Shown here piece by piece: positions 1 through 64,000 of a DNA stretch of 64,000 bases (its first letter is position 1; the number at the start of each line of letters is the position of its first letter). The translations under genes were made by a program, and so were the position numbers. This DNA comes from Eledone cirrhosa (Eukaryota): positions 101,866,001 through 101,930,000 of the forward strand of contig OZ024744.1 in assembly GCA_964016885.1 (NCBI GenBank), given 5' to 3'. The notes beneath the pieces were generated by a model. That model did not search any database and was not told the origin of the DNA. It saw only the letters and a list, made by a program, of their open reading frames with translations.

Positions 1-26
1 GCCTTGTGCCTAAAGTAGAAACAATA
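1..26. other. Only non-satellite sequence in the window; possible array boundary
   Basis: GCCTTGTGCCTAAAGTAGAAACAATA replaces the GTGAAGCTA(A/C)ATATTGTGTCATT found upstream of ATGAATGGCT in all 12 full C blocks. Confidence 0.6.
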
Positions 27-404
27 ATGAATGGCTAAATCTGGTCTTATGAGAAGTTAAAAGTTATAGTCTTATGAGAAGTTGAAAATTGTGGTCTTAT
101 GAGAAGTTAAACATTATTGTCTTATAAGAAGCTAATTATAGTCTTATGCAGAACTAAATATGGTTTTATTGGAAGCTAGATAATACGGTCTTATGAGAAG
201 CTAAATATTATGCTATTATTAGAAGTTGAATATTAGGGTCTTGTGAGCATCTAAACATTATGGTCTTAACAGTAGCTCAATAATATGGTCTTGTGAGAAG
301 CTGAATATTATTGTCTTATAGGAAGCTAAATATTATGGTCTTATGAGAAACTAAATATGGTCTTATTAGAAGCTTAATATTATGGTCTTATGAGAAGATA
401 ATTA
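27..404 (+). repeat. 5'-truncated C block (22/25-bp GGTCTTATGAGAAGCTAAATAT(TAT) monomers)
   Basis: Matches the 3' half of the other C blocks from ATGAATGGCT to GAGAAGATAATTA. It lacks B and the first half of C. Confidence 0.92.
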
Positions 405-2283
405 TGTTTATTGTTGGCATTGTTTATTGTTGGTTTGTTTATTGTTGGCTTTATTTATTGTTGGTTTGTTTATTACTGGCTTTGTTTATTGTTGGTTTGT
501 TTATTGTTGGCTTTGTTTATTGTTGGTTTATTTATTGTTGGCTTTGTTTATTGTTGGTTTGTTTATTGTTGGCTTTGTTTATTGTTGGTTTATTTATTGT
601 TGGTTTGTTTATTGTTGGCTTTGTTTATTGTTTGTTTGTTTATTGCTGGTTTGTTTATTGTTGGTGTATTTATTATTAGCTTTGTTTATTGTTGGCTTTG
701 TTTATTGTTGGTATGTTTATTGTTGGTTTGTTTATTGTTGGCTTTGCTTATTATTGGCTTTATTAATGTTGGTTTGTTTATTGTTGGCTTTGTTTATTGT
801 TGGTTTGTTTATTGATGGTTTGTTTATTGTTGGTTTGTTTATTGTTGGCTTTGTTTATTTTTGGTTTATTTATTACTGGCTTTGTTTATTGTTGGTTTGT
901 TTATTGTTGGCTTTGTTTATTGTTGGTTTGTTATTGTTGGTTTGTTTATTGCTGGCTTTGTTTAATGTTGGTTTGTTTATTGTTGGGTTTTTTTATTGTT
1001 GGATTAGTTTATTGTTGGTTTGTTTATTGTTGGCTTTGTCTATTATTGGTTTGTTTATTGTTGGCTTTTTTATTGCGGGTTTGTTTATTGTTGGCTTTGT
1101 TTGTTTTTGGTTTGTTTATTGTTGGCTTTGTTTATTTTTGGTTTGTTTATTATTGGCTTTGTTTATTGTTGGTTTGTTTACTGTTGGCTTCGTTTATTTT
1201 TGGTTTGTTTATTGTTGGCTTTGTTTATTGTTGGATTTGTTTCTTGTTGGTTTGTTTATAGTTGGCTTTGTTTATTGTTGGCGTTGTTTATTGTTGGCTT
1301 TGTTTATTGTTGGTTTGGTATTATTGGCTTTGTTTACTGTTGGTTTGCTTATTGGAGGCTTTGTTTATTGATGGTTTGTTTATTATTGGCTTGAATTATT
1401 GTTGGCTTGTTTATTGTTGGTTTGTTTATTGTTGGCTTTGTTTAATGTTGGTTTCTTTTTTGGTGGCTTTGTTTATTGTTGATTTGTTTATTGTTGGTTT
1501 GTTTATTGTTGGCCTTGTTTATTGTTGGTTTGTTTATTGTTGGTTTGTTTATTATTAGCTTTGTTTATTGTTGGTTTGTTTATTGTTGGTTTGTTTATTG
1601 TTGGTTTGTTTATTGTTGGCTTTGTTTATTGTTGGTTTGTTTATTGCTGGCTTTGTTTAATGTTGGTTTGTATATTGTTGGCTTTTTATATTGTGGTTTG
1701 TTTATTGTTGGCTTTGTTTATTGTTGGCGTTGTTTATTGTTGGCTTTGTTTATTGTTGGTTTGGTATTATTGGCTTTGTTTACTGTTGGTTTGCTTATTG
1801 GTGGCTTTGTTTATTGATGGTTTGTTTATTGTTGGCTTTGTTTATTGTTGGTTTGTTTATTATTGGCTTGAATTATTGTTGGCTTTTTTATTGTTGGTTT
1901 GTTTATTGTTGGCTTTGTTTATTGTTGGTTTCTTTATTGGTGGCTTTGTTTATTGTTGATTTGTTTATTGTTGGTTTGTTTATTGTTGGCTTTGTTTATT
2001 GTTGGTTTGTTTATTGTTGGCATTGTTTATTGTTGGTTTGTTTATTGTTGGTTTGTTTATTATTAGCTTTGTTTATTGTTGGTTTGTTTATTGTTGGTTT
2101 GTTTATTGTTGGTTTGTTTATTGTTGGCTTTGTTTATTGTTGGTTTGTTTATTGCTGGCTTTGTTTAATGTTGGTTTGTATATTGTTGGCTTTTTTTTAT
2201 TGTGGTTTGTTTATTGTTGGCTTTGTTTATTATTGGCTTGAGTTATTGTTGGTTTGTTTATTGTTGGCTTTGTTTATAGTTGT
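405..2283 (+). repeat. A array 1 (15/16-bp (C)TTTGTTTATTGTTGG), ~1.9 kb
   Basis: Continuous tandem monomers from TGTTTATTGTTGG to TTTATAGTTGT. Confidence 0.96.
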
Positions 2284-3236
2284 CAGTCAGTCTAATTATT
2301 TACTGTCTATAGTTAGTCTAATAATTTACAGTCCATAGTTAGTCTAATACTTTACAGTTTATAGTTAGTCTAATACTTTATTGTCTATAGTTAGTCTAAA
2401 ACTTTACAGCCTATAGTTAGTCTAATACTTTACTGTCTTATGAGAAGCTAAATATTATGGGCTTATGAGAAGCTAAGTATTATGGTCTTATGACAAGCTA
2501 AATATGGCCTTATGAGATGCTAAATATGGTCTTATGAGAAGATAAATATTGTGGTCTTATGAGAAGATAAATATGGTTTTTATGAGAAGCTAAATATTAT
2601 GGTCTTATGAAAACTTAAATACTTATGAGAAGTTAAATATTATGGTCTTATGAGAAGCTAAATATGGTCTTATGTAAATTTAGATATTATGGTCTTATGA
2701 GAAGCTAAATACAGTGTTCTTATGAGAAGCTAAATATGGTCTTATGACAAGTTAAATCCAACCTTATGAGAAACTAAACATTATGGTCTCAGAAGCTAAA
2801 TATTATGCCTGTATTAGTAGTTAAATATGGTCTTATGTGAAGCTAAATATTGTGTCATTATGAATGGCTCAATCTGGTCTTATGAGAAGTTAAAAGTTAT
2901 AGTCTTATGAGAAGTTGAAAATTGTGGTCTTATGAGAAGTTAAACATTATTGTCTTATAAGAAGCTAATTATAGTCTCATGCAGAACTAAATATGGTTTT
3001 ATTGGAAGCTAGATAATACTGTCTTATGAGAAGCTAAATATTATGCTCTTATTAGAAGTTGAATATTAGGGTCTTGTGGGCATCTAAACATTATGGTCTT
3101 AACAGTAGTTCAATAATATGGCGTGTGAGAAGCTGAATAATATTGTCTTATAGGAAGCTAAATATTATGGTCTTATGAGAAACTAAATATGGTCTTATGA
3201 GAAGCTTAATATTATGGTCTTATGAGAAGATAATTA
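2284..3236 (+). repeat. Spacer module 1: B (2284-2436, lead + 5x26 bp) and C (2437-3236, 800 bp)
   Basis: Starts CAGTCAGTCTAATTATTTACTGT, then five CTATAGTTAGTCTAATACTTTAC(A/T)GT-type units, then C monomers. Confidence 0.95.
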
Positions 3237-6200
3237 TGTTTATTGTTGGCATTGTTTATTGTTGGTTTGTTTATTGTTGCTTTGTTTATTGTTGGTTTGT
3301 TTATTGTTGGTTTGTTTATTGTTGGTTTGTTTATTGTTGGTTTGTTTATTGTAGGCTTTGTTTAATGTTGGTTCGTTTATTGTTGGTTTGTTTATTGTTG
3401 GTTTGTTTATTATTGGCTTTGTTTATTTTTGGTTTGTTTATTATTGGCTTTGTATATTTTTGGTTTGTTTATATACTGGCTTTGTTTATTGTTGGTTTGT
3501 TTATTGTTGGCTTTGTTTATAGTTGGTTTGTTTATTGTTGGTTTGTTTATTGTTGGCTTTGTTTATTGTTGGTTTGTTTATTGCTGGCTTTGTTTAATGT
3601 TAGTTTGTTTATTGTTGGCTTTGTTTATTTTTGTTTGTATATTGTTGGCTCTGTTTATTGTTGGTTTGTTTATTGTTGGTTTCTTTATTGTTGGCTTTGT
3701 TTATTGTTGGTTTGTTTATTGTTCGCTTTCTTTATTGTTGGTTTGTTTATTATTGACTTTGTTTATTGTTGGTTTGCTTATTGTTGGTTTTGTTTATTGT
3801 TGGTTTGTTTATTGTTGGCTTCGTTTATTGCTGGTTTGTTTATTGGTGGCTTTGTTTTTTGTTGGTTTGTTTATTGTTTGCTTTGTTTATTGTTGGCTTT
3901 GTTTATTGTTGGTTTGTTTATTATTGGCTTTGTTTATTGTTGTTTTGCTTATTTGTGGCTTTGTTTAATGTTGGTTTGTTTATTGTTGGCTTTGTTTATT
4001 GTTGGTTTGTTTATTATTGGCTTTAATTATTGTTGGTTTGTCTATTGTTGGCTTTGTTTATTGTTGGTTTGTTTATTGTTGGCTTTGTTTATTGTTGCTT
4101 TCTTTATTGTTGGTTTCTTTATTGTTGGCTTTGTTTATTGCTCGTTTGTTTATTGTTGGTTTGTTTATTGTTGGCTTTGTTTATTGTTGGTTTGTTTATT
4201 ATTGGCTTTGTTTATTGTTGGTTTGTTTATTATTTGCTTTGTTTATTGTTGGTTTGTTTATTGTTGGTTTTGTTTGTTTTTGGTTTGTTTATTACTGGCT
4301 TTGTTTATTGTTGGTTTGTTTATTGTTGGCTTTGTTTATTGTTGGTTTGTTTATTGTTGGCTTTGTTTATTGTTGGTTTGTTTATTGTTGGCTTTGTTTA
4401 TTGTTGCTTTCTTTATTGTTGGTTTGTTTATTGTTGGCTTTGTTTATTGCTCGTTTGTTTATTGTTGGTTTGTTTATTGTTGGCTTTGTTTATTGTTGGT
4501 TTGTTTATTGTTGGCTTTGTTTATTGTTGGTTTGTTTATTATTTGCTTTGTTTATTGTTGGTTTGTTTATTGTTGGCTTTGTTTATTGTTGGTTTGTTTA
4601 TTGTTGGCTTTTTTTATTGTTGGTTTCTTTATTGTTCGCTTTCTTTATTGTTGGTTTGTTTATTATTGGCTTTGTTTATTGTTGGTTTCTTTATTGTTGG
4701 CTTTGTTTATTGTTGGTTTGTTTATTGTTTGCTTTGTTAATTGTTGGTTTGTTTATTGGTGGATTTGTTTATTGTTGGTTTGTTTATTGTTGGCTTTGTT
4801 TATTGTTGGCTTTGTTTATTGTTGGTTTGTTTATTGTTGGCTTTGTTTATTGTTGGTTTGCTTATTGGTGGCTTTGTTTATTGTTGCTTTGTTTATTGTT
4901 GGCTTTGTTAATTGTTGGTTTATTAATTATTGGCTTTAATTATTGTTGGTTTGTCTATTGTTGGCTTTGTTTATTGTTGGTTTGTTTATTGTTGGCTTTG
5001 TGTATTATTGGCTTTGTTTATTGTTGGTTTGTTTATTGTTGCTTTGTTTATTGTTGGTTTGTTTATTGTTGGTTTGTTTATTGTTGGTTTGTTTATTGTT
5101 GGTTTGTTTATTGTAGGCTTTGTTTAATGTTGGTTCGTTTATTGTTGGTTTCTTTATTTTTGGTTTGTTTTTTATTAGTTTGTTTATTGTTGTCTTTGTT
5201 TATTTTTGGTTTGTTTATTGTTGGCTTTGTTTATTGTTGGTTTGTTTATTATTGGCTTTGTTTATTTTTGTTTTGTTTATTGTTTGCTTTGTATATTTTT
5301 GGTTTGTTTATATACTGGCTTTGTTTATTGTTGGTTTGTTTATTGTTGGTTTTGTTTATAGTTGGTTTGTTTATTGTTGGTTTGTTTATTGTTGGCTTTG
5401 TTTATTGTTGGTTTGTTTATTGCTGGCTTTGTTTAATGTTAGTTTGTTTATTGTTGGCTTTGTTTATTTTTTGTTTGTTTATTGTTGGCTTTGTTTATTG
5501 TTGGTTTGTTTATTGTTCGCTTTCTTTATTGTTGGTTTGTTTATTATTGGCTTTGTTTATTGTTGGTTTGTTTATTGTTGGCTTTGTTTGTTGTTGGTTT
5601 GTTTATTGTTGGCTTTCTTTATTGCTGGTTTGTTTATTGGTGGCTTTGTTTATTGTTGGTTTGTTTATTGTTGGCTTTGTTTATTGTTGGCTTTGTTTAT
5701 TGTTGGTTTGTTTATTATTGGCTTTGTTTATTGTTGTTTTGCTTATTTGTGGCTTTGTTTATTGTTGGTTTGTTTATTGTTGGTTTGTTTATTATTGGCT
5801 TTAATTATTGTTGGTTTGTCTATTGTTGGTTTTGTTTATTGTTGGTTAGTTTATTGTTGGCTTTGTTTATTGTTGGTTTGTTTATTGTTGGCTTTGTTTA
5901 TTATGGGTTTGTTTATTGTTGGCTTTTTTTATTGTTGGTTTGTTTATTGTTGGCTTTGTTTATTGTTCGTTTGTTTATTGTTGGTTTGTTTATTGTTGGC
6001 TTTGTTTATTGTTGGTTTGTTTATTGTTGGCTTTGTTTATTGTTGGTTTGTTTATTATTTGCTTTGTTTATTGTTGGTTTGTTTATTGTTGGCTTTGTTT
6101 ATTTTTGCTTTGTTTATTCCTGGCTTTGTTTATTGTTGGTTTGTTTATTGTCGGCTTTGTTTATTGTTGGTTTGTTTATTGTTGGCTTTGTTTATTGTTG

Positions 6201-6805
6201 GGTTTTTTATTGCAGGCTTTCTTTAATGTTGGTTTATTTTATTGTTGGCTTTGTTTATTTTTGGTTCCTTTATTGTTGGCTTTGTTTATTGATGGTTTGT
6301 TTATTGTTGGCTTTGTTTATTGTTGGTTTGTTTATTGGTGGCTTTGTTTATTGTTGGTTTGTTTATTGTTGGCTTTGTTTATTGTTGGCTTTGTTTATTG
6401 TTGGTTTGTTTATTATTGGCTTTAATTATTGTTGGTTTGTCCATTGTTGGCTTTGTTTATTGTTGGTTTGTTTATTGTTGGCTTTGTTTATTGTTGATTT
6501 CTTTATTGATGGCTTTGTTTATTGTTGATTTGTTTATTGTTGGTTTGTTTATTGTTGGTTTGTTTATTGTTGGCTTTGTTTATTGTTGGATTCTGTATTG
6601 TTGGTTTTGTTTATTGTTGGTTTGTTTATCGTTAGCTTTGTTTAATGTTCGTTTATTTATTGTTAGTTTTGTTTATTGTTGGTTTCTTTATTGTTGGCTT
6701 TGTTTATTGTTGGTTTGTTTATTATTGGCTTTGTTTATTGTTGGTTTGTTTATTATTGGCTTTTTTATTGCTGGTTTGTTTATCGTTGGCTTTGTTTACT
6801 GTTGT
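3237..6805 (+). repeat. A array 2, ~3.6 kb, with an internal partial duplication
   Basis: Tandem 15/16-mers. The markers TGTAGGCTTTGTTTAATGTTGGTTCG and ATATACTGGC each occur twice (~3350/5112 and ~3471/5310). Confidence 0.96.
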
Positions 6806-7733
6806 CAGTGAGTCTAATTATTTACTGTCTATAGTTAGTCTAATACTTTACAGTTTATAGTTAGTCTAATACTTTACTGTCTATAGTTAGTCTAATACTT
6901 TACAGCCTATAGTTAGTCTAATACTTTACTGTCTTATGAGAAGCTAAATATTATGGTCTTATAAGAAGCTAAGTATTATGGTCTTATGACAAGCTAAATA
7001 TGGCCTTATGAGATGCTAAATATGGTCTTATGAGAAGATAAATATTGTGGACTTATGAGAAGATAAATATGGTTTTTATGAGAAACTAAATATTATGGTC
7101 TTATGAAAACTTAAATACTTATGAGAAGTTAAATATTATGGTCTTATGAGAACCTAAATATGGTCTTATGTAAATTAAGATATTATGGTCTTATGAGAAG
7201 CTAAATACAGTTTTCTTATGAGAAGCTAAATATGGTCTTATGACAAGTTAAATCCAACCTTATGAGAAACTAAACATTATGGTCTCAGAAGCTAAATATT
7301 ATGCCTGTATTAGAAGTTAAATATGGTCTTATGTGAAGCTAAATATTGTGTCATTATGAATGGCTCAATCTGGTCTTATGAGAAGTTAAAAGTTATAGTC
7401 TTATGAGAAGTTGAAAATTGTGGTCTTATGAGAAGTTAAACATTATTGTCTTATAAGAAGATAATTATAGTCTCATGCAGAACTAAATATGGTTTTATTG
7501 GAAGCTAGATAATACTGTCTTATGAGAAGCTAAATATTATGCTCTTATTAGAAGTTGAATATTAGGGTCTTGTGAGCATCTAAACATTATGGTCTTAACA
7601 GTAGCTCAATAATATGGTCTTGTGAGAAGCTGAATATTATTGTCTTATAGGAAGCTAAATATTATGGTCTTATGAGAAACTAAATATGGTCTTATGAGAA
7701 GCTTAATATTATGGTCTTATGAGAAGATAATTA
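6806..7733 (+). repeat. Spacer module 2: B (6806-6932, lead + 4x26 bp) and C (6933-7733)
   Basis: Collinear with module 1, with one fewer B unit. Confidence 0.95.
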
Positions 7734-8672
7734 TGTTTATTGTTGGCTTTGTATATTGTTGGTTTGTTTATTGTTGGTTTGTTTATTGTTGGCTTTGTTT
7801 ATTGTTGGTTTTGTTTATTGTTGGTTTGTTTGTTGTTGGTTTGTTTATTGGTGGATTGTTTATTGTTGATTTGTTTATTGATGGATTTGTTTATTGTTGG
7901 TTTGTGTATTGTTGGCTTTGTTTATTTTTGGTTTGTTTATTGTTGGCTTTGTTTATTGTTGGCTTTGTTTATTGTTGGTTTGTTTATTGTTGGTTTGTTT
8001 ACTGATGGTTCGTTTATTGTTGGTTTGTTTATTGTTGGCTTTGTTTATTGTTGGTTTGTTTATTGTTGGCTTTGTTTATTGTTGGTTTGTTTTTTGTTGG
8101 TTTGTTTAGTGTTGGCTTTGTTTATTGTTGGTTTGCTTATTGTTGGCTTTGATTATTGTTGGTTTGTTTATTGTTGGCTTTGTTTATTGTTGGTTTGTTT
8201 ATTATTGGCTTTAATTGTTGCTGGTTTATCTATTGTTCGCTTTGTTTAATGTTGGTTTGTTTATTGTTGGCTTTGTTTATTGTTGGTTTGTTTATTGCTG
8301 GCTTTGTTTAATGTTGGTTTGTTTATTGTTGGCTTTGTTTATTGTTGGTTTTTTTCTTGTTGACGTTGTTTATTGTTTATTTGTTTATTGTTGGCTTTGT
8401 TTATTGTTGGTTTGTTTATTTTTGGCTTATTTATTGTTGGTTTGTTTATTACTGGCTTTGTTTATTGTTGGTTTGTTTATTGTTGGCTTTGTTTATTGTT
8501 GGTTTGTTTATTGTTGGTTTGTTTATTGTTGGCTTTGTTTATTTTTGGTTTGTTTATTACTGGCTTTGTTTATTGTTGGTTTGTTTCTTGCTGACTTTGT
8601 TTATTGATGGTTTGTTTATTATTGGCTTTGCTTATTGTTGGTTTGTTTATTGTTGGCTTTGTTTATAGTTGT
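7734..8672 (+). repeat. A array 3, ~0.94 kb
   Basis: Tandem 15/16-mers between modules 2 and 3. Confidence 0.96.
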
Positions 8673-9483
8673 CAGTCAGTCTAATTATTTACTGTCTATA
8701 GTTAGTCTAATACTTTACAGTCTATAGTTAGTCTAATACTTTACAGTTTATAGTTAGTCTAATACTTTACTGTCTATAGTTAGTCTAATACTTTACAGCC
8801 TATAGTTAGTGTAATACTTTACTGTCTTATGAGAAGCTAAATATTATGGGCTTATAAGAAGCTAAGTATTATGGTCTTATGACAAGCTAAATATGGCCTT
8901 ATGAGATGCTAAATATGGTCTTATGAGAAGATAAATATGGTTTTTATGAGAAGTTAAATATTATGGTCTTATGAGAAGCTAAATATGGTCTTATGTAAAT
9001 TTAGATATTATAGTCTTATGAGAAGGTAAATATGGTCTTATGAGAAGTTAAATCCAACCTTATGAGAAACTAAACATTATGGTCTCAGAAGCTAAATATT
9101 ATGCCTGTATTAGAAGTTAAATATGGTCTTATGTGAAGCTAAATATTGTGTCATTATGAATGGCTCAATCTGGTCTTATGAGAAGTTAAACATTATCGTC
9201 TTATAAGAAGCTAATTATAGTCTTATGCAGAACTAAATATGGTTTTATTGGAAGCTAGATAATACGGTCTTATGAGAAGCTAAATATTATGCTCTTATTA
9301 GAAGTTGAATATTAGGGTCTTGTGAGCATCTAAACATTATGGTCTTAACAGTAGCTCAATAATATGGTCTTGTGAGAAGCTGAATATTATTGTCTTATAG
9401 GAAGCTAAATATTATGGTCTTATGAGAAACTAAATATGGTCTTATGAGAAGCTTAATATTGTGGTCTTATGAGAAGATAATTA
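8673..9483 (+). repeat. Spacer module 3: B (8673-8825, lead + 5x26 bp) and shortened C (8826-9483, 658 bp)
   Basis: Collinear with the other modules but missing several whole C monomers. Confidence 0.95.
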
Positions 9484-12400
9484 TGTTTATTGTTGGCTTT
9501 GTTTATTGTTGGTTTTTTTATTGTTGGCTTTGTTTATTGTTGGTTTTTTTATTGTTGGTTTGTTTATTGTTGGCTTTGTTTATTGTTGGTTTTGTTTATT
9601 GTTGGTTTGTTTGTTGTTGGTTTGTTTATTGGTGGATTGTTTATTGTTGATTTGTTTATTGATGGATTTGTTTATTGTTGGTTTGTGTATTGTTGGCTTT
9701 GTTTATTGTTGGCTTTGTTTATTGTTGGTTTGTTTATTGTTGGTTTGTTTACTGATGGTTCGTTTATTGTTGGTTTGTTTATTGTTGGCTTTGTTTATTG
9801 TTGGTTTGTTTATTGTTGGCTTTGTTTATTTTTGGTTTGTTTATTGTTGGCTTTGTTTATTGTTGGCTTTGTTTATTGTTGGTTTGTTTATTGTTGGTTT
9901 GTTTACTGATGGTTCGTTTATTGTTGGTTTGTTTATTGTTGGCTTTGTTTATTGTTGGTTTGTTTATTGTTGGCTTTGTTTATTTTTGGTTTGTTTATCA
10001 CTGGCTTCGTTTATTGTTGGTTTGTTTATTATTGGCTTTGTTTATTGTTGGTTTGTTTATTGTTGGTTTGTTTAGCGTTGGCTTTGTTTATTGTTGGTTT
10101 TCTTATTGTTGGCTTTGATTATTGTTGGTTTGTTTATTGTTGGCTTTGTTTATTGTTGGTTTGTTTATTATTGGCTTTAATTATTGCTGGTTTGTATATT
10201 GTTCGCTTTGTTTATTGTTGGTTTGTTTATTGTTAGCTTTGTTTATTGTTGGTTTGTTTATTGCTGGCTTTGTTTAATGTTGGTTTCTTTATTGTTGGCT
10301 TTGTTTATTGTTGGTTTGTTTCTTGATGACTTTGTTTATTGTTTATTTGTTTATTGTTGGCTTTGTTTATTGTTGGTTTGTTTATTGTTGGCTTATTTAT
10401 TGTTGGTTTGTTTATTACTGGCTTTGTTTATTGTTGGTTTGTTTATTGTTGGCTTTGTTTATTGTTGGTTTGTTTATTGTTGGTTTGTTTATTGTTGGCT
10501 TTGTTTATTGTTGGCTTTGTTTATTGTTGGTTTGTTTCTTGTTGACTTTGTTTATTGTTGGTTTGTTTATTATTGGCTTTGCTTATTGTTGGTTTGTTTA
10601 TTGTTGGCTTTGTTTAATTTTGGTTTTTTATTACTGGCTTTGTTTATTGTTGGTTTGTTTATTGTTGGCTTTGTTTATTGTTGGTTTATTTATTGTCGGT
10701 TTGTTTATTGTTAGCTTTGTTTATTGTTGGTTTGTTTATTGTTGGCTTTGTGTATTGTTGGTTTGTTTATTGATGGCTTTGTTTATTGTTGGTTTGTTTA
10801 TTGTTGGTTTGTTTATTGTTGGTTTTGATTATTTTTGGTTTGTTTATTGTTGGCTTTGTTTATTGTTGGCTTGTTTATTGTTGCTTTGTTTAATGTTGGG
10901 TTTGTTTATTGTTGGTTTGTTTATTGTTGGCTATGTTTATTGTTGGTTTGTTTATTGTTGGCTTTGTTTATTATTGGCTTTGTTTATTGTTGGTTTGTTT
11001 ATTGTTGGTTTGTTTATTGTTTGTTTGTTTATTGTTGGTTTGTTTATTGTTGGCTTTGTTTATTGTTGGCTTTGTTTATTGCTGGCTTTGTATAATGTAA
11101 GTTTGTTTATTGTTGGCTTTGTTTATTTTTGGTTTGTTTATTGTTGGCTTTGTTTATTGTTGGCTTTCTTTATTGTTGGTTTGTTTATTATTGGCTTTGT
11201 TTATCGCTGGTTTGTTTATTGGTGGCTTTGTTTATTGTTGGTTGGTTTATTGTTGGCTTTGTTTATTGTTAGCTTTGTTTATTGTTGGTTTGTTTATTAT
11301 TGGCTTTGTTTATTGTTGGTTTGTCTATTGTTGGCTTTGTTTATTGTTGGTTTCTTTATTGATGGATTTGTTTATTGTTGATTTGTTTATTGTTGGTTTG
11401 TTTATTGTTGGCTTTGTTTATTGTTGGTTTGTTTATTGTTCGTTTGTTTATTGATGGTTTGTTTATTGTTGGTTTGTTTCTTGTTGACTTTGTTTATTGT
11501 TGGTTTGTTTATTATTGCCTTTGCCTATTGTTGGTTTGTTTATTGCTGGCTTTGTTTATTTTTGGTTTGTTTATTGTTGGCTTTGTTTATTTTTGGTTTG
11601 TTTATTGTTGGTTTGTTTATTGTTGGCTTTGTTTATTGTTGGTTTGTTTATTAATGGCTTTGTGTATTGTAGGTTTGTTTATTGATGGTTTTGTTTATTA
11701 TTGGTTTCTTTATTGTTGGTTTGTTTATTGTTGGTTTTGTTTATTTTTGGTTTGTTTATTGTTGGCTTTGTTTATTGTTGGTTTGTTTATTGTTGGCTAT
11801 GTTTATTGTTGGTTTGTTTATTGTTGGCTTTGTTTATTATTGGCTTTGTTTATTGTTGGTTTGTTTATTGTTGCTTTGTTTATTGTTGGTTTGTTTATTG
11901 TTGGTTTGTTTATTGTTGGTTTGTTTATTGTTGGTTTGTTTATTGTTGGTTTGTTTTTTGTTAGTTTGTTTGTTGTTGGCTTTGTTTATTTTTGGTTTGT
12001 TCATTGTTGGCTTTATTTATTGTTGGTTTGTTTATTGTTGGCTTTGTTTATTGTTGGTTTGTTTATTGTTGGCTTTGTTTATTGTTGGTTTGTTTATTAT
12101 TGGTTTTGTTTATTTTTGGTTTGTTTATTGTTGGCTTTGTTTATTTTTGGTTTGTTTATATACTGGCTTTGTTTATTGTTGGTTAGTTTATTGTTGGCTT
12201 TGTTTATAGTTGGTTTGTTTATTGTTGGTTTGTTTATCTTTGGCTTTGTTTATTGTTGGTTTGTTTATTGCTAGCTTTGTTTAATGTTAGTTTGTTTATT
12301 GTAGGCTTTGTTTATTGTTGGCTTTCTTTATTGTTGGTTTGTTTATTATTGGCTTTGTTTACTGTTGGTTTGTTTATTGTTGGCTTTGTTTATTGTTGGT

Positions 12401-14779
12401 TTGTTTATTGTTGGCTTTGTTTATTGTTGGTTTGTTTATTGGTGGCTTAGTTTATTGTTGGTTTGTTTATTGTTGGCTTTGTTTATTGTTGGCTTTATTT
12501 ATTGTTGGTTTGTTTATTATTAGCTTTGTTTATTGTTGTTTTGCTTATTGGTGGCTTTGTTTATTGTTGGTTTGTTTATTATTGGCTTTAATTATTGTTG
12601 GTTTGTCTATTGTTGGCTTTGTTTATTGTTGGTTTGTTTATTGTTGGCTTTGTTTATTGTTGGTTTCTTTATTGATGGCTTTGTTTATTGTTGATTTGTT
12701 TACTGATGGTTTGTTTATTGTTGACTTTGTTTATTGTTCGTTTGTTTATTGTTCGTTTGTTTATTGATGGTTTGTTTATTATTAGCTTTGTTTATTGTTG
12801 GTTTGTTTATTGTTGGTTTGTTTATGGTTGGTTTGTTTATTGTTGGCTTTGTTTCTTGTTGGTTTCTTTATTGCTGGTTTGTTTATTGTTAGCTTTGTTT
12901 ATTGTTGGTTTGTTTATTGTTGGCTTTGTGTATTGTTGGTTTGTTTATTGATGGCTTTGTTTATTGTTGGTTTGTTTATTGTTTGTTTGTTTATTGTTGG
13001 TTTGGATTATTTTTGGTTTGTTTATTGTTGGCTTTGTTTATTGTTGGTTTGTTTATTGTTGCTTTGTTTAATGTTGTGTTTGTTTATTGTTGGTTTGTTT
13101 ATTGTTGGCTATGTTTATTGTTGGTTTGTTTATTGTTGGCTTTGTTTATTATTGGCTTTGTTTATTGTTGGTTTGTTTATCGTTGGTTTGTTTATTGTTG
13201 GTTTGTTTATTGTTGGTTTGTTTATTGTTGGCTTTGTTTATTGTTGGCTTTGTTTATTGCTGGCTTTGTATAATGTAAGTTTGTTTATTGTTGGCTTTGT
13301 TTATTTTTGGTTTGTTTATTGTTGGCTTTGTTTATTGTTGGTTTGTTTATTGTTGGCTTTTTTTATTGTTGGTTTGATTATTGTTGGCTTTCTTTATTGT
13401 TGGTTTGTTTATTATTGGCTTTGTTTATTGTTGGTGTGTTTATTGTTGGCTCTGTTTATTGTTGGTTTGTTTATTGTTGGCTTTGTTTATCGCTGGTTTG
13501 TTTATTGGTGGCTTTGTTTATTGTTGGTTGGTTTATTGTTGGCTTTGTTTATTGTTAGCTTTGTTTATTGTTGGTTTGTTTACTATTGGCTTTGTTTATT
13601 GTGGTTTTTCTATTGTTGGCTTTGTTTATTGTTGGTTTGTTTATTGTTGGCTTTGTTTATTGTTGGTTTGTTTATTGTTGGTTTGTTTATTGTTGGCTTT
13701 GTTTATTGTTGGCTTTGTTTATTGTTGGTTTGTTTCTTGTTGACTTTGTTTATTGTTGGTTTGTTTATTATTGGCTTTGCTTATTGTTGGTTTGTTTATT
13801 GTTGGCTTTGTTTATTTTTGGTTTGTTTATTACTGGCTTTGTTTATTGTTGGTTTGTTTATTGTTGGCTTTGTTTATTGTTGGTTTATTTATTGTTGGTT
13901 TGTTTATTGTTAGCTTTGTTTATTGTTGGTTTGTTTATTGTTGGCTTTGTGTATTGTTGGTTTGTTTATTGATGGCTTTGTTTATTGTTGGTTTGTTTAT
14001 TGTTGGTTTGTTTATTGTTGGTTTTGATTATTTTTGGTTTGTTTATTGTTGGCTTTGTTTATTGTTGGTTTGTTTATTGTTGCTTTGTTTAATGTTGGGT
14101 TTGTTTATTGTTGGTTTGCTTATTGTTGGCTTTGATTATTGTTGGTTTGTTTATTGTTGGCTTTGTTTATTGTTGGTTTGTTTATTATTGGCTTTAATTG
14201 TTGCTGGTTTGTCTATTGTTCGCTTTGTTTAATGTTGGTTTGTTTATTGTTGGCTTTGTTTATTGTTGGTTTGTTTATTGCTGGCTTTGTTTAATGTTGG
14301 TTTGTTTATTGTTGGCTTTGTTTATTGTTGGTTTTTTTCTTGTTGACTTTGTTTATTGTTTATTTGTATATTGTTGGCTTTGTTTATTGTTGGTTTGTTT
14401 ATTGTTGGCTTATTTATTGTTGGTTTGTTTATTACTGGCTTTGTTTATTGTTGGTTTGTTTATTGTTGGCTTTGTTTATTGTTGGTTTGTTTATTGTTGG
14501 TTTGTTTATTGTTGGCTTTGTTTATTTTTGGTTTGTTTATTACTGGCTTTGTTTATTGTTGGTTTGTTTCTTGTTGACTTTGTTTATTGATGGTTTGTTT
14601 ATTATTGGCTTTGTTTATTGTTGGTTTGTTTATTGTTGGCTTTGTTTAATGTTGGTTTGTTTATTGTTGGTTTGTTTATTGTTGGCTTTGTTTATTTTTG
14701 GTTTGTTTATTACTGGCTTTGTTTATTATTGGCTTTGCTTATTGTTGGTTTGTTTATTGTTGGCTTTGTTTATAGTTGT
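9484..14779 (+). repeat. A array 4, ~5.3 kb
   Basis: Tandem 15/16-mers with an internal ~2178-bp repeat (TGTATAATGTAAG at ~11089 and ~13267). Confidence 0.96.
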
Positions 14780-15708
14780 CAGTCAGTCTAATTATTTACT
14801 GTCTATAGTTAGTCTAATACTTTACAGTCTATAGTTAGTCTAATACTTTACAGTTTATAGTTAGTCTAATACTTTACTGTCTATAGTTAGTCTAATACTT
14901 TACAGCCTATAGTTAGTCTAATACTTTACTGTCTTATGAGAAGCTAAATATTATGGGCTTATAAGAAGCTAAGTATTATGGTCTTATGACAAGCTAAATA
15001 TGGCCTTATGAGATGCTAAATATGGTCTTATGAGAAGATAAATATTGTGGTCTTATGAGAAGATAAATATGGTTTTTATGAGAAGCTAAATATTATGGTC
15101 TTATGAAAACTTAAATACTTATGAGAAGTTAAATATTATGGTCTTATGAGAAGCTAAATATGGTCTTATGTAAATTTAGATATTATAGTCTTATGAGAAG
15201 GTAAATATGGTCTTATGAGAAGTTAAATCCAACCTTATGAGAAACTAAACATTATGGTCTCAGAAGCTAAATATTATGCCTGTATTAGAAGTTAAATATG
15301 GTCTTATGTGAAGCTAAATATTGTGTCATTATGAATGGCTCAATCTGGTCTTATGAGAAGTTAAAAGTTATTATCTTATGAGAAGTTGAAAATTGTGGTC
15401 TTATGAGAAGTTAAACATTATTGTCTTATAAGAAGCTAATTATAGTCTCATGCAGAACTAAATATGGTTTTATTGGAAGCTAGATAATACGGTCTTATGA
15501 GAAGCTAAATATTATGCTATTATTAGAAGTTGAATATTAGGGTCTTGTGAGCATCTAAGCATTGTGGTCTTAACAGTAGCTCAATAATATGGTTTTGTGA
15601 GAAGCTGAATATTATTGTCTTATAGGAAGCTAAATATTATGGTCTTATGAGAAACTAAATATGGTCTTATTAGAAGCCTAATATTATGGTCTTATGAGAA
15701 GATAATTA
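14780..15708 (+). repeat. Spacer module 4: B (14780-14932, lead + 5x26 bp) and C (14933-15708, 776 bp)
   Basis: Collinear with modules 1-3. Confidence 0.95.
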
Positions 15709-18700
15709 TGTTTATTGTTGGCTTTGTTTATTGTTGGTTTGTTTATTGTTGGGTTTATTTATTGTTGGTTTGTTTATTACTGGCTTTGTTTATTGTTGGT
15801 TTGTTTATTGTTGGCTTTGTTTATTGTTGGCTTTGTTTATTTTTGGTTTGTTTATTGTTGGCTTTGTTTATTGTTGGCTTTGTTTATTGTTGGTTTGTTT
15901 ATTGTTGGTTTGTTTACTGATGGTTCGTTTATTGTTGGTTTGTTTATTGTTGGCTTTGTTTATTGTTGGTTTGTTTATTGTTGGCTTTGTTTATTTTTGG
16001 TTTGTTTATCACTGGCTTTGTTTATTGTTGGTTTGTTTATTATTGGCTTTGTTTATTGTTGGTTTGTTTATTGTTGGTTTGTTTAGCGTTGGCTTTGTTT
16101 ATTGTTGGTTTTCTTATTGTTGGCTTTGATTATTGTTGGTTTGTTTATTGTTGGCTTTGTTTATTGTTGGTTTGTTTATTATAGGCTTTAATTATTGCTG
16201 GTTTGTATATTGTTCGCTTTGTTTATTGTTGGTTTGTTTATTGTTAGCTTTGTTTAATGTTGGTTTGTTTATTGCTGGCTTTGTTTAATGTTGGTTTCTT
16301 TATTGTTGGCTTTGTTTATTGTTGGTTTGTTTCTTGATGACTTTGTTTATTGTTTATTTGTTTATTGTTGGCTTTGTTCATTGTTGGTTTGTTTATTGTT
16401 GGCTTATTTATTGTTGGTTTGTTTATTACTGGCTTTGTTTATTGTTGGTTTGTTTATTGTTGGCTTTGTTTATTGTTGGTTTGTTTACTGTTGGTTTGTT
16501 TATTGTTGGCTTTGTTTATTGTTGGCTTTGTTTATTGTTGGTTTGTTTCTTGTTGACTTTGTTTATTGTTGGTTTGTTTATTATTGGCTTTGCTTATTGT
16601 TGGTTTGTTTATTGTTGGCTTTGTTTAATTTTGGTTTTTTATTACTGGCTTTGTTTATTGTTGGTTTGTTTATTGTTGGCTTTGTTTATTGTTGGTTTAT
16701 TTATTGTCGGTTTGTTTATTGTTAGCTTTGTTTATTGTTGGTTTGTTTATTGTTGGCTTTGTGTATTGTTGGTTTGTTTATTGATGGCTTTGTTTATTGT
16801 TGGTTTGTTTATTGTTGGTTTGTTTATTGTTGGTTTTGATTATTTTTGGTTTGTTTATTGTTGGCTTTGTTTATTGTTGGCTTGTTTATTGTTGCTTTGT
16901 TTAATGTTGGGTTTGTTTATTGTTGGTTTGTTTATTGTTGGCTATGTTTATTGTTGGTTTGTTTATTGTTGGCTTTGTTTATTATTGGCTTTGTTTATTG
17001 TTGGTTTGTTTATTGTTGGTTTGTTTATTGTTGGTTTGTTTATTGTTGGTTTGTTTATTGTTGGCTTTGTTTATTGTTGGCTTTGTTTATTGCTGGCTTT
17101 GTATAATGTAAGTTTGTTTATTGTTGGCTTTGTTTATTTTTGGTTTGTTTATTGTTGGCTTTGTTTATTGTTGGTTTGTTTATTGTTGGTTTTTTTTATT
17201 GTTGGTTTGTTTATTGTTGGCTTTCTTTATTGTTGGTTTGTTTATTATTGGCTTTGTTTATTGTTGGTTTGTTTATTGTTGGCTCTGTTTATTGTTGGTT
17301 TGTTTATTGTTGGCTTTGTTTATCGCTGGTTTGTTTATTGGTGGCTTTGTTTATTGTTGGTTGGTTTATTGTTGGCTTTGTTTATTGTTAGCTTTGTTTA
17401 TTGTTGGTTTGTTTATTATTGGCTTTGTTTATTGTTGGTTTGTCTATTGTTGGCTTTGTTTATTGTTGGTTTGTTTATTGTTGGCTTTGTTTATTGTTGG
17501 TTTCTTTATTGATGGCTTTGTTTATTGTTGATTTGTTTATTGTTGGTTTGTTTATTGTTGGCTTTGTTTATTGTTGGTTTGTTTATATTGTTCGTTTGTT
17601 TATTGATGGTTTGTTTATTGTTGGTTTGTTTCTTGTTGACTTTGTTTATTGTTGGTTTGTTTATTATTGCCTTTGCTTATTGTTGGTTTGTTTATTGTTG
17701 GCTTTGTTTATTTTTGGTTTGTTTATTGTTGGCTTTGTTTACTTTTGGTTTGTTTATTGTTGGTTTGTTTATTGTTGGCTTTGTTTATTGTTGGTTTGTT
17801 TATTAATGGCTTTGTGTATTGTTGGTTTGTTTATTGATGGTTTTGTTTATTGTTGGTTTCTTTATTGTTGGTTTGTTTATTGTTGGTTTCGTTTATTTTT
17901 GGTTTGTTTATTGTTGGCTTTGTTTATTGTTGGTTTGTTTATTGTTGGCTATGTTTATTGTTGGTTTGTTTATTGTTGGCTTCGTTTATTATTGGCTTTG
18001 TTTATTGTTGGTTTGTAAATTGTTGCTTTGTTTATTTGTTGGTTTGTTTATTGTTGGTTTGTTTATTGTTGGTTTGTTTATTGTTGGTTTGTTTTTTGTT
18101 AGTTTGTTTGTTGTTGGCTTTGTTTATTTTTGGTTTGTTCATTGTTGGCTTTATTTATTGTTGGCTTGTTTATTGTTGGCTTTGTTTATTGTTGGTTTGT
18201 TTAATTTTGGCTTTGTTTATTGTTGGTTTGTTTATTATTGGTTTTGTTTATTTTTGGTTTGTTTATTGTTGGCTTTGTTTATTTTTGGTTTGTTTATATA
18301 CTGGCTTTGTTTATTGTTGGTTAGTTTATTGTTGGCTTTGTTTATAGTTGGTTTGTTTATTGTTGGTTTGTTTATCTTTGGCTTTGTTTATTGTTGGTTT
18401 GTTTATTGCTAGCTTTGTTTAATGTTAGTTTGTTTATTGTAGGCTTTGTTTATTGTTAGCTTTCTTTATTGTTGGTTTGTTTATTATTGGCTTTGTTTAC
18501 TGTTGGTTTGTTTATTGTTGGCTTTGTTTATTGTTGGTTTGTTTATTGTTGGCTTTGTTTATTGCTGGTTTGTTTATTGGTGGCTTAGTTTATTGTTGGT
18601 TTGTTTATTGTTGGCTTTGTTTATTGTTGGCTTTATTTATTGTTGGTTTGTTTATTATTAGCTTTGTTTATTGTTGTTTTGCTTATTGGTGGCTTTGTTT

Positions 18701-21700
18701 ATTGTTGGTTTGTTTATTATTGGCTTTAATTATTGTTGGTTTGTCTATTGTTGGCTTTGTTTATTGTTGGTTTGTTTATTGTTGGCTTTGTTTATTGTTG
18801 GTTTCTTTATTGATGGCTTTGTTTATTGTTGATTTGTTTACTGTTGGTTTGTTTATTGTTGACTTTGTTTATTGTTCGTTTGTTTATTGTTCGTTTGTTT
18901 ATTGATGGTTTGTTTATTGTTGGTTTGTTTATTGTTGGTTTGTTTATTATTAGCTTTGTTTATAGTTGGTTTGTTTATTGTTGGTTTGTTTATGGTTGGT
19001 TTGTTTATTGTTGGCTTTGTTTCTTGTTGGTTTCTTTATTGCTGGTTTGTTTATTGTTAGCTTTGTTTATTGTTGGTTTGTTTATTGTTGGCTTTGTGTA
19101 TTGTTGGTTTGTTTATTGATGGCTTTGTTTATTGTTGGTTTGTTTATTGTTGGTTTGTTTATTGTTGGTTTTGATTATTTTTGGTTTGTTTATTGTTGGC
19201 TTTGTTTATTGTTGGTTTGTTTATTGTTGCTTTGTTTAATGTTGGGTTTGTTTATTGTTGGTTTGTTTATTGTTAGTTTGTTTATTGTTGGTTTGTTTAT
19301 TGTTGGTTTGTTTATTGTTGGCTTTGTTTATTGTTGGCTTTGTTTATTGCTGGCTTTGTATAATGTAAGTTTGTTTATTGTTGGCTTTGTTTATTTTTGG
19401 TTTGTTTATTGTTGGTTTGTTTATTATTGGCTTTGTTTATTGTTGGTTTGTTTATTGTTGGCTCTGTTTATTGTTGGTTTGTTTATTGTTGGCTTTGTTT
19501 ATCGCTGGTTTGTTTATTGGTGGCTTTGTTTATTGTTGGTTGGTTTATTGTTGGCTTTGTTTATTGTTAGCTTTGTTTATTGTTGGTTTGTTTATTATTG
19601 GCTTTGTTTATTGTTGGTTTGTCTATTGTTGGCTTTGTTTATTGTTGGTTTGTTTATTGTTGGCTTTGTTTATTGTTGGTTTCTTTATTGATGGCTTTGT
19701 TTATTGTTGATTTGTTTATTGTTGGTTTGTTTATTGTTGGCTTTGTTTATTGTTGGTTTGTTTATTGTTCGTTTGTTTATTGATGGTTTGTTTATTGTTG
19801 GTTTGTTTCTTGTTGACTTTGTTTATTGTTGGTTTGTTTATTATTGCCTTTGCTTATTGTTGGTTTGTTTATTGTTGGCTTTGTTTATTTTTGGGTTGTT
19901 TATTGTTGGCTTTGTTTATTTTTGGTTTGTTTATTGTTGGTTTGTTTATTGTTGGCTTTGTTTATTGTTGGTTTGTTTATTAATGGCTTTGTGTATTGTT
20001 GGTTTGTTTATTGATGGTTTTGTTTATTGTTGGTTTCTTTATTGTCGGTTTGTTTATTCTTGGTTTCGTTTATTTTTGGTTTGTTTATTGTTGGCTTTGT
20101 TTATTGTTCGTTTGTTTATTGTTGGCTATGTTTATTGTTGGTTTGTTTATTGTTGGCTTTGTTTATTATTGGCTTTGTTTATTGTTGGTTTGTTTATTGT
20201 TGCTTTGTTTACTGTTGGTTTGTTTATTGTTGGCTTTGTTTATTGTTCGTTTGTTTATTGTTCGTTTGTTTATTGATGGTTTGTTTATTGTTGGTTTGTT
20301 TATTGTTGGTTTGTTTATTATTAGCTTTGTTTATTGTTGGTTTGTTTATTGTTGGTTTGTTTATGGTTGGTTTGTTTATTGTTGGCTTTGTTTCTTGTTG
20401 GTTTCTTTATTGCTGGATTTGTTTATTGTTGGTTTGTTTATTGTTGGCTTTGTTTATTGTTGGTCTGTTTATTGTTGGCTTTTTTTATTGTTGGTTTGTT
20501 TATTGTTGGCTTTGTTTATTGTGGGCTTGTTTATTGTTGGCTTTTTTATTGTTGGTTTGTTTATTGTTGGCTTTGTTTATTGCTCGTTTGTTTATTGTTG
20601 GTTTGTTTATTGTTGGTTTGTTTATTGTTGGCTTTGTTTGTTGTTGGTTTGTTTATTATTTGCTTTGTTTATTGTTGGTTTGTTTATCGTTGGCTTTGTT
20701 TATTGTTGGTTTCTTTATTGTTGGCTTTGTTTATGGTTGGTTTGTTTATTGGTGGATTTGTTTATTGTTGGTTTGTTTATTGTTGGCTTTGTTTATTGTT
20801 GGCTTTGTTTATTGTTGGTTTGTTTATTGTTGGCTTTGTTTATTGTTGGTTTGCTTATTGGTGGCTTTGTTTATTGTTGGTTTTTTTATTGTTGGCTTTG
20901 TTAATTGTTGGTTTATTTATTATTGGCTTTAATTATCGTTGGTTTTTCTATTGTTGGCTTTGTTTATTGTTGGTTTGTTTATTATTGGCTTTGTTTATTG
21001 TTGGTGTGTTTATTGTTGGCTCTGTTTATTGTTGGTTTGTTTATTGTTGGCTTTGTTTATCGCTGGTTTGTTTATTGGTGGCTTTGTTTATTGTTGGTTG
21101 GTTTATTGTTGGCTTTGTTTATTGTTAGCTTTGTTTATTGTTGGTTTGTTTACTATTGGCTTTGTTTATTGTGGTTTGTCTATTGTTGGCTTTGTTTATT
21201 GTTGGTTTGTTTATTGTTGGCTTTGTTTATTGTTGGTTTCTTTATTGATGGCTTTGTTTATTGTTGATTTGTTTATTGTTGGTTTGTTTATTGTTGGCTT
21301 TGTTTATTGTTGGTTTGTTTATTGTTGGTTTGTTTATTGTTGGCTTTGTTTATTGTTGGCTTTGTTTATTGTTGGTTTGTTTCTTGTTGATTTTGTTTAT
21401 TGTTGGTTTGTTTATTATTGGCTTTGCTTATTGTTGGTTTGTTTATTGTTGGCTTTGTTTATTTTTGGTTTGTTTATTACTGGCTTTGTTTATTGTTGGT
21501 TTGTTTATTGTTGGCTTTGTTTATTGTTGGTTTATTTATTGTTGGTTTGTTTATTGTTAGCTTTGTTTATTGTTGGTTTGTTTATTGTTGGCTTTGTGTA
21601 TTGTTGGTTTGTTTATTGATGGCTTTGTTTATTGTTGGTTTGTTTATTGTTGGTTTGTTTATTGTTGGTTTTGATTATTTTTGGTTTGTTTATTGTTGGC

Positions 21701-24700
21701 TTTGTTTATTGTTGGTTTGTTTATTGTTGGTTTTGTTTATTGTTGGTTTGTTTATTGTTGGCTTTGTTTATTGTTGGTTTGTTTATTGTTGGCTTTGTTT
21801 ATTGTTGGTTTGTTTATTGTTGGCTTTGTTTACTGTTGGTTTGTTTATTGTTGGCTTTCTTTATTGTTGGTTTGTTTATTATTGGCTTTGTTTATTATTG
21901 GCTTTGTTTATTGTTGGTTTACTTATCGTTGGCTTTGTTTATTGTTGGCTTTGTTTATTGTTTGTTTGTTCATTGTTGGTTTGTTTATTGTTGGTTTGTT
22001 TATTGTTCGTTTCCTTATAGTTGGTTTTGTTTATTGTTGGCTTTGTTTATTGTTGGTTTGTTAATTGTTGGCTTTGTTTATTGTTGCTTTGTTTATTGTT
22101 CGTTTGTTTATTATTGGTTTGTTTATTGTTGGCTTTGTTTATTGTTGGTTTCTTTATCGTTAGCTTTGTTTAATGTTGGTTTGTTTATTGTTGGCTTTGT
22201 TTATTTTTGGTTTGTTTATTATTAGCTCTGTTTATTGTTGGTTTGTTTATTGTTAGCTTTGTTTATTGTTGGTTTGTTTATTGTTCGCTTTGTTTATGGT
22301 TGATTTGTTTATTTTTGGCTTTGTTTATTGTTTTTTGTTTATTGTTGGTTTGTTTATTGTTGGCTTTGTTTCTTGTTGGTTTGTTAATTGTTAGCTTTGT
22401 TTATTGTTGGCTTTGTTTATTGTTGGCTTTGTTTATTATTGGCTTTATTTATTGTTGGTTTATTTATTGTTGGCTTTGTTTGTTGTTAGTTTTGTTTATT
22501 GTTTGTTTGTTTATTGTTGGTTTGTTTATTGTTGGTTTGTTTATTGTTGATTTGTTTATTGTTGGTTTGTTTATTCTTGGTTTGTTTATTGTTGGCTTAG
22601 TTTATTGTTGCCTTGTTTATTGTTGGCTTTGTTTATTGTTGGTTTGTTTATCGTTGGCTTTGTTTTTTGTTGGTTTGTTTATTGTTGGTTTGTTTATTGT
22701 TGGCTTTGTTTATTGTTGATTTGTTTATCGTTAGCTTTGTTTAATATTGGTTTGTTTATTGTTGGCTTTGTTTATTGTTTGTTTGGTTATTGTTGGCTTT
22801 GTTTATTGTTGGTTTTTTATTGTTGGCTTTCTTTATTGTTGGTTTGTTTATTGTTGGTTTGTTTATTGTTGGCTTTGTTTATTGTTGGTTTGTTTTTTGT
22901 TGGCTTTGTTTATTGTTGTCTTTGTTTATTGTTGGCTTTCTTTATTGATGGTTTGTTTATTGTTGGCTTTGTTTATTGTTGGTTTGTTTATTGTTGGCTT
23001 TGTTTATTGTTAGTGTGTTTATTGTTGGCTTTGTTTATTGTTGGTTTGTTTATTGTTGGCTTTGTTTATTGTTGGCTTTGTTTATTGTTGGTTTGTTCAT
23101 TGTTGGCTTTGTTTATTGTTGGTTTGTATATTATTGGCTTTGTTTGTTATTGGCTTAGATTATTGTTGGTTTGTTTATTGTTGGCTCTCTTTATTGTTGG
23201 TTTTGTTTATTGTTGGTTTGTTTATTGTTGGCTTTGTTTATTGTTGGCTTTGTTTATTATTGGTTTGTTTATTGTTGGTTTGTTTATTGTTGGTTTGTTT
23301 ATTGTTGGCTTTGTTTATTGTTGGTTTGTTTATTGTTGGTTTGTTTATTGTTGGTTTCTTTACTGTTGGTTTGTTTATTGTTGGCTTTGTTTATTGTTGG
23401 CTTTGTTTATTGTTGGTTTCTTTATTGTTTGTTTGATAATTGTTGGCTTTGTTTATTGTTGGTTTGTTTATTGTTTGTTTGTTTATTGTTGGCTTTGTTT
23501 ATTGTTGTCTTTGTTTATTGTTGCCATTGTTTATTGTTGGTTTGTTTATTGTTGGCTTTGTTTATTGTTGGTGTGTTTATTGTTGGTTTGTTTATTGTTG
23601 GCTTTGTTTATTGTTGGTTTGTTTGTGGTTGGTTTGTTTGTGGTTGGTGTGTTTATTGTTGGTTTGGTTATTATTGGCTTTGTTTATTATTGGCTTTGTT
23701 TATTGTTGGTTTACTTATCATTGCCTTTGTTTATTGTTGGCTTTGTTTATTGTTTGTTTGTTCATTGTTGATTTGTTTATTGTTGGTTTGTTTATTGTTC
23801 GTTTCCTTATAGTTGGTTTTGTTTATTGTTGGCTTTGTTTATTGTTGGTTTGTTAATTGTTGGCTTTGTTTATTGTTGCTTTGTTTATTGTTGGTTTGTT
23901 TATTGTTGGTTTGTTTATTGTTGGCTTTGTTTATTGTTGGTTTGTTTATCGTTAGCTTTGTTTAATGTTGGTTTGTTTATTGTTGGCTTTGTTTATTTTT
24001 GGTTTGTTTATTATTAGCTCTGTTTATTGTTGGTTTGTTTATTGTTAGCTTTGTTTATTGTTGGTTTGTTTATTGTTCGCTTTGTTTATGGTTGGTTTGT
24101 TTATTTTTGGCTTTGTTTATTGTTTTTTGTTTATGGTTGGTTTGTTTATTGTTGGCTTTGTTTCTTGTTGGTTTGTTAATTGTTGGCTTTGTTTATTGTT
24201 GGCTTTGTTTATTGTTGGCTTTGTTTATTATTGGCTTTATTTATTGTTGGTTTATTTATTGTTGGCTTTGTTTATTGTTAGTTTTGTTTATTGTTTGTTT
24301 GTTTATTGTTGGTTTGTTTATTGTTGGTTTGTTTATTGTTGATTTGTTTATTGTTGGTTTGTTTATTCTTGGTTTGTTTATTGTTGGCTTAGTTTATTGT
24401 TGCCTTGTTTATTGTTGGCTTTGTTTATTGTTGGTTTGTTTATCGTTGGCTTTGTTTATTGTTGGTTTGTTTATTGTTGGTTTGTTTATTGTTGGCTTTG
24501 TTTATTGTTGATTTGTTTATCGTTAGCTTTGTTTAATATTGGTTTGTTTATTGTTGGCTTTGTTTATTGTTTGTTTGGTTATTGTTGGCTTTGTTTATTG
24601 TTGGTTTTTTATTGTTGGCTTTGTTTATTGTTGGTTTGTTTATTGTTGGCTTTTTTTATTGTTGGCTTTCTTTATTGTTGATTTTGTTTATTGTTGGCTT

Positions 24701-27700
24701 TGCTTATTGTTGGCTTTGTTTATTGTGGGTTTGTTTATTGTTCGTTTGTTTATTATTGGCTTGGTTTATTGTTGGTTTGTATATTTTTGGCTTTGTTTAT
24801 TGTTGGTTTGTTTATTGTTGGCTTTGTTTATTGTTCGTTTATTTATTGTTGGCTTTGTTTATTGTTGGTTTGTTTATTGTTGGCTTTGTTCATTGTTGGT
24901 TTGTTTATTGTTGGCTTTGTTTATTGTTGGTTTGTTTATTGTTGGCTTTCTTTATTGTTGGTTTGTTTATTGTTGGCTTTCTTTATTGTTGGTTTGTTTA
25001 TTGTTGGTTTGTTTATTGTTGGCTTTGTTTATTGTTGGTTTATTTATTGTTGGTTTTGTTTATTGTTGGTTTGTTTATTATTGGCTTTGTTTATTGTTGC
25101 TTTGTTTATTATTGGCTTTGTTTATTGTTGGCTTTGTTTATTGTTGGCTTTGTTTATTATTGGCTTTATTTATTTTCGGTTTATTTATTGTTGGCTTTGT
25201 TTATTGTTAGTTTTGTTTATTGTTTGTTTGTTTATTGTTGGTTTGTTTATTGTTGGTTTGATTATTGTTGATTTGTTTATTGTTGGTTTGTTTATTCTTG
25301 GTTTGTTTATTGTTGGCTTTGTTTATTGTTGCCTTGTTTATTGTTGGCTTTGTTTATTGTTGGTTTGTTTATCGTTGGCTTTGTTTATTGTTGGTTTGTT
25401 TATTGTTTGTTTGTTTATTGTTGGCTTGGTTTATTGTTGGTTTTTTTATTGTTGGCTTTGTTTATTGTCGGTTTGTTTATTGTAGGCTTTGTTTATAGTT
25501 GCTTTGTTTATTATTGGCTTTGTTTATTATTGGTTTGTTTATTGATGGCTTTGTTTATTGTTGATTTTGTTTATTGTTGGCTTTGTTTATTTTTGGTTTG
25601 TTTATTATTAGCTCGGTTTATTGTTGGTTTTTTTATTGTTGACTTTGTTTATTGTTGGTTTGTTTATTGTTCGCTTTCTTTATTGTTGGTTTGTTTATTG
25701 TTGGCTTTGTTTATTGTTTTTTGTTTATTGTTGGTTTGTTTATTGTTGGCTTTGTTTATTGTTGGTTTGTTTATTGTTGGCTTTTTTTATTGTTGGCTTT
25801 GTTTATTGTTGATTTTGTTTATTGTTGGCTTTTCTTATTGTTGGCTTTGTTTATTGTTGGTTTGTTTATTATTGGCTTTGTTTATTGTTGGTTTGTTTAT
25901 TGTTGGCTTTGTTTATTGTTGGTTTGTTTATTGTTGGCTTTGTTTATTGTTGGCTTTGTTTATTGTTGGTTGGTTTATTATTGGCTTTATTTATTGTTCG
26001 TTTGCTTATTGGTGGCTTTGTTTATTGTTGGTTTGTTTATTGTTGGCTTTGTTCATTGTTGGTTTGTTTATTATTGGCTTTAATTATTGTTGCATTGTCT
26101 ATTGTTGGCTTTGTTTATTGTTGGTTTGTTTATTGTTGGCTTTGTTTATTGTTGGTTTGTTTATTGATGCCTTTGTTTATTGTTGATTTGTTTATTGTTA
26201 GTTTGTTTATTGTTGGCTTTGTTTATTGTTGGTTTGTTTATTGTTGGTTTGTTTAGTGATGGTTTGTTTATTGTTGGTTTTTTTATTGTTGGATTTGTTT
26301 ATTGTTGGTTTTTTTATTGGTGGCTTTGTTTATTGTAGTTTTGTTTATCGTTGGCTTTGTTTATTGTGGCTTGGTTTATTGTTGGTTTGTTTATTGATGA
26401 TTTGTTTATTGTTGGTTTGTTTATTGTTGGCTTTGTTTATTGTTGGTTTGTTTATTGTTGGTTTGTTTATTGTTGCTTTGTTTTTTATTAGCTTTGTTTA
26501 TTGTTGGTTTGTTTATTGTTGGCTTGGTTTATTTTGGTTTGTTTTTTGTTGGCTTTGTTTATTGTTGTCTTTGTTTATTGTTGGCTTTCTTTATTGTTGG
26601 TTTGTTTATTGTTGGCTTTGTTTATTGTTGGTTTGTTTATTGTTGGCTTTGTTTATTGTTAGTGTGTTTATTGTTGGCTTTGTTTATTGTTGGTTTGTTT
26701 ATTGTTGGCTTTGTTTATTGTTGGCTTTGTTTATTGTTGGTTTGTTTATTGTTGGCTTTGTTTATTGTTGGTTTGTATATTATTGGCTTTGTTTATTATT
26801 GGCTTAGTTTATTGTTGGTTTGTTTATTGTTGGCTTTCTTTATTGTTGGTTTTGTTTATTGTTGGTTTGTTTATTGTTGGCTTTGTTTATTGTTGGCTTT
26901 GTTTATTATTGGTTTGTTTATTGTTGGTTTGTTTATTGTTGGTTTGTTTATTGTTGGCTTTGTTTATTGTTGGCTTTGTGTATTGTTGGTTTGTTTATTG
27001 TTGGTTTGTTTATTGTTGGTTTCTTTACTGTTGGTTTGTTTATTGTTGGCTTTGTTTATTGTTGGCTTTGTTTATTGTTGGTTTCTTTATTGTTTGTTTT
27101 ATAATTGTTGGCTTTGTTTATTGTTGGTTTCTTTATTGTTGGTTTGTTTATTGTTGGCTTTGTTTATTGTTGGTGTGTTTATTGTTGGTTTGTTTATTGT
27201 TGGCTTTGTTTATTGTTGGTTTGTTTGTTGTTGGTTTGTTTGTGGTTGGTGTGTTTATTGTTGGCTTTGTTTATTGTTGGTTTGTTTATTGTTGGTTTGT
27301 TTATTGTTGGCTTTGTTTATTATTGGCTTTGTTTATAATTGTCTTTGTTTATTGTTGGTTTGTTTATTATTGGCTTTGTTTATTATTGGCTTTGTTTATT
27401 GTTGGTTTACTTATCATTGGCTTTGTTTATTGTTGGCTTTGTTTATTGTTTGTTTGTTCATTGTTGGTTTGTTTATTGTTGGTTTGTTTATTGTTCGTTT
27501 CCTTATAGTTGGTTTTGTTTATTGTTGGCTTTGTTTATTGTTGGTTTGTTAATTGTTGGCTTTGTTTATTGTTGCTTTGTTTATTGTTGGTTTGTTTATT
27601 GTTGGTTTGTTTATTGTTGGCTTTGTTTATTGTTGGTTTGTTTATCGTTAGCTTTGTTTAATGTTGGTTTGTTTATTGTTGGCTTTGTTTATTGTAGGTT

Positions 27701-30700
27701 CATTTATTGCTGGCTTTGTTTATTGTTGGTTTATTTATTGTTGGCTTTGTTTATTGTTGGTTTGTTTATTGATGGTTTGTTTATTCTTGATTTGTTTATT
27801 GTTGGCTTTGTTTATTTTTGGTTTGTTTATTACTGGCTTTGATTATTGTTGTTTTGTTTTATTGTTGGCTTTGTTTATTGTTGGTTTGTTTATTGTTGGT
27901 TTGTTTATCGTGGCTTTGTTTATTGTTGGTTTGTTTATTGCTGGCTTTGTTTATTGTTTGTTTGGTTATTGTTCGCTTTTTTCATTGTTGGTTTGTATAT
28001 TTTGGCTTTGACTATTGTTGGTTTGTTTATTTTTGGTTTGTTTATTACTGGCTTTGTTTATTGTTGGTTTGTTTATTGTTGGTTTGTTCATTGTTGGCTA
28101 GGTTATAGTTGGTTTGTTTATTGCTGGCTTTGTTTAATGTTGGTTTGTTTATTGTAGGCTTTGTTTATTTTTGGTTTGTTTATTGTTGGCTTTGTTTATT
28201 GTTGGTTTGTATATTGTTGGCTTTGTTTATTGTTGGTTTGTTTATTGTTGGCTTTTTTATTGTTGGTTTGTTTATTGTTGGCTTTGTTTATTTTGGGTTT
28301 GCTTATTGTTGGTTTGTATATTGTTGGCTTTGTTTATTGTTGGTTTGTTTATTGTTGGCTTTTTTATTGTTGGTTTGATTATTGTTGGCTTTGTTTATTG
28401 TTGGTTTGTTTATTGTTGTTTTTTTTATTATTAGTTTTGTTTATTGTTGGTTTCTTTATTGTTGGTTTGTTTATTGTTGGTTTGTTTATGGTTGGCTTTG
28501 TTTATTCTTGGTTTGTTTATTGTTGGCTTTGTTTATCGTTGGTTATCTTTATTGTTGGTTTTGTTTATTGTTGGCTATATTTATTGTTGGTTTGTTTATT
28601 GTTGGCTATGTTTATTGTTGGTTTGTTTATTGTTGGCTTTGTTCATTGTTGGCTTTGTTTATTGTTGGCTTTGTTTATTGATGGTATGTTTATTGTTGGT
28701 TTGTTTATTGTTGGCTTTGTTCGTTTATGGTTTGTTTATTACTGGCTTTGTTTATCGTTGGTTTGTTTATTGTTGGCTTTGTTTATTGTTGGTTTGTTTA
28801 TTGTTGGTTTGTTTATTGATGGTTTGTCTATTGTTGGTTTGTTTATTGTTGGCTTTGTTTATTGTTGGTTTGTTTATTGTTGGCTTTGTTTTATTGTTGG
28901 TTTGTTTATTATTGGCTTTGTTTATTGTTGGTTTGTTTATTGTTGGTTTTGTTTATTGTTGGTTCGTTTATTGTTGGCTTTGTTTATTGTTGGTTCGTTT
29001 ATTGTTGGCTTTGTTTATTGTTGGTTTCTTTATTGTTGGTTTGTTTATTGTTGGTTTGTTTATTGTTGGCTTTGTTTATTGTTGGTTTGTTTATTGTTGG
29101 CTTTGTTTAATGTACGTTTGTTTATTGTTGGCTTTGTTTATTGTTGGTTTGTTTGTTGTTGGCTTTGTTTATTGTTGGTTTGTTTATTGTTGGCTTTGTT
29201 TATTGTTGGTTTGTTTATTGTTGGCTTTAATTATTGTTGGTTTGTTTATTGTTGGCTTTGTTTATTGTTGGTTTGTTTATTGGTGGCTTTGTTTATTATT
29301 TGTTTTGTTTATTGTTGGTTTGTTTATTGTTGGTTTGTTTATGGTTGGCTTTGTTTATTCTTGGTTTGTTTATTGTTGGCTTTGTTTATCGTTGGTTTGT
29401 TTATTGTTGGTTTTGTTTATTGTTGGCTATGTTTATTGTTGGTTTGTTTATTGATGGTTTGTTTATTGTTGGTTTGTTTATTGTTGGCTTTGTTCGTTTA
29501 TGGTTTGTTTATTACTGGCTTTGTTTGTCGTTGGTTTGTTTATTTTTGGCTTTGTTTATTGTTGGTTTGTTTATTGTTGGTTTGTTTATTGATGGTTTGT
29601 TTATTGTTGGTTTGTTTATTGTTGGCTTTGTTTATTGTTGGTTTGTTTATTGTTGGCTTTGTATTATTGTTGGTTTGTTTATTATTGGCTTTGTTTATTG
29701 TTGGTTTGTTTATTGTTGGCTTTGTTTATTGTTGGTTCGTTTATTGTTGGCTTTGTTTATTGTTGGTTCGTTTATTGTTGGCTTTGTTTATTGTTGGTTT
29801 GTTTATTGTTGGTTTGTTTATTGTTGGTTTGTTTATTGTTGGCTTTGTTTATTGTTGGTTTGTTTATTGTTGGCTTTGTTTAATGTATGTTTGTTTATTG
29901 TTGGCTTTGATTATTGTTGGTTTGTTTGTTGTTGGCTTTGTTTATTGTTGGTTTGTTTATTGTTGGCTTTGTTTATTGTTGGTTTGTTTATTGTTGGCTT
30001 TAATTATTGTTGGTTTGTTTATTGTTGGCTTTATTTATTTTTGGTTTCTTTATTGGTGGCTTTGTATATTGTGGCTTGGTTTATAGTTGGTTTGTTTATT
30101 CTTGGTTTGTTTATTCTTGGTTTATTGTTGGTTTGTTTATTGTTGGTTTGTTTATTGATGGTTTGTTTATTGTTGGTTTCTTTATTGTTGGTTCGTTTAT
30201 TGTTGGCTTTGTTTACTGTTGGTTTGTTTATTGTTGGCTTTGTTTATTGTTGGCTTTGTTTATTGTTGGTTTCTTTATTGTTTGTTTGATAATTGTTGGC
30301 TTTGTTTATTGTTGGTTTGTTTATTGTTTGTTTGTTTATTGTTGGCTTTGTTTATTGTTGGTGTGTTTATTGTTGGTTTGTTTATTGTTGGCTTTGTTTA
30401 TTGTTGGTTTGTTTGTTGTTGGTTTGTTTGTGGTTGGTGTGTTTATTGTTGGCTTTGTTTATTGTTGGTTTGTTTATTGTTGGTTTGTTTATTGTTGGCT
30501 TTGTTTATTATTGGCTTTGTTTATAATTGGCTTTGTTTATTGTTGGTTTGTTTATTATTGGCTTTGTTTATTATTGGCTTTGTTTATTGTTGGTTTACTT
30601 ATCATTGGCTTTGTTTATTGTTGGCTTTGTTTATTGTTTGTTTGTTCATTGTTGGTTTGTTTATTGTTGGTTTGTTTATTGTTCGTTTCCTTATAGTTGG

Positions 30701-33700
30701 TTTTGTTTATTGTTGGCTTTGTTTATTGTTGGTTTGTTAATTGTTGGCTTTGTTTATTGTTGCTTTGTTTATTGTTGGTTTGTTTATTGTTGGTTTGTTT
30801 ATTGTTGGCTTTGTTTATTGTTGGTTTGTTTATCGTTAGCTTTGTTTAATGTTGGTTTGTTTATTGTTGGCTTTGTTTATTGTAGGTTCATTTATTGCTG
30901 GCTTTGTTTATTGTTGGTTTATTTATTGTTGGCTTTGTTTATTGTTGGTTTGTTTATTGATGGTTTGTTTATTCTTGATTTATTTATTGTTGGCTTTGTT
31001 TATTTTTGGTTTGTTTATTACTGGCTTTGATTATTGTTGTTTTGTTTTATTGTTGGCTTTGTTTATTGTTGGTTTGTTTATTGTTGGTTTGTTTATCGTG
31101 GCTTTGTTTATTGTTGGTTTGTTTATTGCTGGCTTTGTTTAACGTTGGTTTGTTTATTGTTGGCTTTGTTTATTGTTGGTTTCATTATTGTTGGCTTTGT
31201 TTATTGTTCGTTTGTTGATTTTTGGCTTTGTTTATTGTTGGTTTGTTTATTGTTCGCTTTTTTCATTGTTGGTTTGTATATTGTTGGCTTTGATTATTGT
31301 TGGTTTGTTTATTTTTGGTTTGTTTATTACTGGCTTTGTTTATTGTTGGTTTGTTTATTGTTGGTTTGTTTATTGTTGGTTTGTTCATTGTTGGCTAGGT
31401 TATTGTTGATTTGTTTATTGCTGGCTTTGTTTAATGTTGGTTTGTTTATTGTAGGCTGTGTTTGTTTTTGGTTTGTTTATTGTTGGCTTTGTTTATTGTT
31501 GGTTTGTTTATGGTTGGCTTTGTTTATTGTTGGTTTGTTTATTGTTGGCTTTTTTTATTGTTGGTTTGTTTATTGTTGGCTTTGTTTATTTTGGGTTTGC
31601 TTATTGGTGGCTTTGTTTATTGTTGGTTTGTTTATTGTTGGCTTTGTTTATTGTTGGCTTGTCTTTTATTGGCTTTAATTATAGTTGGTTTGTCTATTGT
31701 TGGCTTTGTTTATTGTTGGTTTGTTTATTATTGGCTTTGTTTATTGTTCCTTTGTTTATTGATGGCTTGGTTTATTGTTGATTTCTTTATTGTTGGTTTG
31801 ATTATTGTTGGCTTTGTTTATTGTTGGTTTGTTTATTGTTGGTTTGTTTATTATTAGTTTTGTTTATTGTTGGTTTCTTTATTGTTGGTTTGTTTATTGT
31901 TGGTTTGTTTATGGTTGGCTTTGTTTATTCTTGGTTTGTTTATTGTTGGCTTTGTTTATCGTTGGTTATCTTTATTGTTGGTTTTGTTTATTGTTGGCTA
32001 TATTTATTGTTGGTTTGTTTATTGTTGGCTATGTTTATTGTTGGTTTGTTTATTGTTGGCTTTGTTTATTGTTGGTTTGTTTATTGTTGGCTTTGTTTAT
32101 TGTTGGCTTTGTTTATTGATGGTTTGTTTATTGTTGGTTTGTTTATTGTTGGCTTTGTTCGTTTATGGTTTGTTTATTACTGGCTTTGTTTATCGTTGGT
32201 TTGTTTATTGTTGGTTGGTTCATTATTGGCTTTGTTTATTGTTGCTTTCTTTATTGTTGGCTTTGTTTATTGTTGGTTTGTTTATTGTTGGCTATGTTTA
32301 TTGTTGGTTTGTTCATTGTTGGCTTTGTTTATTGTTGGTTTGTTTATTGTTGGTTTGTTTATTATTGGCTTTGTTTATTGTTGGTTTGTTTATTGTTGGT
32401 TTGTATATTGTTGGTTTGTTCATTATTGGCTTTGTTTATTGTTGGTGTCTTTATTGTTGGCTTTGTTTATTGTAGGTTTATTTATTGTTGGCTTTGTTTA
32501 TTGTTGGTTTATTTATTGTTGGCTTTGTTTATTGTTGGTTTGTTTATTGATGGTTTGTTTATTCTTGATTTATTTATTGTTGGCTTTGTTTATTTTTGGT
32601 TTGTTTATTACTGGCTTTGATTATTGTTGGTTTGTTTTATTGTTGGCTTTGTTTATTGTTGGTTTGTTTATTGTTGGTTTGTTTATCGTGGCTTTGTTTA
32701 TTGTTGGTTTATTTATTGCTGGCTTTGTTTAATGTTGGGTTGTTTATTGTTGGCTTTGTTTATTGTTGGTTTCATTATTATTGGCTTTGTTTATTGTTGG
32801 TTTGTTGATTTTTGGCTTTGTTTATTGTTTGTTTGGTTATTGTTCACTTTTTTCATTGTTGGTTTGTATATTTTGGCTTTGACTATTGTTGGTTTGTTTA
32901 TTTTTGGTTTGTTTATTACTGGCTTTGTTTATTGTTGGTTTGTTTATTGTTGGTTTGTTCATTGTTGGCTAGGTTATAGTTGGTTTGTTTATTGCTGGCT
33001 TTGTTTAATGTTGGTTTGTTTATTGTAGGCTTTGTTTATTTTTGGTTTGTTTATTGTTGGCTTTGTTTATTGTTGGTTTGTATATTGTTGGCTTTGTTTA
33101 TTGATGGTTTGTTTATTGTTGGCTTTTTTATTGTTGGTTTGTTTATTGTTGGCTTTGTTTATTTTGGGTTTGCTTATTGTTGGTTTGTATATTGTTGGCT
33201 TTGTTTATTGTTGGTTTGTTTATTGTTGGCTTTTTTATTGTTGGTTTGATTATTGTTGGCTTTGTTTATTGTTGGTTTGTTTATTGTTGGTTTTTTTATT
33301 ATTAGTTTTGTTTATTGTTGGTTTCTTTATTGTTGGTTTGTTTATTGTTGGTTTGTTTATGGTTGACTTTGTTTAATCTTGGTTTGTTTATTGTTGGCTT
33401 TGTTTATCGTTGGTTATCTTTATTGTTGGTTTTGTTTATTGTTGGCTATATTTATTGTTGGTTTGTTTATTGTTGGCTATGTTTATTGTTGGTTTGTTTA
33501 TTGTTGGCTTTGTTTATTGTTGGTTTGTTTATTGTTGGCTTTGTTCATTTTTGGCTTTGTTTATTGTTGGCTTTGTTTATTGATGGTTTGTTTATTGTTG
33601 GTTTGTTTATTGTTGGCTTTGTTCGTTTATGGTTTGTTTATTACTGGCTTTGTTTATCGTTGGTTTGTTTATTGTTGGCTTTGTTTATTGTTGGTTTGTT

Positions 33701-36700
33701 TATTGTTGGTTTGTTTATTGATGGTTTGTCTATTGTTGGTTTGTTTATTGTTGGCTTTGTTTATTGTTGGTTTGTTTATTGTTGGCTTTGTTTTATTGTT
33801 GGTTTGTTTATTATTGGCTTTGTTTATTGTTGGTTTGTTTATTGTTGGCTTTGTTTATTGTTGGTTCGTTTATTGTTGGCTTTGTTTATTGTTGGTTCGT
33901 TTATTGTTGGCTTTGTTTATTTTTGGTTTGTTTATTGTTGGTTTGTTTATTGTTGGTTTGTTTATTGTTGGCTTTGTTTATTGTTGGTTTGTTTATTGTT
34001 GGCTTTGTTTAATGTACGTTTGTTTATTGTTGGCTTTGTTTATTGTTGGTTTGTTTGTTGTTGGCTTTGTTTATTGTTGGTTTGTTTATTGTTGGCTTTG
34101 TTTATTGTTGGTTTGTTTATTGTTGGCTTTAATTATTGTTGGTTTGTTTATTGTTGGCTTTGTTTATTGTTGGTTTGTTTATTGGTGGCTTTGTTTATTA
34201 TTAGTTTTGTTTATTGTTGGTTTGTTTATTGTTGGTTTGTTTATGGTTGGCTTTGTTTATTCTTGGTTTGTTTATTGTTGGCTTTGTTTATCGTTGGTTT
34301 GTTTATTGTTGGTTTTGTTTATTGTTGGCTATGTTTATTGTTGGTTTGTTTATTGATGGTTTGTTTATTGTTGGTTTGTTTATTGTTGGCTTTGTTCGTT
34401 TATGGTTTGTTTATTACTGGCTTTGTTTATCGTTGGTTTGTTTATTTTTGGCTTTGTTTATTGTTGGTTTGTTTATTGTTGGTTTGTTTATTGATGGTTT
34501 GTTTATTGTTGGTTTGTTTATTGTTGGCTTTGTTTATTGTTGGTTTGTTTATTGTTGGCTTTGTATTATTGTTGGTTTGTTTATTATTGGCTTTGTTTAT
34601 TGTTGGTTTGTTTATTGTTGGCTTTGTTTATTGTTGGTTCGTTTATTGTTGGCTTTGTTTATTGTTGGTTCGTTTATTGTTGGCTTTGTTTATTGTTGGT
34701 TTGTTTATTGTTGGTTTGTTTATTGTTGGTTTGTTTATTGTTGGCTTTGTTTATTGTTGGTTTGTTTATTGTTGGCTTTGTTTAATGTATGTTTGTTTAT
34801 TGTTGGCTTTGTTTATTGTTGGTTTGTTTGTTGTTGGCTTTGTTTATTGTTGGTTTGTTTATTGTTGGCTTTGTTTATTGTTGGTTTGTTTATTGTTGGC
34901 TTTAATTATTGTTGGTTTGTTTATTGTTGGCTTTATTTATTGTTGGTTTGTTTATTGGTGGCTTTGTATATTGTGGCTTGGTTTATAGTTGGTTTGTTTA
35001 TTCTTGGTTTATTGTTGGTTTGTTTATTGTTGGTTTGTTTATTGATGGTTTGTTTATTGTTGGTTTCTTTATTGTTGGTTCGTTTATTGTTGGCTTTGTT
35101 TATTGTTGGTTTGTTAATTATTGGCTTTGTTTATTGTTGGTTTGTTTATTGTTGGCTTCGTTTATTTTTGGTTTGTTTATTACTGGCTTTGTTTATTGTT
35201 GGTTTATTTATTCTTGGCTTTGTTTATGTTGGTTTGTTTATTGTTGGTTTGTTTATTGTTGGCTTTGTTTATTGTTGGGTTTTTTATTGCTGGCTTTGTT
35301 TAATATTGGTTTGTTTATTGTTGTTTTGTTTATTGTTGGCTATGTTTATTGTTGGTTTGTTTATTGTTGGCTTTGTTTATTGTTGGTTTGTTTATTGTTT
35401 GTTTGTTTATTGTTGGCTTTGTTTATTGTTGGTCTGTTTATTGTTGGCTTTTTTTATTGTTGGTTTGTTTATTGTTGGTTTGTTTATTATTAGCGTTGTT
35501 TAACGTTGGTTTGGTTATTGTTGGTTTGTTTATTGTTGGCTTTGTTTATTGTTGGGTTTTTTATTGCTGGCTTTGTTTAATATTGGTTTGTTTATTGTTG
35601 TTTTGTTTATTGTTGGCTATGTTTATTGTTGGTTTGTTTATTGTTGGCTTTGTTTATTGTTGGTTTGTTTATTGTTTGTTTGTTTATTGTTGGCTTTGTT
35701 TATTGTTGGTTTGTTTATTATTGGCTTTGTTTATTGTTGGTTTGTTTATTGTTGGCTTCGTTTATTTTTGGTTTGTTTATTACTGGCTTTGTTTATTGTT
35801 GGTTTATTTATTCTTGGCTTTGTTTATGTTGGTTTGTTTATTGTTGGTTTGTTTATTGTTGGCTTTGTTTATTGTTGGGTTTTTTATTGCTGGCTTTGTT
35901 TAATATTGGTTTGTTTATTGTTGTTTTGTTTATTGTTGGCTATGTTTATTGTTGGTTTGTTTATTGTTGGCTTTGTTTATTGTTGGTTTGTTTATTGTTT
36001 GTTTGGTTATTGTTGGCTTTGTTTATTGTTGGTTTGTTTATTGTTGGCTTTTTTTATCGTTGGTTTGTTTATTGTTGGCTTTTTTTATTGTTGGTTTGTT
36101 TATTGTTGGCTTTGTTTATTGTTGGTTTGTTTATTATTGGCTTTGTTTATTGTTGGTTTCTTTATTGTTGGCTTTGTTTATTGTTGTTTTGTTTATTGTT
36201 GGCTATGTTTATTGTTGCTTTGTTTATTGTTGGCTTTGTTTATTGTTGGTTTGTTTATTGTTTGTTTGTTTATTGTTGGCTTTGTTTATTGTTGGTTTGT
36301 TTATTGTTGGTTTGTTTATTGTTGGTTAGTATATTGATGGTTTGTTCATTATTGGCTTTGTTTAGTGTTGCTTTGTTTATTGTTGGCTTTGTTTATTGTT
36401 GGTTTGTTTATTGTTGGCTTTGTTTATTGTTGGTTTGTTTATTGTTGGCTTTGTTTATTATTGGTTTCCTTATTGTTGGTTTTGTTTATTGTTGGTTTGT
36501 TTATCGTTAGCTTTGTTTAATGTTGGATTATTTATTGTTGGTTTTGTTTATTGTCGGTTTCTTTATTGTTGGCTTTGTTTATTGTTGGTTTGTTTGTTGT
36601 TGGCTTTGTTTATTGTTGGTTTGTTTATTGTTGGCTTTGTTTATTGTTGGTTTGTTTATTGTTGGCTTTAATTATTGTTGGTTTGTTTATTGTTGGCTTT

Positions 36701-39326
36701 ATTTATTGTTGGTTTGTTTATTTGTGTCTTTGTATATTGTGGCTTGGTTTATAGTTGGTTTGTTTATTCTTGGTTTATTGTTGGTTTGTTTATTGTTGGT
36801 TTGTTTATTGATGGTTTGTTTATTGTTGGTTTCTTTATTGTTGGTTCGTTTATTGTTGGCTTTGTTTATTGTTGGTTTGTTTATTATTGGCTTTGTTTAT
36901 TGTTGGTTTGTTTATTGTTGGCTTCGTTTATTTTTGGTTTGTTTATTACTGGCTTTGTTTATTGTTGGTTTATTTATTCTTGGCTTTGTTTATGTTGGTT
37001 TGTTTATTGTTGGTTTGTTTATTGTTGGCTTTGTTTATTGTTGGGTTTTTTATTGCTGGCTTTGTTTAATATTGGTTTGTTTATTGTTGTTTTGTTTATT
37101 GTTGGCTATGTTTATTGTTGGTTTGTTTATTGTTGGCTTTGTTTATTGTTGGTTTGTTTATTGTTTGTTTGTTTATTGTTGGCTTTGTTTATTGTTGGTC
37201 TGTTTATTGTTGGCTTTTTTTATTGTTGGTTTGTTTATTGTTGGTTTGTTTATTATTAGCGTTGTTTAACGTTGGTTTGGTTATTGTTGGTTTGTTTATT
37301 GTTGGCTTTGTTTATTGTTGGGTTTTTTATTGCTGGCTTTGTTTAATATTGGTTTGTTTATTGTTGTTTTGTTTATTGTTGGCTATGTTTATTGTTGGTT
37401 TGTTTATTGTTGGCTTTGTTTATTGTTGGTTTGTTTATTGTTTGTTTGTTTATTGTTGGCTTTGTTTATTGTTGGTTTTGTTTATTATTGGCTTTGTTTA
37501 TTGTTGGTTTGTTTATTGTTGGCTTCGTTTATTTTTGGTTTGTTTATTACTGGCTTTGTTTATTGTTGGTTTATTTATTCTTGGCTTTGTTTATGTTGGT
37601 TTGTTTATTGTTGGTTTGTTTATTGTTGGCTTTGTTTATTGTTGGGTTTTTTATTGCTGGCTTTGTTTAATATTGGTTTGTTTATTGTTGTTTTGTTTAT
37701 TGTTGGCTATGTTTATTGTTGGTTTGTTTATTGTTGGCTTTGTTTATTGTTGGTTTGTTTATTGTTTGTTTGGTTATTGTTGGCTTTGTTTATTGTTGGT
37801 TTGTTTATTGTTGGCTTTTTTTATCGTTGGTTTGTTTATTGTTGGCTTTTTTTATTGTTGGTTTGTTTATTGTTGGCTTTGTTTATTGTTGGTTTGTTTA
37901 TTATTGGCTTTGTTTATTGTTGGTTTCTTTATTGTTGGCTTTGTTTATTGTTGTTTTGTTTATTGTTGGCTATGTTTATTGTTGCTTTGTTTATTGTTGG
38001 CTTTGTTTATTGTTGGTTTGTTTATTGTTTGTTTGTTTATTGTTGGCTTTGTTTATTGTTGGTTTGTTTATTGTTGGTTTGTTTATTGTTGGTTAGTATA
38101 TTGATGGTTTGTTCATTATTGGCTTTGTTTAGTGTTGCTTTGTTTATTGTTGGCTTTGTTTATTGTTGGTTTGTTTATTGTTGGCTTTGTTTATTGTTGG
38201 TTTGTTTATTGTTGGCTTTGTTTATTATTGGTTTCCTTATTGTTGGTTTTGTTTATTGTTGGTTTGTTTATCGTTAGCTTTGTTTAATGTTGGATTATTT
38301 ATTGTTGGTTTTGTTTATTGTCGGTTTCTTTATTGTTGGCTTTGTTTATTGTTGGTTTGTTTATTATTGGCTTTGTTTATTGTTGGTTTGTTTATTGTTG
38401 GCTTCGTTTATTTTTGGTTTGTTTATTACTGGCTTTGTTTATTGTTGGTTTATTTATTCTTGGCTTTGTTTATGTTGGTTTGTTTATTGTTGGTTTGTTT
38501 ATTGTTGGCTTTGTTTATTGTTGGGTTTTTTATTGCTGGCTTTGTTTAATATTGGTTTGTTTATTGTTGTTTTGTTTATTGTTGGCTATGTTTATTGTTG
38601 GTTTGTTTATTGTTGGCTTTGTTTATTGTTGGTTTGTTTATTGTTTGTTTGGTTATTGTTGGCTTTGTTTATTGTTGGTTTGTTTATTGTTGGCTTTTTT
38701 TATCGTTGGTTTGTTTATTGTTGGCTTTTTTTATTGTTGGTTTGTTTATTGTTGGCTTTGTTTATTGTTGGTTTGTTTATTATTGGCTTTGTTTATTGTT
38801 GGTTTCTTTATTGTTGGCTTTGTTTATTGTTGTTTTGTTTATTGTTGGCTATGTTTATTGTTGCTTTGTTTATTGTTGGCTTTGTTTATTGTTGGTTTGT
38901 TTATTGTTTGTTTGTTTATTGTTGGCTTTGTTTATTGTTGGTTTGTTTATTGTTGGTTTGTTTATTGTTGGTTAGTATATTGATGGTTTGTTCATTATTG
39001 GCTTTGTTTAGTGTTGCTTTGTTTATTGTTGGCTTTATTTATTGTTGGTTTGTTTATTGTTGGCTTTGTTTATTGTTGGTTTGTTTATTGTTGGCTTTGT
39101 TTATTATTGGTTTCCTTATTGTTGGTTTTGTTTATTGTTGGTTTGTTTATCGTTAGCTTTGTTTAATGTTGGATTATTTATTGTTGGTTTTGTTTATTGT
39201 CGGTTTCTTTATTGTTGGCTTTGTTTATTGTGTGTTTGTTTATTGTTGGATTTGTTTATTTTTGGTTTGTTTATTATTGGCTTTTTTATTGCTGGTTTGT
39301 TTATTGTTGGCTTTGTTTATTGTTGT
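15709..39326 (+). repeat. A array 5, ~23.6 kb uninterrupted, with nested higher-order duplications
   Basis: No B or C sequence between these coordinates. Rare variant monomers recur at fixed offsets. Confidence 0.96.
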
Positions 39327-40218
39327 CAGTCAGTCTAATACTTTACTGTCTATAGTTAGTCTAATACTTTACAGTCTATAGTTAGTCTAATACTTTACTG
39401 TCTTATGAGAAGCTAAATATTATGGGCTTATGAGAAGCTAAGTATTATGGGCTTATGACAAGCTAAATATGGCCTTATGAAATGCTAAATATGGTCTTAT
39501 GAGAAGATAAATATTGTGGTCTTATGAGAAGATAAATATTGTTTTTATGAGAAGCTAAATATTATGGTCTTAACAAAACTTAAATACTTATGAGAAGTTA
39601 AATATTATGGTCTTATGAGAAGCTAAATATGGTCTCAGAAGTTAAATGTGGTCTCATGAGAAGCTGAATAATATGGTCTTATGAGAAGCTAAATATGGTC
39701 TTATGTAAATTCAGATATTATGGTCTTATGAGAAGCTAAATACAGTGTTCTTATGAGAAGCTAATTATGGGCTTATGAGAAGTTAAATCCAACCTTATGA
39801 GAAACTAAACATTATGGTCTCAGAAGCTAAATATTATGCCTGTATTAGAAGTTAAATATGGTCTTATGTGAAGCTACATATTGTGTCATTATGAATGGCT
39901 AAGTCTAGTCTTATGAGAAGTTAAACGTTATCGTCTTATAAGAAGCTAATTATAGTCTTATGCAGAACTAAATATGGTTTTATTGGAAGCTAGATAATAC
40001 GGTCTTATGAGAAGCTAAATATTATGCTCTTATTAGAAGTTGAATATTAGGGTCTTGTGAGCATCTACACATTATGGTCTTAACAGTAGCTCAATAATAT
40101 GGTCTTGTGAGAAGCTGAATAGTATTGTCTGATAGGAAGCTAAATATTATGGTCTTATGAGAAACTAAATATGGTCTTATGAGAAGCTTAATATTATGGT
40201 CTTATGAGAAGATAATTA
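39327..40218 (+). repeat. Spacer module 5: B (39327-39401, lead + 2x26 bp) and C (39402-40218, 817 bp), right-hand subtype
   Basis: Starts CAGTCAGTCTAATACTTT and carries the diagnostic variants CTTAACAAAACTT, GAAATGCT and GCATCTACAC. Confidence 0.95.
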
Positions 40219-43200
40219 TGTTTATTGTTGGCTTTGTTTATTGTTGGTTTGTTTATTCTTGGCTTTGTTTATTGTTGGTTTGTTTATTGTTGGCTTTGTT
40301 TATTGTTGGTTTGTTTATTGTTGGTTTGTTTATTGATGGTTTGTCTATTGTTGGTTTGTTTATTGTTGGCTTTGTTTATTGTTGGTTTGTTTATTGTTGG
40401 CTTTGTTTTATTGTTGGTTTGTTTATTATTGGCTTTGTTTATTGTTGGTTTGTTTATTGTTGGCTTTGTTTATTGTTGGTTCGTTTATTGTTGGCTTTGT
40501 TTATTGTTGGTTCGTTTATTGTTGGCTTTGTTTATTGTTGGTTTGTTTATTGTTGGTTTGTTTATTGTTGGTTTGTTTATTGTTGGCTTTGTTTATTGTT
40601 GGTTTGTTTATTGTTGGCTTTGTTTAATGTACGTTTGTTTATTGTTGGCTTTGTTTATTGTTGGTTTGTTTGTTGTTGGCTTTGTTTATTGTTGGTTTGT
40701 TTATTGTTGGCTTTGTTTATTGTTGGTTTGTTTATTGTTGGCTTTAATTATTGTTGGTTTGTTTATTGTTGGCTTTGTTTATTGTTGCTTTGTTTATTGG
40801 TGGCTTTGTTTATTATTAATTTTGTTTATTGTTGGCTTTGTTTATTGTCGGTTCGTTTATTGTTGGCTTTGTTTATTATTGGTTTGTTTATTGTTGGTTT
40901 GTTTATTGTTGGTTTGTTTATTGTTGGCTTTGTTTATTGTTGGCTTTGTTTATTGTTACTTTGTTTATTGTTGGCTTTGTTTAATGTACGTTTGTATATT
41001 GTTGGCTTTGTTTATTGTTGGTTTGTTTGTTGTTGGCTTTGTTTATTGTTGATTTGTTTATTGGTGGCTTTGTTTATTGTGGCTTGGTTTATAGTTGTTT
41101 TGTTTATTGTTGGTTTGTTTATTCTTGGTTTATTGTTGGTTTGTTTATTGTTGGTTTGTTTATTGATGGTTTGTTTATTGTTGGTTTTTTTATTGTTGGT
41201 TCGTTTATTGTTGGCTTTGTTTATTGTTGGTTTGTTTATTGTTGGTTTGTTTATTGTTGGTTTGTTTATTGTTGGCTTTGTTTATTGTTGCTTTGTTTAT
41301 TATTGGCTTTGTTTATTATTGGTTTGTTTATTGATGGCTTGTTTATTGTTAGTTTGTTTAATGTTGGCTTTGTTTATTTTTGGTTTGTTTATTATTAGCT
41401 CTGTTTATTGTTGCTTTGTTTATTGTTGGCTTTGTTTATTGTTGGTTTGTTTATTGTTGGCTTTGTTTATTGTTGGTTTTGTTTATTGTTTGTTTATTGT
41501 TGGTTTGTTTATTGTTCATTTGTTTATTGTTGGTTTGTTTATTGTTGATTTGTTTATTGTTGGTTTGTTTATTGTTGGTTTGGTTATTGTTGGCTTTGTT
41601 TATTGTTGTCTTTGTTTATTGTTGGTTTGTTTAATGTTGGCTTTGTTTATTCTTGGTTTGTTTATTATTAGCTCTGTTTATTGTGGCTTTGTTTATTGTT
41701 GGCTTTGTTTATTGTTGGTTTGTTTATTGTTCGCTTTGTTTATGGTTGGTTTGTTTATTGTTGGCTTTGTTTATTGTTGGCTTTGTTTATTATTGGCTTT
41801 GTTTATTGTTTGTTTATTTATTGTTGGCATTGTTTATTGTTGATTTTGTTTATTGCTTGTTTGTTTATTGTTGGTTTGTTTATTGTTGGTTTGTTTATTG
41901 TTGATTTGTTTATTGTTGGTTTGTTTATTGTTGGTTTGTTTATTGTTGGCTTTGTTTATTGTTGGCTTTGTTTATTGTTGGTTTGTTTATTGTTGGCTTT
42001 GTTTATTGTTGGCTTTGTTTATTGTTGGTTTGTTTATTGTTGGCTTTGTTTATCGTTGGTTTGTTTATCGTTAGCTTTGTTTAATGTTGGTTTGTTTATT
42101 GTTGGCTTTGTTTATTGTTGGCTTTGTTTATTGTTGGTTTATTTATTGTTGGCTTTGTTTATTGTTGGTTTGTTTATTGTTGTCTTTGTTTATTGTTGCT
42201 TTGTTTATTGTTGGCTTTGTTTATTGTTGGTTTATTTATTGTTGGCTTTGTTTATTGTGGCTTTGTTTATTATTGGCTTTGTTTATTATTGGTTTGTTTA
42301 TTGATGGCTTTGTTTATTGTTAGTTTGTTTATTGTTGGCTTTGTTTATTTTTGGCTTTGTTTATTGTTGGCTTTGTTTATTGTTGGCTTTGTTTATTGTT
42401 GGTTTGTTTATTGTTGGTTTTGTTTATTGTTGGTTTGTTTATTGTTGGCTTTGTATATTGTTGGTTTGTTTATTGTTGGCTTTGTTTATTGTTGGTTTGT
42501 TTATTATTAGCTTTGTTTATTGTTGGCTTTGTTTATTGTTGGTTTGTTTATTGTTGGTTTGTTTATTGTTGGTTTGTTTATTGTTGGCTTTGTTTATTGT
42601 TGGTTTGTTTATTGTTGGCTTTGTTTATTGTTGGTTTGTTTATTATTGGCTTTGTTTATTGTTGGTTTGTTTATTGTTGGCTCCGTTTATTTTTGGTTTG
42701 TTTATTACTGGATTTGTTTATTGTTGGTTTGTTTATTCTTGGCTTTGTTTATGTTGGTTTGTTTATTGTTGGTTTGTTTATTGTTGGCTTTGTTTATTGT
42801 TGGGTTTTTTATTGCTGGCTTTGTTTAATATTGGTTTGTTTATTGTTGGCTTTGTTTATTGTTGTTTTGTTTATTGTTGGCTATGTTTATTGTTGGTTTG
42901 TTTATTGTTGGCTTTGTTTATTGTTGGTTTGTTTATTGTTTGTTTGTTTATTGTTGGCTTTGTTTATTGTTGGTTTGTTTATTGTTGGCTTTTTTTATTG
43001 TTGGTTAGTTTATTGTTGGCTTTTTTTATTGTTGGTTTGTTTATTGTTGGCTTTGTTTATTGTTGGTTTGTTTATTATTGGCTTTGTTTATTGTTGGTTG
43101 TTTTATTGTTGGCTTTGTTTATTGTTGTTTTGTTTATTGTTGGCTATGTTTATTGTTGGTTTGTTTATTGTTGGCTTTGTTTATTGTTGGTTTGTTTATT

Positions 43201-44267
43201 GTTTGTTTGTTTATTGTTGGCTTTGTTTATTGTTGGTTTGTTTATTGTTGGTTTGTTTATTGTTGGTTTGTATATTGATGGTTTGTTCATTATTGGCTTT
43301 GTTTATTGTTGCTTTGTTTATTGTTGGCTTTGTTTGTTGTTGGTTTGTTTATTGTTGGTTTGTTTATTATTAGCGTTGTTTAATGTTGGTTTGGTTATTG
43401 TTGGTTTGTTTATTGTTGGTTTGTTTATTGTTGGTTTGTTTATTGTTGGCTTTGTTTATTGTTGGGTTTTTTATTGCTGGCTTTGTTCAATATTGGTTTG
43501 TTTATTGTTGTTTTGTTTATTGTTGGTTATGTTTATTGTTGGTTTGTTTATTGTTGGCTTTGTTTATTGTTGGTTTGTTTATTGTTTGTTTGGTTATTGT
43601 TGGCTTTGTTTATTGTTGGTTTGTTTATTGTTGGCTTTTTTTATCGTTGGTTTGTTTATTGTTGGCTTTTTTTATTGTTGGTTTGTTTATTGTTGGCTTT
43701 GTTTATTGTTGGTTTGTTTATTATTGGCTTTGTTTATTGTTGGTTTCTTTATTGTTGGCTTTGTTTATTGTTGTTTTGTTTATTGTTGGCTATGTTTATT
43801 GTTGCTTTGTTTATTGTTGGCTTTGTTTATTGTTGGTTTGTTTATTGTTTGTTTGTTTATTGTTGGCTTTGTTTATTGTTGGTTTGTTTATTGTTGGTTT
43901 GTTTATTGTTGGTTAGTATATTGATGGTTTGTTCATTATTGGCTTTGTTTAGTGTTGCTTTGTTTATTGTTGGCTTTGTTTATTGTTGGTTTGTTTATTG
44001 TTGGCTTTGTTTATTGTTGGTTTGTTTATTGTTGGCTTTGTTTATTATTGGTTTCCTTATTGTTGGTTTTGTTTATTGTTGGTTTGTTTATCGTTAGCTT
44101 TGTTTAATGTTGGATTATTTATTGTTGGTTTTGTTTATTGTCGGTTTCTTTATTGTTGGCTTTGTTTATTGTGTGTTTGTTTATTGTTGGATTTGTTCAT
44201 TTTTGGTTTGTTTATTATTGGCTTTTTTATTGCTGGTATGTTTATTGTTGGCTTTGTTCATTGTTGT
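40219..44267 (+). repeat. A array 6, ~4.0 kb
   Basis: Tandem 15/16-mers. Its tail copies the tail of array 5 at offset 4941. Confidence 0.96.
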
Positions 44268-45107
44268 CAGTCAGTCTAATACTTTACTGTCTTATGAGAA
44301 GCTAAATATTATGGGCTTATGGGAAGCTAAGTATTATGGGCTTATGACAAGCTAAATATGGCCTTATGAAATGCTAAATATGGTCTTATGAGAAGATAAA
44401 TATTGTGGTCTTATGAGAAGATAAATTTTGTTTTTATGAGAAGCTAAGTATTATGGTCTTAACAAAACTTAAATACTTATGAGAAGTTAAATATTATGGT
44501 CTTATGAGAAGCTAAATATGGTCTCAGAAGTTAAATGTGGTCTCATGAGAAGCTGAATAATATGGTCTTATGAGAAGCTAAATATGGTCTTATGTAAATT
44601 CAGATATTATGGTCTTATGAGAAGCTAAATACAGTGTTCTTATGAGAAGCTAATTATGGGCTTATGAGAAGTTAAATCCAACCTTATGAGAAACTAAACA
44701 TTATGGTCTCAGAAGCTAAATATTATGCCTGTATTAGAAGTTAAATATGGTCTTATGTGAAGCTACATATTGTGTCATTATGAATGGCTAAGTCTAGTCT
44801 TATGAGAAGTTAAACGTTATCGTCTTATAAGAAGCTAATTATAGTCTTATGCAGAACTAAATATGGTTTTATTGGAAGCTAGATAATACGGTCTTATGAG
44901 AAGCTAAATATTATGCTCTTATTAGAAGTTGAATATTAGGGTCTTGTGAGCATCTACACATTATGGTCTTAACAGTAGCTCAATAATATGGTCTTTTGAG
45001 AAGCTGAATATTATTGTCTTATAGGAAGCTAAATATTATGGTCTTATGAGAAACTAAATATGGTCTTATGAGAAGCTTAATATTATGGTCTTATGAGAAG
45101 ATAATTA
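44268..45107 (+). repeat. Spacer module 6: B reduced to the 23-bp lead unit (44268-44290) and C (44291-45107)
   Basis: CAGTCAGTCTAATACTTTACTGT runs directly into CTTATGAGAAG. Confidence 0.95.
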
Positions 45108-47462
45108 TGTTTATTGTTGGCTTTGTTTATTGTTGGTTTGTTTATTGTTGGCTTTGTTTATTGTTGGTTTGTTTATTGTTGGCTTTGTTTATTGTTGGTT
45201 TATTTATTGTTGGCTTTGTTTATTGTTGGTTTGTTTATTGTTGGCTTTGTTTATTGTTGCTTTGTTTATTATTGGCTTTGTTTATTGTTGGCTTTGTTTA
45301 TTGTTGGCTTTGTTTATTATTGGCTTTATTTATTGTTGGTATATTTATTGTTGGCTTTGTTTATTGTTAGTTTTGTTTATTGTTTGTTTCTTTATTGTTG
45401 GTTTGTTTATTGTTGGTTTGTTTATTCTTGGCTTTGTTTATTGTTGGTTTGTTTATTGTTGGCTTTGTTTATTGTTGGTTTCTTTATTGTTGGTTTGTTT
45501 ATTGATGGTTTGTCTATTGTTGGTTTGTTTATTGTTGGCTTTGTTTATTGTTGGTTTGTTTATTGTTGGCTTTGTTTTATTGTTGGTTTGTTTATTATTG
45601 GCTTTGTTTATTGTTGGTTTGTTTATTGTTGGCTTTGTTTATTGTTGGTTCGTTTATTGTTGGCTTTGTTTATTGTTGGTTCGTTTATTGTTGGCTTTGT
45701 TTATTGCTGGTTTGTTTATTGTTGGTTTGTTTATTGTTGGTTTGTTTATTGTTGGCTTTGTTTATTGTTTGTTTGTTTATTGTTGGCTTTGTTTAATGTA
45801 CGTTTGTTTATTGTTGGCTTTGTTTATTGTTGGTTTGTTTGTTGTTGGCTTTGTTTATTGTTGGTTTGTTTATTGTTTGCTTTGTTTATTGTTGGTTTGT
45901 TTATTGTTGGCTTTAATTATTGTTGGTTTGTTTATTGTTGGCTTTGTTTATTGTTGCTTTGTTTATTGGTGGCTTTGTTTATTATTAATTTTGTTTATTG
46001 TTGGCTTTGTTTATTGTTGGTTCGTTTATTGTTGGCTTTGTTTATTGTTGGTTTGTTTATTGTTGGTTTGTTTATTGTTGGTTTGTTTATTGTTGGCTTT
46101 GTTTATTGTTGGCTTTGTTTATTGTTACTTTGTTTATTGTTGGCTTTGTTTAATGTACGTTTGTTTATTGTTGGCTTTGTTTATTGTTGGTTTGTTTGTT
46201 GTTGGCTTTGTTTATTGTTGATTTGTTTATTGGTGGCTTTGTTTATTGTGGCTTGGTTTATAGTTGTTTTGTTTATTGTTGGTTTGTTTATTCTTGGTTT
46301 ATTGTTGGTTTGTTTATTGTTGGTTTGTTTATTGATGGTTTGTTTATTGTTGGTTTTTTTATTGTTGGTTCGTTTATTGTTGGCTTTGTTTATTGTTGGT
46401 TTGTTTATTGTTGGTTTGTTTATTGTTGGTTTGTTTATTGTTGGCTTTGTTTATTGTTGGTTTGTTTATTGTTGGCTTTGTTTATTGTTGGTTTGTTTAT
46501 TATTGGCTTTGTTTATTGTTGGTTTGTTTATTGTTGGCTTCGTTTATTTTTGGTTTGTTTATTACTGGATTTGTTTATTGTTGGTTTGTTTATTCTTGGC
46601 TTTGTTTATGTTGGTTTGTTTATTGTTGGTTTGTTTATTGTTGGCTTTGTTTATTGTTGGGTTTTTTATTGCTGGCTTTGTTTAATATTGGTTTGTTTAT
46701 TGTTGGCTTTGTTTATTGTTGTTTTGTTTATTGTTGGCTATGTTTATTGTTGGTTTGTTTATTGTTGGCTTTGTTTATTGTTGGTTTGTTTATTGTTTGT
46801 TTGTTTATTGTTGGCTTTGTTTATTGTTGGTTTGTTTATTGTTGGCTTTTTTTATTGTTGGTTTGTTTATTGTTGGCTTTTTTTATTGTTGGTTTGTTTA
46901 TTGTTGGCTTTGTTTATTGTTGGTTTGTTTATTATTGGCTTTGTTTATTGTTGGTTGTTTTATTGTTGGCTTTGTTTATTGTTGTTTTGTTTATTGTTGG
47001 CTATGTTTATTGTTGGTTTGTTTATTGTTGGCTTTGTTTATTGTTGGTTTGTTTATTGTTTGTTTGTTTATTGTTGGCTTTGTTTATTGTTGGTTTGTTT
47101 ATTGTTGGTTTGTTTATTGTTGGTTTGTTTATTATTAGCGTTGTTTAATGTTGGTTTGGTTATTGTTGGTTTGTTTATTGTTGGTTTGTTTATTGTTGGC
47201 TTTGTTTATTCTTGGTTTGTTTATTGTTGGCTTTGTTTATTATTGGTTTCCTTATTGTTGGTTTTGTTTATTGTTGGTTTGTTTATCGTTAGCTTTGTTT
47301 AATGTTGGATTATTTATTGTTGGTTTTGTTTATTGTCGGTTTCTTTATTGTTGGCTTTGTTTATTGTGGGTTTGTTTATTGTTGGATTTGTTTATTTTTG
47401 GTTTGTTTATTATTGGCTTTTTTATTGCTGGTTTGTTTATTGTTGGCTTTGTTTATTGTTGT
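45108..47462 (+). repeat. A array 7, ~2.4 kb
   Basis: Tandem 15/16-mers. The central part copies array 6 at offset 5169. Confidence 0.96.
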
Positions 47463-48347
47463 CAGTCAGTCTAATACTTTACTGTCTATAGTTAGTCTAA
47501 TACTTTACAGTCTATAGTTAGTCTAATACTTTACTGTCTTATGAGAAGCTAAATATTATGGGCTTATGAGAAGCTAAGTATTATGGGCTTATGACAAGCT
47601 AAATATGGCCTTATGAAATGCTAAATATGGTCTTATGAGAAGATAAATATTGTGGTCTTATGAGAAGATAAATATTGGTTTTATGAGAAGCTAATTATTA
47701 TGGTCTTAACAAAACTTAAATACTTATGAGAAGTTAAATATTATGGTCTTATGAGAAGCTAAATATGGTCTCAGAAGTTAAATGTGGTCTCATGAGAAGC
47801 TGAATAATATGGTCTTATGAGAAGCTAAATATGGTCTTATGTAAATTCAGATATTATGGTCTTATGAGAAGCTAAATACAGTGTTCTTATGAGAAGCTAA
47901 TTATGGGCTTATGAAATCCAACCTTATGAGAAACTAAACATTATGGTCTCAGAAGCTAAATATTATGCCTGTATTAGAAGTTAAATATGGTCTTATGTGA
48001 AGCTACATATTGTGTCATTATGAATGGCTAAATCTAGTCTTATGAGAAGTTAAACATTATCGTCTTATAAGAAGCTAATTATAGTCTTATGCAGAACTAA
48101 ATATGGTTTTATTGGAAGCTAGATAATACGGTCTTATGAGAAGCTAAATATTATGCTCTTATTAGAAGTTGAATATTAGGGTCTTGTGAGCATCTACACA
48201 TTATGGTCTTAACAGTAGCTCAATAATATGGTCTTGTGAGAAGCTGAATAGTATTGTCTGATAGGAAGCTAAATATTATGGTCTTATGAGAAACTAAATA
48301 TGGTCTTATGAGAAGCTTAATATTATGGTCTTATGAGAAGATAATTA
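47463..48347 (+). repeat. Spacer module 7 (B 47463-47537, C 47538-48347)
   Basis: Right-hand subtype with a 7-bp deletion (GGGCTTATGAAATCC). Confidence 0.95.
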
Positions 48348-49133
48348 TGTTTATTGTTGGCTTTGTTTATTGTTGGTTTGTTTATTGTTGGCTTTGTTTA
48401 TTGTTGGTTTGTTTATTGTTGGCTTTGTTTATTGTTGGTTTATTTATTGTTGGCTTTGTTTATTGTTGGTTTGTTTATTGTTGGCTTTGTTTATTGTTGC
48501 TTTGTTTATTATTGGCTTTGTTTATTGTTGGCTTTGTTTATTGTTGGCTTTGTTTATTATTGGCTTTATTTATTGTTGGTATATTTATTGTTGGCTTTGT
48601 TTATTGTTAGTTTTGTTTATTGTTTGTTTCTTTATTGTTGGTTTGTTTATTGTTGGTTTGTTTATTGTTGGTTTGTTTATTGTTGGTTTGTTTATTCTTG
48701 GTTTGTTTATTGTTGGCTTTGTTTATTGTTGCCTTGTTTATTGTTGGCTTTGTTTATTGTTGGTTTGTTTATCGTTGGCTTTGTTTATTGTTGGTTTGTT
48801 TATTGTTGGTTTGTTTATTGTTGGCTTTGTTTATTGTTGGTTTGTTTATCGTTAGCTTTGTTTAATGTTGGTTTGTTTATTGTTGGCTTTGTTTATTGTT
48901 TTTTTGTTTATTGTTGGCTTTGTTTATTGTTGGTTTGTTTATTGTTGGTTTGTTTATCGTTAGCTTTGTTTAATGTTGGATTATTTATTGTTGGTTTTGT
49001 TTATTGTCGGTTTCTTTATTGTTGGCTTTGTTTATTGTGGGTTTGTTTATTGTTGGATTTGTTTATTTTTGGTTTGTTTATTATTGGCTTTTTTATTGCT
49101 GGTTTGTTTATTGTTGGCTTTGTTTATTGTTGT
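48348..49133 (+). repeat. A array 8, 786 bp
   Basis: Tandem 15/16-mers, identical by eye to arrays 9-11. Confidence 0.95.
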
Positions 49134-50018
49134 CAGTCAGTCTAATACTTTACTGTCTATAGTTAGTCTAATACTTTACAGTCTATAGTTAGTCTAATAC
49201 TTTACTGTCTTATGAGAAGCTAAATATTATGGGCTTATGAGAAGCTAAGTATTATGGGCTTATGACAAGCTAAATATGGCCTTATGAAATGCTAAATATG
49301 GTCTTATGAGAAGATAAATATTGTGGTCTTATGAGAAGATAAATATTGGTTTTATGAGAAGCTAATTATTATGGTCTTAACAAAACTTAAATACTTATGA
49401 GAAGTTAAATATTATGGTCTTATGAGAAGCTAAATATGGTCTCAGAAGTTAAATGTGGTCTCATGAGAAGCTGAATAATATGGTCTTATGAGAAGCTAAA
49501 TATGGTCTTATGTAAATTCAGATATTATGGTCTTATGAGAAGCTAAATACAGTGTTCTTATGAGAAGCTAATTATGGGCTTATGAAATCCAACCTTATGA
49601 GAAACTAAACATTATGGTCTCAGAAGCTAAATATTATGCCTGTATTAGAAGTTAAATATGGTCTTATGTGAAGCTACATATTGTGTCATTATGAATGGCT
49701 AAATCTAGTCTTATGAGAAGTTAAACATTATCGTCTTATAAGAAGCTAATTATAGTCTTATGCAGAACTAAATATGGTTTTATTGGAAGCTAGATAATAC
49801 GGTCTTATGAGAAGCTAAATATTATGCTCTTATTAGAAGTTGAATATTAGGGTCTTGTGAGCATCTACACATTATGGTCTTAACAGTAGCTCAATAATAT
49901 GGTCTTGTGAGAAGCTGAATAGTATTGTCTGATAGGAAGCTAAATATTATGGTCTTATGAGAAACTAAATATGGTCTTATGAGAAGCTTAATATTATGGT
50001 CTTATGAGAAGATAATTA
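49134..50018 (+). repeat. Spacer module 8
   Basis: Copy of module 7 at +1671. Confidence 0.95.
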
Positions 50019-50804
50019 TGTTTATTGTTGGCTTTGTTTATTGTTGGTTTGTTTATTGTTGGCTTTGTTTATTGTTGGTTTGTTTATTGTTGGCTTTGTT
50101 TATTGTTGGTTTATTTATTGTTGGCTTTGTTTATTGTTGGTTTGTTTATTGTTGGCTTTGTTTATTGTTGCTTTGTTTATTATTGGCTTTGTTTATTGTT
50201 GGCTTTGTTTATTGTTGGCTTTGTTTATTATTGGCTTTATTTATTGTTGGTATATTTATTGTTGGCTTTGTTTATTGTTAGTTTTGTTTATTGTTTGTTT
50301 CTTTATTGTTGGTTTGTTTATTGTTGGTTTGTTTATTGTTGGTTTGTTTATTGTTGGTTTGTTTATTCTTGGTTTGTTTATTGTTGGCTTTGTTTATTGT
50401 TGCCTTGTTTATTGTTGGCTTTGTTTATTGTTGGTTTGTTTATCGTTGGCTTTGTTTATTGTTGGTTTGTTTATTGTTGGTTTGTTTATTGTTGGCTTTG
50501 TTTATTGTTGGTTTGTTTATCGTTAGCTTTGTTTAATGTTGGTTTGTTTATTGTTGGCTTTGTTTATTGTTTTTTTGTTTATTGTTGGCTTTGTTTATTG
50601 TTGGTTTGTTTATTGTTGGTTTGTTTATCGTTAGCTTTGTTTAATGTTGGATTATTTATTGTTGGTTTTGTTTATTGTCGGTTTCTTTATTGTTGGCTTT
50701 GTTTATTGTGGGTTTGTTTATTGTTGGATTTGTTTATTTTTGGTTTGTTTATTATTGGCTTTTTTATTGCTGGTTTGTTTATTGTTGGCTTTGTTTATTG
50801 TTGT
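50019..50804 (+). repeat. A array 9, 786 bp
   Basis: Copy of array 8 at +1671. Confidence 0.95.
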
Positions 50805-51689
50805 CAGTCAGTCTAATACTTTACTGTCTATAGTTAGTCTAATACTTTACAGTCTATAGTTAGTCTAATACTTTACTGTCTTATGAGAAGCTAAATATTA
50901 TGGGCTTATGAGAAGCTAAGTATTATGGGCTTATGACAAGCTAAATATGGCCTTATGAAATGCTAAATATGGTCTTATGAGAAGATAAATATTGTGGTCT
51001 TATGAGAAGATAAATATTGGTTTTATGAGAAGCTAATTATTATGGTCTTAACAAAACTTAAATACTTATGAGAAGTTAAATATTATGGTCTTATGAGAAG
51101 CTAAATATGGTCTCAGAAGTTAAATGTGGTCTCATGAGAAGCTGAATAATATGGTCTTATGAGAAGCTAAATATGGTCTTATGTAAATTCAGATATTATG
51201 GTCTTATGAGAAGCTAAATACAGTGTTCTTATGAGAAGCTAATTATGGGCTTATGAAATCCAACCTTATGAGAAACTAAACATTATGGTCTCAGAAGCTA
51301 AATATTATGCCTGTATTAGAAGTTAAATATGGTCTTATGTGAAGCTACATATTGTGTCATTATGAATGGCTAAATCTAGTCTTATGAGAAGTTAAACATT
51401 ATCGTCTTATAAGAAGCTAATTATAGTCTTATGCAGAACTAAATATGGTTTTATTGGAAGCTAGATAATACGGTCTTATGAGAAGCTAAATATTATGCTC
51501 TTATTAGAAGTTGAATATTAGGGTCTTGTGAGCATCTACACATTATGGTCTTAACAGTAGCTCAATAATATGGTCTTGTGAGAAGCTGAATAGTATTGTC
51601 TGATAGGAAGCTAAATATTATGGTCTTATGAGAAACTAAATATGGTCTTATGAGAAGCTTAATATTATGGTCTTATGAGAAGATAATTA
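50805..51689 (+). repeat. Spacer module 9
   Basis: Copy of module 7 at +3342. Confidence 0.95.
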
Positions 51690-52475
51690 TGTTTATTGTT
51701 GGCTTTGTTTATTGTTGGTTTGTTTATTGTTGGCTTTGTTTATTGTTGGTTTGTTTATTGTTGGCTTTGTTTATTGTTGGTTTATTTATTGTTGGCTTTG
51801 TTTATTGTTGGTTTGTTTATTGTTGGCTTTGTTTATTGTTGCTTTGTTTATTATTGGCTTTGTTTATTGTTGGCTTTGTTTATTGTTGGCTTTGTTTATT
51901 ATTGGCTTTATTTATTGTTGGTATATTTATTGTTGGCTTTGTTTATTGTTAGTTTTGTTTATTGTTTGTTTCTTTATTGTTGGTTTGTTTATTGTTGGTT
52001 TGTTTATTGTTGGTTTGTTTATTGTTGGTTTGTTTATTCTTGGTTTGTTTATTGTTGGCTTTGTTTATTGTTGCCTTGTTTATTGTTGGCTTTGTTTATT
52101 GTTGGTTTGTTTATCGTTGGCTTTGTTTATTGTTGGTTTGTTTATTGTTGGTTTGTTTATTGTTGGCTTTGTTTATTGTTGGTTTGTTTATCGTTAGCTT
52201 TGTTTAATGTTGGTTTGTTTATTGTTGGCTTTGTTTATTGTTTTTTTGTTTATTGTTGGCTTTGTTTATTGTTGGTTTGTTTATTGTTGGTTTGTTTATC
52301 GTTAGCTTTGTTTAATGTTGGATTATTTATTGTTGGTTTTGTTTATTGTCGGTTTCTTTATTGTTGGCTTTGTTTATTGTGGGTTTGTTTATTGTTGGAT
52401 TTGTTTATTTTTGGTTTGTTTATTATTGGCTTTTTTATTGCTGGTTTGTTTATTGTTGGCTTTGTTTATTGTTGT
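51690..52475 (+). repeat. A array 10, 786 bp
   Basis: Copy of array 8 at +3342. Confidence 0.95.
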
Positions 52476-53360
52476 CAGTCAGTCTAATACTTTACTGTCT
52501 ATAGTTAGTCTAATACTTTACAGTCTATAGTTAGTCTAATACTTTACTGTCTTATGAGAAGCTAAATATTATGGGCTTATGAGAAGCTAAGTATTATGGG
52601 CTTATGACAAGCTAAATATGGCCTTATGAAATGCTAAATATGGTCTTATGAGAAGATAAATATTGTGGTCTTATGAGAAGATAAATATTGGTTTTATGAG
52701 AAGCTAATTATTATGGTCTTAACAAAACTTAAATACTTATGAGAAGTTAAATATTATGGTCTTATGAGAAGCTAAATATGGTCTCAGAAGTTAAATGTGG
52801 TCTCATGAGAAGCTGAATAATATGGTCTTATGAGAAGCTAAATATGGTCTTATGTAAATTCAGATATTATGGTCTTATGAGAAGCTAAATACAGTGTTCT
52901 TATGAGAAGCTAATTATGGGCTTATGAAATCCAACCTTATGAGAAACTAAACATTATGGTCTCAGAAGCTAAATATTATGCCTGTATTAGAAGTTAAATA
53001 TGGTCTTATGTGAAGCTACATATTGTGTCATTATGAATGGCTAAATCTAGTCTTATGAGAAGTTAAACATTATCGTCTTATAAGAAGCTAATTATAGTCT
53101 TATGCAGAACTAAATATGGTTTTATTGGAAGCTAGATAATACGGTCTTATGAGAAGCTAAATATTATGCTCTTATTAGAAGTTGAATATTAGGGTCTTGT
53201 GAGCATCTACACATTATGGTCTTAACAGTAGCTCAATAATATGGTCTTGTGAGAAGCTGAATAGTATTGTCTGATAGGAAGCTAAATATTATGGTCTTAT
53301 GAGAAACTAAATATGGTCTTATGAGAAGCTTAATATTATGGTCTTATGAGAAGATAATTA
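52476..53360 (+). repeat. Spacer module 10
   Basis: Copy of module 7 at +5013. Confidence 0.95.
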
Positions 53361-54146
53361 TGTTTATTGTTGGCTTTGTTTATTGTTGGTTTGTTTATTG
53401 TTGGCTTTGTTTATTGTTGGTTTGTTTATTGTTGGCTTTGTTTATTGTTGGTTTATTTATTGTTGGCTTTGTTTATTGTTGGTTTGTTTATTGTTGGCTT
53501 TGTTTATTGTTGCTTTGTTTATTATTGGCTTTGTTTATTGTTGGCTTTGTTTATTGTTGGCTTTGTTTATTATTGGCTTTATTTATTGTTGGTATATTTA
53601 TTGTTGGCTTTGTTTATTGTTAGTTTTGTTTATTGTTTGTTTCTTTATTGTTGGTTTGTTTATTGTTGGTTTGTTTATTGTTGGTTTGTTTATTGTTGGT
53701 TTGTTTATTCTTGGTTTGTTTATTGTTGGCTTTGTTTATTGTTGCCTTGTTTATTGTTGGCTTTGTTTATTGTTGGTTTGTTTATCGTTGGCTTTGTTTA
53801 TTGTTGGTTTGTTTATTGTTGGTTTGTTTATTGTTGGCTTTGTTTATTGTTGGTTTGTTTATCGTTAGCTTTGTTTAATGTTGGTTTGTTTATTGTTGGC
53901 TTTGTTTATTGTTTTTTTGTTTATTGTTGGCTTTGTTTATTGTTGGTTTGTTTATTGTTGGTTTGTTTATCGTTAGCTTTGTTTAATGTTGGATTATTTA
54001 TTGTTGGTTTTGTTTATTGTCGGTTTCTTTATTGTTGGCTTTGTTTATTGTGGGTTTGTTTATTGTTGGATTTGTTTATTTTTGGTTTGTTTATTATTGG
54101 CTTTTTTATTGCTGGTTTGTTTATTGTTGGCTTTGTTTATTGTTGT
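53361..54146 (+). repeat. A array 11, 786 bp
   Basis: Copy of array 8 at +5013. Confidence 0.95.
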
Positions 54147-55031
54147 CAGTCAGTCTAATACTTTACTGTCTATAGTTAGTCTAATACTTTACAGTCTATA
54201 GTTAGTCTAATACTTTACTGTCTTATGAGAAGCTAAATATTATGGGCTTATGAGAAGCTAAGTATTATGGGCTTATGACAAGCTAAATATGGCCTTATGA
54301 AATGCTAAATATGGTCTTATGAGAAGATAAATATTGTGGTCTTATGAGAAGATAAATATTGGTTTTATGAGAAGCTAATTATTATGGTCTTAACAAAACT
54401 TAAATACTTATGAGAAGTTAAATATTATGGTCTTATGAGAAGCTAAATATGGTCTCAGAAGTTAAATGTGGTCTCATGAGAAGCTGAATAATATGGTCTT
54501 ATGAGAAGCTAAATATGGTCTTATGTAAATTCAGATATTATGGTCTTATGAGAAGCTAAATACAGTGTTCTTATGAGAAGCTAATTATGGGCTTATGAAA
54601 TCCAACCTTATGAGAAACTAAACATTATGGTCTCAGAAGCTAAATATTATGCCTGTATTAGAAGTTAAATATGGTCTTATGTGAAGCTACATATTGTGTC
54701 ATTATGAATGGCTAAATCTAGTCTTATGAGAAGTTAAACATTATCGTCTTATAAGAAGCTAATTATAGTCTTATGCAGAACTAAATATGGTTTTATTGGA
54801 AGCTAGATAATACGGTCTTATGAGAAGCTAAATATTATGTTCTTATTAGAAGTTGAATATTAGGGTCTTGTGAGCATCTACACATTATGGTCTTAACAGT
54901 AGCTCAATAATATGGTCTTGTGAGAAGCTGAATAGTATTGTCTGATAGGAAGCTAAATATTATGGTCTTATGAGAAACTAAATATGGTCTTATGAGAAGC
55001 TTAATATTATGGTCTTATGAGAAGATAATTA
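54147..55031 (+). repeat. Spacer module 11
   Basis: Copy of module 7 at +6684, with one visible substitution at 54840 (TTATGTTCTT versus TTATGCTCTT). Confidence 0.95.
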
Positions 55032-56000
55032 TGTTTATTGTTGGCTTTGTTTATTGTTGGTTTGTTTATTGTTGGCTTTGTTTATTGTTGGTTTGTTTAT
55101 TGTTGGCTTTGTTTATTGTTGGTTTGTTTATTCTTGGCTTTGTTTATGTTGGTTTGTTTATTGTTGGTTTGTTTATTGTTGGCTTTGTTTATTGTTGGGT
55201 TTTTTATTGCTGGCTTTGTTTAATATTGGTTTGTTTATTGTTGGCTTTGTTTATTGTTGTTTTGTTTATTGTTGGCTATGTTTATTGATGGTTTGTTTAT
55301 TGTTGGCTTTGTTTATTGTTGGTTTGTTTATTGTTTGTTTGTTTATTGTTGGCTTTGTTTATTGTTGGTTTGTTTATTGTTGGCTTTTTTTATTGTTGGT
55401 TTGTTTATTGTTGGCTTTTTTTATTGTTGGTTTGTTTATTGTTGGCTTTGTTTATTGTTGGTTTGTTTATTATTGGCTTTGTTTATTGTTGGTTGTTTTA
55501 TTGTTGGCTTTGTTTATTGTTGTTTTGTTTATTGTTGGCTATGTTTATTGTTGGTTTGTTTATTGTTGGCTTTGTTTATTGTTGGTTTGTTTATTGTTTG
55601 TTTGTTTATTGTTGGCTTTGTTTATTGTTGGTTTGTTTATTGTTGGTTTGTTTATTGTTGGTTTGTTTATTATTAGCGTTGTTTAATGTTGGTTTGGTTA
55701 TTGTTGGTTTGTTTATTGTTGGTTTGTTTATTGTTGGCTTTGTTTATTCTTGGTTTGTTTATTGTTGGCTTTGTTTATTATTGGTTTCCTTATTGTTGGT
55801 TTTGTTTATTGTTGGTTTGTTTATCGTTAGCTTTGTTTAATGTTGGATTATTTATTGTTGGTTTTGTTTATTGTCGGTTTCTTTATTGTTGGCTTTGTTT
55901 ATTGTGGGTTTGTTTATTGTTGGATTTGTTTATTTTTGGTTTGTTTATTATTGGCTTTTTTATTGCTGGTTTGTTTATTGTTGGCTTTGTTTATTGTTGT
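55032..56000 (+). repeat. A array 12, 969 bp (chimera of the common array head and the array-7 tail)
   Basis: The first ~94 bp match the array-8 head. The remainder matches 46570-47462 at offset 8538. Confidence 0.93.
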
Positions 56001-56885
56001 CAGTCAGTCTAATACTTTACTGTCTATAGTTAGTCTAATACTTTACAGTCTATAGTTAGTCTAATACTTTACTGTCTTATGAGAAGCTAAATATTATGGG
56101 CTTATGAGAAGCTAAGTATTATGGGCTTATGACAAGCTAAATATGGCCTTATGAAATGCTAAATATGGTCTTATGAGAAGATAAATATTGTGGTCTTATG
56201 AGAAGATAAATATTGGTTTTATGAGAAGCTAATTATTATGGTCTTAACAAAACTTAAATACTTATGAGAAGTTAAATATTATGGTCTTATGAGAAGCTAA
56301 ATATGGTCTCAGAAGTTAAATGTGGTCTCATGAGAAGCTGAATAATATGGTCTTATGAGAAGCTAAATATGGTCTTATGTAAATTCAGATATTATGGTCT
56401 TATGAGAAGCTAAATACAGTGTTCTTATGAGAAGCTAATTATGGGCTTATGAAATCCAACCTTATGAGAAACTAAACATTATGGTCTCAGAAGCTAAATA
56501 TTATGCCTGTATTAGAAGTTAAATATGGTCTTATGTGAAGCTACATATTGTGTCATTATGAATGGCTAAATCTAGTCTTATGAGAAGTTAAACATTATCG
56601 TCTTATAAGAAGCTAATTATAGTCTTATGCAGAACTAAATATGGTTTTATTGGAAGCTAGATAATACGGTCTTATGAGAAGCTAAATATTATGCTCTTAT
56701 TAGAAGTTGAATATTAGGGTCTTGTGAGCATCTACACATTATGGTCTTAACAGTAGCTCAATAATATGGTCTTGTGAGAAGCTGAATAGTATTGTCTGAT
56801 AGGAAGCTAAATATTATGGTCTTATGAGAAACTAAATATGGTCTTATGAGAAGCTTAATATTATGGTCTTATGAGAAGATAATTA
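56001..56885 (+). repeat. Spacer module 12 (B 56001-56075, C 56076-56885)
   Basis: Copy of module 7 at +8538. Confidence 0.95.
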
Positions 56886-59800
56886 TGTTTATTGTTGGCT
56901 TTGTTTATTGTTGGTTTGTTTATTGTTGGCTTTGTTTATTGTTGGTTTGTTTATTGTTGGCTTTGTTTATTGTTGGTTTATTTATTGTTGGCTTTGTTTA
57001 TTGTTGGTTTGTTTATTGTTGGCTTTGTTTATTGTTGCTTTGTTTATTATTGGCTTTGTTTATTGTTGGCTTTGTTTATTGTTGGCTTTGTTTATTATTG
57101 GCTTTATTTATTGTTGGTATATTTATTGTTGGCTTTGTTTATTGTTAGTTTTGTTTATTGTTTGTTTCTTTATTGTTGGTTTGTTTATTGTTGGTTTGTT
57201 TATTGTTGGTTTGTTTATTGTTGGTTTGTTTATTCTTGGTTTGTTTATTGTTGGCTTTGTTTATTGTTGCCTTGTTTATTGTTGGCTTTGTTTATTGTTG
57301 GTTTGTTTATCGTTGGCTTTGTTTATTGTTGGTTTGTTTATTGTTGGTTTGTTTATTGTTGGCTTTGTTTATTGTTGGTTTGTTTATCGTTAGCTTTGTT
57401 TAATGTTGGTTTGTTTATTGTTGGCTTTGTTTATTGTTTTTTTGTTTATTGTTGGCTTTGTTTATTGTTGGTTTTTTTATTGTTGGCTTTGTTTATTGTT
57501 GGTTTGTTTATTGTAGGCTTTGTTTATTGTTGCTTTGTTTATTATTGGCTTTGTTTATTATTGATTGTTTATTGATGGCTTTGTTTATTGTTGATTTTGT
57601 TTATTGTTGGCTTTGTTTATTTTTGGTTTGTTTATTATTAGCTCTGTTTATTGTTGGTTTTTTTATTGTTGACTTTGTTTATTGTTGGTTTGTTTATTGT
57701 TCGCTTTGTTTATTGTTGGTTTGTTTATTGTTGGCGTTGTTTATTGTTTTTTTGTTTATTGTTGGTTTATTTATTGTTGGCTTTGTTTATTGTTGGTTTG
57801 TTTATTGTTGGCTTTTTTTATTGTTGGCTTTGTTTATTGTTGGCTTTGTTTATTGTTGTCTTTGCTTATTGTTGGCTTTGTTTATTGTTGTTTTGTTTAT
57901 TGTTCGTTTGTTTATTATTGGCTTTGTTTATTGTTGGTTTGTTTATTCTTGGCTTTGTTTATTGTTGGTTTGTTTATTGTTGGCTTTGTTTATTGTTGGT
58001 TTGTTTATTGTTGGCTTTGTTTATTGTTAGTTTGTTTATTATTGGCTTGGTTTATTGTTGGTTTGTTTATTGTTGGCTTTGTTTATTTTTGGTTTATTTA
58101 TTGTTGGCTTTGTTTATTGTTGGTTTGTTTATTGTTGGCTTTGTTTATTGTTGGTTTGTTTATTTTTGGCTTTGTTTATTGTTGGTTTGTTTATTGTTGG
58201 CTTTCTTTATTGTTGGCTTTGTTTATTGTTGGTTTGTTTATTATTAGCTCTGTTCCTTGTTGGTTTGTTTATTTTTTGCTTTGTTTTTTGTTGGCTTTGT
58301 TTATTGTTGATTTTGTTTATTGTTGGCTTTGTTTATTGTTGGCTTTGTTTATTGTTGGCTTTGTTTATTGTTGGTTTGTTTATTGTTGGCTTTGTTTATT
58401 GTTGGTTTGTTTATTGTTGGCTTTGTTTATTGTTAGTTTGTTTATTATTGGCTTGGTTTATTGTTGGTTTGTTTATTTTTGGCTTTGTTTATTGTTGGTT
58501 TTTTTATTGTTGGCTTTGTTTATTGTTGGTTTATTTATTGTTGGCTTTGTTTATTGTTGGTTTGTTTATTGTTGGCTTTGTTTATTGTTGGTTTGTTTAT
58601 TGTTGGCTTTGTTTATTGTTGGTTTGTTTATTGTTGGCTTTCTTTATCGTTGGCTTTGTTTATTGTTGCTTTGTTTATTGTTGTCTTTGTTTATTGTTGG
58701 TTTGTTTATTGTTGGCTTTCTTTATTGTTGGTTTGTTTATTGTTGGTTTGTTTATTGTTGGCTTTGTTTATTGTTGGTTTGTTTTTTGTTGGCTTTGTTT
58801 ATTGTTGTCTTTTTTTATTGTTGGCTTTGTTTATTGTTGGCTTTGTTTGTTGTTGGCATTGTTTATTATTGGCTTTGTTTATTGTTGGTTTATTTATTGT
58901 TGGCTTTGTTTATTGTTGGTTTCGTTTATTGTTTGTTTATTGTTGGTTTGTTTATTGTTGATTTGTTTATTTTTGGTTTGTTTATTGTTGATTTGTTTAT
59001 TGTTGGTTTGTTTATTGTTGTTTTGGTTATTGTTGGCTTTGTTTATTGTTGTCTTTGTTTATTGTTGGTTTGTTTATTGTTGGCTTTGTTTATTGTTGGT
59101 TTGTTTATTGTTGGCTTTGTTTATTGTTGGTTTGTTTATCGTTAGCTTTGTTTAATGTTGGTTTGTTTATTGTTGGCTTTGTTTATTGTTGGTTTGTTTA
59201 TTGTTGGCTTTGTTTATTGTTGGTTTATTTATTGTTGGCTTTGTTTATTGTTGGTTTGTTTATTGTTGGCTTTGTTTATTGTTGCTTTGTTTATTATTGG
59301 CTTTGTTTATTATTGGTTTGTTTATTGATGGCTTGTTTATTGTTAGTTTGTTTAATGTTGGCTTTCTTTATTTTTGGTTTCTTTATTATTAGCTCTGTTT
59401 ATTTGTTGCTTTGTTTATTGTTGGCTTTGTTTATTGTTGATTTGTTTATTGTTCGCTTTGTTTATGGTTGGTTTGTTTATTGTTGGCTTTGTTTATTGTT
59501 TTTTTGTTTATTGTTCATTTGTATATTGTTGGCTTTGTTTATTGTTGGTTTGTTTATTGTTGGCTTTGTTTATTGTTGGCTTTGTTTATTATTGGCTTTG
59601 TTTATTGTTGGTTTATTTATTGTTGGCATTGTTTATTGTTGATTTTGTTTATTGCTTGTTTCTTTATTGTTGGTTTGTTTATTGTTGGTTTGTTTATTGT
59701 TGATTTGTTTATTGTTGGTTTGTTTATTGTTGGTTTGTTTATTGTTGGCTTTGTTTATTGTTGGCTTTGTTTATTGTTGGTTTGTTTATTGTTGGCTTTG

Positions 59801-62800
59801 TTTATTGTTGGCTTTGTTTATTGTTGGTTTGTTTATTGTTGGCTTTGTTTATTGTTGGTTTGTTTATTGTTGGCTTTGTTTATTGTTGGTTTATTTATTG
59901 TTGGCTTTGTTTATTGTTGGTTTCTTTATTGTTGGCTTTGTTTATTGTTGCTTTGTTTATTATTGGCTTTGTTTATTATTGGTTTCGTTTATTGATGGCT
60001 TTGTTTATTGTTAGTTTGTTTATTGTTGGCTTTGTTTATTTTTGGTTTGTTTATTATTAGCTCTGTTTATTGTTGGCTTTGTTTATTTTTTGCTTTGTTT
60101 ATTGTTGGCTTTGTTTATTGTTGATTTTGTTTATTGTTGGCTTTGTTTATTGTTGGCTTTGTTTATTGTTGGTTTGTTTATTGTTGGTTTTGTATATTGT
60201 TGGTTTATTTATTGTTGTCTTTGTATATTGTTGGTTTGTTTATTGTTGGCTTTGTTTATTGTTGGCTTTGTTTATTATTAGCTTTGTTTATTGTTGGCTT
60301 TGTTTATTGTTGATTTTGTTTATTGTTGGCTTTGTTTATTGTTGCTTTGTTTACTGTTCCTTTGTTTATTGTTGGCTTTGTTTATTGTTGCTTTGTTTAT
60401 TATTGGCTTTGTTTATTGTTGATTTTGTTTATTGTTGGCTTTGTTTATTGTTGGCTTTGTTTATTGTTGGTTTGTTTATTGTTGGTTTTGTATATTGTTG
60501 GTTTGTTTATTGTTGTCTTTGTATATTGTTGGTTTGTTTATTGTTGGCTTTGTTTATTGTTGGTTTGTTTATTATTAGCTTTGTTTATTGTTGGCTTTGT
60601 TTATTTTTGGCTTTGTTTATTGTTGGCTTTGTTTATTGTTGATTTTGTTTATTGTTGGCTTTGTTTATTGTTGGTTTGTTTACTGTTCCTTTGTTTATTG
60701 TTGGCTTTGTTTATTGTTGCTTTGTTTATTATTGGCTTTGTTTATTATTGGTTTGTTTATTGATGGCTTTGTTTATTGTTAGTTAGTTTATTGTTGGCTT
60801 TGTTTATTTTTGGTTTGTTTATTATTAGCTCTGTTTATTGTTGGCTTTGTTTATTTTTGGCTTTGTTTATTGTTGGCTTTGTTTATTGTTGATTTTGTTT
60901 ATTGTTGGCTTTGTTTATTGATGGCTTTGTTTATTGTTGGTTTGTTTATTGTTGGTTTTGTTTATTGTTGGTTTGTTTATTGTTGGGTTTGTATATTGTT
61001 TGGTTTGTTTATTGTTGGCTTTGTTTATTGTTGGTTTGTTTTTTGTTGGCTTTGTTTATTGTTGGTTTATTTATTGTTGGCTTTGTTTATTGTTGGTTTG
61101 TTTATTGATGGCTTTGTTTATTGTTAGTTTGTTTATTGTTGGCTTTGTTTATTTTTGGTTTGTTTATTATTAGCTTTGTTTATTGTTGGCTTTGTTGATT
61201 GTTGATTTTGTTTATTGTTGGCTTTGTTTATTGTTGGCTTTGTTTATTGTTGGTTTGTTTATTGTTGGTTTTGTTTATTGTTGGTTTGTTTATTGTTGGT
61301 TTGTTTATTGTTGGTTTTGTTTATTGTTGGTTTGTTTATTGTTGGTTTGTTTATTGTTGGCTTTGTTTATTGTTGGTTTGTTTATTGTTTGTTTGTTTAT
61401 TGTTGGCTTTGTTTATTGTTGGCTTTGTTTATTATTGGCTTTGTTTATTGTTGGTTTGTTTATTGTTGGCTTTATTTATTTTTGGTTTGTTTATTGTTGG
61501 CTTTATTTATTGTTGGTTTGTTTATTGTTGGCTTTGTTTATTGTTGGCTTTGTTTATTGTTGGTTTATTTATTGTTGGCTTTGTTTATTGTTGGTTTCGT
61601 TTATTGTTTGTTTATTGTTGGTTTGTTTATTGTTGGTTTGTTTATTGTTGGTTTGTTTATTGTTGATTTGTTTATTGTTGGTTTGTTTATTGTTGATTTG
61701 TTTATTGTTGGTTTGTTTATTGTTGGTTTGGTTATTGTTGGCTTTGTTTATTGTTGTCTTTGTTTATTGTTGATTTGTTTATTGTTGGCTTTGTTCATTG
61801 TTGGTTTGTTTATTGTTGGCTTTGTTTATTGTTGGTTTGTTTATCGTTAGCTTTGTTTAATGTTGGTTTGTTTATTGTTGGCTTTGTTTATCGTTGGTTT
61901 GTTTATTGTTGGCTTTGTTTATTGTTGGTTTATTTATTGTTGGCTTTGTTTATTGTTGGTTTGTTTATTGTTGGCTTTGTTTATTGTTGCTTTGTTTATT
62001 ATTGGCTTTGTTTATTATTGGTTTGTTTATTGATGGCTTGTTTATTGTTACTTTGTTTAATGTTGGCTTTGTTTATTTTTGGTTTGTTTATTATTAGCTC
62101 TGTTTATTGTTGCTTTGTTTATTGTTGGCTTTGTTTATTGTTGGTTTGTTTATTGTTGGCTTTGTTTATTGTTGGTTTTGTTTATTGTTTGTTTATTGTT
62201 GGTTTGTTAATTGTTCATTTGTTTATTGTTGGTTTTAATTATTGTTCATTTGTTTATTGTTGGTTTGTTTATTGTTGGTTTGGTTATTGTTGGCTTTGTT
62301 TATTGTTGTCTTTGTTTATTGTTGGTTTGTTTAATGTTGGCTTTGTTTATTCTTGGTTTGTTTATTATTAGCTCTGTTTATTGTGGCTTTGTTTATTGTT
62401 GGCTTTGTTTATTGTTGGTTTGTTTATTGTTCGCTTTGTTTATGGTTGGTTTGTTTATTGTTGGCTTTGTTTATTGTTGGCTTTGTTTATTGTTGGCTTT
62501 GTTTATTGTTGATTTATTTATTGTTGGCTTTGTTTATTGTTGGTTTGTTTATTGATGGCTTTGTTTATTGTTAGTTTGTTTATTGTTGGCTTTGTTTATT
62601 TTTGGTTTGTTTATTATTAGCTTTGTTTATTGTTGGCTTTGTTGATTGTTGATTTTGTTTATTGTTGGCTTTGTTTATTGTTGGCTTTGTTTATTGTTGG
62701 TTTGTTTATTGTTGGTTTTGTTTATTGTTGGTTTGTTTATTGTTGGTTTGTTTATTGTTGGTTTTGTTTATTGTTGGTTTGTTTATTGTTGGTTTGTTTA

Positions 62801-64000
62801 TTGTTGGCTTTGTTTATTGTTGGTTTGTTTATTGTTTGTTTATTTATTGTTGGCTTTGTTTATTGTTGGCTTTGTTTATTATTGGCTTTGTTTATTGTTG
62901 GTTTGTTTATTGTTGGCTTTATTTATTTTTGGTTTGTTTATTGTTGGCTTTATTTATTGTTGGTTTGTTTATTGTTGGCTTTGTTTATTGTTGGCTTTGT
63001 TTATTGTTGGTTTATTTATTGTTGGCTTTGTTTATTGTTGGTTTCGTTTATTGTTTGTTTATTGTTGGTTTGTTTATTGTTGGTTTGTTTATTGTTGGTT
63101 TGTTTATTGTTGATTTGTTTATTGTTGGTTTGTTTATTGTTGATTTGTTTATTGTTGGTTTGTTTATTGTTGGTTTGGTTATTGTTGGCTTTGTTTATTG
63201 TTGTCTTTGTTTATTGTTGATTTGTTTATTGTTGGCTTTGTTCATTGTTGGTTTGTTTATTGTTGGCTTTGTTTATTGTTGGTTTGTTTATCGTTAGCTT
63301 TGTTTAATGTTGGTTTGTTTATTGTTGGCTTTGTTTATCGTTGGTTTGTTTATTGTTGGCTTTGTTTATTGTTGGTTTATTTATTGTTGGCTTTGTTTAT
63401 TGTTGGTTTGTTTATTGTTGGCTTTGTTTATTGTTGCTTTGTTTATTATTGGCTTTGTTTATTATTGGTTTGTTTATTGATGGCTTGTTTATTGTTACTT
63501 TGTTTAATGTTGGCTTTGTTTATTTTTGGTTTGTTTATTATTAGCTCTGTTTATTGTTGCTTTGTTTATTGTTGGCTTTGTTTATTGTTGGTTTGTTTAT
63601 TGTTGGCTTTGTTTATTGTTGGTTTTGTTTATTGTTTGTTTATTGTTGGTTTGTTAATTGTTCATTTGTTTATTGTTGGTTTGTTTATTGTTCATTTGTT
63701 TATTGTTGGTTTGTTTATTGTTGGTTTGGTTATTGTTGGCTTTGTTTATTGTTGTCTTTGTTTATTGTTGGTTTGTTTAATGTTGGCTTTGTTTATTCTT
63801 GGTTTGTTTATTATTAGCTCTGTTTATTGTGGCTTTGTTTATTGTTGGCTTTGTTTATTGTTGGTTTGTTTATTGTTCGCTTTGTTTATGGTTGGTTTGT
63901 TTATTGTTGGCTTTGTTTATTGTTGGCTTTGTTTATTGTTGGCTTTGTTTATTGTTGGTTTATTTATTGTTGGCATTGTTTATTGTTGATTTTGTTTATT
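56886..64000 (+). repeat. A array 13, >=7.1 kb, runs off the window end
   Basis: Tandem 15/16-mers to the last base. Contains a 1447-bp tandem duplication near the end. Confidence 0.96.

Follow-up and report, generated by a model that had tools for sequence, protein, structure and literature searches.

How did six near-identical copies of one short module come to stand side by side in a satellite of Eledone cirrhosa, joined to one another in two different ways? The window, a stretch of 64,000 nucleotides on contig OZ024744.1 (positions 101,866,001 to 101,930,000; coordinates below count from its first letter unless otherwise given), belongs to a noncoding satellite of about 407 kb (C28:101,527,000-101,934,461) whose basic monomers are A (15/16 bp), B (26 bp), and C (25 bp). 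Within it, positions 46570-57474 (10,905 bp; 10.9 kb) hold six copies of a B+C module, each carried in a block of ~1.7 kb, with two junction types between them. The assembled layout is L-X-U-U-U-U-U[1..1179]-X'-U-R, with the following parts:

46570-47262, plus strand: X, 693 bp of A monomers, recurring exactly at +8538 except at 46750
47263-48933, plus strand: U1, the 1671-bp unit, made of 197 bp of A, then B, C, and 584 bp of A
About 47460-47539, plus strand: B in U1, a 26-bp repeat
47536-48349, plus strand: C in U1, a repeat of about 25 bp
48934-50604, 50605-52275, and 52276-53946, plus strand: U2, U3, and U4, each identical to U1 (exact run at +1671)
48933/48934, 50604/50605, 52275/52276, and 53946/53947, plus strand: J1, the 1671-bp join, with a 3-bp exact overlap at 48934-48936
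53947-55125, plus strand: U5, cut to the first 1179 bp of the unit and stopping 92 bp past the end of C, with a private T at 54840
55108-55125 (the same as 46570-46587), plus strand: J2, an 18-bp overlap where the right flank of U5 and the first bases of X' coincide
55108-55800, plus strand: X', the second copy of X, with a derived A at 55288
55801-57474, plus strand: U6, complete and identical to U1; the +8538 run stops at 48936/57474, 3 bp beyond the J1 position
From 57475, plus strand: R, A monomers, the presumed ancestral right flank

This structure is directly visible when the sequence is compared with itself at exact offsets. At +1671, the match runs from 47263 to 53454 with a single mismatch (53169 versus 54840), giving a periodic tract of 7863 bp, or 4.7 units, at 47263-55125; at +1854, positions 53947-55125 match exactly apart from 54840; and at +8538, positions 46570-48936 match exactly with the sole exception of 46750 versus 55288. 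The last of these offsets equals 4 x 1671 + 1854, as a preliminary description of this DNA had stated, and the recurrence of 46570-48936 reported there is confirmed. Every unit contains one B+C module (B starts at 47460, 49131, 50802, 52473, 54144, and 55998), all module copies are arranged head-to-tail on the plus strand, and U1 to U4 are mutually 100% identical, far above the matches that TRF gave between monomers (71 to 73% for A and 69% for C). A chance match is of no concern, since the 5906-bp exact run at 47263-53168 (offset +1671) is the longest of 137 exact repeat runs found in 464 kb.

J1, which had been placed at about 48920-48950 and lies at 48933/48934, is identical to the base at all four of its sites, which indicates that it was made once and then copied. 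The join yields an intact 15-nt monomer from parents that are 1 nt apart in phase. A gapped test of phase gave 0.83 for J1 against a null mean of 0.81, a value reached or exceeded by 38% of random pairs because gaps rescue pairs that are out of phase; the phase argument for J1 is thus carried solely by the intact monomer at the join. J2 occurs once in the block, through the 18-bp shared monomer at 55108-55125 that the preliminary description had also pointed out. Its parents are in register: across 90 bp on the left and 25 bp on the right, they are 91% identical; without gaps and within 30 bp on either side, the figure is 85%, and only 1.2% of 20,000 position pairs drawn at random from A arrays score that high or higher. 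Both joins leave A monomers intact, and the proposal of two different breakpoint pairs, each inside A monomers and each enclosing B+C, is supported. Since J2 is found only once, however, the figure of 1854 bp, which had been taken for an amplification unit, names a junction and no amplified unit; J2 is equally describable as an 8538-bp duplication present in 1.28 copies. The 1671-bp array sits to the left of J2, and outside the array, unit positions 1180-1671 occur solely in front of R. On these grounds, unless re-insertion is invoked, the array would be older than J2.

Two older paralogues of the module stand to the left of the block, both compared here with the five U copies in which the 54840 site is C:

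39324-40220, plus strand: c39, which differs by 4 substitutions and one 7-bp indel
44265-45109, plus strand: c44, which differs by 9 substitutions, the loss of two B monomers (a 52-bp deletion), and the 7-bp indel also seen in c39

In a tree of modules, U1 to U6 form a terminal clade, sister to c39 and c44. The paralogues also resemble the block outside the module: c39 and U1 have about 1000 bp of left flank in common, and c44 matches U1 over about 850 bp on the left and 300 bp on the right. Flanks of 800 to 1000 bp on the left and 100 to 300 bp on the right were copied together with B+C. X is homologous to the left flanks of both paralogues; it is the left flank that the module had ancestrally, and the 8538-bp repeat has its first copy there.

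The paralogues also polarize the differences within the block. Comparison of the copies revealed two substitutions in 10,905 bp, whereas the copies had been described as identical except at 54840. That position is T in U5 only and C in the other five units and in both older paralogues; the second substitution, missed previously, is A at 55288, where 46750 and both older paralogues have T. With so few differences, the copies are very recent, as had been proposed. There is no graded divergence among the U units, and stepwise growth and a single burst are therefore indistinguishable.

The block is nothing special in its locus, where several duplications are equally young (0 to 0.07% substitutions). 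In the 464 kb scanned, the 137 exact runs of at least 300 bp have offsets of 683 to 10,686 bp, and some of them lie in pure A and pure B arrays with no B+C module. Among 16 aligned unit pairs, substitution levels between units ranged from 0 to 5.3%: a 2606-bp unit in a pure B array showed 0%; units of 6045, 9144, 7489, 2989, and 1447 bp showed 0.05 to 0.07%; and the remaining levels were graded (0.16%, 0.35%, 0.6%, 1.1%, 1.4%, and 5.3%). Amplification does not require B+C, since equally young multikilobase duplications lie in pure A and pure B arrays. Over a distance of 280 kb, 27 modules have an identical boundary from C to A, from which it follows that segmental duplication carried modules and flanks along together. 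Across the 3.0-Gb genome, a 59-nt A-dimer string has 366 exact matches, every one inside the locus and on the plus strand; among the module matches listed (150 of 360), all are on C28, and eight copies (U1 to U6, c39, and c44) have 98 to 100% identity. Two distant module pairs have the same spacing of 4889 bp, and an old large duplication was considered as the source; identity outside the modules is that of the A-array background (82 to 90%), and we treat the equal spacing as coincidental. The 18 open reading frames of at least 120 amino acids were also rejected as genes: all have TTG starts, are on the plus strand, and run over stop-free A arrays, some reaching a few bases into B, as mechanical by-products. 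Among the papers listed in a limited literature search on the 11-nt A core (full text) and on octopus satellite DNA or tandem repeats, none describes this satellite, and those listed for the A core deal with unrelated subjects.

The block is a nested tandem duplication within a composite satellite, and we consider it likely (probability of about 0.7) that it was produced by very recent out-of-register homologous exchange between A monomers. Exchange here covers unequal sister-chromatid or interallelic crossing-over as well as break-induced re-invasion. From the junctions and flanks, we infer the following order of events. Starting from an ancestral L-X-U-R arrangement, a misaligned exchange would have joined an A monomer 584 bp downstream of C to one 197 bp upstream of B, creating J1 and the 1671-bp repeat. 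The resulting perfect repeats would then have gained copies through exchange shifted by whole units. Finally, a second misaligned exchange, linking A DNA of U5 that lies 92 bp downstream of C to A DNA 890 bp upstream of B, would have produced J2. The partner in this last step may have had only one U, as an unamplified allele would, or else the second block may later have shrunk back to one unit; with exchange alone, the single U to the right of J2 demands one of these added assumptions.

Ordinary out-of-register exchange accounts for every feature seen, and circles and rolling-circle copying are not required, although the sequence is compatible alike with sister-chromatid exchange, interallelic crossing-over, break-induced replication, and homologous re-insertion of circles. 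Independent template switching repeated at each copy, as once suggested, is unlikely given four J1 joins identical to the base, and break-induced replication in a single event on a one-copy template was rejected on similar grounds, as the same 3-bp-overlap junction would need four independent origins. Extrachromosomal circles are a rival explanation: a 1671-bp circle closed at J1 and an 1854-bp circle closed at J2 would have been excised from L-X-U-R, the former copied by rolling circle, and both returned by homologous re-entry. Four identical J1 joins are what rolling-circle copies are expected to show, and, reasoning from the layout, if a U multimer re-entered the left copy by homologous recombination, J2 could have preceded J1, and the outcome would be exactly the layout observed. 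The block is nevertheless no concatemer of one circle, as 675 bp of X', foreign to the 1671-bp unit, lie within the 8538 bp whose removal would restore L-X-U-R. Thus, the rolling-circle reinsertion put forward in the preliminary description fails for a single circle while staying compatible with the sequence for circles in general. Two separate circles and two re-insertions would be needed, exchange explains every junction equally well, and young duplications abound in the locus at periods of 0.68 to 10.7 kb, two-copy ones included, for which no amplification step is needed. We therefore regard the involvement of circles as unlikely, and a history in which two B+C-bearing circles underwent rolling-circle replication and then returned through homologous recombination, all in the last few tens of thousands of generations, is quite unlikely.

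No sequence is harder to assemble than perfect repeats, and the 1671-bp array might have been over-expanded, or J2 might be a false join between an amplified allele ending in U5 and an unamplified allele starting in X; such a haplotype switch would also leave amplified sequence to the left of J2 and a single U with R to its right. The contigs of one other sample carry only 0.33 to 0.37 of the sampled words of the stretch. One of them, 310 bp long, has 4 differences from each assembled copy, so haplotype or individual variation does exist. For positions 54650-55200, the contigs of that sample (310 bp at most) include a 116-bp piece exact to the U type, and among the pieces shown none bridges J2 with 31 letters on each side. 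A RAD-seq run (X4) contributed 7 reads over the same positions, which were uninformative. Against an artefact, there are 0 N in the window and in the 460 kb around it, the 10.9-kb amplified block is within reach of a single long read, a false join through sequence overlap would need more than 18 bp, and two private substitutions and the second junction provide unique markers for the block; among the matches listed (150 of 360, all C28), there is no second contig with the module. An assembly error is thus an improbable source of the structure. Very improbable is repeated insertion of B+C into the A array as a mobile element or as an RNA element, self-cleaving or structured in some other way: positions 46000-50000 have no Rfam match at an E value of 1 or below, the unit lacks terminal inverted repeats (its sole inverted repeat is a 16-nt palindrome), flanks were copied along with the module, the boundary from C to A is the same in 27 modules, and the module occurs at this locus only among the matches listed (150 of 360).

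Higher-order repeats are known from primate alpha-satellite, and the block is a new case of a known class, the satellite higher-order repeat or tandem segmental duplication. As in such repeats, units of many monomers follow one another head-to-tail, identity between units (100%) greatly exceeds that between monomers, and younger duplications are nested in older ones; the monomer frame is clearly kept at J2 and may be kept at J1. In contrast, the monomers of the block are very short (15/16, 26, and 25 bp), its unit combines three unrelated monomer families in only 5 to 6 copies, and the locus has no single fixed period, with values from 0.68 to 10.7 kb depending on the place.

The accepted routes of satellite turnover, as outlined in PMC8122249, are unequal crossing-over, replication slippage, break-induced replication, and rolling circle, with the unequal-crossover model for satellites credited there to Smith 1976. 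The same source notes that out-of-register break-induced replication has been proposed for centromeric satellites and described for rDNA. That process would likewise yield identical junction copies and a rapid gain of whole units in a perfect array, but the present locus has no sign of a replication barrier, centromere function, or transcription, and the analogy is mechanistic only. PMC8122249 also cites a proposal in which extrachromosomal circular satellite DNA is amplified by rolling circle and then re-inserted. Such circles share with the block a single closure junction copied many times, whereas the block would need two different circles, and the two-copy duplications of many sizes in the locus call for none.

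Overall, the many equally young duplications in the same locus indicate that the block reflects ordinary satellite turnover and gives no pointer to a new mechanism. If circles were nonetheless responsible, this satellite, restricted to a single chromosome locus, would lend itself naturally to catching circle-mediated amplification in progress. The block offers a clean, base-resolved snapshot of the birth of a new higher-order unit in a satellite, in which the order of events may be read from the sequence because the ancestral flanks L, X, and R, both junctions, and two older paralogues have been preserved. Confinement to one locus of a 3.0-Gb genome makes typing of copy number and junctions by PCR or long reads straightforward.

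The 64-kb window is satellite DNA throughout. Its G+C content is ~28%, and its two strands differ strongly in composition (GC skew of +0.44 to +0.74; AT skew as low as -0.78). Three repeat families were recognized in it by TRF:

A: 15/16-bp monomer, with a 31-bp dimer built from it
B: 26-bp monomer, ~3 copies per module
C: ~25-bp monomer, ~35 copies per module, 69% matches

In the assembly (3.0 Gb in 1796 contigs), the window occupies positions 101866001-101930000 of contig C28, and 460 kb of its surroundings was examined. The satellite forms one locus of ~407 kb, from ~C28:101,527,000 to 101,934,461, which begins on the left with a pure B-type array (26-bp monomer) of ~50 kb (C28:101,527-101,577 kb) and continues through a mixed B/C/A zone into long A arrays broken up by B+C modules. 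All 366 exact genome-wide matches to a 59-nt A-dimer string fall within this locus and on the + strand; the B+C module has 360 matches, and all 150 of those listed are on C28. The C-to-A boundary string is the same in 27 modules across 280 kb, and the modules therefore spread with their flanks instead of being inserted separately. Each of the 18 long ORFs is TTG started and on the + strand; they lie over stop-free A arrays and were rejected as genes, being by-products of those arrays. No description of this satellite was found among the papers listed on octopus satellite DNA or tandem repeats or among those listed as mentioning the A core.

A 10.9-kb block (46570-57474) of repeated modules lies ~12 kb inside the right-hand boundary of the satellite. 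In self-comparison, the match at offset +1671 is exact over 47263-53454, giving a periodic tract at 47263-55125 (4.7 units) with 53169 versus 54840 as its sole mismatch; the match at +1854 is exact over 53947-55125, 54840 excepted; and that at +8538 is exact over 46570-48936, with the exception of 46750 versus 55288. The parts of the block and the two older paralogues to its left are as follows:

46570-47262: X, A monomers
47263-48933: U, the repeated unit, with 197 bp of A, B+C at 47460-48349, and 584 bp of A
48933/48934: J1, the first junction type, a 3-bp exact overlap with four occurrences, the same to the base
55108-55125: J2, the second junction type, an 18-bp overlap with a single occurrence, joining 92 bp past the end of C to 890 bp before B
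39324-40220: c39, of the same young module family as U
44265-45109: c44, of the same young module family as U

The block thus reads L-X-U-U-U-U-U(1..1179)-X'(from base 19)-U-R, X' being the second copy of X and L and R the flanks. The +8538 match stops at 57474 (equivalent to 48936), merely 3 bp beyond the J1 position, so the best reading is that R, the ancestral right flank, begins at 57475 and that the final unit (U6) has stayed joined to R. The preliminary description had reported the block coordinates, the relation 8538 = 4 x 1671 + 1854, and the 18-bp overlap at 55108-55125, all of which were reproduced by exact self-comparison. It had also considered the copies identical save for 54840, which needs correction, as 46750 versus 55288 is a second substitution. 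Only the fifth unit carries T at 54840 and only X' carries A at 55288, and comparison with c39 and c44 indicates that both are derived.

In a tree of 27 modules of ≥600 bp, drawn from 45 anchors found, U1 to U6 form a terminal clade whose sister is c39 and c44. When compared with the five U copies that carry C at 54840, c39 and c44 share a 7-bp indel; c39 has four substitutions besides, and c44 has nine, together with a deletion of two B monomers (52 bp). The flank common to U1 and both paralogues extends 800 to 1000 bp to the left and 100 to 300 bp to the right. The first 300 bp right of C is 100% identical in c44 and U (45110-45410 versus 48350-48650), with ~1% of sites differing in the B+C modules themselves, a hint that the unit underwent gene conversion or is mosaic in origin. 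A stretch of ~145 bp (46465-46610) contains three independent left-hand limits of copied segments, namely, c39/U1 at ~46465, J2 at 46570-46587, and c44/U1 at ~46600-46609; this clustering could reflect a preferred exchange site 850 to 1000 bp upstream of B, or chance. A spacing of exactly 4889 bp occurs in two module pairs 248 kb apart (C28:101,657,138-101,662,027 and 101,905,384-101,910,273), which in alignment show only background identity outside the modules, and is probably a coincidence.

The parents of J2 are 85% identical over ±30 bp in ungapped alignment and 91% identical over 90 bp on the left plus 25 bp on the right, and 85% is reached by only 1.2% of 20,000 random A-array position pairs. 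J2 is therefore clearly homology guided. The J1 join leaves an ordinary 15-nt A monomer, and its two parents are one base out of phase. With gaps allowed, the phase test scored J1 at 0.83 (null mean, 0.81) and does not discriminate. J1 is compatible with guidance by homology. Near both unit ends (47280-47307 and 48844-48871, 1564 bp apart) is a 28-bp rare A variant (GTTTATCGTTAGCTTTGTTTAATGTTGG), and the register of this pair does not fit the 1671-bp join.

Since J1 is identical in all four occurrences, it would have arisen once and been copied afterwards; four independent template switches, which would not each hit the same base, were rejected. Unit positions 1180 to 1671 occur outside the array only before R, the array lying left of J2, and a J1-making tandem duplication after J2 would have put the array on the right-hand side of J2. 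If exchange alone was at work, the array is therefore older than J2: J1 would have formed once, the 1671-bp array would have grown by copying, and J2 would have followed, either with a one-U chromatid as partner or with later contraction of the second block. A single-U partner is plausible as an unamplified allele while the expansion was still new. We give recent out-of-register homologous exchange a probability of roughly 70% as the origin of the block.

The preliminary description had favored reinsertion of circles or repeated break-induced template switching; its structural part stands, and the special mechanism is not needed. Homologous reinsertion of U multimers, circular or linear, would permit the reverse order, with J2 before the array, and circles are on that account compatible with the sequence. 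A single circle cannot give the block, because the 8538 bp to be removed to leave L-X-U-R includes 675 bp of X', and we consider the circle route unlikely. It is similarly doubtful that the block is an assembly artefact, given the lack of N's in the window and surrounding sequence, its total size of 10.9 kb, the shortness of the 18-bp overlap, which would not suffice for a false join by overlap, and the two private substitutions. A mobile or RNA element is highly improbable, with no Rfam family matching 46000-50000 at E ≤ 1 and no terminal inverted repeat found; any other explanation takes up the remainder.

Contigs of one other sample (three runs) contain 0.33 to 0.37 of the sampled words of 54000-57700. 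Among its short contigs on 54650-55200, no piece shown bridges J2, and one of 116 bp shows no difference from the U type. A 310-bp contig (54746-55055) carries four differences (C at 54840, A at 54881, T at 54935, and T at 54944) and matches no assembled copy; this sample thus has one or more module variants that the assembly lacks, indicating module variation between haplotypes or individuals.

The 464 kb scanned holds 137 exact repeat runs of ≥300 bp, at offsets of 683 to 10,686 bp, and 16 unit pairs were aligned for substitution levels. U1 and U2 differ by 0% and X+U1 and X'+U6 by 0.04%. A 2606-bp unit of pure B array (C28:101,568,327-101,573,560, with neither A nor C) has 0 substitutions in 2574 bp and is as young as the 1671-bp array. 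Units of 6045, 9144, 7489, 2989 (pure A), and 1447 bp (pure A) show 0.05 to 0.07%, the last being a tandem duplication at window positions 61066-63682 with one substitution and three gap events in ~1443 bp; two 1913-bp units show 0.16%, and the remaining pairs show 0.35, 0.6, 0.73, 1.1, 1.4, and 5.3%. Graded divergence, earlier named as favoring stepwise unequal crossover, is seen across the locus, with no gradient among the six units. A second nested amplification of similar style lies at C28:101,612,300-101,631,300, where anchor spacings of 1913, 1913, 1022, and 887 recur; its 1913-bp units (3 substitutions/1912 bp between neighbors) lie in a ~7.5-kb super-unit repeated at least two times (5 substitutions/7391 bp).

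As standard routes of satellite turnover, PMC8122249 names unequal crossing-over, slippage during replication, break-induced replication out of register, and reinsertion of circles copied by rolling-circle replication; it cites Smith's unequal-crossover model. The block has the character of a newly arisen higher-order repeat. Unlike a textbook one, it combines three kinds of very short monomer, its copy number appears low, and periods in this locus vary by place. In both exact run length (5906 bp) and copy count the 1671-bp array ranks first, and it is one among many equally young multi-kilobase tandem duplications, several of them without B+C, so that enclosing B+C is not required.
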